Made by a program: the position numbers and the translations under genes. The notes beneath the pieces are model-generated. The model did no database searches. It was not told where the DNA came from and worked only from the letters and a program-made list of their open reading frames with translations. Shown here piece after piece: positions 1 through 64,000 of a stretch of DNA of 64,000 nt (position 1 is the first letter of the stretch; each line of letters begins with the position of its first letter). The DNA is from an uncultured Planctomycetota bacterium. GTDB taxonomy: Bacteria > Planctomycetota > PLA2 > JAEUHO01. Location: the NCBI GenBank assembly GCA_963752285.1, contig CAVVXN010000003.1, positions 1-64,000 of the forward strand. The letters are read 5' to 3'.

Positions 1-3000
1 GACTACAACCAGTATGGGGCGATGGTTTCGGCTACTGACCCCCGCGGCGCGACCACGTCGATCACCGTGGATGCCGAGAACTACGTCACGGAGGTGCAAG
101 CGGCCTCTCCCCTCTCGTACCGACGGAGGCTCACGTACGATGCGAACCGGCGCGTGACGCTTCGCGAAGCGGAGAACCTCGATCGGCACGGCACGCAGGA
201 CCCGACGACTCCCTGGATCGGCACGTCCTACGCCTACGACACTTCGGGCCGCACTCTCGCGATGACGGCAGAACTCAACGCGACCACGAGCGCGACGACG
301 ACCTGGGTCTACGATGGAAGCGGGGACCTCCTGTCGGTGACGAACCCGGAGGGCGGGGTCACGAGCTTACGAGTGGGACGAGCGCCACCTCCCCTTCAAG
401 GTCCACCTCGGCGCTGGGAGTGCGACCGAAGGGACCATCGAGCTCGCCTACGACCTCAACGGGTCGCTCGTGAGCCGGAAGGACCCGCGCTCCTACGAGA
501 CCGCCTACGAGTACGACCCCTTCGGCCGGCTCACGCGCGCAACAGACGCCCTGGGCGGCTACCGGTTTCTCCAGTACGACGCGTCGGGGAACCCGACGCT
601 CGCCGAGGCCCATGACCCGCAAGGAGTGCTCCAGGCGCGAACGAGTCGCTACTTCGACGAGGCGGACCGGCTCTGGAAGGTCGTCGAGGATCGCTTCGGG
701 CCGAACATCTCCGCGACGCAGCCGACGACGATCCTCACGAGAGATCCGACGGGGCGGGTCACCCAGATCATGGACCCCCATCGAACGGCACGAGCTACTC
801 GTACGACACGGCGGGCCGTCTGACGCAGATCCTCGACGCGATCGGCGACCACGACGACTTCTACTACGATGCGAACGGGAACGTCACGAGCCGGTCCCAC
901 ACCGATCTCCCGGCTGGCGGCGGGAGCGAGACCTTCGTGACGGAGTTCGACTACGACGTGATCAACCGCATAACGGAGAAGCGGGAGATCGACCGGCTGA
1001 ACGCCCAGAGCGTCCTCACGACCCACTATGGCTACGACAGCCGCAACAATCTGACTTGGCGGCTCGACGCCGAGAACCACCCGGTGCGCTGGGCCTACGA
1101 CCTCGAGGATCGGCTCGTGAGCTACGAGCGAGCCCTCCAGACGGGCCAGACGATCGAGGACTTCACTCAGTCGATCACCGAGACCTTCCAGTATGACCGC
1201 GACGACCGACTCGTGGGGCTCACCGACGACAACTTCGACTCGACCACATACCAGTACGACGAGCGGGGCCGTCGGACGAGAGTCACCTACGCGGACTCGA
1301 GGTACGTGGAGACTCAGTACGACGCGAACTCCAACGTGTCCCGGTGGACCGACGAAAATGGTACGGTAGTCCAGAACACGTTCGATGCGCTCAACCGGAA
1401 CACGTACGCGAGCGTCACGCGCGGGACCGGAGTGCTCGGGAGCACCTACGAGCAGTTCACGTATGACGCACTTGGGAGGATGCTGACGGCTGCGGACGAC
1501 GACTTCCAGGTCGAGCTTACGTGGGACAGCATGGGGAACGTCCTGAAGGATCGGCAGGGCTACAACGCGCAAGGGCAGGAGAAGTGGAAGGCAGTCACCA
1601 CGACCTGGTCGGATGCCGGGAGCGTCCAGAGCATCCTCTATCCGAGCACGTTCGCCGCGGCGCACACGAGGGACGCGATCTATCGGATGACGTCGCTCCA
1701 GGACGTGGGCGCGGGGACGAACATCGCGACTTTTACCCACCAGGGAGTCGGCAGGCTCGCCACGACCTCGAATCAGAACGGAACCTCGACGGACTACACC
1801 TGGGACGGCTTCGCCCGCATCCAGGACATCGACCACAAGCTCGGAGGCGGGCAGACGTTCCACAAGTTCACGTACGCGTACGACAAGGTCCACAAGCGGC
1901 GGATGGAGCAGAACACCTTCGACGCCACGTGGGTCGGGACGCTGCCCCAGGCCGTCCAGACCTTCCTAACGGCCCGGAACACCAAGGGGGACGTCTACGC
2001 CTACGACTGGGCGTATCGGCTCGCGGACGTCCGCTACGACACGAACAACCCCGTCCAGGAGGTTCAGACCCCGGGGAGCCAGGCGTTCGTGAAGAACACC
2101 CAGTACGTCATGGACGGGCTCGGGAACCGGAGCCAGGTCCTGACCTCCCCGCCGACCCCTCCCTCGACCGTGACGTACGCTTCGGACGTGGTCAACCAGT
2201 ACACCCAGGTCGGCGGCGTCACCCGGACCCACGACAACAACGGGAACCTCACGGACGACGGGACCTACCTCTTCGCGTACGACTTCGAGAACCGGCTCGT
2301 CGAGGTGAAGCTCAAGGCGACGCAGGCTCTCGTGGCATCGTACCGCTACGACGCGCTCGGGCGACGGGTCGAGAAGGCGGTATCCGGCGGCGCGACGACC
2401 CGCTACGTGCTCGACGGGCAAGAGGTCGTCGAGGAGTACGACGGGCAGGACGTCTGGCAAGCCCGCTATGTCTACGAGGACGGGATCGACCAGCCGCGAG
2501 CGATGGATCGAGCCGACGGTGCTGACGTCAACGGCAACGGGAACACGAGCGAGATCCTGCGTTTCACCTACGCCCAGAGCGCGAGGGGCGACGTCACGGA
2601 GATCACGCAACCGAGCGGTGCGGTCGTCGAGTGGACGACCTATGACGTCTACGGCCAACCGACGATCCGCGACTCACAGGGGGCGGTCGTTTCGCAAAGC
2701 GCGGTGGGGAACCCGTTCCTCTTCACGGGGCGGGAGTACGACGCCGAGACGAAGACCTACTACTTCCGCGCGCGCGCGTACGACCCGGCCACCGGGCGGT
2801 TCCTCCAGAGGGATCCCGCCGGGTTCGCCGGGGGACTGTCCCTCCACGAGTACGTGGGGTCGGACCCAGCATCGTCCGCCGATCCCTCGGGGCTTGCGCC
2901 GAAGGACAAGGAGAACAAGCCAGTCGAGTGGCTTCGTGATGCGGGCCAGGCGCTCCTGAAAGCTCAAACGGCTGAGGAAGCGGCATACAACGCCTACCTC

Positions 3001-3816
3001 GCGGCTTTGGACGCAGCGTACGCCGCAGGGGGCGCAGCCCTCGCTCTCGAGAAGCAGATCCACGATCTAGAGGAGCTGATCAAGAAGAAGGCGGAGGATG
3101 AGTGCTACGACCCGGCGGAGGATAACAAGAAGCTGGCCGAGTTGAAGGCGGCCCTGAAGGACGCGAGGGCGAAGCAAGCGGATGCGTGGCAAGCGGTCGA
3201 TGATGCGATCGCCGTTCTCGACCCCCTTGAGGACGCACTGGATGCCGCCGAAGCCGAATTTCACGCGGCAGCACAGAACTGGTGGGAGAAGAGCGGTGGT
3301 GAGCCCGGTCGTTTCCCGCGTGGAGATCTTGGGGCTCTTTCGCGAGAGGACTTCATGAGGCTGACCAAACTGGATCTGCTCGCGTTCGGCCCGGACTGGG
3401 CGGCGCGTGCGATTCAGGATGCCCCGACCTTGGTCGGCGAGTGTGGACATCCGCCCGGACATCCGGAAACCCCCTATTACGGCAACGGAGGCTACTATGG
3501 CATAACGATTGACGGCGATGATATGCTCGACGGGGCGTGGAGGGCCGGGGATGAATGGAGCCTGGCATCGACCTGGCTGCACGAGGCGCGACACTACTCG
3601 GAGGCCCACGACCCCGATTTCGCCGGGTGGGGGGATCAGGCTCCCGCGACGAGCGGCTGGCCAGAATACTACGAGGATCATCCTCCGGATTCGAGCCGAG
3701 GAGGTCTCCGCCCCGGGCTGGGGGGTGTCCGCCCTGGAATCAGCGGATGGAACGCCGTTGACTCGGACACGGCTGTGCACGTCGAGCATTGGGGCAGGGC
3801 ATGGCGGGGTCGTTAG
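1..3816 (+). CDS. Rhs/YD-repeat protein, module 1 (5' end outside window; compensating frameshifts near 367 and 778); C-terminal tip = coiled coil plus HExxH domain
   Basis: YD repeats in frames 22..615, 470..823 and 937..3816 align with the module 2 core. Core end FTGREYD...[20 protein letters not shown]...DPSGL at 2881. Tip contains WLHEARHY. Confidence 0.9.
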
Positions 3817-3827
3817 GGGGGGGAGGC

Positions 3828-4496
3828 GTGCCGACCGGCGCGAGCGACGACTCCGCCCCTCTGGGTGAGGGGCAGTACTCCGCCGCAGAGTCTGGACGGA
3901 TCACGCTACCCGTGAGCCGATGGAAGAGTGTCCTCCTCGTCCTCCTGGTCGCCTCTTCCATCTTGGGCGCGATCTTCTGGACCACAGCACCTTCGAGTGG
4001 TCGGCGTCGGGGTGAAGGCTCGGGCTGGATCGATATTGGGCATGGGCCTATGCTCGTACGGATTCGCGTCCACGTGGTCGATGCTGAGGGTCGTCCCGTT
4101 GCCGGAGCTCGCGTCGTCCAGTCGCAGGGCCCAATGAGCACCGATCGGGACATTGACCTTCTTCAGCGAACTAGGATTACCCCGGACCTCGCGAAAGGTT
4201 TCAGGGCGGGGAGTCGGGACGCTATCGGCACCACGAATTCTCGTGGTGTGGCTGTCCTGGAGTACATCGCTGGGGAGGGATCGGAGCTCGCCTGGGTGGT
4301 CTCGGCCTTGCCTGGAGAGTTTCCCTTCGCGTGGTGGATTCGCGTGGACTCGCCAGCCTGCGGGACCATCATTCGGCCCTTGGATGATCCCAGGAACATA
4401 CACTTCGACCTGCATCCAGGTCCGATCGGACGAGGGCGTTACGGCGAGATTATGCGTGTCGGCGAGGCTGACTTCCAGGTCAGATGCGACAAGTAG
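3828..4496 (+). CDS. Membrane-anchored protein with carboxypeptidase-regulatory-like beta domain; candidate partner/immunity of Rhs tip 1
   Basis: Starts just after the Rhs stop. One hydrophobic helix (VLLVLLVASSILGAIFW) and the motif VHVVDAEGRPVAGARV. Start uncertain. Confidence 0.6.
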   Translation: MPTGASDDSAPLGEGQYSAAESGRITLPVSRWKSVLLVLLVASSILGAIFWTTAPSSGRRRGEGSGWIDIGHGPMLVRIRVHVVDAEGRPVAGARVVQSQGPMSTDRDIDLLQRTRITPDLAKGFRAGSRDAIGTTNSRGVAVLEYIAGEGSELAWVVSALPGEFPFAWWIRVDSPACGTIIRPLDDPRNIHFDLHPGPIGRGRYGEIMRVGEADFQVRCDK

Positions 4497-5028
4497 AGGA
4501 GCTGCGTGGCCCGTTCGGATGGGAGAGCCCTGCCGAGCACTCGAACACGGGAGCCGTGGGTTCTCCTGCCGCGACCTGGGCCGCGGGAGGCGTGAGCGAG
4601 GCGGTGGCACCCACGCCCGCGCCGACCGTGCATGGGGCTCGATGTGGCTGAGGTTCTCCCCGCTGTCGTCAGGCGCCGCACACCCCGAAGCGTGCGGCTC
4701 GGTTGGCGGCCAGGCGGGTCGCTCAGGTCTGGCGGTGCCGGGTCGCGGAGAGAGATCGGGCACGCGCACCGCGACCGCCCCGGGTCTGGACAGGCCGCTG
4801 CAGATCGGCTTCGTGCCGGGCCTCGCGGCGCTCTCGCTCGCCCAGTTCGGGCGTTCACCGTTTGATCGGCCCTCTGACCTACCCTTAGTGCCATCGGGCG
4901 CCGCCCGCAGAAGGCCATTTCATGCGGGTCTTATGGACATTGCCAGGGGATTCATAGGCCCCTCGCCGTGGCGTCCGCGAGGGGCTGACCTTGCATGCCG
5001 CGAAGCCTCCGGCGTAGAGTCGAGCCCG

Positions 5029-6066
5029 ATGTCGGGAGCCACCAACCGCCGGCGCGTCCTGAGGGCTGGAGTCGCAGCCCTGGCCCTCGTGGTCCTGGGT
5101 GTCGTCCTGCTCCCGTCGTTTGCTCGCAGGAACGACGAGCCGCGCGGGGCCAACGTGACACGGGGGGGCGCCGCGTACGCGGGGGAGCCGACGCTGGTAG
5201 GCCGTCCTCCGACCCCGTCAGCATCGAAGCGGCAAGAGGTGGCGCCACAGCCGACCCCGACACGGGACGCGTCCGGCTCCGACGGCGAGTTCGCGAAGAT
5301 GACGGACGTACGCCTCTTGCTCGTGCGTGGCGACGGCAGCGAGGAGGGCGTGGCCATTGACCACATCGGCGTCCTTGATCCGCGACCTCCCTTTCTCCCG
5401 GAGCTGGATGCCCCGACTCACGTGAGCGTCACACCAGGAATCGTACTCCACGTTTACACGCACGATGCCCGGGCGTTCGACGACTGCGTATCGGTGACGG
5501 TTCCCGATCCGGTCCCGGAGACGATGGTGGTCCGGATTCCGGCACGAGACGATCCCCGCTTGGCTCAGGTACGCCTGGAGATCGTGGACTCCGAGACGGG
5601 CGCACCGCTCCCCGAAGCGAAGCTCGACTGGATGGACCCAGACGCGCCTGTGGCCACGCAGAGCGCCGATGATCAGGGGTACATCGTCGTCCGGTCGCCG
5701 AGCCCGTCTCCCGGCGAGCCGGTCGTTCCGGCGCTGTCGTTCCTCGTCGCAGCCGGCGCCAGCGTCCACGCATCGGGATACGAGCCGGTCGTTCTCTTCA
5801 ACGACAGGGGCCATGGTACGGGGTTCGCACGCTCTGCCTGCCGGCGGGGCGCGGCCCTGTCGGACGTCGGGCCTCTCCGCGCCACCGACATGCAGGCTTC
5901 CCTCGCCACGGGCACCTTAGCAGGGGTGTCGCGGGACGGGCGGCAGGCACTCATCTTCTGCGAGCGCGCGCCACGCTTTCGCGGTTTGCGCGGGTACTTC
6001 CTATTAATGGAGTCGCGGGACGGAGAGTGGCGCGTTGTCGATGAGAAGATGCACTGGGTCTCGTGA
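5029..6066 (+). CDS. Membrane-anchored hypothetical protein with carboxypeptidase-regulatory-like domain
   Basis: ATG at 5029, N-terminal TM (AGVAALALVVLGVVLLP), motif LEIVDSETGAPLPEA. Confidence 0.6.
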   Translation: MSGATNRRRVLRAGVAALALVVLGVVLLPSFARRNDEPRGANVTRGGAAYAGEPTLVGRPPTPSASKRQEVAPQPTPTRDASGSDGEFAKMTDVRLLLVRGDGSEEGVAIDHIGVLDPRPPFLPELDAPTHVSVTPGIVLHVYTHDARAFDDCVSVTVPDPVPETMVVRIPARDDPRLAQVRLEIVDSETGAPLPEAKLDWMDPDAPVATQSADDQGYIVVRSPSPSPGEPVVPALSFLVAAGASVHASGYEPVVLFNDRGHGTGFARSACRRGAALSDVGPLRATDMQASLATGTLAGVSRDGRQALIFCERAPRFRGLRGYFLLMESRDGEWRVVDEKMHWVS

Positions 6067-6122
6067 GAGGGGCGGCGCGGCGCCTGGGCTGGTTGCGTGT
6101 CATCCCGCCTTTGCGGATAATG

Positions 6123-6172
6123 GGTGCTACGCGTCACGACATTCGGGGCATTCCGTTCGACCTCTCGACAGC
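6123..6172 (+). repeat. Degenerate 50-bp inter-module repeat, copy 1 (copy 2 at 13022-13071)
   Basis: 40/50 identical by eye; the last 18 bp (GTTCGACCTCTCGACAGC) are identical. Confidence 0.85.
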
Positions 6173-6239
6173 CCCGGCAGGGCGCGGGGCGGTCCCGCCG
6201 GGGGGCACGGTCTGATGCGCGCGGGGCGCCCTGCGGTTG

Positions 6240-6371
6240 CGCGGCGGGCCGACTCGGACACGTCGGTTCAGGCGCAGACGACGCATCGTCGTGCTCGGTT
6301 CCCGGCGATGCGCCGAGCTCGCGCGTCGGCGCGGTGGGCGGCGAGGCGGTCGGGGACGTGTTCGGTGGTCA
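6240..6371 (+). repeat. 132-bp direct repeat, copy 1 (copy 2 at 14849-14980)
   Basis: CGCGGCGGGCCGACTCGGACACG...GTGTTCGGTGGTCA is present at both sites. Confidence 0.9.
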
Positions 6372-6489
6372 TCCGATCGATCGCCGCGTGCGGGGTGTCG
6401 GGCCTCTGCGGCGAGGCGGGACGGCCCCGGAAGCGGTGGAAGACGCTGGCCGCGCTGAGGTTGCGTCGGGAACGAGCGCGGCGGGAGAC

Positions 6490-6735
6490 GTGAAGCTCGT
6501 CCCGTTCTACGGAGCCGAGGGCCGCGTCACCGGTGTGCGCGTGACCGGCGTTCGCGGAGAGAGCCAGATTGCGCAACTCGGCCTCAAGCCGGGAGATGTG
6601 ATCGAGCGTATCGGGGACCACGCCGTCTCGGACGTTTCGCGTGCTCTCGCCGCATTTGGAAACGAGGTGACCGGCGACGTGCGCGTGCGGCGTGTTGCGG
6701 GCGCGCAGCAGGCAACACTGACGCTGTCGCGCTAG
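6490..6735 (+). CDS. Stand-alone PDZ domain (GspC C-terminal-like), possibly a gene remnant
   Basis: GVRVTGVRGESQIAQLGLKPGDVIERIG is a PDZ signature; GGGAG precedes the GTG. Confidence 0.55.
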   Translation: MKLVPFYGAEGRVTGVRVTGVRGESQIAQLGLKPGDVIERIGDHAVSDVSRALAAFGNEVTGDVRVRRVAGAQQATLTLSR

Positions 6736-6874
6736 GGAACGCCGCGCTGCAAGATTGTGGCAACCCCTACGAATTCCTCATGGATCGGGTCGGTCCCCAC
6801 TTGCGCTGTGACGTAGGCGGCGCCACTCTCCCCCTCGGACGAGATGGTGCCGTACGAGAAGGGAGGTCGCGCTC

Positions 6875-9800
6875 ATGCGTTCCTCGAGGAGGTGGGGTCC
6901 TCTCGCGGTGGTGCTCGTCGTGGGAGGCGGTGCCTGGCTCCTCGCGGACGTGACGGAGCAGCCGTCGTTCGTGAACGAGCTCTCGAACGCCGACGGGAGC
7001 GCGCGTGAGGCGACGATCGCGCAGCTCGCCTCGGAGCCGTCGCGACTCTCGGACATGCTCGACGTCCTCGACGGTGACGCGTCGGCGCTCGTGAAGGCCG
7101 GCCTCGCCGAGGCGATCGGGAGGATGAGCCTCTCGACGAGCAGCCTCTCGGGGGTCGTGTCGCTCGCATCGTCCACGGATACGGTGACGCGGGCGGCGGC
7201 GGTCCGGACCCGCGGGGGAACGTCACCGTCTACCAGGTCGACGCCCAGGGCAACACGACGCAGATCCAGCGCCCCACGGTGACGAGCCCGAGCACGCAGA
7301 CGATCACCGAGACGTTCTCCTTCGACGGCCGGGGCCGGATCACGAATGCGACCGACGGCGCCGGCCGGACGGTCGACTTCTCGTACTACACGACCGGGTC
7401 CCACGCCGGCTACCTCCAGTCGGTGACGAAGGACCAAGCCGGGCTCGCGCTCACGACCACGCTCGACTACAGCCAGTACGGGGACGTCGTGTCGGTGACG
7501 GACGCGCGCGGGGCGACGACCGCCATATCCGTCGACGCGGAGGGCTACGTGACGGAGGTCCAGGCGCCGTCGCCCCTCTCGTACCGACGGAAGTTGACCT
7601 ACGACGCCGACCGTCGCGTGACCCTCGTCGAGGTCGAGAACGTCGACCGGCACGGGACCCAAGACCCGACGACGCCGTGGATCGACACGTCGTTCACCTA
7701 CGACATCGTGGGGCGGATGCTCACGAGGGCCGTGGACCTGACCGCGAGCACGACGGCGACCACGACCTGGGCCTACGACGGAAGCGGCGAAGTCATCTCC
7801 GTGACGAAGCCCGAGGGCGGGGTCACGAGCTACGAGTGGGACGAACGCCACCTCGCCTACAAGATCCACCTCGGAGCCGGGAGCGCGGTCGAGGGGACCA
7901 TCGAGTACGCCTACAACTTGAACGGCTCGCTCGCGACCTCGAAAAACCCGCGCGCGTACGAGACCACGTACGATCACGACCTGTTCGACCGTCGGACGCG
8001 CGTCACGGACGCCCTCGGCGCGTACCGGGCGTTTCAATACGACAAGTCGGGGAACCAGACACTCGTCGAGGCCTCCGACAGCCAGGCGACGCTCCTCGCG
8101 CGGACGACGCGTTACTTCGACGAGGTGGACCGGCTCTGGAAGACGGTCGACGACCGCTTCGGCCCGAACCTCACGCCGAGTCAGCCGACCGCGATCGTCA
8201 CGAGGGACCCATCGGGCCTCGTGACCCAGGTCACGGACCCGCTCTCGAACGCCACGAGCTACTCGTTCGACGCCGCGGCACGCCTCGTCCAGGTCCTCGA
8301 CGCGATGGGCGACCACGACGACTTCTCCCTCGACGCGAACGGGAACGTCACGACCCGCTCCCACACCGACCTCCCGGCCGGGGGCGGGAGCGAGACGTTC
8401 GTGACGGAGTTCGACTACGACGCGATCAACCGCGTGACCCAGAGGCGCGAGATCGACCGGTCGAACGGCCAGAACGTTCTCACGACGAATCTCGGCTACG
8501 ACAGCCGAAACGACCTGACGTGGCGGCTCGACGCCGAGTCGCACCCCGTCCGCTGGACGTACGACCTCGCGAGCCGGCTCGTCGGCTACGAGCGGGCGCT
8601 CCAGACCGGCCAGACGATCGAGGACTTCACGCAGTCGATCACGGAGAGCTTCCAGTACGACGGCAATGATCGATTGACGGGCCTGACCGATGACAACTTC
8701 AATTCCACCTCCTATCAATTCGACGCGCGAGACCGCCAGACCCGCGTGACGTATGCGGATTCACGATACGTGGACACCCAGTACGACCCGGCCTCGAACG
8801 TGTCGCAGTGGACCGATCAGAACGGGACTGTCGTGCAGAACACGTTCGACGCGCTCGACCGGAAGACGTATGCGAGCGTCACGCGGGGGACCGGCGTGCT
8901 CGGGAGCACGTTCGAGCAGTTCACCTACGACGCCCTCGGGAGGGCGCTCACCGCCGTCGACGACGACTTCCAGGTTGAGCTCACCTGGGACAGCGTGGGG
9001 AACCTCTTGAAGGAGCGCCAGGGCTACAACGCCCAGGGACAGGAGAAGTGGAAGAGCGTCACGACATCGTGGTCGGACGCCTCGAGTGTGCAGAGCGTCC
9101 TCTACCCGAGCGCCTTCGCGGCCGCCCACACGAGGGACGCGACCTACCGCATGACCGCGCTCCAGGACGTGGGCGCGGGGACGAACATCGCGAGCTTCAC
9201 CTACCAGGGGGCGGGCCGGCTCGCCACCACCTCGAACCAGAACGGGACCTCGACGGACTACACTTGGGACGGCTTCGCCCGGATCCAGGACATCGACCAC
9301 AAGCTCGGGACCGGCCAGACGCTCCACAAGTTCACCTACGCCTACGACAAGGTCCACAACCGGCGGATGGAGCAGAACACGTTCGACGCCACCTGGGTCG
9401 GGACCCTTCCGCAGGCCGTCCAGACCTTCCTCGCGGCCCGGAACACGAAGGGCGATGTCTACGCCTATGACTGGGCCTACCGCCTGACGGACGTCCGCTA
9501 CGACACCACGAACCCCCTCCAAGAGGTCCAGAACCCCGGAAGCCAGAGCTTCGCCAAGAACACCCAGTACGTGCTCGACGGCCTCGGGAACCGGAGCCAG
9601 ACGCTCACGACCCCGCCGACCCCGCCCTCGACCGTGACGTACGCTTCGGACGTGGTGAACCAGTACACCCAGGTTGGCGGCGTCACCCGGACCCACGACA
9701 ACAACGGCAACCTGACCGACGACGGGACGTACCTCTTCGCGTACGACTTCGAGAACCGGCTGGTGGAGGTCAAGCTCAAGGCGACGCAGGCCGTGATCGC

Positions 9801-10855
9801 GACGTACCGCTACGACGCGCTCGGCCGCCGGGTCGAGAAGGCCGTGACGGGCGGCGCGACGACCCGCTACGTGCTCGACGGGCAGCAGGTGATCGAGGAG
9901 TACGACGGAAACGACGTCTGGCAGGCCCGCTACATCTACGAGGACGGGATCGACCGGCCGCGCGTCATGGACCGGGCCGACCAGGCGGACGTGAACGGGA
10001 ACCAGAACACGACCGAGGTGCTCCGGTTCACCTACCACCAGCAGGCGCTGGGGTCGGTGACGGAGATCTCGGAGCCGGGCGGGAGCGTCGTCGAGTGGGT
10101 GAGCTACGACGTCTACGGGAAGCCCACGATCCTCGACCCGCAGGGGAACGTCGTCTCCCAGAGCCCGGTCGGGAACCCGTTCCTGTTCACTGGGCGGGAG
10201 TACGACTCGGAGGATGGACTGTACTTACTACCGCGCGAGGATGTATGACTCTGGAACGGGGGCGTTCTTGCAGCGAGACCCGCTCGGTTTCGCGGATGGG
10301 TTCGACCAGTACCTAGCATTTGGCGCCTCCCCCGCGAGATACCCGGATCCGATGGGTTTGAGCAAACCTCATCCTGCTGGTGGAGGTGGGGGCGCTCCCA
10401 TGGGGACACCATGGGGACTTGAGGGGAAGAACTGGGATGATCTGACGCTTGACGACATGAAGAGGTATTACGATACGCTCTTAGACTGGTGGTATTGGCA
10501 GGATCAGTACGTGCGGAGGCGTCTGGATAGAAAACTCGGTGCAGCGGCGCCCGGTGTGGGTGAGCCTATTCCTCCCAAGTTTGAAGATGGCTATCTCCTT
10601 GAAATAGAGTCCTGGCTACGGAAGTTGGCGGACCGTCTGCACCAGGCGGAGGTGGCAGCGTGGATAGCGGCTGGGCATGAGGGCCCGTCGCCTCGCTATC
10701 CGGTCGGGCCGTGGCCTCAGGGGGGCCCGCTGCCTCCGAAAGGGCGGCCGCGTCGGCTCCGGCCCCCACCCGAGGACATAAACGGTGGACAGGATCCTCC
10801 TTTCCCGCCTTCTCCCTCATGGCCCTGGCCGCGCCCACGGCCGGCTAGATGTTAG
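6875..10855 (+). pseudogene. Rhs module 2: signal peptide plus HEAT-like N-terminus joined out of frame (~7207) to the YD core; +1 frameshift at ~10225; Pro/Trp-rich tip
   Basis: GGAGGT RBS before ATG 6875. Core frame reads DPRGNVTVYQVDAQGN from 7207. GLY(t)YYRARMYD shows the extra base. DPMGL at 10346. Confidence 0.85.
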
Positions 10856-10866
10856 GAGTTCGCTGA

Positions 10867-12834
10867 ATGCGGGGTGAGACACACCATTCGAGCGGTCGCT
10901 GCGGTCTTGGCATGGTGATGACGGTGGCAGCAGCCATCGTGCTCCTTCTCGGGGGGGTGTCGGGATATGTCAAAGGAGAGGGAGATCAATCAGGGGCGCC
11001 TCTCGGCTTGAAGTCTTTGACAGCAGCCAAGACCGCGAGCAGGACCGCGTGCATTGTGGGGAAAATAGATGCGACGGCACATGCCGTTGTCCACATCAGA
11101 TCCGGACACCGGGAGCTTCGGTACGACCTCGAGCCGGGCGCTCTCGCGATGATCTTCGCCTCGAGCAGGGAGGTCCCGACGTGGGCAGGAGTAGAGGCGG
11201 AGCCAGCTTCCACGCCGGCAGGCACATGGTGGACGACGGTTCGACGACGGGTCAGCGTGCATAACGGGAGTTTCAGCCTCGGGAGCCTGCTCGCCCTCGG
11301 GCGGGTGATCCCCGGGGGCTTCGCCGTCGAGCTGTGGGGAGATGGACTGACGTGTCAGGATCTGGACCCTGCCTTGACAGGTCTCGTTTGCCGGCGCGGC
11401 AAGGTGAGACTCGGGCGTCTCGTCTCTCGGCCGCTGCGAACCGACTCCTACTTGCCCTGGCGCACTCCTCCCCCTGCGGGCGAGCCTTCCGAGGCAGGGC
11501 GCATCGTTCAAGTGGCATGTGGTGGCGTTGCGGCAACCGCGCCTGACGCCACGAGAGGCGTCGAGATCCTACCGTCGGTGCCCGCATCGGCGTCGACCCC
11601 CAGGGGCGCGCTCCTCTTCGATGGCGGGTACCGAACTCCGTATCCGAATGCGCTGACCCCCACGCCGCAAGGAGCTGCTCTGTTGGAGGAGTCGGGATTC
11701 GGCACGTCCTTCCAAGGGCTTGCGGTGCTGGTCGATGGTGAGTACATCGGCTGGTGCGAAGCAGGCGGGTGGCAGCATGGGGTCCACCACCTGTTCACGT
11801 TGAGAGACGACCGGTCGTACGGCGATGGGAGCCTCGACGGACACGTAAGCGAGTGCCTTGTCGCGGGCGGCGCGCTGGACCTGGCTCCGGAGGTGTTGGC
11901 TGTCGCGCGCCGTGACCCCGAGGGGAGGATCGAGATCCACGCGTGGCTCGGTGCTGACAATTTGACCGTGGGAGTCGCCGTTGGGGGTGATGCGGCCGCC
12001 AGCCCCGAATGGTCTTACGAGTACACCCTGAACGCCCCTCTTACGCCTCGAGACCGCCTCGTCGACGAGGCATCGCAGGTTCTGTTGGGGCGGGCGGGCA
12101 TGACCGATCTCGCGACCCTTACGTTTCGGGCAGCCGTGGAGGACGAAGACGCCCTCCGGGACGTGCTTGGCAGGGCGGATGCCGCAGGGGTGCGCTCGGC
12201 GATGGCGCGTGCCCTGGCGGGGAGCCTGGGTCGGGCGCCGTCCTACGAGGACTTCCTGTTACAGATGAATCGAACGGGCCTGGACCCGGACCTGCAGTCG
12301 CTTTGCAACGGCCAGTGCGGCCCGAACTGCGCCGAAGCCTTGGCCACCCATCATCGGTGTGACGAGCGGTGGCGCGAGAACGAGGTGCTCGACGATCTGG
12401 TTCAGTCGGTGATCGACCAGCGAAGAGACGTAGCAACTCGGTTTCTGCACCTGCTGCGTGTCCCCGACGAAGACCGCCGGACCCAGGCCGCTTGGGCGCT
12501 GCTCACCGACCGCTGGCTCCAGACTCGTTGGTGGATGCGCGACGAGCCCCGGTATGACGATGACGCGATGGAAGCACTGCATACCGTGCTGCGAGGGGGG
12601 ACGAGCGACACCGCGATCATCCGCGCGGCCATGGTGGCCGGCGAGTGCCAGGATGCGAGTCCTCTCCTGAGGGAAGACCTCGTTGTTTTGCTCGGGCACC
12701 CATCGCCCGAGGTCCGGGAGATGGCGGCTGGCGCACTCGTTCGGCAGCGATGGAATGTGCCCGCGGCAGAGAAGATCCTGGGCGATGCCCCGCAAGCCAC
12801 TTGGGTTCGGGAGTGGATGACGTCCGAGAAGTAG
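10867..12834 (+). CDS. 655-aa exported/membrane protein with C-terminal HEAT-like repeats; candidate partner of Rhs tip 2
   Basis: Starts 11 bp after the Rhs stop. N-terminal hydrophobic helix; LVVLLGHPSPEVREMAAGAL is HEAT-like. Confidence 0.7.
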   Translation: MRGETHHSSGRCGLGMVMTVAAAIVLLLGGVSGYVKGEGDQSGAPLGLKSLTAAKTASRTACIVGKIDATAHAVVHIRSGHRELRYDLEPGALAMIFASSREVPTWAGVEAEPASTPAGTWWTTVRRRVSVHNGSFSLGSLLALGRVIPGGFAVELWGDGLTCQDLDPALTGLVCRRGKVRLGRLVSRPLRTDSYLPWRTPPPAGEPSEAGRIVQVACGGVAATAPDATRGVEILPSVPASASTPRGALLFDGGYRTPYPNALTPTPQGAALLEESGFGTSFQGLAVLVDGEYIGWCEAGGWQHGVHHLFTLRDDRSYGDGSLDGHVSECLVAGGALDLAPEVLAVARRDPEGRIEIHAWLGADNLTVGVAVGGDAAASPEWSYEYTLNAPLTPRDRLVDEASQVLLGRAGMTDLATLTFRAAVEDEDALRDVLGRADAAGVRSAMARALAGSLGRAPSYEDFLLQMNRTGLDPDLQSLCNGQCGPNCAEALATHHRCDERWRENEVLDDLVQSVIDQRRDVATRFLHLLRVPDEDRRTQAAWALLTDRWLQTRWWMRDEPRYDDDAMEALHTVLRGGTSDTAIIRAAMVAGECQDASPLLREDLVVLLGHPSPEVREMAAGALVRQRWNVPAAEKILGDAPQATWVREWMTSEK

Positions 12835-12840
12835 ACCAGT

Positions 12841-13017
12841 TGCGTGTCAGTTCCTTCTGGACGATTCCGCCGAGAGCTCGGCACCGCGGGCAACGCGACC
12901 GCCTACCGCGGTGAGGCCGCGGCGGGGAGAGCGGAGCGGGGCAAGGCGGAGCCGGGGCGGTCGTGCAGAGGTGCGTGTCAGTTCCTTCTGGACGATTCCG
13001 CCGAGAGATCGGCACCG
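12841..13017 (+). repeat. 46-bp direct repeat x2 (12841-12886, 12972-13017; one mismatch)
   Basis: TGCGTGTCAGTTCCTTCTGGACGATTCCGCCGAGAG(C/A)TCGGCACCG. Confidence 0.9.
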
Positions 13018-13419
13018 GTTCGGTGCTCTGCGTTACGACACTCTGCACATCGTGTTCGACCTCTCGACAGCAGGAGGCGAGGCTGGGCTGGGGCCCGGCA
13101 CGGGGAGGCCCCGACGCAGACCGGGGCCGGGTGGCGGCCAGGCGGGCGGCACGAGCCTCGCGGCGCCGGGTGGCGAGAGAAGCTCCGGGACGTGGTCGCC
13201 GGTCCCGAGGTAGACCTCGTCCGGGCTCGTAACTCGGACTGTGGAACGCACTCGCAGCACGGTCCCAACGAGCCCCCCGCGAGCTCCGGATCCTCGGGTT
13301 CCGCGCGCACGGCCAGTCGCGGTAGGATGCCAGCCATGGTCGAGCTCGGGGACGGTCCGCGATCGGGATGCGCGGCGGCGCGGCGTGCGAGCGGCACACT
13401 CCCGCCCCGCGGCACGACG

Positions 13420-14270
13420 GATGCGCTCGGGCGCCGGGTCGAGAAGGCCGTCTCCGGCGGCGCGACGACCCGCTACGTGCTCGACGGACCGCAGGTCGTG
13501 GAGGAGTACGACGGGCAGGACGTCTGGCAGGCCCGCTACGTCTACGAGGACGGGATCGATCGTCCCCGCGTCATGGACCGGGCCGACCAGGCGGACGTCA
13601 ACGGGAACCAGAACACGACGGAGGTGCTCCGTTTCACCTACCACCAGCAGGCGCTGGGTTCGGTGACGGAGGTCTCGGAGCCGGGCGGGAGCGTCGTCGA
13701 GTGGGTGACGTACGACGTGTACGGGAACCCCGCGATCCGCGACCAGCAGGGAAACGTCGTCTCGCAGAGCCCGGTCGGGAACCCGTACCTTTTCACGGGG
13801 CGGGAGTTCGACGCCGAGGACGGGCTCTACTTCTACCGGGCGCGGATGTATGACACTTCGGCAGGGCGGTTCCTGCAGCGCGATCCGCTTGGATGCGTCG
13901 AAGCGTTGAATCTCTATACATATGCGGCGACAGATCCCGCATTGCTTACTGATCCCAGCGGCCTCTTTACGATCAAGCCAGATCCAAGTCTTAGCCCCAG
14001 GGATGCGCCGGAGCGTGACAAGCTGCAGGGAGCGATGGAGCTTGCGGGCAAGACGGCTGAGGCAATCGTGCGTTGGCTGCTTGAGAATCAGGGCGGCTTG
14101 TTCAAGAGGTTCGGGTGCAAGTGGGACAACACGGAAGTGCAGAAGCTGCTGAAGGAGTTCTTTGAGAAGTCGAAGAATGGCGCGCCGCCCGGGCCGGAGG
14201 TGCTGTTGGGAGGCGTTCTTGGTGGCGGGGGACCTCTGGGACACCCCGCTGGGGGTTACGATAAGAAGAA
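13420..14270 (+). pseudogene. Orphan Rhs module 3 (distal core plus tip), truncated by ISL3
   Basis: Core similarity starts abruptly at DALGRRVEK with no credible start codon. DPSGL at 13951. The tip runs into the ISL3 end at 14271. Confidence 0.85.
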
Positions 14271-14848
14271 GGCGCATCAGGAAGTCGTGTGGGTCGCCGC
14301 GAGTGACGCCGGGTAGAGGTCGAGGCCTCCGCAGTGGAAGTAGATGGCATTCCGGAACCGTTCCCGGTTCCGATAGCCACACGCCATCCGCTTGATCGCC
14401 TGGATCTTCGCGTTCACCGACTCCGACGCCGCGTTCGTGATACCGGTCACCACGGCGTTGAGGATGCCTTGCAGGTGCTTCTTCACCATGCGCGCCTTCT
14501 GGCGCATGGGCTCGAGCCGACTTCGAACGGCCCAGCTCAGCCAGGCGTTCCATCCCTTCCGGGCCCAGGTCTCGCTCCGATAGCGCCACAGCCCCATGGC
14601 CGTCTCCTTGAGCGCCCACGCCCGCGCCGTCTTGCGAACCGTGTCGCTCAGCCGCAAGAGGTCCTTCTTCCGCTCGCGCTTCATGTGGGCTGGATTCTGC
14701 AGCCACAGGTACTTCGTCCCCTTCAGCGGACTCTCTCCCAGCGCGGCCATCTCGCGGTGCTCCGCGCGGCGCACCCGGTCCACGGCCTCCCCCAGGTGGC
14801 TCGCGACGTGGTACTTGTCGAACGCGATCCTCTTCTCCGCATCGGGTA
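14271..14848 (-). mobile_element. ISL3-family IS fragment (transposase C-terminus plus right end)
   Basis: Motifs FDKYHV, KGTKYLWL, ITNAASESVNAKIQAIKRMACGYRNRERFRNAIYFHCGGLDLYP. End GGCGCATC follows an A-rich target. Confidence 0.9.
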
Positions 14849-15137
14849 CGCGGCGGGCCGACTCGGACACGTCGGTTCAGGCGCAGACGACGCATCGTCG
14901 TGCTCGGTTCCCGGCGATGCGCCGAGCTCGCGCGTCGGCGCGGTGGGCGGCGAGGCGGTCGGGGACGTGTTCGGTGGTCACGAGCCGGAGCCTGCAGGTG
15001 CGCCCCCGGGGACTTGGCGCAGCAAGGATCAAAGGCCGTCACAAGCGGGCCTTTCGGCTCGTCTCAACCCAGGTCTCAACGGCTTCTGGCGAGCGTCGTA
15101 ACCTTGGGCGGGTGCGTGACTTGCGATGGGGGGCGCG

Positions 15138-15186
15138 CAGCTTCCCAAGCTGAATGTCGTCGGTTCGAACCCGATCGGGCGCTCCA
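15138..15186 (+). other. tRNA-Gly(CCC) 3' fragment (att-site-like scar)
   Basis: CAGC-TTCCCAA-GCTG anticodon arm, GTCGG-TTCGAAC-CCGAT T-arm and TCCA end. No D-arm or 5' acceptor strand upstream. Confidence 0.8.
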
Positions 15187-15307
15187 CCCTCGTTGCGCCT
15201 CCTCGCCGCAACTCGCGCGTCGTCGCACGATTAGGGCGACTCTCTCGAAGTGCGCCGAATCCGGCCCGCTTCCTTACATCGTGCAGCGAAGCGCAAGGAA
15301 GCGTCAG

Positions 15308-17468
15308 GAGCACCTACGAGCAGTTCACGTATGACGCACTGGGGAGGATGCTGACGGCTGCGGACGACGACTTCCAGGTCGAGCTTACGTGGGACAGCAT
15401 GGGGAACGTCCTGAAGGATCGGCAGGGCTACAACGCGCAAGGGCAGGAGAAGTGGAAGGCAGTCACCACGACCTGGTCGGATGCCGGGAGCGTCCAGAGC
15501 ATCCTCTATCCGAGCACGTTCGCCGCGGCGCACACGAGGGACGCGATCTATCGGATGACGTCGCTCCAGGACGTGGGCGCGGGGACGAACATCGCGACTT
15601 TTACCCACCAGGGAGTCGGCAGGCTCGCCACGACCTCGAATCAGAACGGAACCTCGACGGACTACACCTGGGACGGCTTCGCCCGCATCCAAGACATCGA
15701 CCACAAGCTCGGAGGCGGGCAGACGTTCCACAAGTTCACGTACGCGTACGACAAGGTCCACAAGCGGCGGATGGAGCAGAACACCTTCGACGCCACCTGG
15801 GTCGGGACGCTGCCCCAGGCCGTCCAGACCTTCCTCTCGGCCCGGAACACCAAGGGGGACGTCTACGCCTACGACTGGGCCTACCGCCTGACGGACGTCC
15901 GCTACGACACGACGAGCCCCCTCCAGGAGGTCCAGACCCCGGGGAGCCAGGCGTTCGTGAAGAACACCCAGTACGTCATGGACGGCCTCGGGAACCGGAG
16001 CCAGACGCTGACGACCCCGCCGACCCCGCCCTCGACCGTGACGTACGCTTCGGACGTGGTCAACCAGTACACCCAGGTCGGCGGCGTCACCCGGACCCAC
16101 GACAACAACGGGAACCTCAAGGACGACGGGACGTACCTCTTCGCGTACGACTTCGAGAACCGGCTGGTCGAGGTGAAGCTCAAGGCGACGCAGGCCGTGA
16201 TCGCGACCTACCGCTACGACGCGCTCGGCCGCCGGGTCGAGAAGGCCGTGTCGGGCGGTGCGACGACCCGCTACGTCCTGGACGGACCGCAGGTCGTGGA
16301 GGAGTACGACGCGCAGGACGTCTGGCAGGGCCGCTACGTCTACGAGGACGGGATCGACCGGCCGCGCGTCATGGACCGGGCCGACCAGGCGGACGTGAAC
16401 GGGAACCAGAACACGACCGAGGTGCTCCGGTTCACCTACCACCAACAGGCGCTGGGGTCGGTGACGGAGATCTCGGAGCCGGGCGGGAGCGTCGTCGAGT
16501 GGGTGAGCTACGACGTGTACGGGAAGCCCACGATCCTCGACCAGCAGGGGAACGTCGTCTCCCAGAGCCCGGTCGGGAACCCGTACCTGTTCACGGGGCG
16601 CGAGTACGACGCGGAGGACGGGCTCTACTTCTACCGCGCGCGGGCGTATGACCCGGGGACGGGTAGGTTCCTGCAGCGCGACCCGCTTGGTCTGCTTTTT
16701 GGTCCGTGCGCCTACGAGTACTCATATGGCAGCCCGGCTAAATTCAAGGACCCCTCTGGGGAGGTTCCCCCTGACAATGGGATGTCCGACCCATACTACA
16801 ATCCAGACCATCCGCCAGGCCCGCCCGGGATGCACTACGGCTATCCACCGCCAGAATTCTGGGAGACGGTCGCGAGTGGCCCACTGGAACAGGTCATCAA
16901 AGACTGGATCTTCGATCCAACGAATCCAGTCGACTATGCACTTGCCATTGTGCCATTCAACAAGCTGCGCGGGCCGTTGAAGAAACTCCTCCGCTGCTTG
17001 CGCGGAGGCGAGCGAGCCGCCGCCAAGGCTGCAGCCAAAGTGGCGGAAGAGGCAGCAGCGAAGGCGGCGAAAGAGGCAATTGAGGTGGCGGCCAAGGAGG
17101 CTGCGGCGAAGGCGGCGGAGGCCGTAGCTGCTAAGGAGGCCGCTGAGACGGCGGTCAAGGATGCCGCGGACGGGGCGGCCAAAGGGGCTGCATCTCCGGC
17201 TGGAACGAACGGGTCGAAGAAGCCGCCGAAGAGGTCGCCGAACTTCCATCCACCAACGAATCCGCCGCAGCCGCTCCCGGTCGATCTTCCAGCGGGCCAC
17301 CACGTGCGTGAGATGCCACCCACTCCGGACTACCCGGACGGGTATTGGGTTCAGACAAACGCAGAGGGGCAACCAGTGAATCCTGCCACCGGAAAGCCGC
17401 CGGCCAATGTGAGTCAAGCTGGGAGCCGCGCGCAGACACACGTGCCGCTTCCCCCGCGGGGTCGATAA
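15308..17468 (+). pseudogene. Orphan Rhs module 4 (5'-truncated core plus intact tip with an (EAAAK)-like linker and a probable toxin domain)
   Basis: Near-identical to module 1 from ~1440. DPSGE at 16749. Tip ends [23 protein letters not shown]...THVPLP. Confidence 0.88.
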
Positions 17469-17825
17469 ATGTACGGACTCCCGCCGGATGTTGATCTCCG
17501 TTTTCTCCCGGGGGTGAGCCTGCTCCAGGTCTGCATCGGACAAAATGAGGTGATCCTACATTTCGATTCCGAAGTCAGGATTACGGTGCTTTCATCATTC
17601 GAGCTGCGCCAGCCGGATGGGCAGGCAATTCGGTGCGAGGCCCGTGGTTCTGCGGGGGCTAGACTGCTACCGCTGCTTTGCGCTGTCGTTCGAAGTGCAG
17701 TAGTTAGTGACTCTCGGGGACTCATTCTGGAGTTTGACACCGGTGCTTACCTGGAGCTCATGGACGATAGTGCTTCGTATGAGTCCTTCTGGATCAGACA
17801 CGGCACCGATGAGATCATTGTATAG
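17469..17825 (+). CDS. Putative cognate immunity protein (DUF6188-like)
   Basis: ATG directly abuts the toxin TAA. 118 aa, lower GC, motif LILEFDTG...DDSASYESFWI. Confidence 0.75.
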   Translation: MYGLPPDVDLRFLPGVSLLQVCIGQNEVILHFDSEVRITVLSSFELRQPDGQAIRCEARGSAGARLLPLLCAVVRSAVVSDSRGLILEFDTGAYLELMDDSASYESFWIRHGTDEIIV

Positions 17826-18048
17826 GAGGCGCAATAGAGTCGTCTGCGAGTGGGTTCCGGAGGATTCTTCGGGTATCCTGGCACTGCAACCCCGAGTCCC
17901 TAACGGACGACGGTGGCGACCGCCCCAGGCGCGGGCAGGCTGACCGAGCGCAGTCGACAAGGGTGCATGAACGGGCCGGCCGCAGGCCCTTGTTAGCGAC
18001 GCATCGACTGCGCGGACACGTCGAACTTCTTCGAGAGCGTCTCGGGAG

Positions 18049-18172
18049 GACGTGGGGGCGGGGGCGAACATCGCGGCGTTCGCGTACCAGGGGGCGGGCC
18101 GGCTCGCCACGACCTCGAACCAGAATGGGACCTCGACGGACTACACTTGGGACGGCTTCGCCCGGATCCAGG
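18049..18172 (+). pseudogene. Rhs core remnant (module 5), cut by IS66
   Basis: [41 protein letters not shown] matches the other cores. Confidence 0.85.
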
Positions 18173-18211
18173 GTATGCGTCCTGTGAACGCAGGTCTCCT
18201 GGCCGGGCGGC

Positions 18212-19777
18212 TCAGCCGCCGGCCAGCGCCGCCGTCCGCTCGCGGGCCTCGCGCCATCCCCGGGGCGTGAGCTCGTGCATGCGGTCCGCGGGGTGGGCGT
18301 CGACCCGCGCGAGGACGTCCGTCAGCCAGGCCAGCGGATCGATCCCCTGCATGCGGCAGGTCCCGAGCAGGCCGTAGAAGGTGGCCGCCCACGCGCCGCC
18401 GCGCTCGCTGCCGCAGAACGTCCAGTTGGATCGGCCCACCGCCACGGTCCGGAGCGCTCTCTCCGCGGCGTTGTTGTCCAGCTCGATCGCGCCGTCCTCG
18501 AGGACGCGCTCGAGCGCCGGCCACTGGTTGCGGGCGTATCCGACTGCCTTGCCCATCGGGCTCTTGGGAAGGACCTCCCTCTCCCAGGTGTTCAGGTGCT
18601 CGTGGAGCGTCTTGAGAATCTCAAAGCTTCGCTCCTGGCGGAGCACGAAGCGCAGCGCCACGAGCTCGTCCCGGGTCTGGCTCGCGCTCCGGGCGTCGTC
18701 CTCCACGTCGTAGAGCTGGCGGACGAGGGCGAGCACCGTGAGGGCGCGCGGGGGATCCAGGCCCCGGGCGTCGTAGAACCCGCGGCGCACGTGGGACAGG
18801 CAGGCCACACGCACCATCTGCGGATTCGCTCTCTTCACCGGAGAGTAGCCCGAGTAGCCGTCGGACTGGAGGTAGCGCCCCCGAAACCCCTCGAGTGCCC
18901 GCAGCGGCGCCTCGCTGGCGCGTCCCACCGAGAAGTCGAACGCCACCTCGGCGCGGTCGCCGACGTAGGCCCAGAAGTACGCCCGCGTGCACTGCTTCTT
19001 CGGCGGGTCGAGCATCTTCACCGGCGTCTCGTCGGCCTGGAGCACGTGCGAGGAGAGGATCGACTCCCAGTGCGCCTTCTCCACCGGGGCCAGGATCTCG
19101 CTCGTCTGCCGGATCCAGCCGCAGAGCGTCTGCTTGGTGAGAAGGGCGCCGCTTCGCGCGAGGATCCCCACCTGCCGGTTCAAGGGCTGGTGGTCCGCGT
19201 ACTTGGAGACCGCCACGTGGGCCAGCAGGGACGCGGTCGCCTTGCCTCGGGCGATCGGCGAGGTCGCCGCCGGCGCCACGCTCACGTGGTCCTTGCACCT
19301 CGGGCAGGCGTAGATCGGCCGCACGGTCTCGATGACCCGCAGCACGGCCGGCACGTAGTCGAGCTGCTCGCTTCGCTCCTGACGAATCTCCACCATCTGC
19401 TTCCCGCAGCCCGAACACTGTTTGTTCTCGGGCTCGATCCGCCGCACCTCGCGCGGGAGGTCCTTCGCCAGAGGCCGGCGCCCGTGGGCCTTGCGCCGGG
19501 GCTTTCGCTCGCGCTCGACCTCGTCGGCCGCATCGGTCTCGCTCTCCTCGACGGGAGCGCCCGGTTGGGCCTCGGCCTCGAGCGCGGCGAACGCGAGCTC
19601 GAGCTGGGCCGGGTCGAGCTGTTCGCTTCGGCGGCCGAACATGCGCCGGGCCATCACGTCCAGGCGATGCTTGAGGTCGACGATCTCCCCCTCCATCTCG
19701 TGCATGCGCTCGTGCATCTGGCGGATCAGCGCGTGCGCGCCCTCGAGGTCGGCGGGAAGGTCGATCGCCTGCGTCAC
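18212..19777 (-). CDS. tnpC: IS66 DDE transposase
   Basis: Motifs FGRRSEQ, CxxC zinc finger, QADETP, QSDGYSGY, DNNAAERALR. Confidence 0.95.
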   Translation of the reverse strand: MTQAIDLPADLEGAHALIRQMHERMHEMEGEIVDLKHRLDVMARRMFGRRSEQLDPAQLELAFAALEAEAQPGAPVEESETDAADEVERERKPRRKAHGRRPLAKDLPREVRRIEPENKQCSGCGKQMVEIRQERSEQLDYVPAVLRVIETVRPIYACPRCKDHVSVAPAATSPIARGKATASLLAHVAVSKYADHQPLNRQVGILARSGALLTKQTLCGWIRQTSEILAPVEKAHWESILSSHVLQADETPVKMLDPPKKQCTRAYFWAYVGDRAEVAFDFSVGRASEAPLRALEGFRGRYLQSDGYSGYSPVKRANPQMVRVACLSHVRRGFYDARGLDPPRALTVLALVRQLYDVEDDARSASQTRDELVALRFVLRQERSFEILKTLHEHLNTWEREVLPKSPMGKAVGYARNQWPALERVLEDGAIELDNNAAERALRTVAVGRSNWTFCGSERGGAWAATFYGLLGTCRMQGIDPLAWLTDVLARVDAHPADRMHELTPRGWREARERTAALAGG

Positions 19778-19834
19778 GCCTTGATTCTCTCAAGGACGAC
19801 GTCAATCACCAAGGAAACAATTCCGATTGACGGG

Positions 19835-20188
19835 TCACGCCGGGAGGCGGTTCATGCGCCGTCGGAGCCTCGCGTCGCGCAGGTCGATGCCCTCGAGCAC
19901 GCACAGGAGCTCGCGCGGCGAGGTCTCGACCTTGGCACCGGACACGCTCGCCGGCCACGCGAAGGTCCCTTCCTCGAGCCGCTTCGCCAGGCACCAAAAG
20001 CCGGTCCGATCCCAGTACAAGATCTTGATCCGGTCGCGGCGCCGGTTGCAGAACACGAAGACGTGGCCCGAGAGTGGATCGAGCTCCAACACCTGCTGGG
20101 TCAACCCGGCCAGGCCGTCGAAGCTCTTGCGCATGTCGGTGGGCCCCGCCGCGAGGTAGATCCGGACCGCCGGCGGGAAGCTCAGCAC
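19835..20188 (-). CDS. tnpB: IS66 accessory protein TnpB
   Basis: Motifs TDMRKSFDGL, FVFCNRRRDRIKILYWD, KRLEEGTFAWP. Confidence 0.95.
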   Translation of the reverse strand: MLSFPPAVRIYLAAGPTDMRKSFDGLAGLTQQVLELDPLSGHVFVFCNRRRDRIKILYWDRTGFWCLAKRLEEGTFAWPASVSGAKVETSPRELLCVLEGIDLRDARLRRRMNRLPA

Positions 20189-20535
20189 GAGGAGAGCGCC
20201 CGGACGAGCCGCGCGAGATCCTGCTCGTCGAAGCCGTGGGGCACGCACACGCGCTGCCCCGTGGCGAGAACCACCTCGAAGGGCGCCGGTGGCGTCAAGG
20301 GCAACACCGCCTCCACGAACCGCGGTCGCGATCCTGCCGGATCACCCCGTCGCGCGGGGAACTCCCTCAGCCACCGCGCCAGGGTCACGCACGCGATGCC
20401 CTCGCGCCGGCAGAAGGCGACCTTCGTACCGCCGCCTTCCCGCCACCGCGACAGCACCTCTCGAACCGCCCGCTCCCGCTCCGAACCTCGCAGGCGTCTG
20501 ATCATCCGTCCCGTGTCTCGCGCCGCCATGGGCAC
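20182..20535 (-). CDS. tnpA: IS66 accessory protein TnpA (HTH)
   Basis: AFCRREGIACVTLARW HTH; expected position within the element. Confidence 0.85.
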   Translation of the reverse strand: MPMAARDTGRMIRRLRGSERERAVREVLSRWREGGGTKVAFCRREGIACVTLARWLREFPARRGDPAGSRPRFVEAVLPLTPPAPFEVVLATGQRVCVPHGFDEQDLARLVRALSSC

Positions 20536-20603
20536 CTCCCTTCAGGACCGGAAGGTTCGCACGCGCGGGCTCGCGCGAAAACATGGGTCGACAGGACGCA
20601 TAC

Positions 20604-22263
20604 CCCGCTCTGCCTGGGGGAAGAGGAGCCGCCCCGCCTCGACCGGCCGTCCGGCCGAGTGGACCAGCCGACCGTCGATCGGCGTGGGAGGGCGCGCCAC
20701 GAACACCTCGAGCTCACGAGGCGCCTCTTCCGCCCGGACGTCGAAGCGTCCCTAGGTGACGAGGCATCCGTCGACGAGCAGGGCGTACTCGTGGGTCCCG
20801 GGGCGGAGATGCCAGATCCCGTCCTGTGAGAACCAGGCCGGGTCCCAGATCACGTCGGCAGGGGCGGGCGTCTCCAGGCAGCTCCAGGTCACGCGGTCCT
20901 ACTCCGGTGTCGCTCCGAGGGGCCACTGCACTCGGGGACGTACCTCCGCGCGCCGGTCCGTCGGCGCGGGCGAGACGCCGGCGTCGGACAGGACCGATTC
21001 CGTCACCTCGTCGAGATCGACGAGCTGGGGAGCCCACGGTGGGACCCGGAGCTCGAGCGTACGGTCCGGATCCTCGCGCGCGAGCGTGACCTTGGCTACG
21101 GGCGCTTCGGATCCGAGCAGAGGGTCCTGGGCCACGGCGACCGTGAAGGTCCGGTCGAACGGGAGCCCCTCGACGACCGCCTCCCCCCGATCGTCCGTGT
21201 TCGCGGAGTAGATCTCGACCTGCCGTGGGCCGAAGAAGGAGCCCACCCCGACGCTCAGGCCGCCGAGCTCCCGATCGAGGTCCTCCTCCTCCCCCGGTTC
21301 CGGGGTCGTCTCCGGGCTCTCCGGCGCCGGTGCCGGCTCCGCGTCGCGCTTCGGCACGAAGGCGACCCGGGCGCGAACGACCGCCTCGCCACGCGAGTCC
21401 AGGACGCGCGCGACGACGCGTCCCCCGCGCGCGAGGCGAAGCACCACGTCGTGGGCTTCGTCGGGAACGCTGAAGCAGACCTCGCGCTCGCCCCGCGTGT
21501 AGCCCGGCGCCTCGACCCAGACGCCGTAGCGCCGGCCGGGAACGAGACCCTCGATGGTCGCGCGGCCGCCCTCGTCGGTCGAGGCAGGACCCCACTCGCC
21601 GTAGCAGGGCCCGATGTGCCAATCCACGCGGTGCAGCGCGGTCGTGCCGCCCTCTCTCGCCCGAACCCTCGCGGCGCGGACGGGCGCCCCCTGATCCGTG
21701 ACCACGCGGACGTCGAGGCGGAGACGACGGTCCAGCTGGACGTCGAGCCGTTGGAGGACGCCGGGGTCCACGTCGAGCTCGTGGGTTCCGAGCGGGTCCA
21801 GGTACCCGTCGTGGGTGACGTCGAGGGCGATCGCGCGACGGTGGACGCCCGCGAGCAACGCGACGCCGTCGGGACCCGTCACGCCCTCGCCGTGCCCGCG
21901 CTCCGCGTCGTCGTGGTCCTCCCAGTGCACCCGGGCGCCTTCGAGCGGGACGCCGAGCCAGCCCCGCACGGTCACCCGGAGCGATGCGGGCGGGTCGATC
22001 GCGTCGCCGGACGTCGCGGTCGTCCGCTCCGCAACGACCGCGTCCCTCGGATCCGACTCCGGTCGCGGGCGGCCGGTGAGCCGGACGTCCGTCGCGGCCT
22101 CGCCCTCGTTCGGCGTCGGGTGCGCGACGGCCTGCCGGTCGTCGTCGTCGTCGCGCGGGGAAGTCCCGAGTACGCGCCAGAGCGCGAACCCGGCGAGGAG
22201 AGCGGCCCCCAGCACGATCCACCGACGCACGCGCGCGCTCCGCTCGGTCTGCCGATCCGTCAT
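20604..22263 (-). pseudogene. Membrane-anchored carboxypeptidase-regulatory-like repeat protein; two in-frame TAG (20899, 20752); 3' end cut by IS66
   Basis: TM followed by repeated V.D..G.PV..ARV / TD..G.A...GL.PG units. The frame stays protein-like past both stops up to the IS. Confidence 0.7.
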
Positions 22264-22339
22264 CGACGTCTCGACGGATCGTAGTCGAACGGGCGGCGCG
22301 CGGTCCACGACCCCGCGCCGGTCGCGGCCGCCGAGGAGA

Positions 22340-22600
22340 TCAGCCGCCGCTCAGCGCGCCGATCACGTGGATCTCGTCGGCGTCCGAGACGGGCAGCGCG
22401 AGGTCCTCGATCGCGTCGAGGTTCACGAACACCTTCACGTGCCGGCGCACGTGGTCCTGCTCGTCGATGACGCGGAATCGGAGGCCCGGGTAGCGGCGGT
22501 CGAGGTCGCGGAGGACCTCGGCCACCGTCGAGCCCGAGGCCTCGACCACCGGACGCCCCGCGGTGTAGGAGCGGAAGTGGGAGGACAGGTTGACGCGCAC
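22340..22600 (-). CDS. MoaD/ThiS ubiquitin-like protein
   Basis: 86 aa with beta-grasp pattern and C-terminal ALSGG. Confidence 0.9.
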   Translation of the reverse strand: MRVNLSSHFRSYTAGRPVVEASGSTVAEVLRDLDRRYPGLRFRVIDEQDHVRRHVKVFVNLDAIEDLALPVSDADEIHVIGALSGG

Positions 22601-22622
22601 GCGGCTCGGTCCGCCCGACGCA

Positions 22623-23804
22623 CTACGCGTCGGCGACGGTCACGGAGTAGATGTGGGGGAGGTGGCGCGCGATGGGCTTCCAGCGCTCGCCCTCGTTCCT
22701 CGAGGCCCAGACCTCGCCGCTCGTCGTGCCCACGTAGAGGCCGACCGGGTCGCGGTCGTCGCCGGCCATCGCCTGGCGCTTCACGGTCCACCAGGCCTGC
22801 TCGGTCGGGAGGCCGTCGTCGAGACGCTTCCACGTTCGGCCCGCGTTCTTCGTCACGAACGCCGCGGGCTTGCCCTCGACGCTCGTGCGCGGCCACACGT
22901 CGCGGCCGTCCATCGGGAAGACCCAGACCGTGTCGGGGTCGCGCGGGTGCAGCACGATCGGGAAGCCGATGTCCCCGACCTTCTTGGGCATCTTCCTCCC
23001 CACGCGCTCCCAGCGTCCCGTCGGCCGGTCCATGCGGTAGATCCCGCAGTGGTTCTGCTGGTAGAGGCGGTCCGGGTCGGCGGGGTGGAGCGCGACGTGG
23101 TGGGGGTCGTGTCCGTACTCGGCGTCGGGATCGGGCATGAACGTCGCATCGCAGCCCTTGTTGAGCGGCGACCAGGTGGCGCCGTAGTCCGCGCTCTCGA
23201 AGACGCCGCCGCCGGACATGCCGATGTACATGTGGTCCTTGTCGCGCGGGTCCACGATGATCGAGTGCATCTTCCCGCCGTCGGGCGTCATGTCCTTCAG
23301 ACCGCCGAACCACTTCTCGCGCATCGGGTTCTCGTTGAAACCCGGCACGGTCTGCCACGTCACGCCGGCGTCCGCCGAGCGAAACAGCCCCTGTGGCGAC
23401 GTGCCCGCCCACCAGACACCGGGCTCGCTCTCGTGTCCGGGCGTGAGCCAGAACGTGTGGTCCACCACCCACCCCTTCTCCCCCTCGGCGGCCTTGGGGA
23501 ACGCCGGCGGCTCCTTCGCTTCCTGCCACGTCCGTCCGCCGTTCGTCGAACAGAAGATCGTCGGGCCCAGGTGTCCCGTGCGCGACGCCATCAGGACCGA
23601 CTTGCGGTCGCGCGGGTCCTGTCGCACGTGATGCACGATCGAGCCCAACATGGTGGGCCCCTCGAGGCGCCACGCGCGACGGCTCGCGTCGCTCGAGAGC
23701 GTCCACAGACCCTTGCGCGTCCCGACGAAGACGGTGACGCCCCGCTCCTTGCGCTTCCGCTTCTTCGCCTTCTTCTTCGCGCCCTGCTTCGCCGGCTTCG
23801 CCAT
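22623..23804 (-). CDS. BNR/Asp-box beta-propeller protein
   Basis: Repeated SxDxGxTW boxes. Confidence 0.9.
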   Translation of the reverse strand: MAKPAKQGAKKKAKKRKRKERGVTVFVGTRKGLWTLSSDASRRAWRLEGPTMLGSIVHHVRQDPRDRKSVLMASRTGHLGPTIFCSTNGGRTWQEAKEPPAFPKAAEGEKGWVVDHTFWLTPGHESEPGVWWAGTSPQGLFRSADAGVTWQTVPGFNENPMREKWFGGLKDMTPDGGKMHSIIVDPRDKDHMYIGMSGGGVFESADYGATWSPLNKGCDATFMPDPDAEYGHDPHHVALHPADPDRLYQQNHCGIYRMDRPTGRWERVGRKMPKKVGDIGFPIVLHPRDPDTVWVFPMDGRDVWPRTSVEGKPAAFVTKNAGRTWKRLDDGLPTEQAWWTVKRQAMAGDDRDPVGLYVGTTSGEVWASRNEGERWKPIARHLPHIYSVTVADA

Positions 23805-24010
23805 GGTGCACCTCCGCCGCCTCGAGGCCCCGAAGGCTACCCGCTCGCGCGTCGGCGGGAAGGGCGGACGCCTCGCGCCCACCCCCCCGGGCTTCGCGGG
23901 CGGTGGCCCGGACCCGCCACCCGGGCCGGGCGGCCCCCCCCGTGCACGGCGCGTTCCCCCTCGGGAAGCCTGATTTCAGGGCTCCGGGGCCGGGAGACCG
24001 GCCCCCGGCC

Positions 24011-24055
24011 TTCTGATCCCGTCCTCATCGAATTCTCACATTCCGGCCCTAGCCT
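24011..24055 (+). promoter_or_regulatory. Pho-box-like direct repeats plus -10 element of pstS
   Basis: TTCTGAT (24011), TCCTCAT (24022) and TTCTCAC (24033) at 11-bp period; TAGCCT lies 10 bp downstream. Confidence 0.6.
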
Positions 24056-24089
24056 CCGCCCTCCAACCCTTCCCTCCGGAGAGGACCCC

Positions 24090-25166
24090 ATGACCGGCAC
24101 GATGAGACGCAGCATGTTCGTCGCGGTGATCGGCGCGGTCGCGGCGAGCGCCACCGTCGCGCTCGCGGATACGCGCCTCCAGGGCGCGGGCGCGACGTTC
24201 CCGGCGCCGCTCTACCAGCGCATGGTCGCCGAGTACGAGAAGCTCCACCCCGACATCCAGATCGACTATCAGTCCATCGGCTCCGGCGGCGGCATCAAGG
24301 CCATCACCGAGCGGACCGTGGGCTTCTGCGGCTCCGACGCGCCGATGAGCACGAAGGAGATGGACAAGGCCGGCGGGACGTCGAACCTCGTCGAGATCCC
24401 GAGCTGTGCCGGCGGCGTGGTGCCGAGCTACAACCTCGCGGGCCTGTCGAAGTCCCTCAACTTCACAGGCGAGCTCCTGGCCCAGATCTACATGGGCAAG
24501 GTCACCAAGTGGAACGACCCGGCGATCGCGAAGGTGAACCCCGGCGTGTCGCTCCCGAGTCAGGACATCACGCCCGTCTACCGCACGGACGGCTCGGGCA
24601 CCACGTACATCTGGACCAACTACCTCGCGACCCAGAGCGAGGAGTTCGACAGCACGATCGGCACCGGGAAGCAGGTCCAGTGGCCCAAGGGCCAGGGCGG
24701 CAAGGGGAACGAGGGCGTCACGGCGGTCGTCCAGCAGACCAAGGGCGCCCTCGGCTACGTCGAGCAGGGGTACGCGGACAACCACCACATCCCCTACGGC
24801 GCGGTACGGAACAAGGACGGGAAGTTCGTGAAGGCCTCGCCCGAGTCGGTCAGCAAGGCCGGCGCCGGCGCGGTCGGCTCCATGAACGGTCACATCCTGG
24901 CGGTGAACATCTGGAACCAGCCGGGCGCCGAGGCCTACCCCGTCGCGTCCTTCACCTACATGATCGTCTACCGGGACCTCGGGAACCTGCCCGACAAGGC
25001 GTCGGCGCAGGCGCTCGTGGACTTCCTGTGGTGGGCGACGCACGACGGGCAGCAGTACGCCCCGGAGCTCGACTACGCGCCGCTGGCGGCCGAGGTCCAG
25101 GCCAAGGTGGAGGCTGCCCTTCGCACGATCACGTACAAGGGGGAGATGTTGAGCATCGGTTCGTAG
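24090..25166 (+). CDS. pstS: Phosphate ABC transporter substrate-binding protein
   Basis: Signal peptide; GAGATFPAPLY, YQSIGSGGG, RTDGSGTT. Confidence 0.97.
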   Translation: MTGTMRRSMFVAVIGAVAASATVALADTRLQGAGATFPAPLYQRMVAEYEKLHPDIQIDYQSIGSGGGIKAITERTVGFCGSDAPMSTKEMDKAGGTSNLVEIPSCAGGVVPSYNLAGLSKSLNFTGELLAQIYMGKVTKWNDPAIAKVNPGVSLPSQDITPVYRTDGSGTTYIWTNYLATQSEEFDSTIGTGKQVQWPKGQGGKGNEGVTAVVQQTKGALGYVEQGYADNHHIPYGAVRNKDGKFVKASPESVSKAGAGAVGSMNGHILAVNIWNQPGAEAYPVASFTYMIVYRDLGNLPDKASAQALVDFLWWATHDGQQYAPELDYAPLAAEVQAKVEAALRTITYKGEMLSIGS

Positions 25167-25217
25167 AACGCCTCGATCCCAATCGATTCGTTTCGTCCTG
25201 ACCTTCCTTGCCTGCCC

Positions 25218-25258
25218 GGACAGAGGGCCCCGCGCGGGGCTCTCTGTCCCTTTTTCTT
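25218..25258 (+). terminator. Stem-loop plus T tract between pstS and pstC
   Basis: GGACAGAGGGCCCC-GCGC-GGGGCTCTCTGTCC-CTTTTT. Confidence 0.8.
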
Positions 25259-25271
25259 CCGAGGACGCGTC

Positions 25272-26360
25272 ATGTCAGAATCGGCGGCGCCCGTCCTGAG
25301 CGTCCGGATGCCCGGCCCGAAACGAGAGCGACCCCTGGATCGGCCTCCCCGTCGCTTCGGCGGGGACGCGATCATGGCCAGCATGGCGCGCGGCGGCGCG
25401 CTGGTCATCCTCGGGCTCGTCGCGGCCCTCTTGATCGTGCTCGCGATCGCGGCCTGGCCCAGCGTCCAGGCGTTCGGGCCCAAGTTCCTGGTCACGAGCG
25501 AGTGGCGCCCCAACGAGCTGGAGGTCCCCGTCCGCGACGCCGCCGGGCGCATCCAGAAGGACGAGGACGGCCAGAACGTAACGAGGACCGTGCCGCCCTC
25601 GTTCGGCGCGCTTCCGGTGATCTACGGGACTGCGGTGAGCTCCCTCCTCGCGCTCTTCTTCGCCGTGCCCCTGGGCTTCGGCGCGGCGCTGTTCCTGGTC
25701 CGACTCTGCCCCCGGTTCCTGAAGGGCCCGGTCTCGTTCCTGGTGGAGTTCCTCGCGGCGATCCCGTCGATCGCGTACGGGATGTGGGGCCTCTTCGTCC
25801 TGAGCCCGATCCTCCAGGACGACGTCGAGCCCGCGCTCCGGTCGCTGCTCGGGTGGATCCCCGGCATCGACCGGTGGCTCTTCGCCGACGTCAGCCTGAC
25901 CGGGCGCGACATGTTCTGCGGCTCGCTCGTCCTCGCGATCATGATCCTCCCGATCATCACCGCGATCAGCCGTGACGTCCTCCGCGCGGTCCCGCGCGCG
26001 CAGATCGAGGGCACGCTCGCGCTCGGTGCCACCTGGTGGCAGAGCTCGTGGGAGATGCTCCGGTTCAGCCGGTCCGCTCTCTTCGGCGCCGTCATCCTCG
26101 GCCTCGCGCGGGCGGCGGGCGAGACCATGGCGATCACCATGGTGATCGGCAACAACAACCAGATCCGCTCGTCCATCTTCGCACCGGCCCAGACGATGAG
26201 CTCCCTCCTCGCGAACGAGTTCGCCGAGGCGAGCACCGACATCCACCGCGCCTCCCTGACGGAGGTCGCTCTGATCCTGCTCGTGATGTCCCTCCTCTTC
26301 AACATCGTGGCGCGGAAGCTCGTCGTAGGCAAGAGCGCGCGCACGGCGGCGGCGCACTGA
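25272..26360 (+). CDS. pstC: Phosphate ABC permease
   Basis: LAAIPSIAYGMWG, EGTLALGATWW, ARAAGETMA. Confidence 0.95.
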   Translation: MSESAAPVLSVRMPGPKRERPLDRPPRRFGGDAIMASMARGGALVILGLVAALLIVLAIAAWPSVQAFGPKFLVTSEWRPNELEVPVRDAAGRIQKDEDGQNVTRTVPPSFGALPVIYGTAVSSLLALFFAVPLGFGAALFLVRLCPRFLKGPVSFLVEFLAAIPSIAYGMWGLFVLSPILQDDVEPALRSLLGWIPGIDRWLFADVSLTGRDMFCGSLVLAIMILPIITAISRDVLRAVPRAQIEGTLALGATWWQSSWEMLRFSRSALFGAVILGLARAAGETMAITMVIGNNNQIRSSIFAPAQTMSSLLANEFAEASTDIHRASLTEVALILLVMSLLFNIVARKLVVGKSARTAAAH

Positions 26361-27247
26361 TGGCGGTCCAGTCGTCCGCGACAATCGCCTACCGGCGCTA
26401 CACGAAGGCGAAGAGCGTCACGATGGTGGCGCTCTGCTGCATCTTCACCGTCGTGATCCTCGCCGTCCTGGGGTGGATCACGATCTACCTGGCGCACAAG
26501 GGCTTCTCCCACATCAGCTGGGACTTCTTCACCCAGCTGCCCATCCCGACCGGCATGGAGGGCGCGCCGGGCGGGATGAAGAACTCCCTGATCGGGACGC
26601 TGATCCTGATCCTGATGGCGAGCGCCGCGGGCATCCCGCTCGGCATGCTCGCCGGGATCTACCTGTCGGAGTACAGCGCGAACACGGTGCTCGCGGCGCC
26701 CACCCGATTCGTGGCGGACGTGCTGACGGGCGTCCCGAGCATCGTGGTGGGCATCCTCGGGTACGAGCTGGTGGTGGTGCCGATGGGCGGCTTCAACGGC
26801 TACGCCGGGGCGGCGGCCCTCGCGTTCATCATGATCCCGATCGTCGCCCGCACGACCGAGGAGATGCTCCGCCTCGTGCCGCAGAGCTACCGGGAGGCGT
26901 CCATCGCGCTCGGCGCGACGAAGGCGGAGACGATCCTCCGGGTCGTGATCCCCGCGGCGGCCGGCAGCATCGTGACGGGGGTCATGCTCTCGATCGCGCG
27001 GATCGCGGGCGAGACCGCGCCCCTCCTCTTCACGGCTCTGGGCAGCCGGCTCTTGACGGTCGACCCGGGCCAGCCGTTTCCCTCCCTCACGGTCCAGATC
27101 TTCAAGTACGCGATGGGACCGGACCGCGACCAGCAGGATCTCGCCTGGGCCGGTATGCTGATCCTCATCTCCCTCGTGTTCGTGCTGAACCTCCTGGTGC
27201 GCCTGACCGTGCACCACATGCAGAAGAAGAAGATGGTCCGAGCCTGA
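26360..27247 (+). CDS. pstA: Phosphate ABC permease
   Basis: [33 protein letters not shown] overlap with pstC. Confidence 0.95.
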
Positions 27248-27272
27248 ATCGCGTCGAGCGCGAAGGGGAGCG

Positions 27273-28211
27273 ATGCCGATGGAGCCCACGACGTCCCGCC
27301 TCCAGGAACCGAGAATGCGCGTCGACGAGAGCGAGCCGACCCCCAAGCCCGTCGTGGACCCCTCCGCACCCGCGCCGATGCGCGAGACGACGGTTCTCCA
27401 GGCGATCGCGCGGGGCGAGGCGGTCGAGACCGTCACGCACGCCCACTTCGAGCCGGCCGAGGTCGCCATCGCCGTCCGGGGCTTCAGCCTGCACTACGGC
27501 GCGAAGCAGGCCCTCTTCGACGTGAGCCTGGAGGTCCCGAAGGGCAAGGTCACGGCCCTGATCGGGCCCTCCGGCTGCGGCAAGAGCACGCTGCTCCGCT
27601 CGATCAACCGGCTGAACGACCTGATCGACTCGGTACGGACCACCGGCTCGATGCGCTTCCGAGGACACGACATCTACGGTCGCGGCATCAACGTGATCGA
27701 GCTCCGAAAGAGCCTGGGCATGGTGTTCCAGAAGCCGAACCCGTTTCCGATGAGCATCTTCGAGAACGTCGTCTACGCGCTCCGGATCGACGGCGAGCGC
27801 AAGAAGAGCCGCCTCGAGGAGGTCTGCGAGCGGAGCCTCAGGGGCGCGGCGCTCTGGGAGGAGGTGAAGGACCGCCTCCAGGAGAGCGCGCTGGGTCTCT
27901 CCGGCGGGCAGCAGCAGCGGCTGTGCATCGCGCGGGCCATCGCCGCGGAGCCGGAGGTCCTCCTGATGGACGAGCCCTGCTCGGCGCTCGACCCGATCGC
28001 CACGGGGAAGATCGAGGACTTGATGCAGGAGCTCAAGGGCGAGTACACGATCCTCATCGTGACGCACAACATGCAGCAGGCGGCCCGCGCGAGCGACTAC
28101 ACCGCGTTCATGTACCTCGGCCGGCTGATCGAGTACGGGCCGACCGAGGAGATCTTCACGAAGCCGCACACGTCCGAGACCGAAGCGTACGTGACGGGCC
28201 GGTTCGGGTAG
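27273..28211 (+). CDS. pstB: Phosphate ABC ATPase
   Basis: [28 protein letters not shown]; ends YVTGRFG. Confidence 0.97.
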
Positions 28212-28232
28212 GCCTGGTCGGGGAGCCCCAAC

Positions 28233-28925
28233 ATGAGCCAGCACTTCATCCGGCATCTGGACCGTCTGAAGGCGATGATCCTGTCGTTCGGTGACACGGT
28301 GGAAAACGCCGTGCGCGACGCCATCACGGCCATCCAGCATCGCGACGTGCCGCTCGCCCAGAAGGTGATCGCCGGCGACAAGGAGATCGACCAGACCGAG
28401 ATCGACGTGGAGGAGGAGTGCCTCCACGCGCTCGCGTGCTACCAGCCCGTGGCGATGGACCTCCGGTACATCGTGGCCGTGCTCAAGATCAACAACGACC
28501 TGGAGCGGATCGCGGACATGGCCGTGAACCTCGCCGAGCAGGCGCAGTTCCTGGCCGAGGGCCCCGTGCTCGACGAGCTTCCGTTCGACCTCGTCGCCAT
28601 GGAGGCGAACGTGCAGATGATGCTGCGCGAGAGCCTCCAGGCCCTCGTGCACTCCGACGCGGAGCTCGCCCGGCGGGTGTGCCAGGCCGACGACCGGGTA
28701 GACGCCGTACACCGCGGCGCGTACGACACCGTCGCGCGGGAGATCCGCGAGCGTCCGCACCTGGTCGAGACCTACATCCACATGCTGAGCATCTCTCGCC
28801 AGCTCGAGCGCATCGCGGACCACGCGACGAACATCGCCGAGGACGTGATCTACCTCGTCGAGGGCGAGATCCCGCGGCACACGCTCGCCTCGCGGCGCCA
28901 CCAGAGCGAGGTCGAGAAGGCGTGA
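28233..28925 (+). CDS. phoU: Phosphate signalling protein PhoU
   Basis: QPVAMDLR; LERIAD twice. Confidence 0.95.
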   Translation: MSQHFIRHLDRLKAMILSFGDTVENAVRDAITAIQHRDVPLAQKVIAGDKEIDQTEIDVEEECLHALACYQPVAMDLRYIVAVLKINNDLERIADMAVNLAEQAQFLAEGPVLDELPFDLVAMEANVQMMLRESLQALVHSDAELARRVCQADDRVDAVHRGAYDTVAREIRERPHLVETYIHMLSISRQLERIADHATNIAEDVIYLVEGEIPRHTLASRRHQSEVEKA

Positions 28926-29198
28926 CGGTGGCGTCGGCGTGACCGCGGCGCGGGCCGGACCCCGGCGAGGGCGTGAGGGCGAAGAACGCCCGCCGGACGA
29001 CGACACGCCGCGGCGGAGGGCGCCCGGCCGCGGGAGGGGCCGCGGGGAGGTCGGGCCGCCACGCGACCGCCCAGCGCCGCGGGCCGCCGGGCGCCCGGTG
29101 CGCCCCCTTCGTGTTCGTCTTCTCTCCGAGCCGCCCCCGTAACCCGCCCCTCGCGGGGCACGTACAGGGGGGTGGTGCCGAGAACCGAGGAGACCGCC

Positions 29199-29912
29199 AT
29201 GCCCCACGACCCCGAGACCGAGCGGGCGCTGGCCCGGCTCGAGAGCCGCCGCCGCTTCCTCGAGGGCGCCGCCGCGGGGACCGTCCTCGTGGCCTTCGGG
29301 GGCCTCTACGTCGTCCTCGATCCCCGCCGAGCCCACGCCGACGAGAAGCGCGCGGACGGGCGCGCGCGGGTGCCGCCCGGGCAGAAGGTGATCGAGAAGC
29401 TCCGCCCCATGGGCGGGCAGGCGTGGAAGGGCCGGCCCAGCGAGTGGCGACTGAAGGTCCATGGCGAGGTCGAGGCGCCCTACGAGCTGACCCTGGCCGA
29501 GCTGCTCGCGCTGCCGCAGGCCGAGAAGTCGCTCGACGTCCACTGCGTCACCACCTGGACGGTGCTCGGCGCGAAGTGGAAGGGTGTTTCCGTTCGCTCG
29601 CTCGCCGAGAAGGCCAAGGTCAAGAAGACCGCGAAGCACGTGATCTTCGAGGCGGCCCACGGCTACACCTCGAACGTGCGCCTCGACGAGGCCCTCGCGG
29701 AGGACAACCTCGTGGCCCACCAGCTCGAGGACCGGCCTCTCATGCACGCGCACGGCTCGCCCGTGCGGGCCGTCGTCCCCGACCTCTACTTCTGGAAGAG
29801 CGCGAAGTGGCTGACCGGTATCCGCTTCGTGGAGAAGGACGAGCCCGGGTACTGGGAGACGCGCGGCTACAACAACCACGCGGACCCCTGGAAGGAGGAA
29901 CGGTATGCCTGA
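29199..29912 (+). CDS. Tat-exported sulfite-oxidase-family molybdopterin protein
   Basis: SRRRFL Tat motif; DVHCVTTW, HGSPVR, WKSAKWL, GYWETRGY. Confidence 0.9.
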   Translation: MPHDPETERALARLESRRRFLEGAAAGTVLVAFGGLYVVLDPRRAHADEKRADGRARVPPGQKVIEKLRPMGGQAWKGRPSEWRLKVHGEVEAPYELTLAELLALPQAEKSLDVHCVTTWTVLGAKWKGVSVRSLAEKAKVKKTAKHVIFEAAHGYTSNVRLDEALAEDNLVAHQLEDRPLMHAHGSPVRAVVPDLYFWKSAKWLTGIRFVEKDEPGYWETRGYNNHADPWKEERYA

Positions 29913-30504
29913 CGCGGCCGCGCCGCGGGTGTTGCCGCGCCGGAAGCGTTTCCCGTGGCGGCGCTGGCTCCGCGCCCTGCACCGCGACGTCGGCTACCTG
30001 GTGGTCGGGCTCACGGTCGTGTACGCGCTGAGCGGGCTCGCCGTGAACCACATCGGGGAGTGGGACCCGAGCTTCACGCAGTACGAGAGGTCCGTGGATC
30101 TCGGCCATCCGATCTCGGGCACCGACGAGGAGGTCGCCCAAAAGGCCCTCGACGCGCTGGGCCTCACGGGGTCGCCGGAGGAGGTGTATCGCGCGAGCGA
30201 CGAGGACCTCGAGGTGACCCTCGGCGAGAAGACGGTCCACGTGGACCCGACGCGCGGCACGGTCCTCGGCGAGGGGCAGGAGCCGCGGTTCTTCCTGCGC
30301 GTCGCCAACTGGCTGCACCTGAACCGCGGCAAGAAGGCGTGGACGCGGTTCGCCGACGCGTACGCCATCCTCCTGCTCTACCTCGCGTGCTCCGGCCTCT
30401 TCATGCTGGCCGGGCGCAAGGGCCTGATCGGCCGGGGCGGAATCCTCCTCCTCGTCGGAATCCTCGTCCCCGTCCTCTACCTCGTCATCTCGGGCGGGCC
30501 CTGA
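29905..30504 (+). CDS. PepSY-associated TM helix protein
   Basis: RALHRDVGY, SGLAVNH, NWLHLN; three TM helices. Confidence 0.85.
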   Translation: MPDAAAPRVLPRRKRFPWRRWLRALHRDVGYLVVGLTVVYALSGLAVNHIGEWDPSFTQYERSVDLGHPISGTDEEVAQKALDALGLTGSPEEVYRASDEDLEVTLGEKTVHVDPTRGTVLGEGQEPRFFLRVANWLHLNRGKKAWTRFADAYAILLLYLACSGLFMLAGRKGLIGRGGILLLVGILVPVLYLVISGGP

Positions 30505-31180
30505 CTCTCGTCCGCGCGAGGAGGCCGAGGACGGCCAGCCACCCGAGCACGACCGTCGCGTGGCCGAGCAGCAGGTGGACCGGCTCGGTGCAAGGGCAGT
30601 GGAGGAGGAGGGCGAGGTTCCCCGCCCGGCCCGCCCGCCGCCGCGAGGAGGAGCGGCCGCACGGGCGGCGAGACGTGCGGCGGCTCGCCAGGGCGGCGAG
30701 GAGCGTGAGCGGAAGGGCGAAGAGCAGCCCGAGACCGAAGCACGAGAGCGCGGGGAGGGCGACGCCTTGGACCGCGCGTCGCGCCCCCGACCCCGCGTAG
30801 AGGACCCCCGCCGGTGCGAGAAGGCCGAGGACCACGGGGAGCGCGAGCGCCGCGGCGAGGGCCAGGGCCACGCGAAGAGCGCCCGGCGCGGGCCGGCCGA
30901 GCGGGCGGAAGAGCGTCGCGAGGGCGGCCGCCGCCGCGGCGACGAGGAGCGCGGCCTCGAGGGTCCAAGCGCCCGCGGCCCCCGACCCGAGGTCCGACCG
31001 CGGGGCGGCCGCGAGGACGAGCCCCGCCACGACGAGGGCGCCGAGGAGCCCCGTGGCGACACGAAGCGGGGTCTGGAGCGCCCGGAGCGCCGCCCGCGGG
31101 CCGCGCTCGCGCCCGATCGCGCTCCGGACCCGCAGGAGCAGGGGGTCCGTGTCGGACGGGGGGCGGGGCGGGAGGGTCAC
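30485..31180 (-). CDS. Membrane anti-sigma factor (NrsF-like); probable local frameshifts
   Basis: Coupled to the ECF sigma gene; multi-TM; LHCP...HLLLGH motif. Confidence 0.75.
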   Translation of the reverse strand: MTLPPRPPSDTDPLLLRVRSAIGRERGPRAALRALQTPLRVATGLLGALVVAGLVLAAAPRSDLGSGAAGAWTLEAALLVAAAAAALATLFRPLGRPAPGALRVALALAAALALPVVLGLLAPAGVLYAGSGARRAVQGVALPALSCFGLGLLFALPLTLLAALASRRTSRRPCGRSSSRRRAGRAGNLALLLHCPCTEPVHLLLGHATVVLGWLAVLGLLARTRVRARPR

Positions 31181-31773
31181 GAGGGTCCGCCTTCCCGTAC
31201 GTCGTGCGGGGGCCGTCGGCTACGCGGCGCTCCTTCGCGGTCCTCCGTCTCGGCGAGGAGGCTCCGGAGCGCGCGGTACGCCCGGTGGGCCCGGACCTTC
31301 GCCGCGCCGTGCGAGATGCCGAGCTCCTTGGCGACCTCGACCAGGGAACGCTCCTCGAGCCAGTGCCGGACCACGACGATCCGCTGCGTGACCGGCAGGC
31401 GGCCGAGCGCCCGGTCGAGGGCCCGACGCACTTCCCGCCGGCCGCGCTCCGAGTCCTCCGCCGCGGCCGTCTCCTCGACGAGCCGCTTTGGAGGGGGACG
31501 ACGTCGAAGCCGCCGGAGGAAGTCGCGCTTCACGTTCCGGGCGATCGTGAACAACCAGGGACGCAGCGGCCGCCCGGAGCGGTAGTCCCGCCGCGCCCGA
31601 TGGAGCTGGAGGAAGACCTGCTGGGCCAGGTCCTCGACCTCCGCGGGGCCGGGGCCGCCGCGGCGAAGCAGAGCGAGGACCGGCGCCCGGTAGCGGCGGA
31701 AGGCCTCCTCGAACGCGCGGTCGTCCCCCGTGACGTAGCCGCCCGTCCGCTCCTCGTCCGGGGCGGGCTCGAT
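31177..31773 (-). CDS. ECF sigma-70 factor (no canonical start visible for the full-length frame)
   Basis: The frame upstream of the listed ORF reads GDDRAFEEAFRRY...EDLAQQVFLQL...PWLFTIARN; region 4 EVAKELGISHGAAKVRAHRA. Confidence 0.85.
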   Translation of the reverse strand: MEPAPDEERTGGYVTGDDRAFEEAFRRYRAPVLALLRRGGPGPAEVEDLAQQVFLQLHRARRDYRSGRPLRPWLFTIARNVKRDFLRRLRRRPPPKRLVEETAAAEDSERGRREVRRALDRALGRLPVTQRIVVVRHWLEERSLVEVAKELGISHGAAKVRAHRAYRALRSLLAETEDREGAPRSRRPPHDVREGGPS

Positions 31774-31809
31774 GGACGATCAGGGTACTGGCGCGGGGCG
31801 CGGCCAGAT

Positions 31810-32889
31810 CTACTTGTCCTGGTACGTCCACGTCTTCGTCGCGTCTACGGGAGCGCCATCGGCCTCGGCGTACGGCGCCAGGAAGTAGTTGAGGGGCTCG
31901 CCCTTCTGCGGCGGCTCGAGGACGATGTCACGGCCGCGCGAGAGCGTCACGCGGTTCGGCGTGAGAGCGCCGAAGAAGTAGTCGGTGCGCTCCGGGTCCT
32001 TGTCGGCCTCCGATATGTCCACCGGCACCCACGTGCGGCCGGGCACCTGGAACCACGCCCAGCAGTGGTATCCGCCGACCGACGCCCCCTCGACCTCCTC
32101 GTACGGCAGGAACAGGCCGATCTGGAAGTCGGCCGGGATGCCCTGCGAGCGGCACAGTGAGATGAAGAGCGCGTGGAAGTCGGTGCAGTTCCCCTTGCCG
32201 GAGTCGCAGGCGTGCATGGTGTCGCCGCGGCCCCAGCCCGTGCCGGACTTGTCGTAGGTCATGTCGTGCATGACGCGGTCATAGAGGCCGCGCGCCTTCT
32301 CGAGCGTGGTCTCCTTGTCGCCGGCGGCCTCGTTCGCGATCTGCTTCACGTGGTCGTTCACGACCACCAACCGCTCGGGCTGCAGACGGGCCTCGTCCTT
32401 CTTCGCGTCGTCCTCACCCGCGGCAGCCAGCTTCTCGAGGTCGGTCTTGATCTCCTCGCGCCGGCAGTCGAAGCGCATGACGACCTGGACCTGGTCGCCC
32501 GGGTTCGGGATCTCGAAGTACGCGACGCGGTTCCCGTGACCCTTCTCGACGCCGACCTTCTCCTTCACGGGGGCGTCGAACGCGAGGTTCGTGATGGTCT
32601 GGGCGGTGGAGTCGGACGGTACGGGAACCCAGAGCGCGAGCTCTTTGGTGCCGGCGGGGATCTTCTCCACGTGCGCGGTGTACTCGATTTGGAACGACCG
32701 CGCGCCGCCGTCGGCGAGGTACGCCTTCGCCATCGTGATCGGCGGGATCGCCTTCGGCGTGCCGCCCGCGTCGCCGGAGGCGCCGACGTTCGCCCCCCCT
32801 CCGCCACCCGCCGCCTCGTTCGGACCCCCGCACCCGAGGACCCAGCACGCGAGGACCGCCAACACGAGCACCGACGAGAGCTTGTTCAT
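31810..32889 (-). CDS. Transglutaminase-like lipoprotein
   Basis: Lipobox VLGC; GNCTDFH, GYHCWAWF and WVPVD give a Cys-His-Asp triad. Confidence 0.9.
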   Translation of the reverse strand: MNKLSSVLVLAVLACWVLGCGGPNEAAGGGGGANVGASGDAGGTPKAIPPITMAKAYLADGGARSFQIEYTAHVEKIPAGTKELALWVPVPSDSTAQTITNLAFDAPVKEKVGVEKGHGNRVAYFEIPNPGDQVQVVMRFDCRREEIKTDLEKLAAAGEDDAKKDEARLQPERLVVVNDHVKQIANEAAGDKETTLEKARGLYDRVMHDMTYDKSGTGWGRGDTMHACDSGKGNCTDFHALFISLCRSQGIPADFQIGLFLPYEEVEGASVGGYHCWAWFQVPGRTWVPVDISEADKDPERTDYFFGALTPNRVTLSRGRDIVLEPPQKGEPLNYFLAPYAEADGAPVDATKTWTYQDK

Positions 32890-33138
32890 GCTGCCTCCAC
32901 CTCCGGTCGGACGACCGACGATGGACGGAGCATAGCTACCCTCCGAGCCCAGCCGCGCGGTGCGTGAGGCCTTCCGTGCGCGGCGCCTCGCGGGATCTGT
33001 CACGCCGATCGTCTGGGGAATTTCGATCGGCGTCCTCGATCCGAGGCGGGCGTCCCGGATGCGCGGTCTGCCGCCACGACGACCCCTTCGCTCTGGTTTC
33101 AATGCCCGCCCGCATATCGGCACCAAGGAGGAACGAGC

Positions 33139-33612
33139 ATGGCCACGAACCCGATTCCCGAGGGCTACCACACGGCGACGCCGTACCTGATCGTGAACGA
33201 CGGCGCGAAGGCGATCGACTTCTACCAGAAGGCGTTCGATGCGAAGGAGCGGTTCCGCATGGCGATGCCGGACGGCAAGCTCATGCACGCCGAGATCATG
33301 GTCGGCGACTCGCCCATCATGCTCTCCGACGAGCATCCCGCGATGGGCGCGAAGAGCCCGACGTCGTACGGCGGCACGCCCGTCAGCCTGATGCTCTACG
33401 TGCCCGACGTGGACCAGCGGTTCCAGACCGCGATCGCCGCCGGCGCCCGTCAGGTGCGGCCCGTGCAGGACCAGTTCTACGGCGACCGCTCCGGCACGCT
33501 GACCGATCCGTTCGGCCACATGTGGACGATCTCTACGCACGTCGAGGACGTCCCTTCCGACGAGCTCCGCCGGCGCAGCGAGGCGATGATGAAGGAGGCC
33601 TGCCGCGAGTAG
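33139..33612 (+). CDS. VOC/glyoxalase (PhnB-like) protein
   Basis: AIDFYQKAF, HAEIMVGDS, DQFYGDRSG..TDPFGHMW. Confidence 0.92.
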   Translation: MATNPIPEGYHTATPYLIVNDGAKAIDFYQKAFDAKERFRMAMPDGKLMHAEIMVGDSPIMLSDEHPAMGAKSPTSYGGTPVSLMLYVPDVDQRFQTAIAAGARQVRPVQDQFYGDRSGTLTDPFGHMWTISTHVEDVPSDELRRRSEAMMKEACRE

Positions 33613-33642
33613 ACGGCGCCGCGGGGGCCGCGGCGCCCGCGG

Positions 33643-36523
33643 TCAGTCGAGCGACCGCTCCGTCCACCAGTCCGGCTCGGCGAAGCGGACATCGGGGTCG
33701 GCGAGCGCGTCCCGCGCGACCTCGATCGGCGAGACCGTCGGGTCGGTCGGTCGGGCGAGGATCCAGCCCGCGCCGAGCGACGACGTCCGCTCCACCTCGA
33801 GCCCGCGACGCGCGGTCCACGCGCGCACGGCCTCGGGCGGGAGACGGGGGTCGAGGCGGAGGAGCACCCGGCCGGTGAGGGCCCGCGGTCGCCCGCGTCC
33901 TCGGGGTCCGTCCCGGAACACGCCGCCGGCCCGGGCCCCCGCGGCCCGGGCGGCGCGGACGAGCGCGCGCGCGTCGGCGCCCGCGCGGACCCGCCAGAGG
34001 CGGAACCCGGTCCCGCGGAGCGCGGCGCCGTCCACCTCGGGCCGCCCGGCCAGGCGCGAGGACGTGTCCGATCGGGTCCACTCGGCAACGAGCGCGTCGT
34101 CGCGGCGCGCGCGGTCCCAGCGGCAGCCGTTCCACCACGCGACCTCGTCGGGACCGGTCGTGGGCGCGGGTGGGCGCGCCGGCTCGGCGGCGCGCTTCGC
34201 GACGAGCGCCGCGGACGTCGCCGGCGCCTCGCCCTCGAGCGCCAGCGTCCAGCTCGACCACCACGAGCCGTACTCGCCCTCCCCGTCCCGGACGGTCAGG
34301 GTCCAGCCGCCGTCCGGTTCCTCGTCGAGGTCGCGCCACGTGACCAGCGGGATCCCGTCGAGCGAGCTGTCGTTCGTGTTCGTGAGACGAAGCGGCACGG
34401 CGAACACGCTCGTGGTTCCGGCGGGACTCGTGAGAGTGATCTCGAGGTCCGTCGCGGCCGGGTGGTCGATGAAGAGCGTGACGGTCGCGCGGTACACCTT
34501 CGTCAGGGAGGTGTCGCTCGCGACCGTGATCGTGCTGGAGGCGCCGTCCGGGTCCCCCGCCAGGACCGCGGCGTCCACGCTGGCGGTGCTCGACGTGGAC
34601 GCGAGGCCCGGCCGCGGCGTCCACGTCCGCGCGAGGTCCACGGCCGCCGCGGCGTCCACCACGCCGAACCCGTAGTGGGGGTTCACCCAGTGCCCGCCGG
34701 CGTTCAGCGTCCACTCGGAGTCGTTCGGGTCGTTCTTCCGTGCCGTCTCCGCGAGCACGAGCGGCACCTCCCACCAGCGCAGCGTCGGCCGGGCCTCGAG
34801 GACGAGCGCCACGACGCCCGTGACGAGCGGTGTGGCCGACGAGGTGCCCCCGAACGCGTTCGTGTAGCTGCTCGAGGAGTATCCCAGCGAGCCCGTGCGG
34901 TCGGTGGTCGTGATCCCGGGATGGCCCCCGGAGTCGTTGGACGGCGCGGCGACGAGGATGCACGGCCCTTCCTCTGAGTAGGACGTGTAGTGCCCGTCGG
35001 CGTTCACCGCGGCGATCACGTTCACGCCGCGGATGCCGTTCGTGCCGTCGAGGCCCGCGTAGGCCGGCGCCCAGTTGCCCGCCGCCTTCAGGTAGACGCT
35101 CCCGCGGCCTCCGCGGCCCGCGGACAGGCCCGTGGCGACGGCGGCGTGGAACGAGTACGGCGCCTCGGAGTAGCCGTAGAGGACGCCGCCGTAGATGGGG
35201 GGGGTGCCCCACGAGTTGTTGTACGCGTGCGTGTTCGCGGCGTTTCGGGCGAGGGCGTCCGCGATGTCGGCGTCCGTGGCGCCCGACGTGAGCACCGCGA
35301 AACCCTCGAGGTGGGCCTTCGGCGCGGCGCCGGTGATGCCGATGCCGTTCCCGCCCACGCCGGCGGCGACCCCGGCGACGGAGGTGCCGTGCTCGTTCCC
35401 GGTCGGGTCGTCGTCGTCGCCGCCGTAGTCCCAGCTCTCGCCCGAGGCCACGTTGTCCTGGAGGTCCTCGTGGGCGATCTCGAGCCCGTCGTCCACGATC
35501 CCGAGAAGCACACCGTCGCCCGTGTAGCCGAGGCCCCACGCTCCGACGACGTCCGCGTCCTCGCCGGCCGTGCTGCCCGAGACCTGCGCGGTGTTCTCGA
35601 GGTGCCACTGGCTCGAGAAGAGGGGGTCGTCGGGCGTGAACGTGGTGTACGTCCAGGCCGAGGCCATAGCCGGACGTACCGCCCCACGTGACGACGCCGA
35701 CGTCCACCGTACCCGGCGGGCCCTCCGCCGACAGACACGTGAGCGTCGCGTCGTCCTGGACCTCGACCGCCGTCGCCGCCGCGCTCCCGAAGTCCACCTC
35801 GACGACGCCCGCGTCGAACCCGCTGCCGGTCAGCGTGACGAGCGTGTAGCCGCCCGCCGGCCCGTGGTCGCGGTCGATACTCGCGAGCGTCGGCGCCGAC
35901 ACCGCGGCCCAGGCCGAGGCGAGCGACCCCGTGCCGTTCGCGTTCGTGACGACGAGGTCGTACGCGCCGAGTGCGGGCTGGGCGGGCACCCGGCAGACGA
36001 GACGCCGATCGTCCGCGACCGCCACGTCCGTCGTAGGGAGGCCGCCCACCGTGACGGTGGGCGGGCCCGCGTCGTTCGCGAGGAAGCCCGTCCCGAGCAG
36101 GGTGACGACCTGACCGCCTCCGAGCGGACCGCGCGCGGGGGTCACGACCGCCACGAGGGGCGCGGGGTGGTACGTGAACGCGCCCGCGAGCGTCGCGCTC
36201 CCGTGTCCCGTCGTGACGTCCAGGTCCGCCGGTCCGACCAGTCCCGGAGGCGTGACGCACGTGACCGTCGTTCCGTCCACCAGCACGACGTTCGTCGCCT
36301 CGGCGCCGTCGAAGAGGAGGCGGGGGAGCGTGCCGTCGGCGTTCCCGAGCCGGGTCCCCGTCACCGTCACCGAGGTGCCGCCGGCCGCCGCGCCCCCCGG
36401 CGGGTCCACCGCCGCGAGCGTCGGAGGCTCCGACGGGGTCGGCGCGGCGCTGCCGCCTCCGCCGCCGCAGCCCGCCGCGACGGTCAGCGCGAGGACGAGC
36501 GCGACGGAGCTGGATCGACGCAT
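33643..36523 (-). CDS. Lipoprotein: 3x IPT/TIG, kexin-like S8 protease, P-domain and C-terminal propeptide-like domain; frameshift at ~35670
   Basis: AAGC lipobox; catalytic motifs IVDDG, HGTSVAG, FGGTSSATP; YGFGVVDA; P-domain DLEITLTSPAGT. Confidence 0.88.
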
Positions 36524-36658
36524 GGGCGCACCCTCGACGAACGCGATGCCGATCATACGGTTCCCGACCCGCGCCGCGCGACCCGTCGCCGGAAGCGCCG
36601 GGGGCGCGGGGGCGCCTCCGCCTATACTGCGCGCGCCGCGGCGGCGGCGGGAGGGCGC

Positions 36659-37486
36659 ATGTCGGACGGGCTCAGGTCGGTTCCGACCCTGCTCGCGGCG
36701 GGGTACCCCACCGGCCTCATCACGATGGCGGTGCTCCTCGTCTTCTTCTTCGTGTCCCTGCTCCTCTACATCCGCTGGGCCCGGAAGGGCCGGGATCTCT
36801 ACGTCCGTCCGATCGGCGGCCTCGCCGCGATGAACGAGGCCATCGGCCGCGCGACCGAGATGGGGCGGCCGATCCTCTACGTCCCCGGCATCGCGGACGT
36901 GGACGACATCCAGACGATCGCCTCGATGGTGATCCTGAGCGAGGTCGCGAAGCTCGCGGCCCAGCACGACACCCGGACGATCGTGCCCACGAACAAGGCG
37001 CTCGTGTATCCGCTGGCGGAGGAGACGGTCCGGAACGCGTACCTCCACGCCGGACGTCCGGAGGCCTTCCAGCGCGACGACGTGCGGTTCCTCTCCGAGG
37101 ACCAGTTCGCCTTCACGGCCGGAACGACGGGCATCATGCTCCGTGAGCGGCCCGCCACGAACATCTACATGGGCGCGTTCTGGGCCGAGTCCCTCTTCCT
37201 CGCCGAGACGGGCTTCGCCGCCGGGGCGATCCAGATCGCGGGCACCGCGAACGTGTCGCAGCTCCCCTTCTTCGTGGCGGCGTGCGACTACACCCTGATC
37301 GGCGAGGAACTGTACGCGGCGAGCGCGTACCTCTCGCGCGAGCCGATGCTCCTGGGCTCGCTCAAGGCGTCCGACCTCTCGAAGCTCGTGTTCGGGGCCA
37401 TCATCCTCTTCGGGCTCCTCGCCGCGAACTTCCCGGACGAGTTCGGCTGGTTCACGAAGCTCTTCGACTTCACGTGGCCCCAGTGA
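36659..37486 (+). CDS. DUF6754-like membrane protein (operon gene 1)
   Basis: RPIGGLAAMNEAIGRATEMGRP, ACDYTLIGEELYAASAYLS; TATACT at 36623 and GGAGG RBS. Confidence 0.85.
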   Translation: MSDGLRSVPTLLAAGYPTGLITMAVLLVFFFVSLLLYIRWARKGRDLYVRPIGGLAAMNEAIGRATEMGRPILYVPGIADVDDIQTIASMVILSEVAKLAAQHDTRTIVPTNKALVYPLAEETVRNAYLHAGRPEAFQRDDVRFLSEDQFAFTAGTTGIMLRERPATNIYMGAFWAESLFLAETGFAAGAIQIAGTANVSQLPFFVAACDYTLIGEELYAASAYLSREPMLLGSLKASDLSKLVFGAIILFGLLAANFPDEFGWFTKLFDFTWPQ

Positions 37487-37507
37487 CGGGAGGCGGCACG
37501 GCGCTCC

Positions 37508-38161
37508 ATGTTCCGTAGGACCATCCCGCTCCTGCTCACGGCCATCGCCGGCGTGTTCATGATCATCTCGTTCTTCGTCCCCCCCGGCTGGGACGTGGCC
37601 GAGCTGGCCACCCGGATGAAGGACTGGGGCATCGTCATCGCCGCCTTCGCCGCGGTGCTCGGGGCCGGGAACATCCTCCGGGTCTCGTACCACAAGGCCC
37701 GTCGCGGTGAGGACCGGCCCTACAAGATCGTCCTGATCGTCTGCTTCGTGGTGACGACGGCCCTGGGACTGGTCGGCGGCATCCAGGACAAGACCGTGGA
37801 CACGTGGTTCGTGAACGCCGGCGCGAAGAACCCCTTCGACTGGGTCTACCAGAACATCCAGCTCCCCCTCGGGGCGACCATGTTCTCGCTCCTCGTGTTC
37901 TTCATCACCTCCGCCGCGTACCGCGCGTTCCGAATGCGCTCGCTCGAGGCGGGTCTCCTGCTGGTCGCGGCCGTGATCGTGATGCTCGGACAGCTCCCCT
38001 GGTCCAGCCAGATCGGCATGGACTGGCTGATGGGCTGGATCATGGGCGTCCCCAACGCCGCGGCGAAGCGGGCCATCCTCATGGGCGCGGCGATGGGCAT
38101 CGCGTCGATGTCGCTCCGCGTGATCCTCGGCATCGAGCGGTCCTACCTGGGGAGCGACTGA
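37508..38161 (+). CDS. Multi-pass membrane protein (operon gene 2)
   Basis: About six hydrophobic segments; ATMFSLLVFFITSAAYRAFR; ends GIERSYLG. Confidence 0.85.
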   Translation: MFRRTIPLLLTAIAGVFMIISFFVPPGWDVAELATRMKDWGIVIAAFAAVLGAGNILRVSYHKARRGEDRPYKIVLIVCFVVTTALGLVGGIQDKTVDTWFVNAGAKNPFDWVYQNIQLPLGATMFSLLVFFITSAAYRAFRMRSLEAGLLLVAAVIVMLGQLPWSSQIGMDWLMGWIMGVPNAAAKRAILMGAAMGIASMSLRVILGIERSYLGSD

Positions 38162-38164
38162 GCC

Positions 38165-38995
38165 ATGGCCGTCGGCAACATACTCTCGCGGATCGACCGC
38201 CGGCTCCTCTTCCTCTCGATGGCGATCGCGGTGATCGTCCCCTTCGTGCTGAAGGCGAAGCCCTCCGTCCAGCCGATGCAGTGGTCGCGCGACCTCTACG
38301 ACGCGGTCGAGGCCGTGAAGCCCGGTGGGGTCGTCCTCGTCTCCTGCGACTACGACCCCGGCTCCGAGGCCGAGCTGTACCCCATGACCGTCGCGATCTT
38401 CGAGCACCTGGCCCGGAAGGACGTGCGCGTCGTGATCACCGAGCTCTGGCCCGCGGCGGGGCCGCTGGTGAAGAGCGCGCTCGAGGAGACCTTCTACAAG
38501 CACGGGAAGAAGTACGGCATCGACTTCGTGGACCTCGGCTACAAGACCGGCGGGCAGATCCTCATCTCGAAGACCGTGGACTCGATCGCCCAGGCGTTCC
38601 CCGACGACGTGAACCAAACGCCCGTGTCGGAGATCCCCGCCATGCGCGGCGTGCGGAAGGCCGCGGACATCGACTTCTTCGTCAGCATCTCGGCGGGCAC
38701 ACCCGGCACGAAGGAGTGGGTGCAGCAGTGCCAGAGCCGGGTGGGGAAGCCCATGGGCTGCGGCGTCACCGCGGTCCAGGCGCCGGACCTCTTCCCCTAC
38801 ATCCTGAACCACCAGCTGATCGGGATCCTCGGAGGGCTCCGCGGCGCGGCCGACTACGAGGCGCTGGTCGGAAAGCCGGGGCGCGGCATCACGGGCATGG
38901 GGCCCCAGACGTACGGCCACCTCCTGATCGTCCTATTCATCGTCCTGGGGAACCTGGGCTTCCTGCTCTCCCGCGACGCGCCGAGGGCCTCGTGA
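38165..38995 (+). CDS. TM / alpha-beta domain / TM protein (operon gene 3)
   Basis: DYDPGSEAELYP, YGIDFVDLGYK, GILGGLRGAADYE. Confidence 0.85.
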   Translation: MAVGNILSRIDRRLLFLSMAIAVIVPFVLKAKPSVQPMQWSRDLYDAVEAVKPGGVVLVSCDYDPGSEAELYPMTVAIFEHLARKDVRVVITELWPAAGPLVKSALEETFYKHGKKYGIDFVDLGYKTGGQILISKTVDSIAQAFPDDVNQTPVSEIPAMRGVRKAADIDFFVSISAGTPGTKEWVQQCQSRVGKPMGCGVTAVQAPDLFPYILNHQLIGILGGLRGAADYEALVGKPGRGITGMGPQTYGHLLIVLFIVLGNLGFLLSRDAPRAS

Positions 38996-39759
38996 TGTCG
39001 CGCGGCAACCTCCTCCTCTTCGGCGGCACGCTCCTGGCGCTCCTCGGCACCGGGTTCCTGCTCGGCGACTTCGCCTCCTGGACGCTCTTCGGGACGCTGC
39101 TCGCCGCGTTCCTGACCCTGGCCGTGTTCTCGTTCCTCGTGCGAGACAACCCCCTCTACAAGCTGGCGGAGCACATCTTCATCGGGGTGGCGACGGGATA
39201 CGTGCTGGCGTACTCGTTCTGGAGCGTCTTCGTCCCCAACGTGTGGCGGCAGTTCCAGTCGCTCCGCCTGGGCACGGCGGCCCCCGAGGACCGGAAGTGG
39301 ATCTGGCTCCTCGTCATCCCCGTGCTCCTGGGCCTGCTCTTCTTCGCCCGGTTCGTACCCAAGTACGCCTGGCTCTCGCGCTGGTCGATCGCGTTCCTGA
39401 TCGGGGCGTACGCGGGCGTGAACTGCACCGGGTACTTCCAGACCGACCTGATCAACCAGGCCTCCTCCACCTTCCACGACTTCGGTCGCCTCCATCCGGG
39501 CCCGAACCACGGCTGGGTGGACATCCTGACCGTCAACGTCCCGATCCTCGTGGGGGTGCTCAGCACACTGACCTACTTCTTCTTCTCGAAGCCCCATCGC
39601 GGGGTGGTGGGCGTCTCGGCGCGGCTCGGCGTGTTCTTCCTGATGGTCGCCTTCGGCGCGTCGTTCGGCTACACGGTCATGGGACGCATCTCGCTCTTCA
39701 TCGGGCGCGTGCAGTTCCTGATCCAGGACTGGTTGGCGCCTCTGCACATCCTCGGCTGA
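38995..39759 (+). CDS. Multi-pass membrane protein (operon gene 4)
   Basis: FSFLVRDNPLYKLAEHIFIG, MVAFGASFGYTVMGR; TGATG coupling. Confidence 0.85.
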   Translation: MSRGNLLLFGGTLLALLGTGFLLGDFASWTLFGTLLAAFLTLAVFSFLVRDNPLYKLAEHIFIGVATGYVLAYSFWSVFVPNVWRQFQSLRLGTAAPEDRKWIWLLVIPVLLGLLFFARFVPKYAWLSRWSIAFLIGAYAGVNCTGYFQTDLINQASSTFHDFGRLHPGPNHGWVDILTVNVPILVGVLSTLTYFFFSKPHRGVVGVSARLGVFFLMVAFGASFGYTVMGRISLFIGRVQFLIQDWLAPLHILG

Positions 39760-39910
39760 CGCGCGCGGCGCGGTCCATGGTCGAGCCGGATCGCGCCGAT
39801 CGGAAAGAACGAAGATTCGCGTGCTCATCGTTTGCACGCTCAGTCGGAGTTCCCTGCAACTTCGTTGCGACACGATGCACGATGTCGCGAGGGATTGCTG
39901 GAGACCTCCG

Positions 39911-42472
39911 ATGACGCGCTTCACGAGGTTCACGCGGCTCCTCACCCTCGCGTCCGTAGCGTTGACCACCACGTCGACGCTCGTGCTGGCCGGTTGCGGC
40001 AACGGCTCGACGTCGGACGCGGTGACGCTTCCGCCCTCGACGATGGTGAAGGTGCATCAGTTCGCGTACGACCAGGCGACGAAGACCTATCTCGTGATGG
40101 GCGAGACCGTGACGCAGGACGCCGTCGATCGCGACCTCGTCGGCTCTCTCTGCGTTCACTGCCACTCGGACCAGGTCAGCCAGCTGCGCGACAGCGCGCA
40201 CTTCAAGCTCGCCGCGAAGACGAAGCGGGTGCTGTTCCCCGGCGGCGGCGCCCACGGCATGCTCGATCGCGCGTGCGGCCTCCCCGCCACGACCGGCCTC
40301 ACGAACTACAACTCGAACGTCGGTCTGAACGAATGCGCGAAGTGCCACGTGGACCGCTACATGCCCGCGATGGAGGGCTTCTTCGCGAGCATGTTCGGCC
40401 CGATGGGCGTGGCCGATCCGTCGGGCGAGGCGAGGCGCCTGGTGGACGCCGGACTCGACTGCATGGTCTGCCACGCCGCGAAGTACAAGTCGCACCCGAC
40501 CTCCGGCGTGCTGGCCGACGTCGCCGGCACCGCGACGGCGGACGCCACCTCCCCGACCCGCATCGGCGCGGCGCGTGACGCGCGCGACGACGGCGACTTC
40601 AACCACGACGGGAAGCCCGACCTGGTGATCGACGTGAACGGCGACGGGACGCCCGACGTGCCCCTCATGATGGACCGCGACGGCGACGGGACGCCCGAGA
40701 CGCCCTGGCCCACCGTGGCGCAGGACCGGAGCGCCGAGGCGATCCTCAGCATGGGGCCGACCTCCGAGGAGGCGTGCCTCAGGTGCCACGAGCACGCGCG
40801 CACGGGCTACAAGCGCGGCACCCTCTTCCTCGAGGGTCACGACGTCCACGCGAGCGCCACGAGCGGCCCGTTCCAGGGCGCCGACAACCGCTGCACGGTC
40901 TGCCACACCGCCGCCTGGCACAAGTTCGTCCGCGGCCACGAGGTGGGCGGCGACCTGGCCGCCGCGGACTACCCGCCGCCGGCTCCCGGGACGGCGCCGA
41001 ACCCCGCCGACCCCACCGAGCTCACCTGCCAGAAGTGTCACGATCCCGCGACCCTTCCGGAGTGGATCCACACCGAGCGGCACCTCGCCGTGATGGCCTG
41101 CGAGACGTGCCACATCCCGTACTCGAGCGGCATCACGTACTCGCTCTTCGGCCACGGGGGTCACGTCGCGTTCGCGCGCACCGACGCGGGGACGGACACG
41201 AAGCTGGTGGTGGCCGACATGTACGCCGCGGACGGCCGCGCCGACGTGGACGCCGACTGGGAGGCGTTCAAGAGCCGGCCGATCCTGACGTGGTTCGACG
41301 GCGGGACCTCGTTCCTCGCGCAGTCGCTCTCCGTGCGCGGGATGCCCAACGCGCGCATCACGCCCTTCAAGCCCATGGCCAACGGCATGGTCTTCGACGC
41401 GAGGTTCTTCCAGGGCGCGACCCTGAAGAACGACGCGGGCGCGGACTACAACGCGTACTCCATGTACCGGTTCTTCGCGAACGGCATGAACGCCGAGGCT
41501 TTCCAGGCGCTCGGCATGCTCGAGATGAGCCCCGCCGCGGTCCGGCAGGTGACGCTCAACAGCTTCTTCGACCCGGACCCCACGGTCCAGGCGATGGCGC
41601 TGATGCAGATCTTCCCGAACCTCGTGTACTTCGACAAGGCAGACTACGGCTACGAGCACTACCTCACGAAGACCGGATCGCCCTACGACCAGAACCACGA
41701 CGGGGTGATCGACGCCGGGCAGCCCTTCCTCTTCGACATGCTGCACGCGTCGAACGCCGGTCTCGCCCAGTTCCAGGCCTTCAACGGCCCGATGGGCTTC
41801 CCGAAGGCCTACTCGTGGTACCCGACCTTCTCGGGCGTCCAGGACGTGATCAGCATGAAGCTCCCCGACGGGAGCCTCATCAAGATGTTCCTCGAGATGC
41901 AGGCCACAAAGCTCCCGCCGGACCAGCAGGCCGCGTACCTCGCGGCGGTCGCGAGCTACCCCGCCTACTCGAACGTCACGCTCGGGGGGCACGGCGTGCT
42001 CCCGAAGGAGGCGGCGCTCGGGAACAACTGCATGGACTGCCACGGCGCGGGCGGCGTGCTGTCGCACCCGGTCCCGGTCACCCGGAAGGTCCGGACCGAC
42101 ATGGGGATGCTCGGCCAGCTCGACCTCCCGCTCTACCGGTGGCGGTACTACCAGGTGCGGGCCCTCACGGACCTCGGCCTCTCGACCAGCTCGGAGGAGG
42201 TGTTGGCCGGCGCGAAGAACGTGGATGTCGCCGGGAATACGACCTACCTCCGGGACAGCGCGACCGACTTCGTGCTGAACTGGCTCGTGCCGAACGCGCC
42301 GGGCGGCTACCGCGCGGCCGACGACCCGACGGCCCTCCAGGGCACGGGCCTCACGGCCGACGACCTGACCTGGCACGGTGGGGCCTGGATGCCGGTCCTC
42401 GAGCCCGTCGTGGACATGCGCCCCAACTACGAGGTCTTGGGGTACGACAGGTCGGAGATCCTCTGGAACTAG
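39911..42472 (+). CDS. Octaheme c-type cytochrome lipoprotein
   Basis: LAGC lipobox; eight CxxCH motifs (CVHCH, CAKCH, CMVCH, CLRCH, CTVCH, CQKCH, CETCH, CMDCH). Confidence 0.92.
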   Translation: MTRFTRFTRLLTLASVALTTTSTLVLAGCGNGSTSDAVTLPPSTMVKVHQFAYDQATKTYLVMGETVTQDAVDRDLVGSLCVHCHSDQVSQLRDSAHFKLAAKTKRVLFPGGGAHGMLDRACGLPATTGLTNYNSNVGLNECAKCHVDRYMPAMEGFFASMFGPMGVADPSGEARRLVDAGLDCMVCHAAKYKSHPTSGVLADVAGTATADATSPTRIGAARDARDDGDFNHDGKPDLVIDVNGDGTPDVPLMMDRDGDGTPETPWPTVAQDRSAEAILSMGPTSEEACLRCHEHARTGYKRGTLFLEGHDVHASATSGPFQGADNRCTVCHTAAWHKFVRGHEVGGDLAAADYPPPAPGTAPNPADPTELTCQKCHDPATLPEWIHTERHLAVMACETCHIPYSSGITYSLFGHGGHVAFARTDAGTDTKLVVADMYAADGRADVDADWEAFKSRPILTWFDGGTSFLAQSLSVRGMPNARITPFKPMANGMVFDARFFQGATLKNDAGADYNAYSMYRFFANGMNAEAFQALGMLEMSPAAVRQVTLNSFFDPDPTVQAMALMQIFPNLVYFDKADYGYEHYLTKTGSPYDQNHDGVIDAGQPFLFDMLHASNAGLAQFQAFNGPMGFPKAYSWYPTFSGVQDVISMKLPDGSLIKMFLEMQATKLPPDQQAAYLAAVASYPAYSNVTLGGHGVLPKEAALGNNCMDCHGAGGVLSHPVPVTRKVRTDMGMLGQLDLPLYRWRYYQVRALTDLGLSTSSEEVLAGAKNVDVAGNTTYLRDSATDFVLNWLVPNAPGGYRAADDPTALQGTGLTADDLTWHGGAWMPVLEPVVDMRPNYEVLGYDRSEILWN

Positions 42473-42633
42473 GGGGGTATTCCAGCCTCCCCCCTTGGGG
42501 ACGGCCGGCACGCTGAGAGGCCAGTTCGCACGCCTTCCTCCTCCTTGCGTCCGTTCGGACGCGGCGTCGTCGTCATGCGCACTCCTTTGGCCTCTCAGCG
42601 CGCCGCTTGGTGGAGGCCGCGTTGGCGTGCGTT

Positions 42634-43166
42634 GCTCGCGGGGCCGCCTTTGGCGGCGCCGCGTCGCGGGCGGTGTGGGGCGGGCTCGCGGGGCCGCCTT
42701 TGGCGGCGCCGCGTCGCGGGCGGTGTGGGGCGGGCTCGCGGGGCCGCCTTTGGCGGCGCCGCGTCGCGGGGGTGTGGGGCGGGCTCGCGGGGCCGCCTTT
42801 GGCGGCGCCGCGTCGCGGGGGTGTGGGGCGGGCTCGCGGGGCCGCCTTCGGCGGCGCCGCGTCGCGGGGGTGTGGGGCGGGCTCGCGGGGCCGCCTTTGG
42901 CGGCGCCGCGTCGCGGGCGGTGTGGGGCGGGCTCGCGGGGCCGCCTTTGGCGGCGCCGCGTCGCGGGCGGTGTGGGGCGGGCTCGCGGGGCCGCCTTTGG
43001 CGGCGCCGCGTCGCGGGGGTGTGGGGCGGGCTTGTGGGGCCGCCTTTGGCGGCGCCGCGTCGCGGGCGGTGTGGGGCGGGCTTGTGGGGCCGCCTTTGGC
43101 GGCGCCGCGTCGCGGGGGTGTGGGGCGGGCTTGTGGGGCCGCCTTTGGCGGCGCCGCGTCGCGGGG
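42634..43166 (+). repeat. Tandem array, 11 x 49-50 bp, G-rich with internal hairpins
   Basis: Unit GCTCGCGGGGCCGCCTTTGGCGGCGCCGCGTCGCGGG(C)GGTGTGGGGCGG starts at 42634, 42684, 42734, 42783, 42832, 42881, 42931, 42981, 43030, 43080 and 43129. Confidence 0.95.
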
Positions 43167-43320
43167 GAGGGGCGGACTCGCGGGGAGACCGTCTGGTTAC
43201 CGGGCGGGGGCGGGGGCGGGGGGTGGGGGGCCGCTCGGCGGGGGGCGCTGCCGGCGGATCCTCGACGGATGCGGGGGGGTTGGCCTATACATGACGGCCG
43301 ATCCCTGGAGGAGGGACCCC

Positions 43321-43806
43321 ATGCGACGCCCCTCGCGTTCGATCCCCGTGGGCCTCATCGCCATCGCGCTCGGGCTCGGGCTCGGTCTCGGGCTCGTCGG
43401 GTGCGGCAGCGGCGGAGACGGGACCGGCACCGCGGGCGCCCCCCAGGCGCAGGACCAGCTCGTGATCTCGGGAACCGGCGGTTCCGAGGACGTGCGGAAC
43501 CAGCCGGTCCAGACCGTGATCGTCCAGTCCTTCCAGAAGGACGTGTTCGTCTACCAGACCGTCGGCACGATGTACGTGGTGGACCCGCCCGCCGGCACCG
43601 GCGGAGAGAACAACGTCAGCTTCGTGAACGACGCCCAGGTCGGACTCGTCGAGGTGGACAACGACGGGAACTCCGTCTACGTCGGGGGCACCACCCACGT
43701 CGGCACGGTCCGCGTGAAGGGCAACGGGAACACCGTCTACGTCGTGGCGGGCAGTACGACGGTGGACAACCAGGGCATCGGCAACGCCATCGTGAACCTG
43801 CCCTGA
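43321..43806 (+). CDS. Lipoprotein with beta-solenoid-like G/N/V repeats
   Basis: LVGC lipobox; VKGNGNTVYV-type repeats. Confidence 0.75.
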   Translation: MRRPSRSIPVGLIAIALGLGLGLGLVGCGSGGDGTGTAGAPQAQDQLVISGTGGSEDVRNQPVQTVIVQSFQKDVFVYQTVGTMYVVDPPAGTGGENNVSFVNDAQVGLVEVDNDGNSVYVGGTTHVGTVRVKGNGNTVYVVAGSTTVDNQGIGNAIVNLP

Positions 43807-44120
43807 TGTCCGAGGTGGTCCTCGCCCTGTATCGGCCCCACGAGGGCCAGGCGGACGCGCTCGCCCGCCTGGTCGAGCGTCACCTGCCGCTCCTTCGCGA
43901 GAAGGGGCTCGTGACGGACCGCCCGTCCCTGTTGCTCCGCGCCTCGGACGGGACGCTCCTCGAGATCTTCGAGTGGAGGGCGGGGGCACCCCAAAAGGCG
44001 CACGTGGACCCCGGCGTGGACGCCCTGTGGGACGAGATGGGGAAGATCGCCGACTTCCCCTCGCTGCGCGACCTCCCCGAGGCGGGGACGCGGTTCCCGC
44101 ACTTCGTCCCCGTGGCGTGA
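43806..44120 (+). CDS. Small hypothetical protein (dimeric alpha-beta-barrel-like)
   Basis: Coupled ATG; MSEVVLALYRPHEG...LLEIFEW. Confidence 0.7.
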   Translation: MSEVVLALYRPHEGQADALARLVERHLPLLREKGLVTDRPSLLLRASDGTLLEIFEWRAGAPQKAHVDPGVDALWDEMGKIADFPSLRDLPEAGTRFPHFVPVA

Positions 44121-45943
44121 CGGGCCGCCGCGTGCGCGCACCGTCTCGCGTACGGCGCGGCGTCGCCTTGCTCCTTGCCCTCGCCCTCGCGTTCGCGGGC
44201 GGCCTTGCGTCGTGCGGGGGCTCGGGAGGAGGCTCGACCCCGACCCCGGAGCCGCCCACCGTGCTCCTCGCCATCGGCGACGCGACCGCCGACTCCGTCG
44301 TCCTCCTGGCGGCCCCGACCGCGCTCGGCCCGGTGCACTTCGAGGTGGACGACGACGCGGACCTCGCGAGCCCGCTCGTCTCCACCTCGGTGGACGCGGT
44401 CGGGACCGACCTGCCCGTGAAGCTCGACGTGTCGGGTCTGCTCGCCGGCACGCCGTACTTCGTGCGCGCGACGGACGCCGCGGGCCGCGCCCGGACGGGC
44501 CGGTTCCGCACGCCGGCCGCGCCGGGCGCCCGGCGCGGGCTCCGCTTCGGCGTGAGCGGCGACTGGCGCGGCGAACTCGCGCCATACCCCTCCGTCGCGA
44601 ACGTGCCGTCCCGGGACCTCGACTTCTTCGTCGAGCTCGGCGACACGATCTACGCCGACTTCCCTTCGCCGGCCGTTCCCGCGGCGCAGGCCTCGACCGT
44701 CGCCCAGTATCGCGCGAAGCACCACGAGGCCTACGCGCCGCACCTGGGTCTCGAGGCGTTGGGCGCCATTCGACGGAACACCGTCGTCTACGCGATGCTC
44801 GACGACCACGAGGTCACGAACGACTTCGCCGGGGGCGCGCCGGCCGGAAGCGACGCGAGGTTCTCGCTCTCCGGCGGGGAGACCTTCCTCTCCGACACGA
44901 CGCTCTTCGCCCACGGTCTCGACGCGTTCGTCGCGTGGAACCCGATCCGGGACGAGACATGGTCGGGAACGAACGACCCCGACGCCCCGGGCTCGCCCGA
45001 CCCGCGGATGGAGGGACGTCGGCGGCTCTACCGCGCGCGTCGCTTCGGCGACGACGCCGTGCTCCTCGTGGTGGACGCGCGGTCGTTTCGGAGCGAGCCG
45101 ATCGCGGACGTCCTGGACCCCAACGACACGGCGGGTCTCGACGCGTTCTTCCGTGCGACCTACGGCCTCGACACGACCCTCGACACGGGCGGGCGGACGC
45201 GGACCTTTCTCGGGGCGAGCCAGGTCCAGGCGCTCGAGGCCGACCTCCTGGCCGCCCAGTCGGACGGCGTCCAGTGGAAGTTCGTGCTCGTGCCCGAGCC
45301 GATCCAGAATCTCGCGCCGTTCGCGGCGTCGGACCGCTACGAGGGGTATGCCCGCGAGCGCGACGCGCTGCTCCGCTTCGTCGCGGAGCAGGCCGTCACG
45401 AACGTCGTCTTCGTCGCGGCCGACATCCACGGCACGCTCGTGAACGACCTCTCCTACCAGATCCCGCCCGACGTCGGCCCCGGGCAGCCCCGCTACGACG
45501 TGCCGGGCGCATTCGAGATCACGACGGGCCCCGTCGCGTTCGACGCGCCGTTCGGCCCTACCGTCGTGGACCAGGCCGTGGCCGCGGGCCTCATCACGCC
45601 CGCCGAGCGGACGGCGTACCGCGCCCTCTCGATGGACCAGAAGGACGCCCTCCTCCACCAGACGTACGACGACCTGATCGCGACCCCGCCCGCCCAGGGC
45701 GGCCTCGGGCTCGACCCGCTGGGCCTCGCGGCCGCGAAGGCGACGCTGCTGGAGGGCGACTGGGTCCGCGTGAACGCGTACGGGTGGACCGAGCTCTCGA
45801 TCGACGCGTCCACCGGCCGGCTCGAAGTCACGACGTACGGGATCGATCCCTACACCGCGAACGACCTTCTGCGCGACCCCGGCGCGGTCATCACCCGCGC
45901 GCCCCGCGTGATCCAGCGCTTCGTCCTCGATCCGACGCCCTGA
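44117..45943 (+). CDS. phoD: PhoD-like alkaline phosphatase, lipoprotein
   Basis: LGDTIYAD, LDDHEVTND, DRYEGY, AADIH. Confidence 0.85.
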   Translation: MTGRRVRAPSRVRRGVALLLALALAFAGGLASCGGSGGGSTPTPEPPTVLLAIGDATADSVVLLAAPTALGPVHFEVDDDADLASPLVSTSVDAVGTDLPVKLDVSGLLAGTPYFVRATDAAGRARTGRFRTPAAPGARRGLRFGVSGDWRGELAPYPSVANVPSRDLDFFVELGDTIYADFPSPAVPAAQASTVAQYRAKHHEAYAPHLGLEALGAIRRNTVVYAMLDDHEVTNDFAGGAPAGSDARFSLSGGETFLSDTTLFAHGLDAFVAWNPIRDETWSGTNDPDAPGSPDPRMEGRRRLYRARRFGDDAVLLVVDARSFRSEPIADVLDPNDTAGLDAFFRATYGLDTTLDTGGRTRTFLGASQVQALEADLLAAQSDGVQWKFVLVPEPIQNLAPFAASDRYEGYARERDALLRFVAEQAVTNVVFVAADIHGTLVNDLSYQIPPDVGPGQPRYDVPGAFEITTGPVAFDAPFGPTVVDQAVAAGLITPAERTAYRALSMDQKDALLHQTYDDLIATPPAQGGLGLDPLGLAAAKATLLEGDWVRVNAYGWTELSIDASTGRLEVTTYGIDPYTANDLLRDPGAVITRAPRVIQRFVLDPTP

Positions 45944-45945
45944 GC

Positions 45946-46539
45946 TCAGCGCGACTTCGCGAGCCCGTGCGGGTGGTACCCCCGAACGTACCCGATCAGG
46001 TCCCGAAAGAAGTCGTGGTACCCGAAGGCGTGCATCTCCTCGACGGCGTCCTCGTTCGACCAGCGGTCCACCTCGATGCGGTAGAGGGCGGCCATCGTTC
46101 CCGTTCGATCCTGCCCGTGGGCGCAGTGGAAGTACACGGGGCGCCGCGCGGGGTCGAGCACCACGTCGAAGAACTCGCGCACCTGGGCCTCGGTCGGGGG
46201 CTCGGAGCCGAAGATGTCGGCCTGGAGCGGGATGTGTACGTACGAGAAGCCCCTCGACTCGACCGCCCGACGCTCGTCGTGATGCTGGCGGAGGCTTACG
46301 ATCGTCCGGACGCCGAGCCGGCGGAGCTCGTCGTAGCCTTGCGCGTCGGGCTGGCCCCCGCGGTAGAGACCGTCGTCGATCCGCGCGAGGTGGGGAATCG
46401 GCGAGGCGATCGGCGTCGCGATCGTCTGACCGCCGCTCGTCCGCGTGCGATCGGTCGCGCCGGGCGCGGGACCGGAGCACCGTCCCACGAGCAGCGGGAC
46501 CAGGAGGAGCAGGAGGAGCGAACAGCGGGGAGGTCGCAC
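45946..46539 (-). CDS. Exported Cys-dependent (tyrosine/dual-specificity) phosphatase
   Basis: LYRGGQP and HCAHGQDRTG (CX5R). Confidence 0.88.
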   Translation of the reverse strand: MRPPRCSLLLLLLVPLLVGRCSGPAPGATDRTRTSGGQTIATPIASPIPHLARIDDGLYRGGQPDAQGYDELRRLGVRTIVSLRQHHDERRAVESRGFSYVHIPLQADIFGSEPPTEAQVREFFDVVLDPARRPVYFHCAHGQDRTGTMAALYRIEVDRWSNEDAVEEMHAFGYHDFFRDLIGYVRGYHPHGLAKSR

Positions 46540-46593
46540 GGTTCGCGGCCAGGATAGGCGAGGGCGTGAGCCCGGAGGGCCCGGGCACGAGAA

Positions 46594-46624
46594 GGCCGTC
46601 ACGAGGGAGGGCCTCGTGACGGCC
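46594..46624. terminator. Strong hairpin downstream of the small ORF
   Basis: GGCCGTCACGAGG-GAGGG-CCTCGTGACGGCC. Confidence 0.65.
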
Positions 46625-46645
46625 GTTCGTCCGAAACCGGACCTG

Positions 46646-46795
46646 CTACGGCTTCTTCGGCGGCTGCGACACCGGCGGAGTGGAGGGCCGGCTGGGCGGC
46701 GTCGAGGGAGCGGGCCTCGCCTGCGGCTGGGCGGGCGACGCCTTCGACGGCGGGGTGCTGGTCTTGGGTCCGGTTTCCTTCTTCGGGGTGGCCAC
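46646..46795 (-). CDS. Small Pro/Lys-rich peptide (49 aa; alternative ATG at 46810)
   Basis: GGAG RBS before GTG, sigma54-type promoter upstream, hairpin downstream. Confidence 0.55.
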   Translation of the reverse strand: MATPKKETGPKTSTPPSKASPAQPQARPAPSTPPSRPSTPPVSQPPKKP

Positions 46796-46878
46796 GATCG
46801 ACGTCTCCATGCGCCGGGCGGGCGCGCGCGGCAGCGACGCGGCCGGAGGGATCCGGCCGGGGTGCCGGCCGAGGGGGG

Positions 46879-46894
46879 AGCAACGCGCGTTCCC
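46879..46894 (-). promoter_or_regulatory. Sigma54 -24/-12 promoter
   Basis: GGGAACGCGCGTTGCT (GG-N10-GC) next to a divergent sigma54 activator. Confidence 0.65.
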
Positions 46895-47053
46895 GGGGCG
46901 TCCTCCGATCTCTGACATCGCAAGTCACTTTGGAGCAAGGACTTACGACGACCGTGGCGGGGGGCCCGGCGGCCGGGACTCGACGGGCGCTCGCCGCACC
47001 GGAAAATCGGGGGCGTGCCGCCGGGAATCCGGTCCCTCGCGGCGGGAGACCCC

Positions 47054-48109
47054 GTGGGACTCTCGATCGTCCTGGCCGCTCCCCCGACCCTGCTCGACGA
47101 CGTCTCGACGGCGAACCCGGCGATGCGACGTCTCGTCGAGACCGCGCGCCGCGTCGCGGCGAGCGACTCGTCGGTCCTCGTGCTCGGCGAGACGGGCGCG
47201 GGCAAGGAGTGGCTCGCCCGGGCCGTGCACCGCGCCGGACCGCGCGCGGGAGGGCCGTTCGTGGCGGTGAATTGCGGCGCCCTCCCCGAGACCCTCCTCG
47301 AGAGCGAGCTGTTCGGGCACGAGAAGGGCGCCTTCACCGGCGCGATTCGCGTGCACCGCGGGCACTTCGAGGTCGCGACGGGCGGCACGATCTTCTTGGA
47401 CGAGGTGGCGGAGCTCCCGCCTCATCTCCAGGTGCGGCTCCTGCGCGTGCTCCAGGAGCGGGCCGTGCAACGGGTCGGCGGCGAGCACCCCACCGCGGTG
47501 GACGTCCGCGTGATCGCGGCGACGAACCGCGACGTGTCCCAGGACCTCGCGCGGGGGCGCCTCCGGGAGGACCTCTATTACCGCCTCGCCGTCGTCACGC
47601 TCACGATGCCCCCGCTGAGAGATCGCGCCGAAGACATCCCCGCGCTCGCGCGCTCGTTCCTGGAGCGCCACGCGCGCGCGGGGTCCCCCGAGGGGCGGGA
47701 CCTTGCCCCGGAGGCGATGGAAGCGCTCCGCCGCTATCCCTGGCCCGGGAACGTGCGCGAGCTGGCCAACGTGATCGAGCGCGCCGTCCTCCTCTGCTCG
47801 GGGTCGCGGATCGAGGCCACCGATCTCCCCGCCGAGATCGCGCTCGGTACCGCCCTCGCGGCCGCGTCGCCATCGCCGGCGCGGGCGGCCGGTCACGAGG
47901 TGCCGTTCTCCGACGCGAGGCGCGACGCGCTCGACCGCTTCGAGCGGGCGTACGTGGACGACGTCCTGAGGAAGGCCGGCGGTCGCGTCGGCGAGGCCGC
48001 GGCGCGCGCGGGCCTGAGCCCGCGCACGCTCTACGACCTGATGCGCCGTCACGGCCTCAAGAAAGAGGACTACCGCTTCCGGGCGGAGGCCGCGTCGCCG
48101 CAGGTCTGA
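47054..48109 (+). CDS. Sigma54-dependent enhancer-binding protein (AAA+ plus Fis-HTH, no sensory domain)
   Basis: [36 protein letters not shown]. Start uncertain. Confidence 0.93.
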
Positions 48110-48137
48110 GAAGCGCGGCGGAGTCGGTGCCGCGGCG

Positions 48138-49733
48138 TCAGACCCCCGCGTCGGACCCGAGGTCGCCCTTCAGGTCGTCGAAGCCGCGGTCCAGCGCCTC
48201 GACCTGCCGCTTCAGGTCTTCCTGCGCGATTCGCACGCGCTCGAGGATCCGGTTCCCCCCCGAGCGGACCGTCTCGGCTGCGCGGCGGATCTCGTCGAGT
48301 GCGTCGGCCTGCTTCTCGATCCGTCGGATGGCGCGTTCGATGGCCTCGAGGTCGGCACCCCTTTCCTCGCGCGCCGTCGCCGCGCGGATCGAGATCGCGC
48401 GCGCCGCCGCGATGGCCGCTTCCACGACCACGTCGGTCGCGCGGTCCTCGGCGTCCCACACGACGACGAAGTCGTTCCCGTACCGTGCGAGCGGCCGGGT
48501 CCCGGCGGGCGCGGTCCGGCGCGAGTAGACGAAGATCCCGACGGAGGCCCCGCGGTTCTTCCGCGCGACGTCCATCTCGTTCCGCGCGCGCGAGAGGTCG
48601 TACGACGCGTCCTCCTTCGCCTCCACGACGATCCGCGCGCCCGCGGCGCGCGTGTCCGGGCCCATCTCGATCACGGCGTCGCCGACCTTCGAGTTCGCGA
48701 TGAGTCCCGTGCTCTGGCCCGTCGCGGTGGCGACGTCGCCGTTGGCCTGCGCGAGGTCCATCAGCAGGTCGAACAGCGCCGACTCGAAGTCCGCGCCGTG
48801 ACGCGTGGATCGGAGAGACTCCTCGCGTCGGGCCTGGAGCGCGGCGAGGGCCGACTTCACCTCCTCCTGGAACTTCGTGGCCGTCTCGCGGTGGTCCTCG
48901 AGGACCGCGAGGAGCTGACTTCGCATGCGCGCGAGCGCGGAGTCGTCGTCGTCGAGGGTGAACTCGCGGTGGATCTGCCGTTGCGCGGACTCGACGCGGC
49001 CTACGAGGCGGCTGAGCGCGCTGTTCTCGTCGTCGAGCGAGAACTCCCCGACGACCTTCTCGACGCTGCCCTTGAGCGCGTCGGTGAGCTTCCCGTGGCT
49101 CTCCGTGAGCTCGGCGAGCAGGCGGGAGAGCGCGCCGTCCTTCTCGTCGAGGGAGAACTGCCGCAGGATGCCCGCCTTCTGCTCGGCGAGCACGCGCTCC
49201 ACCGAGTCCTCGATCGAGTGCACCACGCCGTTCGCCTCGTCGGGCCCGAGGAGCTTGAGGAGCGGGCTCTGCGCGCCCACGCTCGCGGCGAGGGTCTTCG
49301 CGAGGGTCGAGTCCTCGGCGCCGATCTGCCGGCGGAGCACCTGCTCGAGCTCACCGTCGCGCTTGACGAGGCGCTCGACGCGCTCGGTGAACCGGCCGCT
49401 CTGGGGGTCGAAGTACTCGCGAAGCGCCGTGGCGACCTGGGTCTGGACGGCCTCCCGGTGCGCCTCGAGGCGCGAGCCGAGCGTCTCGACGAGCCGCTCG
49501 CCCTCGCGACGGATCGTGTCCGCGTCCACCCGACCCCGCGCGTGCTCCAGGGCGAGGACGCCGATCCGGAGCGCCGCGAGCGCGGCCTCCTCGCGGGCGC
49601 GGCCCTCGGGCTGGGCGAGGAGCGCGCGGATCACCTCCGCGTCGCGCACGGTGAGCGCGAGCGAGAGTCGGGAGGGGATCGCGTCGCCACCGACGTCCAT
49701 CTGCGAGAGGGCCCGGAGGGAGGGCTCGGCCAT
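48138..49733 (-). CDS. Coiled-coil protein with C-terminal PD-(D/E)xK (RmuC-like) domain
   Basis: HGADFE...GDAVI...IVVEAK; repeated F(S/T)LD....AL.R units. Confidence 0.75.
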   Translation of the reverse strand: MAEPSLRALSQMDVGGDAIPSRLSLALTVRDAEVIRALLAQPEGRAREEAALAALRIGVLALEHARGRVDADTIRREGERLVETLGSRLEAHREAVQTQVATALREYFDPQSGRFTERVERLVKRDGELEQVLRRQIGAEDSTLAKTLAASVGAQSPLLKLLGPDEANGVVHSIEDSVERVLAEQKAGILRQFSLDEKDGALSRLLAELTESHGKLTDALKGSVEKVVGEFSLDDENSALSRLVGRVESAQRQIHREFTLDDDDSALARMRSQLLAVLEDHRETATKFQEEVKSALAALQARREESLRSTRHGADFESALFDLLMDLAQANGDVATATGQSTGLIANSKVGDAVIEMGPDTRAAGARIVVEAKEDASYDLSRARNEMDVARKNRGASVGIFVYSRRTAPAGTRPLARYGNDFVVVWDAEDRATDVVVEAAIAAARAISIRAATAREERGADLEAIERAIRRIEKQADALDEIRRAAETVRSGGNRILERVRIAQEDLKRQVEALDRGFDDLKGDLGSDAGV

Positions 49734-49785
49734 GGGGCCTCCAATCGGGTCGATTGTAAGAACCCCCCCCGACTCCCCCAGGAGT

Positions 49786-49898
49786 CATACGGAGCCAGAG
49801 CAATTCGTCCGAGTTGGCCGGCGTCCGCGCCCCGGCTCCGGCCCGGGCCCAGGTCGCGTCGCGCGGCTGATTCGGACGTTTTGCTCGGGCTCCGTATG
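49786..49898. repeat. REP-like inverted pair (49786-49818 / 49865-49898); third copy at 54785-54816
   Basis: CATACGGAGCCAGAGCAATTCGTCCGA and its reverse complement. Confidence 0.8.
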
Positions 49899-49904
49899 GG
49901 GGGG

Positions 49905-51257
49905 TCAGCGGGTGGCGGAGCCGGGCGGGTCTGCGGGAACTGGCTGCCCTTCGCTCGCCGGCTCCTCCGCGGGAGTCGCCGTGCCCAGGCGGGCCAGCAA
50001 CGCGGGGACGTCGAGCCTCTCCTCCTTCACGTTCCGGATGTTGCCGCCGATCCGCGCGAACCGGACGTAGAGCGTCTTCTCGCCCGTCAGCGCCACGACC
50101 TCGTGCAGCGTCGCGAGGCCGTTCTTCGTCACGGTCGAGTCCGCGTCGGGAAGGGCCGCTCGCGCGCCCAGGCCGAAGAGGTCGGCCACGTCCAGCGGAT
50201 GGTCTCCCGACGACTTCGCCCCCTCCATCAGCGTGTCGTACCGCCAGCCGGACCCGTGGGCGCGCTTGCGGTAGTGGTTCGTGCACGCGACGTAGGTGAG
50301 CTCCGCGCCGTCCACTCGGTCGGCGCAGCGTAGGTCGGCGCCCTGATCGACGTCTTCCCGCGTGTCGTACTCGAGGACACCCGCCGGCTGACCGTTCCCT
50401 GGTTCGGGCGTCGCGACCATGAGGTTGTTGCCGTACACCGTGTTCCACGACCGGCAGAGCTCGACCGCTTTCTCGACCGCGCCCGGGGCGTCCAGCTGCT
50501 CCATCAGACGGCGGACCGCCACGAGGCGCGGGACGTTGCCCTGCGCGAGGTCCTTGAAGGTGGGGAGGACGTTGACGTCGTGGATCGCCGTGAACACACC
50601 GGCGTCGTTCATCGCGGTCAGGGCCCCGATCGAAGCGGGGTGTGAGATCCCCACCCAGCCGTGCGCCCCGTCTCGCGGCGCCACGACGCGCACGTGCTGG
50701 CGGGTCACGATCATGTCGAGCGCGGGGAAGTCGAAGTTGCGCACGACGGCGGCCTTGCCGTCCTTCGTGTGGGGCCCCCACAGCGCGATCGAGGAGCAAC
50801 CGAGCGCGTAGAGGTCGCCAAAGGTGTTGAGGGCGTAGATGTCGCCGAGCCGCAGCGGGCGTCCGAGCCATCCGATGGTGCGGTCCGCTTCGGCCGGCAA
50901 CCGCGCCTCGACGCCCGCGAGGATCCCCTCCATCTCCTCCTTTTCCGCGTCGGAGAAGCGAAACGCCGCCTTCGCCGCGGGGAGGAGCTGCATCTCGTAC
51001 ACGTTCTTGTGGTCGCCGAGGAAGCCGTCCAGGCTCTTGTCCGTCCCCTCCACGATGTCGCGCGCCAGGAGCCAGCCCTGGGCGAACCCACGTTCGCGGG
51101 GTGCTCCCCAGAGCTCGAGTACCGGGACCTGCCCGAGCGACACGAGGCGCCCGGTGACGGCGGGGGCCTTCGCGCCGTCCTCGCCCCGGGCGGACGGGAC
51201 GGTGGCGAGGATCGTGAGGCCGACGAGGGCCGCGAGGCCGGTCCGGCGACGGGGCAT
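49905..51257 (-). CDS. Secreted C45-family Ntn-hydrolase
   Basis: Signal peptide; RGFAQG, GCSS, VRNFDF, AMNDAGV, TNH. Confidence 0.85.
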   Translation of the reverse strand: MPRRRTGLAALVGLTILATVPSARGEDGAKAPAVTGRLVSLGQVPVLELWGAPRERGFAQGWLLARDIVEGTDKSLDGFLGDHKNVYEMQLLPAAKAAFRFSDAEKEEMEGILAGVEARLPAEADRTIGWLGRPLRLGDIYALNTFGDLYALGCSSIALWGPHTKDGKAAVVRNFDFPALDMIVTRQHVRVVAPRDGAHGWVGISHPASIGALTAMNDAGVFTAIHDVNVLPTFKDLAQGNVPRLVAVRRLMEQLDAPGAVEKAVELCRSWNTVYGNNLMVATPEPGNGQPAGVLEYDTREDVDQGADLRCADRVDGAELTYVACTNHYRKRAHGSGWRYDTLMEGAKSSGDHPLDVADLFGLGARAALPDADSTVTKNGLATLHEVVALTGEKTLYVRFARIGGNIRNVKEERLDVPALLARLGTATPAEEPASEGQPVPADPPGSATR

Positions 51258-51369
51258 GGGAGGCTCCTTCCTGGCCGCGGGGTGCGACCGTCGTGGGATT
51301 CCCCCGATCCTCCCCTTCGAGGAGGGTCGTGCGGGGGCTCCGTAGAATCCCATCCCTGGAGACCGGCTG

Positions 51370-52206
51370 GTGCCGCACCCGAACTCCGCCCTGATCCTCA
51401 CCGGACGCGCCATGTCGGCGCCCGAGACGTGCGTCCTGGCCGGGGGACGGGCAGCCGTCTTCTCGTGCGGCAAGCCGGGGGGCGAGGAGGCGAACGAGGA
51501 CGCGCTCGCGGTGCTCGAGCTGGGCGGCGCCCGCGGCGTGCTCGCGGTGGCGGACGGTGCCGGCGGTCATCCGAACGGCGCACGCGCCGCGGCCGTGACG
51601 CTCGAAGCCCTCGCCGACTCGATCGACGGCGACACGAACGACGACCTGAGGGGATCGCTTCTCGACGGCATCGAGTCGGCGAATCGTCGCGTACAGGATC
51701 TCGGCGGCGGCGCCGCCTCCACACTGGCCGTTCTCGAGATCGAGGGACGCACGGTTCGGCCCTACCACGTCGGCGACAGCGAGATCCTCGTCGTAGGGCA
51801 GCGCGGTCGCGTGCGACTCTCCATCGTCCCGCATTCGCCCACCGGCTATGCGGTCGAGTCGGGTCTGCTGGAGCCCGCCGAGGCCATCGCCCACGAAGAT
51901 CGCCACCTCGTCTCGAACCTCGTGGGTACGGCCGACATGCGCATCGAGATCGGCTCCGTGCTCGACCTCCAGCCGCGCGACACGGTGCTGATCGCCAGCG
52001 ACGGGCTGTTCGACAACCTGCGCGTGGACGAGATCGTGAACGCGATCCGTTCCGGACCTCTCGAACGCGCGGCACACGATCTGCTGCGGGACGCACGGCG
52101 GCGGATGCAGAGCGCGACGACGGGCGAGCCTTCGAAGCCCGACGACCTGACGTTCGTGCTCTATCGCATCGCGCCCGCGACGTCCGCGGAGGGAGCCACG
52201 CCGTGA
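51370..52206 (+). CDS. PP2C-family phosphatase
   Basis: NEDA, VADGAGG, VGDS, ASDGLFD, DDLT. Confidence 0.92.
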   Translation: MPHPNSALILTGRAMSAPETCVLAGGRAAVFSCGKPGGEEANEDALAVLELGGARGVLAVADGAGGHPNGARAAAVTLEALADSIDGDTNDDLRGSLLDGIESANRRVQDLGGGAASTLAVLEIEGRTVRPYHVGDSEILVVGQRGRVRLSIVPHSPTGYAVESGLLEPAEAIAHEDRHLVSNLVGTADMRIEIGSVLDLQPRDTVLIASDGLFDNLRVDEIVNAIRSGPLERAAHDLLRDARRRMQSATTGEPSKPDDLTFVLYRIAPATSAEGATP

Positions 52207-53000
52207 GCGCGCGCCGCGCGGTCCATCCGCCCCGAATCGACGCCTTCGACCTCGAGCCGGGGCGGGTGTTGGCGGGCCGCTACGAGGTCCTCGGGAAGCT
52301 CGGCGGTGGCTGGGAGGGCGAGGTCTACGAGGTCATCGAGCGGCGGACGGGCATCGTGCGGGCGGCGAAGCTGTTCTTCCCGCACCGCAACGTTCGGGAC
52401 CGCGCGGTGCTCCAGTACGCCAAGAAGCTCGACGCGCTGAAGCACTGCGCGATCGTGACGCAGTACCACCACTCCGAGACGATTCGGTTCCACGGCCGCG
52501 ACGTGACGTGTCTGCTCAGCGAGTTCGTGGAGGGTGAGCTTCTCACGAGGTTCATCGAGCGCCGACCCGGACACGCGCTGCCGGTCTTCGAGGCGCTCCA
52601 CCTGACGCACGCGCTCGCCCAAGGCCTGGAGGAGATCCACCAGGCGCGCTACTACCACGGAGACCTCCACCCGGAGAACGTCCTCGTCCGCCGCGCGGGC
52701 ATTGGCTTCCACTTGAAGCTCGTGGACTTCTACCACTACGGCCCGACCACGGCCGCGTGCCTGCGGGACGACATCGTGGACATCGTTCGTCTCCTCTACG
52801 ACGCCGTGGGCGGGGCCGAGCGCTACGCCTCGCAGCCACCCGAGGTGAAGGCGATCTGCAAGGGCCTCCGCCGCGGGCTCGTGCTCCGCGCGTTCCCCAC
52901 GGTCCGGCACCTCCGCCGTCACCTCGAGTCGTTCCGGTGGTCGGACGATCCCGTCTCCGAACGAGGGCGGGGGCGCGGGGCCCGCCGCGGCCGTCGCTGA
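52203..53000 (+). CDS. Compact Ser/Thr protein kinase
   Basis: LGGGWEGEVY, AAK, HGDLHPENVL, DFY; coupled to the PP2C gene. Confidence 0.88.
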   Translation: MSARRAVHPPRIDAFDLEPGRVLAGRYEVLGKLGGGWEGEVYEVIERRTGIVRAAKLFFPHRNVRDRAVLQYAKKLDALKHCAIVTQYHHSETIRFHGRDVTCLLSEFVEGELLTRFIERRPGHALPVFEALHLTHALAQGLEEIHQARYYHGDLHPENVLVRRAGIGFHLKLVDFYHYGPTTAACLRDDIVDIVRLLYDAVGGAERYASQPPEVKAICKGLRRGLVLRAFPTVRHLRRHLESFRWSDDPVSERGRGRGARRGRR

Positions 53001-53088
53001 CGCACTCTGGACCCTCCACACCCGGTGGCGTAGCCTCAGCGAGGTCCCGACCCTCTCTGGAAGTGCCGTGGACGTGGAGGAGGACACG

Positions 53089-53832
53089 ATGCGATTCAGT
53101 GCCGGTGCCGTGCTGTCCCGCGGCTTCGCGGTCCTGGGCCGGAACCTGGGCCCGTTCCTGGTCCTGAGCCTGCTCACGAACCTTCCCGTGTTCGCCGTGC
53201 AGCTCGCGGTCGGACAGGTGCCGGTGGAGCCGTTCCGACCGGACCAGGCCCAGGTGGCCCAGATGCCGCGGTTCGACCCACTCCAGCTCCTTCCCTCGCT
53301 CCTGAGCATCGTGATGAGCGCGATCCTCGCTGGCGCACTCACGTACGGGGTCGTCCAGGACCTCCGCGGGCGCCGGGCGGGGCTCGGCCAGACCCTCTCC
53401 GTTGGTCTCTCCCGCGCCCTCCCGGTCGTCGGGATCTCCATCCTGGTCGGTTTCCTCATCGGGCTGGGGTTCATCGCCCTCGTGGTCCCGGGGCTGATCC
53501 TCCTGTGCGCCCTCTTCGCCGCGGTCCCGGCCGCCGTGATCGAGCGCCTCGGTGTGGGCGCGCTCGGACGCTCCTTCGACCTGACGAAGGGGCACCGGAT
53601 GTCGATCTTCGGGATCGTCCTCGCGATCGGCATCGTCGGCGTGGTCTTCGGGCTCGTCCTGCGGATGGCGATCGGTGCCGGCGCCAGCCTCGTCGCGACC
53701 TCGATCGTGTTCTACGTCGTCTCGATCTTCCTGAGCCTCTACAACGGGACCTGCCAGGCGGTCGCCTACCACGACCTCCGTGTGGAGAAGGAGGGCGCGA
53801 GCACCGCGGACATTGCGAGCGTGTTCGACTGA
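53089..53832 (+). CDS. Integral membrane protein
   Basis: About six TM; ALGRSFDLTKGHR, YHDLRVEKEG. Confidence 0.8.
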   Translation: MRFSAGAVLSRGFAVLGRNLGPFLVLSLLTNLPVFAVQLAVGQVPVEPFRPDQAQVAQMPRFDPLQLLPSLLSIVMSAILAGALTYGVVQDLRGRRAGLGQTLSVGLSRALPVVGISILVGFLIGLGFIALVVPGLILLCALFAAVPAAVIERLGVGALGRSFDLTKGHRMSIFGIVLAIGIVGVVFGLVLRMAIGAGASLVATSIVFYVVSIFLSLYNGTCQAVAYHDLRVEKEGASTADIASVFD

Positions 53833-53835
53833 TCG

Positions 53836-54663
53836 ATGGATGAGGTCGGGGCCCCCGCGCCGCGGCGCCGGCGCGTCGCGAGGGAGGGCCGCCCCTCCTT
53901 CCCCACGGGCGGCGTGATCGCGAGCGCGTGGGACATCCTGCGCCGTCACGCGTGGCCCTACCTGTCCCTCGCGGCGCTGCTCCAGGTCCCCCTGACCGCG
54001 CTGAGCTTCCACGAGGGGCCGTGGTCTCGGATTCCGCAGGCCTTCACCTTCACGTCGGGTGAGGTCGTGGGCGCGCTGGTGCTCCAGTCGGTCGTGGCCC
54101 ACGGGACGTACCGGGAGCTGTCCGGGCAGCCAGTCGGGGTCGTCGGGGCCCTCGCGGGCTTGCGGCGACTGCCCTCCGTGGTCGGAGTCGCCGTCACGAA
54201 CCTCCTGGCGACCTGGGGCATCTTGATCGTCGCGGGCGTGCTGGGCCTCAGCACCGGGTCGTGGGGCCTGGTCGCCTACCTCGTCTTGGGTCTGGCCCTC
54301 GTCGTGTCGCTCCAGTGCGCGTGGTTCGTCGCGGTGCAGGTGGCGGTCGTCGAGCCCGTTCGGCCCGATCAGGCCTTGGCGCGGAGCGCCTGGCTCACGG
54401 CGGGTTCGCGGTGGCGGATCCTGGGGATCGTCCTGGGCGTGACGGTGATTCCGTACGCCTTCTCCTTCCTCGCGTACAGCGCGGGTCGGAGCGAGATCGC
54501 GACCTCCCTGTTCGGGCACCTGGTGCTCGGCGTGTACGTGCTCGACGCGATTCGCGCGGGCATCACGGCATTCGGAGCGGTCGTGGCCACGGTCGCGTAC
54601 TACGCGCTGAGACGCCAGCGGGAGGGAATCGGTCGGGGCCAGATCCTCCGCGTCTTCGACTGA
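53836..54663 (+). CDS. Integral membrane protein, paralog of the preceding gene
   Basis: ALARSAWLTAGSR, YYALRRQREG; both proteins end VFD. Confidence 0.78.
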   Translation: MDEVGAPAPRRRRVAREGRPSFPTGGVIASAWDILRRHAWPYLSLAALLQVPLTALSFHEGPWSRIPQAFTFTSGEVVGALVLQSVVAHGTYRELSGQPVGVVGALAGLRRLPSVVGVAVTNLLATWGILIVAGVLGLSTGSWGLVAYLVLGLALVVSLQCAWFVAVQVAVVEPVRPDQALARSAWLTAGSRWRILGIVLGVTVIPYAFSFLAYSAGRSEIATSLFGHLVLGVYVLDAIRAGITAFGAVVATVAYYALRRQREGIGRGQILRVFD

Positions 54664-54837
54664 TCCCGGATACGGCGCGTGCGGGGCCCAAGCAGGCCGT
54701 CGGTGTCAGGCCGGCACGACCGGCCGGACCCGCCGGACCGGCCGGTAGGGACGCGGTGGCCGCGATGGGGTGGGCCGGTGGCGTCTGATTCGGACGAATT
54801 GCTCTGGCTCCGTATGGTGTTACGGGGGGGATACTCG

Positions 54838-55788
54838 TTAGGCGGTTTCGTCGTACTTGTCCTCTTTTCGCCGGCCGAAGAGCATCCTTCGCTCGAGCCG
54901 CGCGCGCAGCGCGGCGTAGTACGCCGCGAGGAACGCGTGCGCCTCCTCGCGCGGGACGCGCTCGGGCCAGTCGATCTTCTTCGCGATGCGGTCCGCCACC
55001 GCCTGCATCGTCTTGGCGTGGTCCTTGGGGCCCGACGACCGGCTTCGGAGCAGCCCCTCCAGGACCTGGAGCTCGTAGATGCCGTACGCGTCGAGCATCG
55101 CCTCGGTGAACTCGAAGCGGGCCGCCTCGCGACGTCGGACCGTCTTCGCCGCGTGCGTCACCACGTCCTCGAGGAGCATCGGCCTCGGCGCCACGACGAC
55201 CTGCGTGCCCGCCACGAGGTCCCCCGGGCGGAGCCGCCACCGGTTGAACAGCGGGAGGCCCGCGAGGAGTAGCATCCACAGCGTCGCCAGGACCTGGGCC
55301 CAGCCGGGAGAGCCGGGCCAGAACGCCTGTGGATTCCCCAGCGCGGCCAGGGGCAGGTAGACCTCGAGGTTCCGCATCAGGTTTCGCACCACGACCGCGT
55401 CGGTCGTGAGGGGGCCTCCCTTCGCGTCCATGACCCGGATCCCGAGCTTGCGCTTGCCGGGCGTCTGACCGCTCGTGCGGGTCTCGAACCAGATGAAGTA
55501 CAGGTTCTGGACCACGAACACGGTGAGGAAGAAGAACGGCAGCACCCACGAGCCCGAACCGCCCGACGAGACGACCGCGACCACGATCCAAACGAGCGCG
55601 GCGATGACGATCCCCATCAGGAGGGCGTCCAGCGCGAAGGCGGAGAGTCGGTCTCCCGCCGAGGCCACGCGGAACCGGAGCTCGATCCCCTCCGGCGTGG
55701 GAATCGGTCGCGGCGTCCCTCGCGTCTCGATCTCGACGGGCCGGACGACGCGCCGTGCGGGCGCGCGGGCGGTCGAGGGGGCGCTCAC
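54838..55788 (-). CDS. RDD-family protein
   Basis: TPEG, RLSAFALD, GQTPGKRKLGIRV, GDLVAGT. Confidence 0.9.
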   Translation of the reverse strand: MSAPSTARAPARRVVRPVEIETRGTPRPIPTPEGIELRFRVASAGDRLSAFALDALLMGIVIAALVWIVVAVVSSGGSGSWVLPFFFLTVFVVQNLYFIWFETRTSGQTPGKRKLGIRVMDAKGGPLTTDAVVVRNLMRNLEVYLPLAALGNPQAFWPGSPGWAQVLATLWMLLLAGLPLFNRWRLRPGDLVAGTQVVVAPRPMLLEDVVTHAAKTVRRREAARFEFTEAMLDAYGIYELQVLEGLLRSRSSGPKDHAKTMQAVADRIAKKIDWPERVPREEAHAFLAAYYAALRARLERRMLFGRRKEDKYDETA

Positions 55789-56813
55789 GGCAGGACCGCT
55801 CCGTCGCCCTCGTCCCCGACGCGGCGGCGGCGCCCGGCGAGCGCGAAGTACGCGACCCAGACGACGAGCGTCGAGGCCGCGACGGCGTAGCGCGTCGCGG
55901 TGTCCGTCACGCGCTGGCGGAACACCCCCTCCAGGAGGCCGGCGACGAAGAACATGCATACGGCGCCCACCACGAGGATGCCCGCCTGTCGTCCCTGTCG
56001 CGCGAGGCTCTCGAGCCGGCCGAGCGTCCCGGGGAACACGAGGCTCCGCGCGATCGCGAGCCCACCGGCCGCGCACAGCACCACGGCCGTGAGCTCGGTG
56101 ACGCCGTGGGGCAGCACCCATCCCCACCAGTCGAGCGCCAGGCCCCGGCTCTCGTAGAGGAACGAGAACGCGCCGAGCACGAGTCCGTTCGTGAACAGGA
56201 GGAAGAACACGGGTATGCCCGCCGCGAAGCCCAGCGCGAAGCACAGCATGCCCACCTGCGCGTTGTGCGTGAAGAGGAACGCCGCGAAGGTCGACAGGAC
56301 CGCGCCCGCGTCTTCCTCGTGGTAGAGCATGTCGCGCAGGTCCTTCGTGGACGCTCCGGGGTCGCGGCCCTGCGCCATCTCGGGCGACACGAGCGCGTAG
56401 AACTCGTCCGCGTCGGCGCGGGTGAGGAAGTAGCCCACCAGACCGCCCGCGACCAGAATGGCGTACGCGAGGGCCACCCACCCGACGAACGATCGGAAGG
56501 TCGCGGGGAGCCGGCGGCCGAAGAACTCGGCGATCGCCGCGCCGGGGTGTCGCTCGGGCCCGTACACGACGAAGTACGCGCGCTGGCCGAGGGCCTCGAG
56601 GTACTCGAGGAGCGCGTGGTCGAGCGAGATCGCGCGCGCGACGCTGAGACTCGACAGCGCCGCGCGGTAGAGGCCCGGGAGGCGCATCCGCTGCGCCTCG
56701 CTCAGGGAGCCGACGCCGAAGCGCTCCGCGCGATGGACCAGCACTTCCAGCTCGAGCCAGCCCGCCTCGCGCTCGCGGCGGAACTCGACCGACTTCAGCT
56801 CGATCGCCTTCAC
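55785..56813 (-). CDS. SpoIIM/DUF95-family membrane protein
   Basis: FTHNAQV, NGLVLG, LPHGVTEL, AGLLEG. Confidence 0.9.
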   Translation of the reverse strand: MKAIELKSVEFRREREAGWLELEVLVHRAERFGVGSLSEAQRMRLPGLYRAALSSLSVARAISLDHALLEYLEALGQRAYFVVYGPERHPGAAIAEFFGRRLPATFRSFVGWVALAYAILVAGGLVGYFLTRADADEFYALVSPEMAQGRDPGASTKDLRDMLYHEEDAGAVLSTFAAFLFTHNAQVGMLCFALGFAAGIPVFFLLFTNGLVLGAFSFLYESRGLALDWWGWVLPHGVTELTAVVLCAAGGLAIARSLVFPGTLGRLESLARQGRQAGILVVGAVCMFFVAGLLEGVFRQRVTDTATRYAVAASTLVVWVAYFALAGRRRRVGDEGDGAVLP

Positions 56814-58122
56814 GCGACGAGCTCCCGTCGCTTCGCGTCGAGGTACCGGTTGAGGAGACGCTCCGTGACGGCCTGCGGCGCGGCGTCGATACAGTGGATC
56901 CCGAGGCGGCCGAGACGCCGAAGCACGAGCTCGCGGTCCTTCAGGACGTCGTCCGCCACGACCGACTTCAAGACGTCCCGCTCGGTACCGGGCGCCGTGC
57001 CCACCACGCGGTCCAGGTGGGGGTCGCGCAGCGCGACGAACGTGACGAGGTGGCGCCGCGCGAGGCGACCCAGGTTCTCCACCATGAGCTCCGCCGTCAC
57101 CGTGTCCACGAAGTCCGTCAGCAGCACCACGAAGGACCGCCGGTGGAGGCGCGCCGACAGGTCGGCGAGGCCGAGCGTGAAGTTCGTCTCCGTCGTCCGG
57201 TACGCGAGGTCGGCGGCGAGGCGCTGCACCCTCGCGAACGTGCGGACGCCGCCCCGTGGCTCCATCCACGCGCGGACCGTCTCGTCGAAGGCAAACGCGC
57301 CGACGCGGTCGCCGTACCTGAGGCTCGTGTAGGCGAGCACGAGTCCCGCGCTGACGGCGTGGTCGAGCTTCGGAACGCCGTCCACCGGTTCGCGCATGAG
57401 GCGGCCCGTGTCGAAGCCGAGCACGATCTGGTGGTTCCGCTCGGCGCGGAACTCCGCCGAGATCAGCATGCGGTGCCGCGCCGAGGCCTTCCAGTCGAGT
57501 CCGCGCGGGTCGAGGCCGGGGGTGTACTCGCGGAGGGCCTCGAACTCCGAGCCCTCGCCCTCGTGTCGCACGACCTTCCAGCCGACCCACGCGTCGCGGT
57601 GGTGGAGGAGCCGAAGCGCGTGGGCGCGCGCGGCCGAGACGTTCGGCCCGACGCGCACGCTCGCGTCCGTCCGCACGCGGCGCACCTTCGCGGCGAGGCC
57701 GAGCGGCCCGTTCCACCTGAGCCACAGGGTGGCGAGCCCGACCGTGCCGCGCCGCGTCGGCGTGAGGGGGATCCGCACCGTCGCGCGCCCCCCCGGTCCG
57801 AGGCGGGCCGTGGTCTCGGGCGGCGCCGCGAGGTCGCCCGTGACGTCGGCGTGGACGCGGAGGGCGGTCCTGCGGAGGCTCCCCGCCGCCGCGAGGGCCA
57901 CGGTCGCGTCCGCGGTGGACCCGATCTCGATCTCCTCGGGGACGGAGGTCTTCACGTTGAGGGCGCCCCGGCCGAGCGCGAGCGCCGCGTCGACGCCGAC
58001 GAGGAGGGCCCACGCGCCCACGTACGCGAGCCAGACCGTCCACAGCCATCCGCCCACGACGACCGGCAGGATGGCCGCGACGAACCCCACGAGGAGGAGC
58101 AGGAGCGCGCGGAGCGTCGGCC

Positions 58123-58126
<4 letters not shown>
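56810..58126 (-). CDS. DUF58 / vWA-like protein
   Basis: [24 protein letters not shown]. Confidence 0.92.
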
Positions 58127-59079
<953 letters not shown>

Positions 59080-60288
59080 GCAGGATCTCCTCGTGCCACC
59101 GGTGGATCCGCGCGGCGGCCGCGAGCGCCCGGTGGGGGTGCGCGCGGCCGTGGGGGATCTCGGCCCGGAGGTCCCCGACGCCCGCCTCGATCATCCGCGA
59201 GGACGCGACGTGGTCGAGCCAGCGCTCGAGGTCCGGCCCCACGAGGCCCGGCGGCGCGCCGAGCGCCCGCGCGGTCCGCCGCAGAACCCCGTCCAGGTAG
59301 CGCTCCACCGCGGCCCCCGACAGGCGCTCCTGTCCGAGGAGCGCGGCCGCGCGGTCCACCAGGAACGCCGTCCCCGGGGCGAGACCGGGCTCGACCCGCC
59401 GGGGCGACCCGAAGCGCCCTGTCGCCGCCCAGAGGAGCACGCCGAGGACCAGCACGAGGTGCAGGAGGACGAGGACCATCGGGAATCGGCCGAGCTCGTG
59501 CCAGAGCGAGGGCGACTCCACGTAGCCGTGGAGGGTCTCGTCCACCACCACCGTGTCGAAGCCGTCGCGCGCGCTCTCGAGTGCGGCCAGCACGAACCGC
59601 AGGTTGTCGCCCCGGTAGAGACCGGCGTTCGACAGGAGGTCCGGGTCGGACAGGACGAGGAGCCCCGGCCGCTCGTTCGAGCGCGCGAGCACGCTGCCGT
59701 CGGCGGTCCAGACGAGGGGTTCGAGATCGTGGCCCTCGACGGTCTGGACGATCGCGCCGGGTGCGAAGGTGGGAACGACGTCCAGGTGTCCCTCGGCGCC
59801 GCCCGTTCGACCCGGCGGCGCCCGGCGTACCTGCGCCTGGATGCCCACCGACGCGAGCACGGCCTCGACCTCGCTCGTGGACTTCGTCTCGACGCGGGAG
59901 ACCCACCCGCGGTGCCGCGGGTCCTCCCGGACGTCCCACTTCGGGAGCACGAGCAAGGCGAACCCCGCGCGGTCCACCTCGTCCTCGAGGCGGACCTCCC
60001 GGCTCTCCGCTCCGGTCGTGTCACGGGGCGCCAGCAGGAGGAGGACCCCCGCGCGCGCGGCCTTCCGGGCGGAGGCGTTCCGACTCACGAGGACCGGGAC
60101 GTCGAGCGCTTCGAGCGCCTTGACGAGCCCGTCGAACCCGACGGCCGAGCGCGAGTAGCTGTCGGCGCCCGCCGAGCGCGGCGTGGCGATCGCGGGCCCG
60201 AAGACCGCGAGGACGACGCCCACGGTGAACGAGCCGACGGCGAGCCCGACCACCCACGCGAGCGTGCGACCGTGGAAGGCTCCGTCGT

Positions 60289-60933
60289 TCACGCGGGCCC
60301 TCCCGCCGTCGCGGCGCGAAGACGACGCCACGACTCGACGCACGCGGCGAAGCCCGCGGCGTCGGCGGGTCGTCCTCCGAACAACGAGGCCTCCGTCGCG
60401 TCCACGAGTCGTTCGAGGGCCGCGCGCGCCTCGGGATCGAGCTCCACCGTCGCCGCGATCTCGCGGCTCGTCCACGCGGTCGGGATGCGGCGGTCCCGCG
60501 GGAGGGCGGCCAGCGTGCGAAGGAGCAGCGCGTGGATCGCCTCGGCGAAACGGCCGTCGGCCGCGAGGGCCTCGGCGTCGTCCTTCGCGACCCGGACGGC
60601 GTCCGGGGTCGACACGGGCGTCGGCGCCGGGCCGACGGCCCTCTCCGGCCGGCCCACGCGGTAGCGCTCGGTCGCCCACACCAGCAACACGATCGCGCCG
60701 ACCGCGATGGCGACCCATACGAGCGCGCGGATGACGTCCTCGACGGCGTCGCCCCGCGCCGGCTCGGGGGGAGGGACCGGCGCCTCGTTCGCCGGGACCT
60801 CGTCCGGACCCCCGCCCGGCCATTCGCGCTGGAGGTCGCCCCCGTCGTACGCGTGCGCGAGCGCGCCGCGCGCGGTGTCGGGGCTCGGCAGCGCCAGCGC
60901 GAGTCCCACGAGGAGGAGGACGGCCTTCGACAC
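60289..60933 (-). CDS. DUF4129-like protein
   Basis: AADGRFAEAIHALL, TSRE, LFGGR. Confidence 0.8.
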   Translation of the reverse strand: MSKAVLLLVGLALALPSPDTARGALAHAYDGGDLQREWPGGGPDEVPANEAPVPPPEPARGDAVEDVIRALVWVAIAVGAIVLLVWATERYRVGRPERAVGPAPTPVSTPDAVRVAKDDAEALAADGRFAEAIHALLLRTLAALPRDRRIPTAWTSREIAATVELDPEARAALERLVDATEASLFGGRPADAAGFAACVESWRRLRAATAGGPA

Positions 60934-60998
60934 GCGGGGATTCTACGCCGCGCGTCCGGTACGATCCCGGGGCGCGTCGCGGTCGGCTGGAGGTCCCG

Positions 60999-61901
60999 AT
61001 GGGTGAGATCCGCGCGGAGAGGACGATCCTCTTCGCCGACGTCGTGGACAGCACCGGGCTGTACGAGGACCTCGGAACCGAGGAAACGCGGCGCGTGCTC
61101 CTCGAGTGCCTCGGTCTGATGGAGGAGACGGTCGGGGCCTTCGGCGGTCGCGTGCTCGACCGCATCGGGGACGAGATCTTTTGCTCGTTCGACGACCCGG
61201 ATGTCGCCGCGGTCGCCGCGAGCCACCTCCAGGAGCGGATGGTCGCGGGCCTCGCGGAGGGTCGGTTCCCCCGTGCGATACGGATCCGGGTCGGCCTGTG
61301 CCACGGTCCCGTGCTCGAGACGCCGGAGGGCCATTTCGGCGGCACGATCCACACGGCCGCGCGCCTGGTCGCGCTCGCCAAGGCGGGGCAGACGCTCACG
61401 ACGAAGGAGACGCTCGACCGCTTGAGCCCCGCGCACCGGAAGATGCAGCGGTTCTTCGACCGCGTGGTGTTGAAGGGACAGAGCGGCGAGCAGGACGTCC
61501 ACGAGCTCCTGTGGAACTCGTCCGACACCGTCGTCCCCGAGCGGGGGAGGAAGTCGGGCGCGGCGCGTCCGGGTGTGCGCGCGGTCGTGCTCGTGTACGG
61601 CGACCGCGAGGTGCGCGTGGACCTCTCCTACCCTCGACTCGACATCGGTCGCGACGCCGCGTGCGGACTCGAGGTGGAGGGTGCGGCCGTGTCGCGACTC
61701 CACGCCCGCGTCTCGTGGAACCGGGGACGCGTCCGCGTGGACGACGTGAGCTCGAACGGCACGGCCGTGGAGCCCGAGGGGGAGACGCCCGTGACGCTCC
61801 ACCGCGAGGGGACCGCGCTCCACGGCCACGGCTGGCTCCGCCTCGGCTGCCAGGGTCCGGCAGAGGACGCGGCCCGCGTGGAGTACCGGGTGGAGGCGTG
61901 A
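60999..61901 (+). CDS. Class III nucleotide cyclase plus FHA domain
   Basis: FADVVDST, IGDE, AARL, LKG; FHA motifs IGR, VSRLHA, SSNGT. Confidence 0.9.
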   Translation: MGEIRAERTILFADVVDSTGLYEDLGTEETRRVLLECLGLMEETVGAFGGRVLDRIGDEIFCSFDDPDVAAVAASHLQERMVAGLAEGRFPRAIRIRVGLCHGPVLETPEGHFGGTIHTAARLVALAKAGQTLTTKETLDRLSPAHRKMQRFFDRVVLKGQSGEQDVHELLWNSSDTVVPERGRKSGAARPGVRAVVLVYGDREVRVDLSYPRLDIGRDAACGLEVEGAAVSRLHARVSWNRGRVRVDDVSSNGTAVEPEGETPVTLHREGTALHGHGWLRLGCQGPAEDAARVEYRVEA

Positions 61902-62037
61902 GCGTCCGGTCGCTCGGGCGGGGGCGCGTGGCGGTCGCTCGCGCTTCTCGCGCGGTCCCCGGCGCGGCCCTCCCTCGTTCCTCGATCGCGTGCCCGGTCT
62001 CGTGCTCTGAGGCGGCGCGCTCGTGGCGGGAATGGTG

Positions 62038-62066
62038 ACGGCCCGGGGTTTTTCCCCCGGGCCGTC
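62038..62066 (-). terminator. Hairpin downstream of the tRNA
   Basis: ACGGCCCGGGG...CCCCGGGCCGT. Confidence 0.65.
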
Positions 62067-62067
62067 G

Positions 62068-62143
<76 letters not shown>

Positions 62144-62255
62144 GTGCGGGGGCCCGATCCTACGGAGGCGCCCGGGCGGGTCAAGGGGAGGAGCCCGGGG
62201 CCCGGCCCCGCGCCGGTCCGTCGCGGTCGCCGGACCGTCGCCGGGCTGGCGAGGG

Positions 62256-63998
62256 TCACGAGCCGAGGCGGGCCTCGAGCCGGCTCTTCATCTCCGCCCG
62301 GAGCATCTCACCGTCGGGGTACCCGCCGGCGATTCCGAGGTCCAGGTCCGCGTCCCAGAAGGCGCTCCCGAGCTTCTCGGCGAAGGCGTACTCCATCAGC
62401 CGGAACCAGCTCTCGGCGCCCGCGTCGTGGAACGCCCGGGTGGCGAGGTCGGCCACGGACTCGCTGCCCAGGTCGGCCCACGCGTAGTCCTTCGAGAGTG
62501 CGCCGTCCTCCACCTTCACCCCCTGCTCGGTCGCCTTCGAGATGGGCACGTACTTGCCTTCGATCTCGACGGTGCGCTCGTTCGCGGGGATCGCGTTCAG
62601 CTTGGCCGACAGGTCGATCTGGAACTTCACGAGGTGGTCCGCGATCGTGCGCCAGAACGCCAGCTCGGGGGAGAGCGTCCCGCCGCGCCGTTCCTGGAGG
62701 GGAGGCGGGACGAGCTGGGCGGCCTTCAGGAAGAGCTGCTGCTTCAGGGCCTCCTCGAACTTCGGGCGGGCGTCGTCCCAGGCCGCGCGCGCCGCGGCGA
62801 CCTCCTCTTCGGTCGCGAAGTGTTGGTCGGGGTGGGCCGGCATCTGACCGCTGGAGATCTGCACGACCCGGTGGTTCGCCTCCTCGCCCGCCTTCGTGCC
62901 GGAGAACTGGCTGGCGACGGCCCGGTACCGCCCGACCACCGCCGCGTCGTCGTCGGGACCCTTCCAGTGTTCGCGCGCCCAGCTCTCCGCCTTGGCCAGC
63001 GCGACCGAGGCGTCGGCCTCGCGCTTCACCGCGGGGTCCTCGGCCGGCGCCGCCGGAGGCGTCGGATGCTCCGTCGGCGCGGTCGGCGGGGTGACCATGG
63101 GCGTCGGGTTCGCGGACGTGGAGGGGGAGACGGGCGGCACGACGGGCGTGGGGAGGACGAGCGGCACGCCCTCCCCGGGCCCGGTGCCGCGCGACGCCAG
63201 GCCGCCATCCGTCCCGCTCGTCTCGGGTGCGGTCTTCTTCGTCGAGAGGAACACCAGCAGGGCCACCGCCACCAGGACCGCCAGCGCGGCGAGCGGACCC
63301 ACCGCGGACCGGTTCCGGCCCGCGGCGATGTGCGCCCGCATGCGCGAGCGGCGGCGCCGGAGCGTCGTCTTCTCGCGGAGGCTCTCGCCGCCGAACTTGT
63401 CGAGCGCGTCGAGAACCTCGACGGCCGACGGTCGCTCGTCCGGCACGCGGCGCGTCATCTGGCGCAGCAAGTCGCCGATCTCGCGCGGGATGCCCGGTCG
63501 GTGGCGCTCGGGTCGCAGCGGCTCTCCGCGGACGTGCGACCGCATGATCGACGGCACGTCCTGTCCCAGGTACGGCGGCTTCCCGACGAGCATGTGGTAG
63601 AGCGTCACGCCGAGGCTGTACACGTCGCTCTTCAGGACCGCGGCGCCCGACTCGCACGTCTCGGGCGCCATGAAGTGGGGCGTGCCCACGCGACGGAGGT
63701 CGCCGCCGGCCTCGCCGGCGAGACCGAAGTCCACGAGCTTGACGGTGCCGTCCTCGAGGAGGACGAGGTTCTGGGGCTTCACGTCGCGGTGGAGGATCTC
63801 GTTCGCATGGGCCGCGGCGAGGCCGTTCGCGGCCTGTCGCGTCACGCGGAGCGCGTCCATGACGTCGAGGCGGCCCTCGCGCTGGATCAGGTCGAGGACG
63901 GGGTCGCCGTCGAGGAGCTCCATGACGATGAAGTGGAGGTCGCCCTCGCGTCCGACGTCGTAGATCTTGAGGACGTTCTCGTTGTCGATGCGGGCGAT
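62256..63998 (-). CDS. Membrane Ser/Thr kinase (5' end outside window)
   Basis: HRDVKPQN, DFGLA, GTPHFMAPE, SDVYSLG; TM then a Pro-rich linker. Confidence 0.93.
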   Translation of the reverse strand: MARIDNENVLKIYDVGREGDLHFIVMELLDGDPVLDLIQREGRLDVMDALRVTRQAANGLAAAHANEILHRDVKPQNLVLLEDGTVKLVDFGLAGEAGGDLRRVGTPHFMAPETCESGAAVLKSDVYSLGVTLYHMLVGKPPYLGQDVPSIMRSHVRGEPLRPERHRPGIPREIGDLLRQMTRRVPDERPSAVEVLDALDKFGGESLREKTTLRRRRSRMRAHIAAGRNRSAVGPLAALAVLVAVALLVFLSTKKTAPETSGTDGGLASRGTGPGEGVPLVLPTPVVPPVSPSTSANPTPMVTPPTAPTEHPTPPAAPAEDPAVKREADASVALAKAESWAREHWKGPDDDAAVVGRYRAVASQFSGTKAGEEANHRVVQISSGQMPAHPDQHFATEEEVAAARAAWDDARPKFEEALKQQLFLKAAQLVPPPLQERRGGTLSPELAFWRTIADHLVKFQIDLSAKLNAIPANERTVEIEGKYVPISKATEQGVKVEDGALSKDYAWADLGSESVADLATRAFHDAGAESWFRLMEYAFAEKLGSAFWDADLDLGIAGGYPDGEMLRAEMKSRLEARLGS

Positions 63999-64000
63999 CG

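Follow-up and report, generated by a model that had tools for sequence, protein, structure and literature searches.

A widespread four-gene DUF6754 membrane cassette that co-occurs with a PF13941 actin-fold ATPase-like protein

The window cassette and the closest described membrane systems

Rnf and Nqr complexes combine two 6-TM subunits with TM-anchored subunits bearing periplasmic or cytoplasmic domains and with a cytoplasmic barrel-sandwich-hybrid subunit. In ECF transporters, and in importers with shared ABC ATPases such as MsiK, one ATPase serves several membrane or specificity modules. In MacB/FtsEX-type systems, cytoplasmic nucleotide hydrolysis moves outward-facing domains. The four-gene cassette studied here (g1 to g4) is similar to Rnf/Nqr in its subunit layout and in the RnfC_N/NqrA_N-type barrel-sandwich domain of a 375-aa neighbour, but g2 and g4 lack PF02508 homology and g1 to g4 have neither Cys ligands nor flavin sites. 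With one engine locus per 1-3 or more paralogous cassettes in a genome, it would be analogous to ECF and MsiK-type importers, whereas it has no ABC ATPase or Walker A, different folds and four subunits in each cassette. A cytoplasmic nucleotide-binding partner next to membrane subunits with sizeable outward-facing domains would likewise parallel MacB/FtsEX, although no sequence or family relation to g1-g4 was found in Pfam or NCBIfam. Finally, solute-binding-protein importers (ABC, TRAP, TTT) employ a two-lobed solute-binding fold, which g3 does not have.

The window, the whole stretch of 64,000 nucleotides of an uncultured Planctomycetota bacterium that was analysed, had been described in an earlier note as harbouring four tightly coupled genes. 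Four co-directional open reading frames that overlap or nearly touch were indeed found at exactly the positions given, preceded by two short signals read from the sequence:

36623-36628, forward strand: TATACT hexamer, 31 nt upstream of the g1 ATG
36649-36655, forward strand: GGGAGGG, a Shine-Dalgarno-like run before g1
36659-37486, forward strand: g1, 275 aa, DUF6754
37508-38161, forward strand: g2, 217 aa, six TM helices, N- and C-terminus inside
38165-38995, forward strand: g3, 276 aa, TM / extracytoplasmic six-stranded Rossmann-like domain / TM
38995-39759, forward strand: g4, 254 aa, about 7 TM helices

The genes are spaced by 21 nt (g1/g2), 3 nt (g2/g3) and -1 nt (g3/g4), the stop codon of g3 and the start codon of g4 sharing one base (TGATG). 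Of the proposed TATACT promoter, the hexamer is present. A scan for the sigma-70 consensus between 36300 and 40100 gave 0 promoter-like sites, and TATACT is therefore treated as a hexamer with no shown promoter role. Two terminator-like matches were obtained, both inside genes and at the level expected from shuffled sequences. A divergent pair of lipoprotein and S8 peptidase genes adjoins the cassette, and a multihaem cytochrome is encoded downstream. A motif search of g1-g4 revealed no Walker A, CxxC or CxxCH, and neither ABC_tran nor Walker A was found in g1-g4 or in the three flanking ORFs scanned. The lack of an ATPase holds for this locus only: in many other genomes a PF13941 protein accompanies the cassette.

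Conservation, topology and ancestry of the four proteins

We delimited a cassette as g1 followed by g2, g3 and g4 homologues on the same strand. Among the 106 testable g1 homologues elsewhere, namely those whose downstream sequence extends for 2.6 kb or more, 99 show the order g1-g2-g3-g4 seen in the window. The same order was found in 17 of 20 loci of the window's phylum, and further loci carry the titles Eisenbacteria, Zixibacteria, WOR-3, Ignavibacteria, Fermentibacteria, Acidobacteriota, Planctomycetaceae and others. This recurrence of four families in one order far exceeds chance, and g1-g4 very probably form a conserved four-protein unit and would make up one inner-membrane complex. Loci contain 1-3 cassettes in tandem, and the first, second and third cassettes form distinct clades that recur across genomes. 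The genome of the window has exactly two cassettes, the second of which is diverged, and one PF13941 locus. All family-invariant residues (32 columns in g1, 5 in g2, 6 in g3 and 11 in g4) are retained in the window proteins, whose sequences are part of the alignments by construction.

The system had been put forward as undescribed, and we found no match to a characterised complex: neither searches of Pfam, NCBIfam and PDB profiles nor fold searches with g1 and g3 yielded anything specific. In PDB sequence and profile searches with g1-g4, the 375-aa neighbour and the ASKHA (PF13941) protein, nothing scored below E 0.05, and no PDB chain was matched by the ASKHA protein by sequence at E <= 0.01. 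A literature search for DUF6754, PF20539 and PF13941, with coverage outside subscription journals, found no paper. The Pfam entry PF20539 covers one of the four proteins, while g2-g4 have no Pfam or NCBIfam model. The g1 family itself is already catalogued (PF20539) as a family of unknown function.

The likeness of g1 to DUF6754 was borne out by full-length membership of PF20539 (score 361 bits, gathering threshold 27, E 3.5e-108 in the Pfam search, with which the genome search agrees), residues 21-258 aligning to profile positions 11-248 of 257. A short outside N-terminus is followed by TM1 (~20-38), a cytoplasmic alpha/beta domain and TM2 (~240-258). Identity to 112 homologues is 44-59%; the cytoplasmic domain is the most conserved part of the protein, residues 185-230 forming a very conserved stretch. 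The AF2 model (pLDDT 66) is confident up to about residue 184. The window g1 has no ectodomain, as is the case in many other cassettes. Longer DUF6754 proteins, of 483-2000 aa, number at least 1729, and in 119 of the best 120 long homologues the extra length (median 425 aa) lies N-terminal to the DUF6754 part. PQQ-type beta-propeller families were found in 35 and FN3 in 5 of these 120. No Pfam family was detected in the long g1 ectodomains of 6 phylum members, and some ectodomains contain long coiled-coil-like or beta-rich stretches without a Pfam match.

For g2, g3 and g4, no family match was obtained in Pfam, NCBIfam or PDB. Both g2 and g4 are polytopic as described earlier, with 6 hydrophobic spans in g2, where a conserved motif surrounds residues 120-142 (110 aligned homologues), and ~7 in g4 by hydropathy. 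Conserved polar residues of g4 (108 homologues aligned) include D51, N52, E59, R129, H201 and R231, and charged residues are conserved within its membrane-embedded parts. In the ESM Atlas, g4 matched solely unnamed clusters of its own family and no named cluster. The g3 protein has its N-terminus inside, TM1 at 14-32, TM2 at ~251-269 and its C-terminus inside, and its AF2 model (pLDDT 95.8, pTM 0.91) contains a single common Rossmann-like fold. A fold search with this model returned generic Rossmann-like matches and PDB 1kjn (MT0777), a protein from structural genomics whose function is unknown; among the literature matches listed for it, none concerned its function. The g3 profile was matched by 5498 cluster representatives at E <= 0.001, and at profile position ~110 an insert of 50-550 aa is frequent among g3 homologues. 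Furthermore, two natural g3-g4 fusion proteins were found (598 aa each, 46% identical to each other, each with one extra linker TM), so that g3 and g4 are, judged from these sequences, physically tied.

In agreement with the layout reported earlier, g1 and g3 both consist of one TM helix, ~200 soluble residues and a second TM helix. Family-wide K+R counts (4.2 in the 15 residues after TM1 of g1; 3.5 before TM1 and 2.7 after TM2 of g3) place g1 with its N-terminus outside and its domain inside, and g3 with its termini inside and its domain outside. Further support comes from the paralogous g1 of the second cassette in the same genome, which begins with a signal peptide followed by an ectodomain; the extra linker TM of the g3-g4 fusions also agrees with this orientation. 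Because g1 and g3 are oppositely oriented, soluble domains lie on both sides of the membrane; this part of the earlier proposal is upheld by the K+R counts, the signal peptide and the N-terminal position of the extra length.

The idea that the complex consists of two halves from one ancestor fared differently. Comparison by hhalign gave full-length probabilities for g1/g3 of 0.7% with shallow and 1.4% with deep alignments, and for g2/g4 of 4.9% and 0.6%, respectively, and BLASTP found nothing for either pair. With no significant profile match for g1/g3 or g2/g4, the "two diverged halves" idea is therefore not supported. A weak collinear alignment of g1 and g3 was observed (P 0.069 over 167 columns). 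When the C-terminal parts were compared alone, a region picked after the fact, they aligned in the expected register (P 0.007, probability 5.4%). The C-termini described as parallel are thus in register, but with a full-length probability of 1.4% the resemblance may be no more than chance. When halves of g2 and g4 were compared, the best of six tests was the N-half of g4 against its own C-half (17%, P 0.0015), halves of g2 against halves of g4 gave at most 0.9% probability, and the two proteins share no motifs.

The PF13941 protein and other genes near the cassettes

Within the actin/ASKHA fold, PF13941 ('MutL') is taken to comprise MutL of glutamate mutase and the branch of EutA/DdrA-type reactivases. 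A protein matching this family over its whole length (E 1e-119 to 1e-134) is encoded beside numerous cassettes; among the 23 loci with scanned flanks it adjoins the cassette in 11 (E ~1e-120 to 1e-130). In 10 of these 11 the gene lies upstream of g1 and is flanked by a small gene and a 375-aa gene, and in the remaining locus (L121) the trio follows g4. In addition, tblastn placed the PF13941 gene inside 33 of 101 loci. The trio consists of the PF13941 protein, a ~375-aa barrel-sandwich-hybrid/KOW-like protein and a ~130-aa protein. The PF13941 protein (~600-610 aa) keeps the phosphate-1, phosphate-2 and adenosine motifs (DCGSTTTK, DIGGATTD and GSGGVLSH); it differs from 'MutL' proteins in having an extra C-terminal part and in being linked to membrane cassettes rather than B12 enzymes.

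In a sample of 201 genomes of the phylum, which includes related genomes so that the counts are not independent evidence, DUF6754 was present in 53 and PF13941 above cut-off in 57; both occurred in 51, DUF6754 alone in 2, PF13941 alone in 6 and neither in 142. Cassettes are often distant from the PF13941 gene, for example by 280 kb in one genome (G032). The window cassette has no ATPase gene nearby, and all three trio genes of this genome sit at the second cassette. The view of the cassette as self-contained was not supported: the PF13941 gene and two conserved genes stand beside it elsewhere and at the second cassette of this genome, and the families co-occur genome by genome. The sole PF13941 locus of this genome, on another contig, was matched in three pieces in three frames, with the first break point near L003:10815. 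Among contigs of four soil-metagenome runs, none covered this first break point, and one short contig has an additional base at one of the two breaks. Either the engine is possibly broken in this organism, or the breaks may be assembly errors.

As for other neighbours, of the 23 loci 4 have a TonB-dependent-receptor-like gene after g4 and 1 has two SBP_bac_5 genes there. These uptake-hinting neighbours are a minority and lineage-specific, the other flanks being occupied by housekeeping genes. No conserved extracytoplasmic partner gene was found in the flanks of the 23 loci.

A candidate ATPase-coupled machine and its alternatives

The module usually travels with an actin-fold ATPase and is therefore probably part of a new kind of membrane machine. 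Our main reading, to which we give a probability of roughly 0.4, is that the cassette could be the exchangeable membrane part of a machine for transport or force transmission that is coupled to an ATPase. The window cassette would then be a minimal copy, lacking the ectodomain, of a cassette type that is modular and widespread. The very conserved cytoplasmic domain of g1 would dock onto a shared cytoplasmic engine formed by the PF13941 ASKHA ATPase-like protein together with the ~375-aa and ~130-aa proteins. Co-occurrence and gene neighbourhood suggest that the cassette does depend on this engine and probably docks onto it via g1. Nucleotide-driven movement would pass through the polytopic g2 and g4 to the outward Rossmann-like domain of g3 and, in other copies, also to the large exchangeable ectodomains of g1. 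The purpose might be uptake of a captured substrate, with the whole acting as a primary transporter in which one engine serves several substrate-specific membrane cassettes. Uptake as the function is the weakest layer of this scheme and is proposed tentatively. Counting against it, g3 has a single Rossmann-like fold and not that of a two-lobed solute-binding protein. The earlier 'transporter or channel' is a guess: sequence and profile searches of g1-g4 and the fold search of g1 and g3 gave no transporter fold, motif or family.

The failure to find a transporter fold also fits a force-transmitting envelope machine analogous to MacB/FtsEX-type systems, in which nucleotide hydrolysis in the cytoplasm would move the outward domains of g3 and g1, these would act on, for example, a hydrolase, adhesin or outer-membrane partner, and nothing would cross the inner membrane. 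All variable parts lie outside (the N-terminal extensions of g1 and the inserts of g3), the cytoplasmic domain of g1 is the most conserved part, and the folds of the ectodomains are of scaffold or binding type (beta-propeller, FN3, coiled-coil-like or beta-rich stretches). However, the window and many other cassettes keep all invariant residues without having an ectodomain, and the flanks hold no conserved extracytoplasmic partner gene; we consider this reading unlikely, albeit the least so of the alternatives. Somewhat less likely still is a secondary transporter or channel that works on its own as a heterotetramer, uses an ion gradient and is built from the diverged, inverted halves g1+g2 and g3+g4, with the ASKHA protein as regulator or bystander. 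It would account for the similar length, layout and helix/strand order of g1 and g3 up to about residue 184 of g1, their opposite orientation, the collinear alignment (P 0.069) with C-terminal motifs in register (P 0.007), the conserved membrane-embedded charges of g4 and the frequent distance of cassettes from the ATPase gene (280 kb in G032). The probabilities of 0.7-1.4% for g1/g3 and 0.6-4.9% for g2/g4, the 6 TM of g2 against ~7 TM and no shared motifs in g4, and the presence of PF13941 in 51 of 53 cassette-carrying genomes argue against it.

A signal-transducing receptor complex, in which the g1 ectodomain senses and the cytoplasmic domain passes the signal on, would explain why g1 joins variable ectodomains with a conserved cytoplasmic domain. 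Neither the cassette nor the conserved trio contains a kinase, cyclase, HAMP, PAS or DNA-binding family, however, and receptors do not typically come with three more strongly conserved membrane subunits or in tandem cassettes, which makes this reading improbable. A cofactor-less relative of the Rnf/Nqr ion pumps is close to refuted. Subunit count and layout are similar, and among three 375-aa copies scanned at a relaxed threshold the one in locus L056 matched RnfC_N (33.4 bits, cut-off 25.6) and NQRA_N (25.5, cut-off 25), the other two copies being weaker. In contrast, comparison of g2 and g4 with 30 Rnf/Nqr D/E-type (PF02508) sequences gave an hhalign probability of 0.6% each, the PF02508 profile matched neither protein, no CxxC is present, g1, g2 and g4 have one Cys each with no invariant Cys in g2 or g4, and a separate PF02508 pair is encoded elsewhere in the genome. 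On the PF02508 comparison, Rnf/Nqr membership of g2 and g4 was rejected at the sequence level.

Returning to the ATPase-coupled machine, its furthest-reaching form would be a primary active membrane machine of a new class, in which an actin-fold (ASKHA) ATPase supplies the power in place of an ABC, P-type or rotary ATPase and one engine serves interchangeable four-subunit cassettes whose outward domains choose the cargo; this form we regard as a doubtful possibility. The four proteins are a widespread, strongly conserved membrane set of many bacterial phyla, between which g1 shows 44-59% identity, and we found no assigned function, solved structure or paper for it. Since the module occurs in genomes of the window's phylum and of several others, it can be tested directly. 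If an actin-fold ATPase does drive it, this would be a new energising principle for membrane transport or mechanotransmission, and a considerable set of genes called 'hypothetical' in genomes from soil, sediment and candidate phyla would be explained.

Gene order and distribution of the cassette

The cassette comprises four genes on the forward strand, and the ORF listing and translation agreed exactly with the coordinates that the earlier note had read from the sequence.

36659-37486, +, g1, 275 aa
37508-38161, +, g2, 217 aa
38165-38995, +, g3, 276 aa
38995-39759, +, g4, 254 aa
36623-36628, hexamer TATACT, read in the sequence

Spacers of 21 and 3 nt separate g1 from g2 and g2 from g3, respectively, and the junction of g3 with g4 is a one-base overlap within TGATG. 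A GGGAGGG run lies upstream of g1. The TATACT hexamer had been taken as a promoter; it is present, but a consensus scan of 36300-40100 called no promoter. The G+C content of the region (about 67-71%) is similar to that of the remaining window. Divergent from g1, the minus strand encodes an S8 subtilase with a P-domain (33643-35667) and a lipoprotein (about 35700-36523) with repeated segments that were labelled IPT/TIG-like by eye. An 883-aa multihaem cytochrome (39821-42472, +) starts 61 nt past g4, with no terminator-like site seen between the two genes. It contains several CxxCH motifs and matches weakly to MtrC/MtrF-like domains and cytochrome c7; a multihaem cytochrome was not found as a conserved cassette neighbour elsewhere. 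Just downstream of it lies a G+C-rich tandem repeat (42634-43185; 49 bp, 11.2 copies, 97% matches) that is open in several frames.

The assignment of g1 to DUF6754 was borne out over the full length (PF20539, E 3.5e-108), whereas g2, g3 and g4 have no Pfam or NCBIfam match. None of the four proteins matched any PDB chain by sequence or profile, and g4 falls only into unnamed clusters of the ESM Atlas. As noted earlier for ATPase and redox motifs, Walker A, CxxC and CxxCH are absent from all four. So far g1 alone is catalogued, merely as a DUF, and a literature search outside subscription journals found no papers on DUF6754, PF20539 or PF13941.

Profiles of the four proteins were compared with 101 fetched loci, counting those g1 homologues that had 2.6 kb or more of downstream DNA. 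In 99 of 106 cases g1 was followed by g2, g3 and g4 in order, which answers in the affirmative whether the operon is conserved; of the seven exceptions, two were technical and three had a g3 homologue elsewhere in the same genome. The genes g1-g4 are a real, conserved unit. Within the phylum, DUF6754 was detected in 53 of 201 sampled genomes. A pattern scan with one genome per species yielded at least 627 further loci, with record titles including Eisenbacteria, Zixibacteria, WOR-3, Ignavibacteria, Fermentibacteria, Acidobacteriota, Planctomycetaceae, Cloacimonadota, Vulcanimicrobiota and others. The g3 family contains 5498 cluster representatives at E <= 0.001, among 1.84 billion. Head-to-tail repeats of the cassette are common, and nine loci hold parts of three cassettes. 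Since tandem positions 1, 2 and 3 form separate clades common to different genomes in the g1 tree, the tandem cassettes are old paralogues.

The genome of the window has exactly two cassettes, the second one being diverged (50, 37, 35 and 42% identity for g1-g4, respectively) and located on another contig.

L003 (G000:C5:1926000-1940000) 4416-7664, -, second DUF6754 cassette

At its N-terminus, the g1 protein of this cassette carries a signal peptide and about 110 aa that are FN3-like. DUF6754 is missing from the sampled genomes of the same family (0/4) and the same order (0/4), indicating a patchy distribution. Both cassettes lie on long branches of the g1 tree, which, together with the absence in the nearest sampled relatives, may reflect horizontal acquisition.

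Topology and the relation between the two halves

In g1, TM1 spans residues 20-38 and TM2 residues 240-258, approximately. Among 113 homologues, the mean K+R count was 4.2 in the 15 residues after TM1, compared to 1.8 in the N-terminus and 0.7 in the C-terminal tail, which places the soluble domain in the cytoplasm and both ends outside. In g3 the counts were 3.5 before TM1 and 2.7 after TM2, placing both termini inside and the domain outside. The layout common to g1 and g3, and their opposite orientation, which the earlier note had suspected, are real. The two remaining proteins are polytopic, as had been described: g2 with six TM helices and its N- and C-terminus inside, g4 with about seven. 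Two natural g3-g4 fusions (P0181 and P0215, both 598 aa, 46% mutual identity) each carry one additional TM helix in the linker. This fits a g3 end inside and a g4 core start outside, and a matching additional N-terminal hydrophobic span is present in g4 of the window.

In the AF2 model of g3 (pLDDT 95.8, pTM 0.91), a Rossmann-like domain of six strands is flanked by the two TM helices. Near-invariant residues (D62, P65, E70, P73, M74, G200, T202, V204, G220 and G224-E232) map to the loops that follow strands 1, 5 and 6, which would correspond to the usual ligand crevice of Rossmann-like folds. Near g3 profile position 110, inserts of 50-550 aa are seen in many homologues. The g1 model, from a 26-row alignment, is moderate (pLDDT 66) and poor just where conservation is highest (185-218).

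DUF6754 proteins with a length of 483-2000 aa number at least 1729. Among the best 120 of these long proteins, the extra length is wholly N-terminal in 119 (median 425 aa), with PQQ-type beta-propeller families in 35 and FN3 in five, as counted from the table. The ectodomains of six very long g1 forms of the phylum have no Pfam family. With just 19 residues ahead of TM1, g1 of the window is a bare version. One of the best 120 is a g3-g3-g1 protein, in which an insert-split g3-like part is fused ahead of g1.

It had been proposed that the cassette is built from two halves diverged from one ancestor, which our comparisons did not support. BLASTP gave no match for g1 vs g3 or g2 vs g4. The hhalign probabilities were 0.7% (shallow alignments) and 1.4% (deep) for g1/g3, and 4.9% and 0.6%, respectively, for g2/g4, which showed no relation either full-length or half-by-half. 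A permissive setting gave a collinear alignment of the g1 and g3 soluble domains over 167 columns (P 0.069), and the helix and strand order of g1 and g3 is the same up to the end of the confident part of the g1 model. As to the parallel C-termini, the register read by eye was recovered (P 0.007, for a region picked post hoc), but full-length homology was not (1.4%). Common descent of g1 and g3 is unproven at the sequence level, while their layout and orientation are real.

Neighbouring genes and the putative PF13941 ATPase

A survey of 126 flanking ORFs at 23 loci revealed a recurrent trio in 11 of them, directly upstream of g1 in ten and after g4 in one.

about 130 aa, no Pfam family
about 610 aa, PF13941 'MutL', actin/ASKHA fold, end-to-end match (E about 1e-120 to 1e-130)
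about 375 aa, barrel-sandwich-hybrid domain (RnfC_N, NqrA_N or biotin-lipoyl-like) with a KOW-like end

The phosphate and adenosine motifs of ASKHA proteins are retained in the PF13941 protein, and tblastn placed its gene within 33 of 101 loci. In the 201-genome sample, PF13941 was found above the cut-off in 57 genomes; 51 have both families and 142 neither. Only two genomes have DUF6754 without PF13941, both assemblies of more than 400 contigs, and six have PF13941 without DUF6754, four of them 72-79% complete. As the genomes are related and not independent, we regard the association as strong but do not treat it as a statistic. Hundreds of kb can separate the PF13941 gene from a cassette, as in the sampled genome G032.

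In the genome of the window, the trio lies outside the window, at the second cassette, which adjoins the 375-aa gene and the PF13941 gene. The former is intact; the latter, the only one of this genome, is matched in three consecutive pieces.

L003 about 9400-11234, -, PF13941 gene in three frames

The frame breaks, near L003:10815 and L003:10337 in an otherwise highly conserved gene, are either assembly errors or real frameshifts. One 151-nt contig from a soil-metagenome run (depth 2.8) has one extra base at L003:10337.

Other neighbours varied from locus to locus and included a TonB-dependent-receptor-like gene after g4 (4/23 loci), two SBP_bac_5 genes (1/23), PTS enzyme I (4/23, with bacterial phosphoglucose isomerase, PGI, in three of those four) and SAM synthetase (5/23). 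PTS enzyme I precedes the cassette in the Zixibacteria-type loci L070, L100, L113 and L126, and an NTP-transferase and SAM synthetase follow it in L070, L113 and L126. This pattern is probably lineage synteny.

Possible function

The layout of g1-g4 is reminiscent of Rnf/Nqr. When compared with 30 PF02508 sequences, g2 and g4 gave a probability of 0.6% each, and the PF02508 pair of this genome is encoded apart from the cassette; an Rnf-like pump is unlikely. We regard a receptor as unlikely, too. The self-contained inverted-pair transporter of the earlier note agrees with g1 and g3 being oppositely oriented; set beside the undetected kinship of the halves and the co-occurrence with PF13941, it seems doubtful. 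A force-transmitting envelope machine, to which we give slightly more credence, is still improbable. ATPase-coupled uptake by the cassette and the PF13941 engine is the most likely function, at a rough probability of 0.35. What the analysis shows is the four-gene unit with its distribution and topology, natural fusions of g3 to g4, and co-occurrence with PF13941; docking, energy coupling and cargo we infer. The variable parts, namely the g1 N-terminus and the g3 inserts, all face outward. The data fit a modular machine, in which several paralogous four-subunit membrane cassettes would share one cytoplasmic ASKHA engine, which would probably dock on the conserved cytoplasmic domain of g1.
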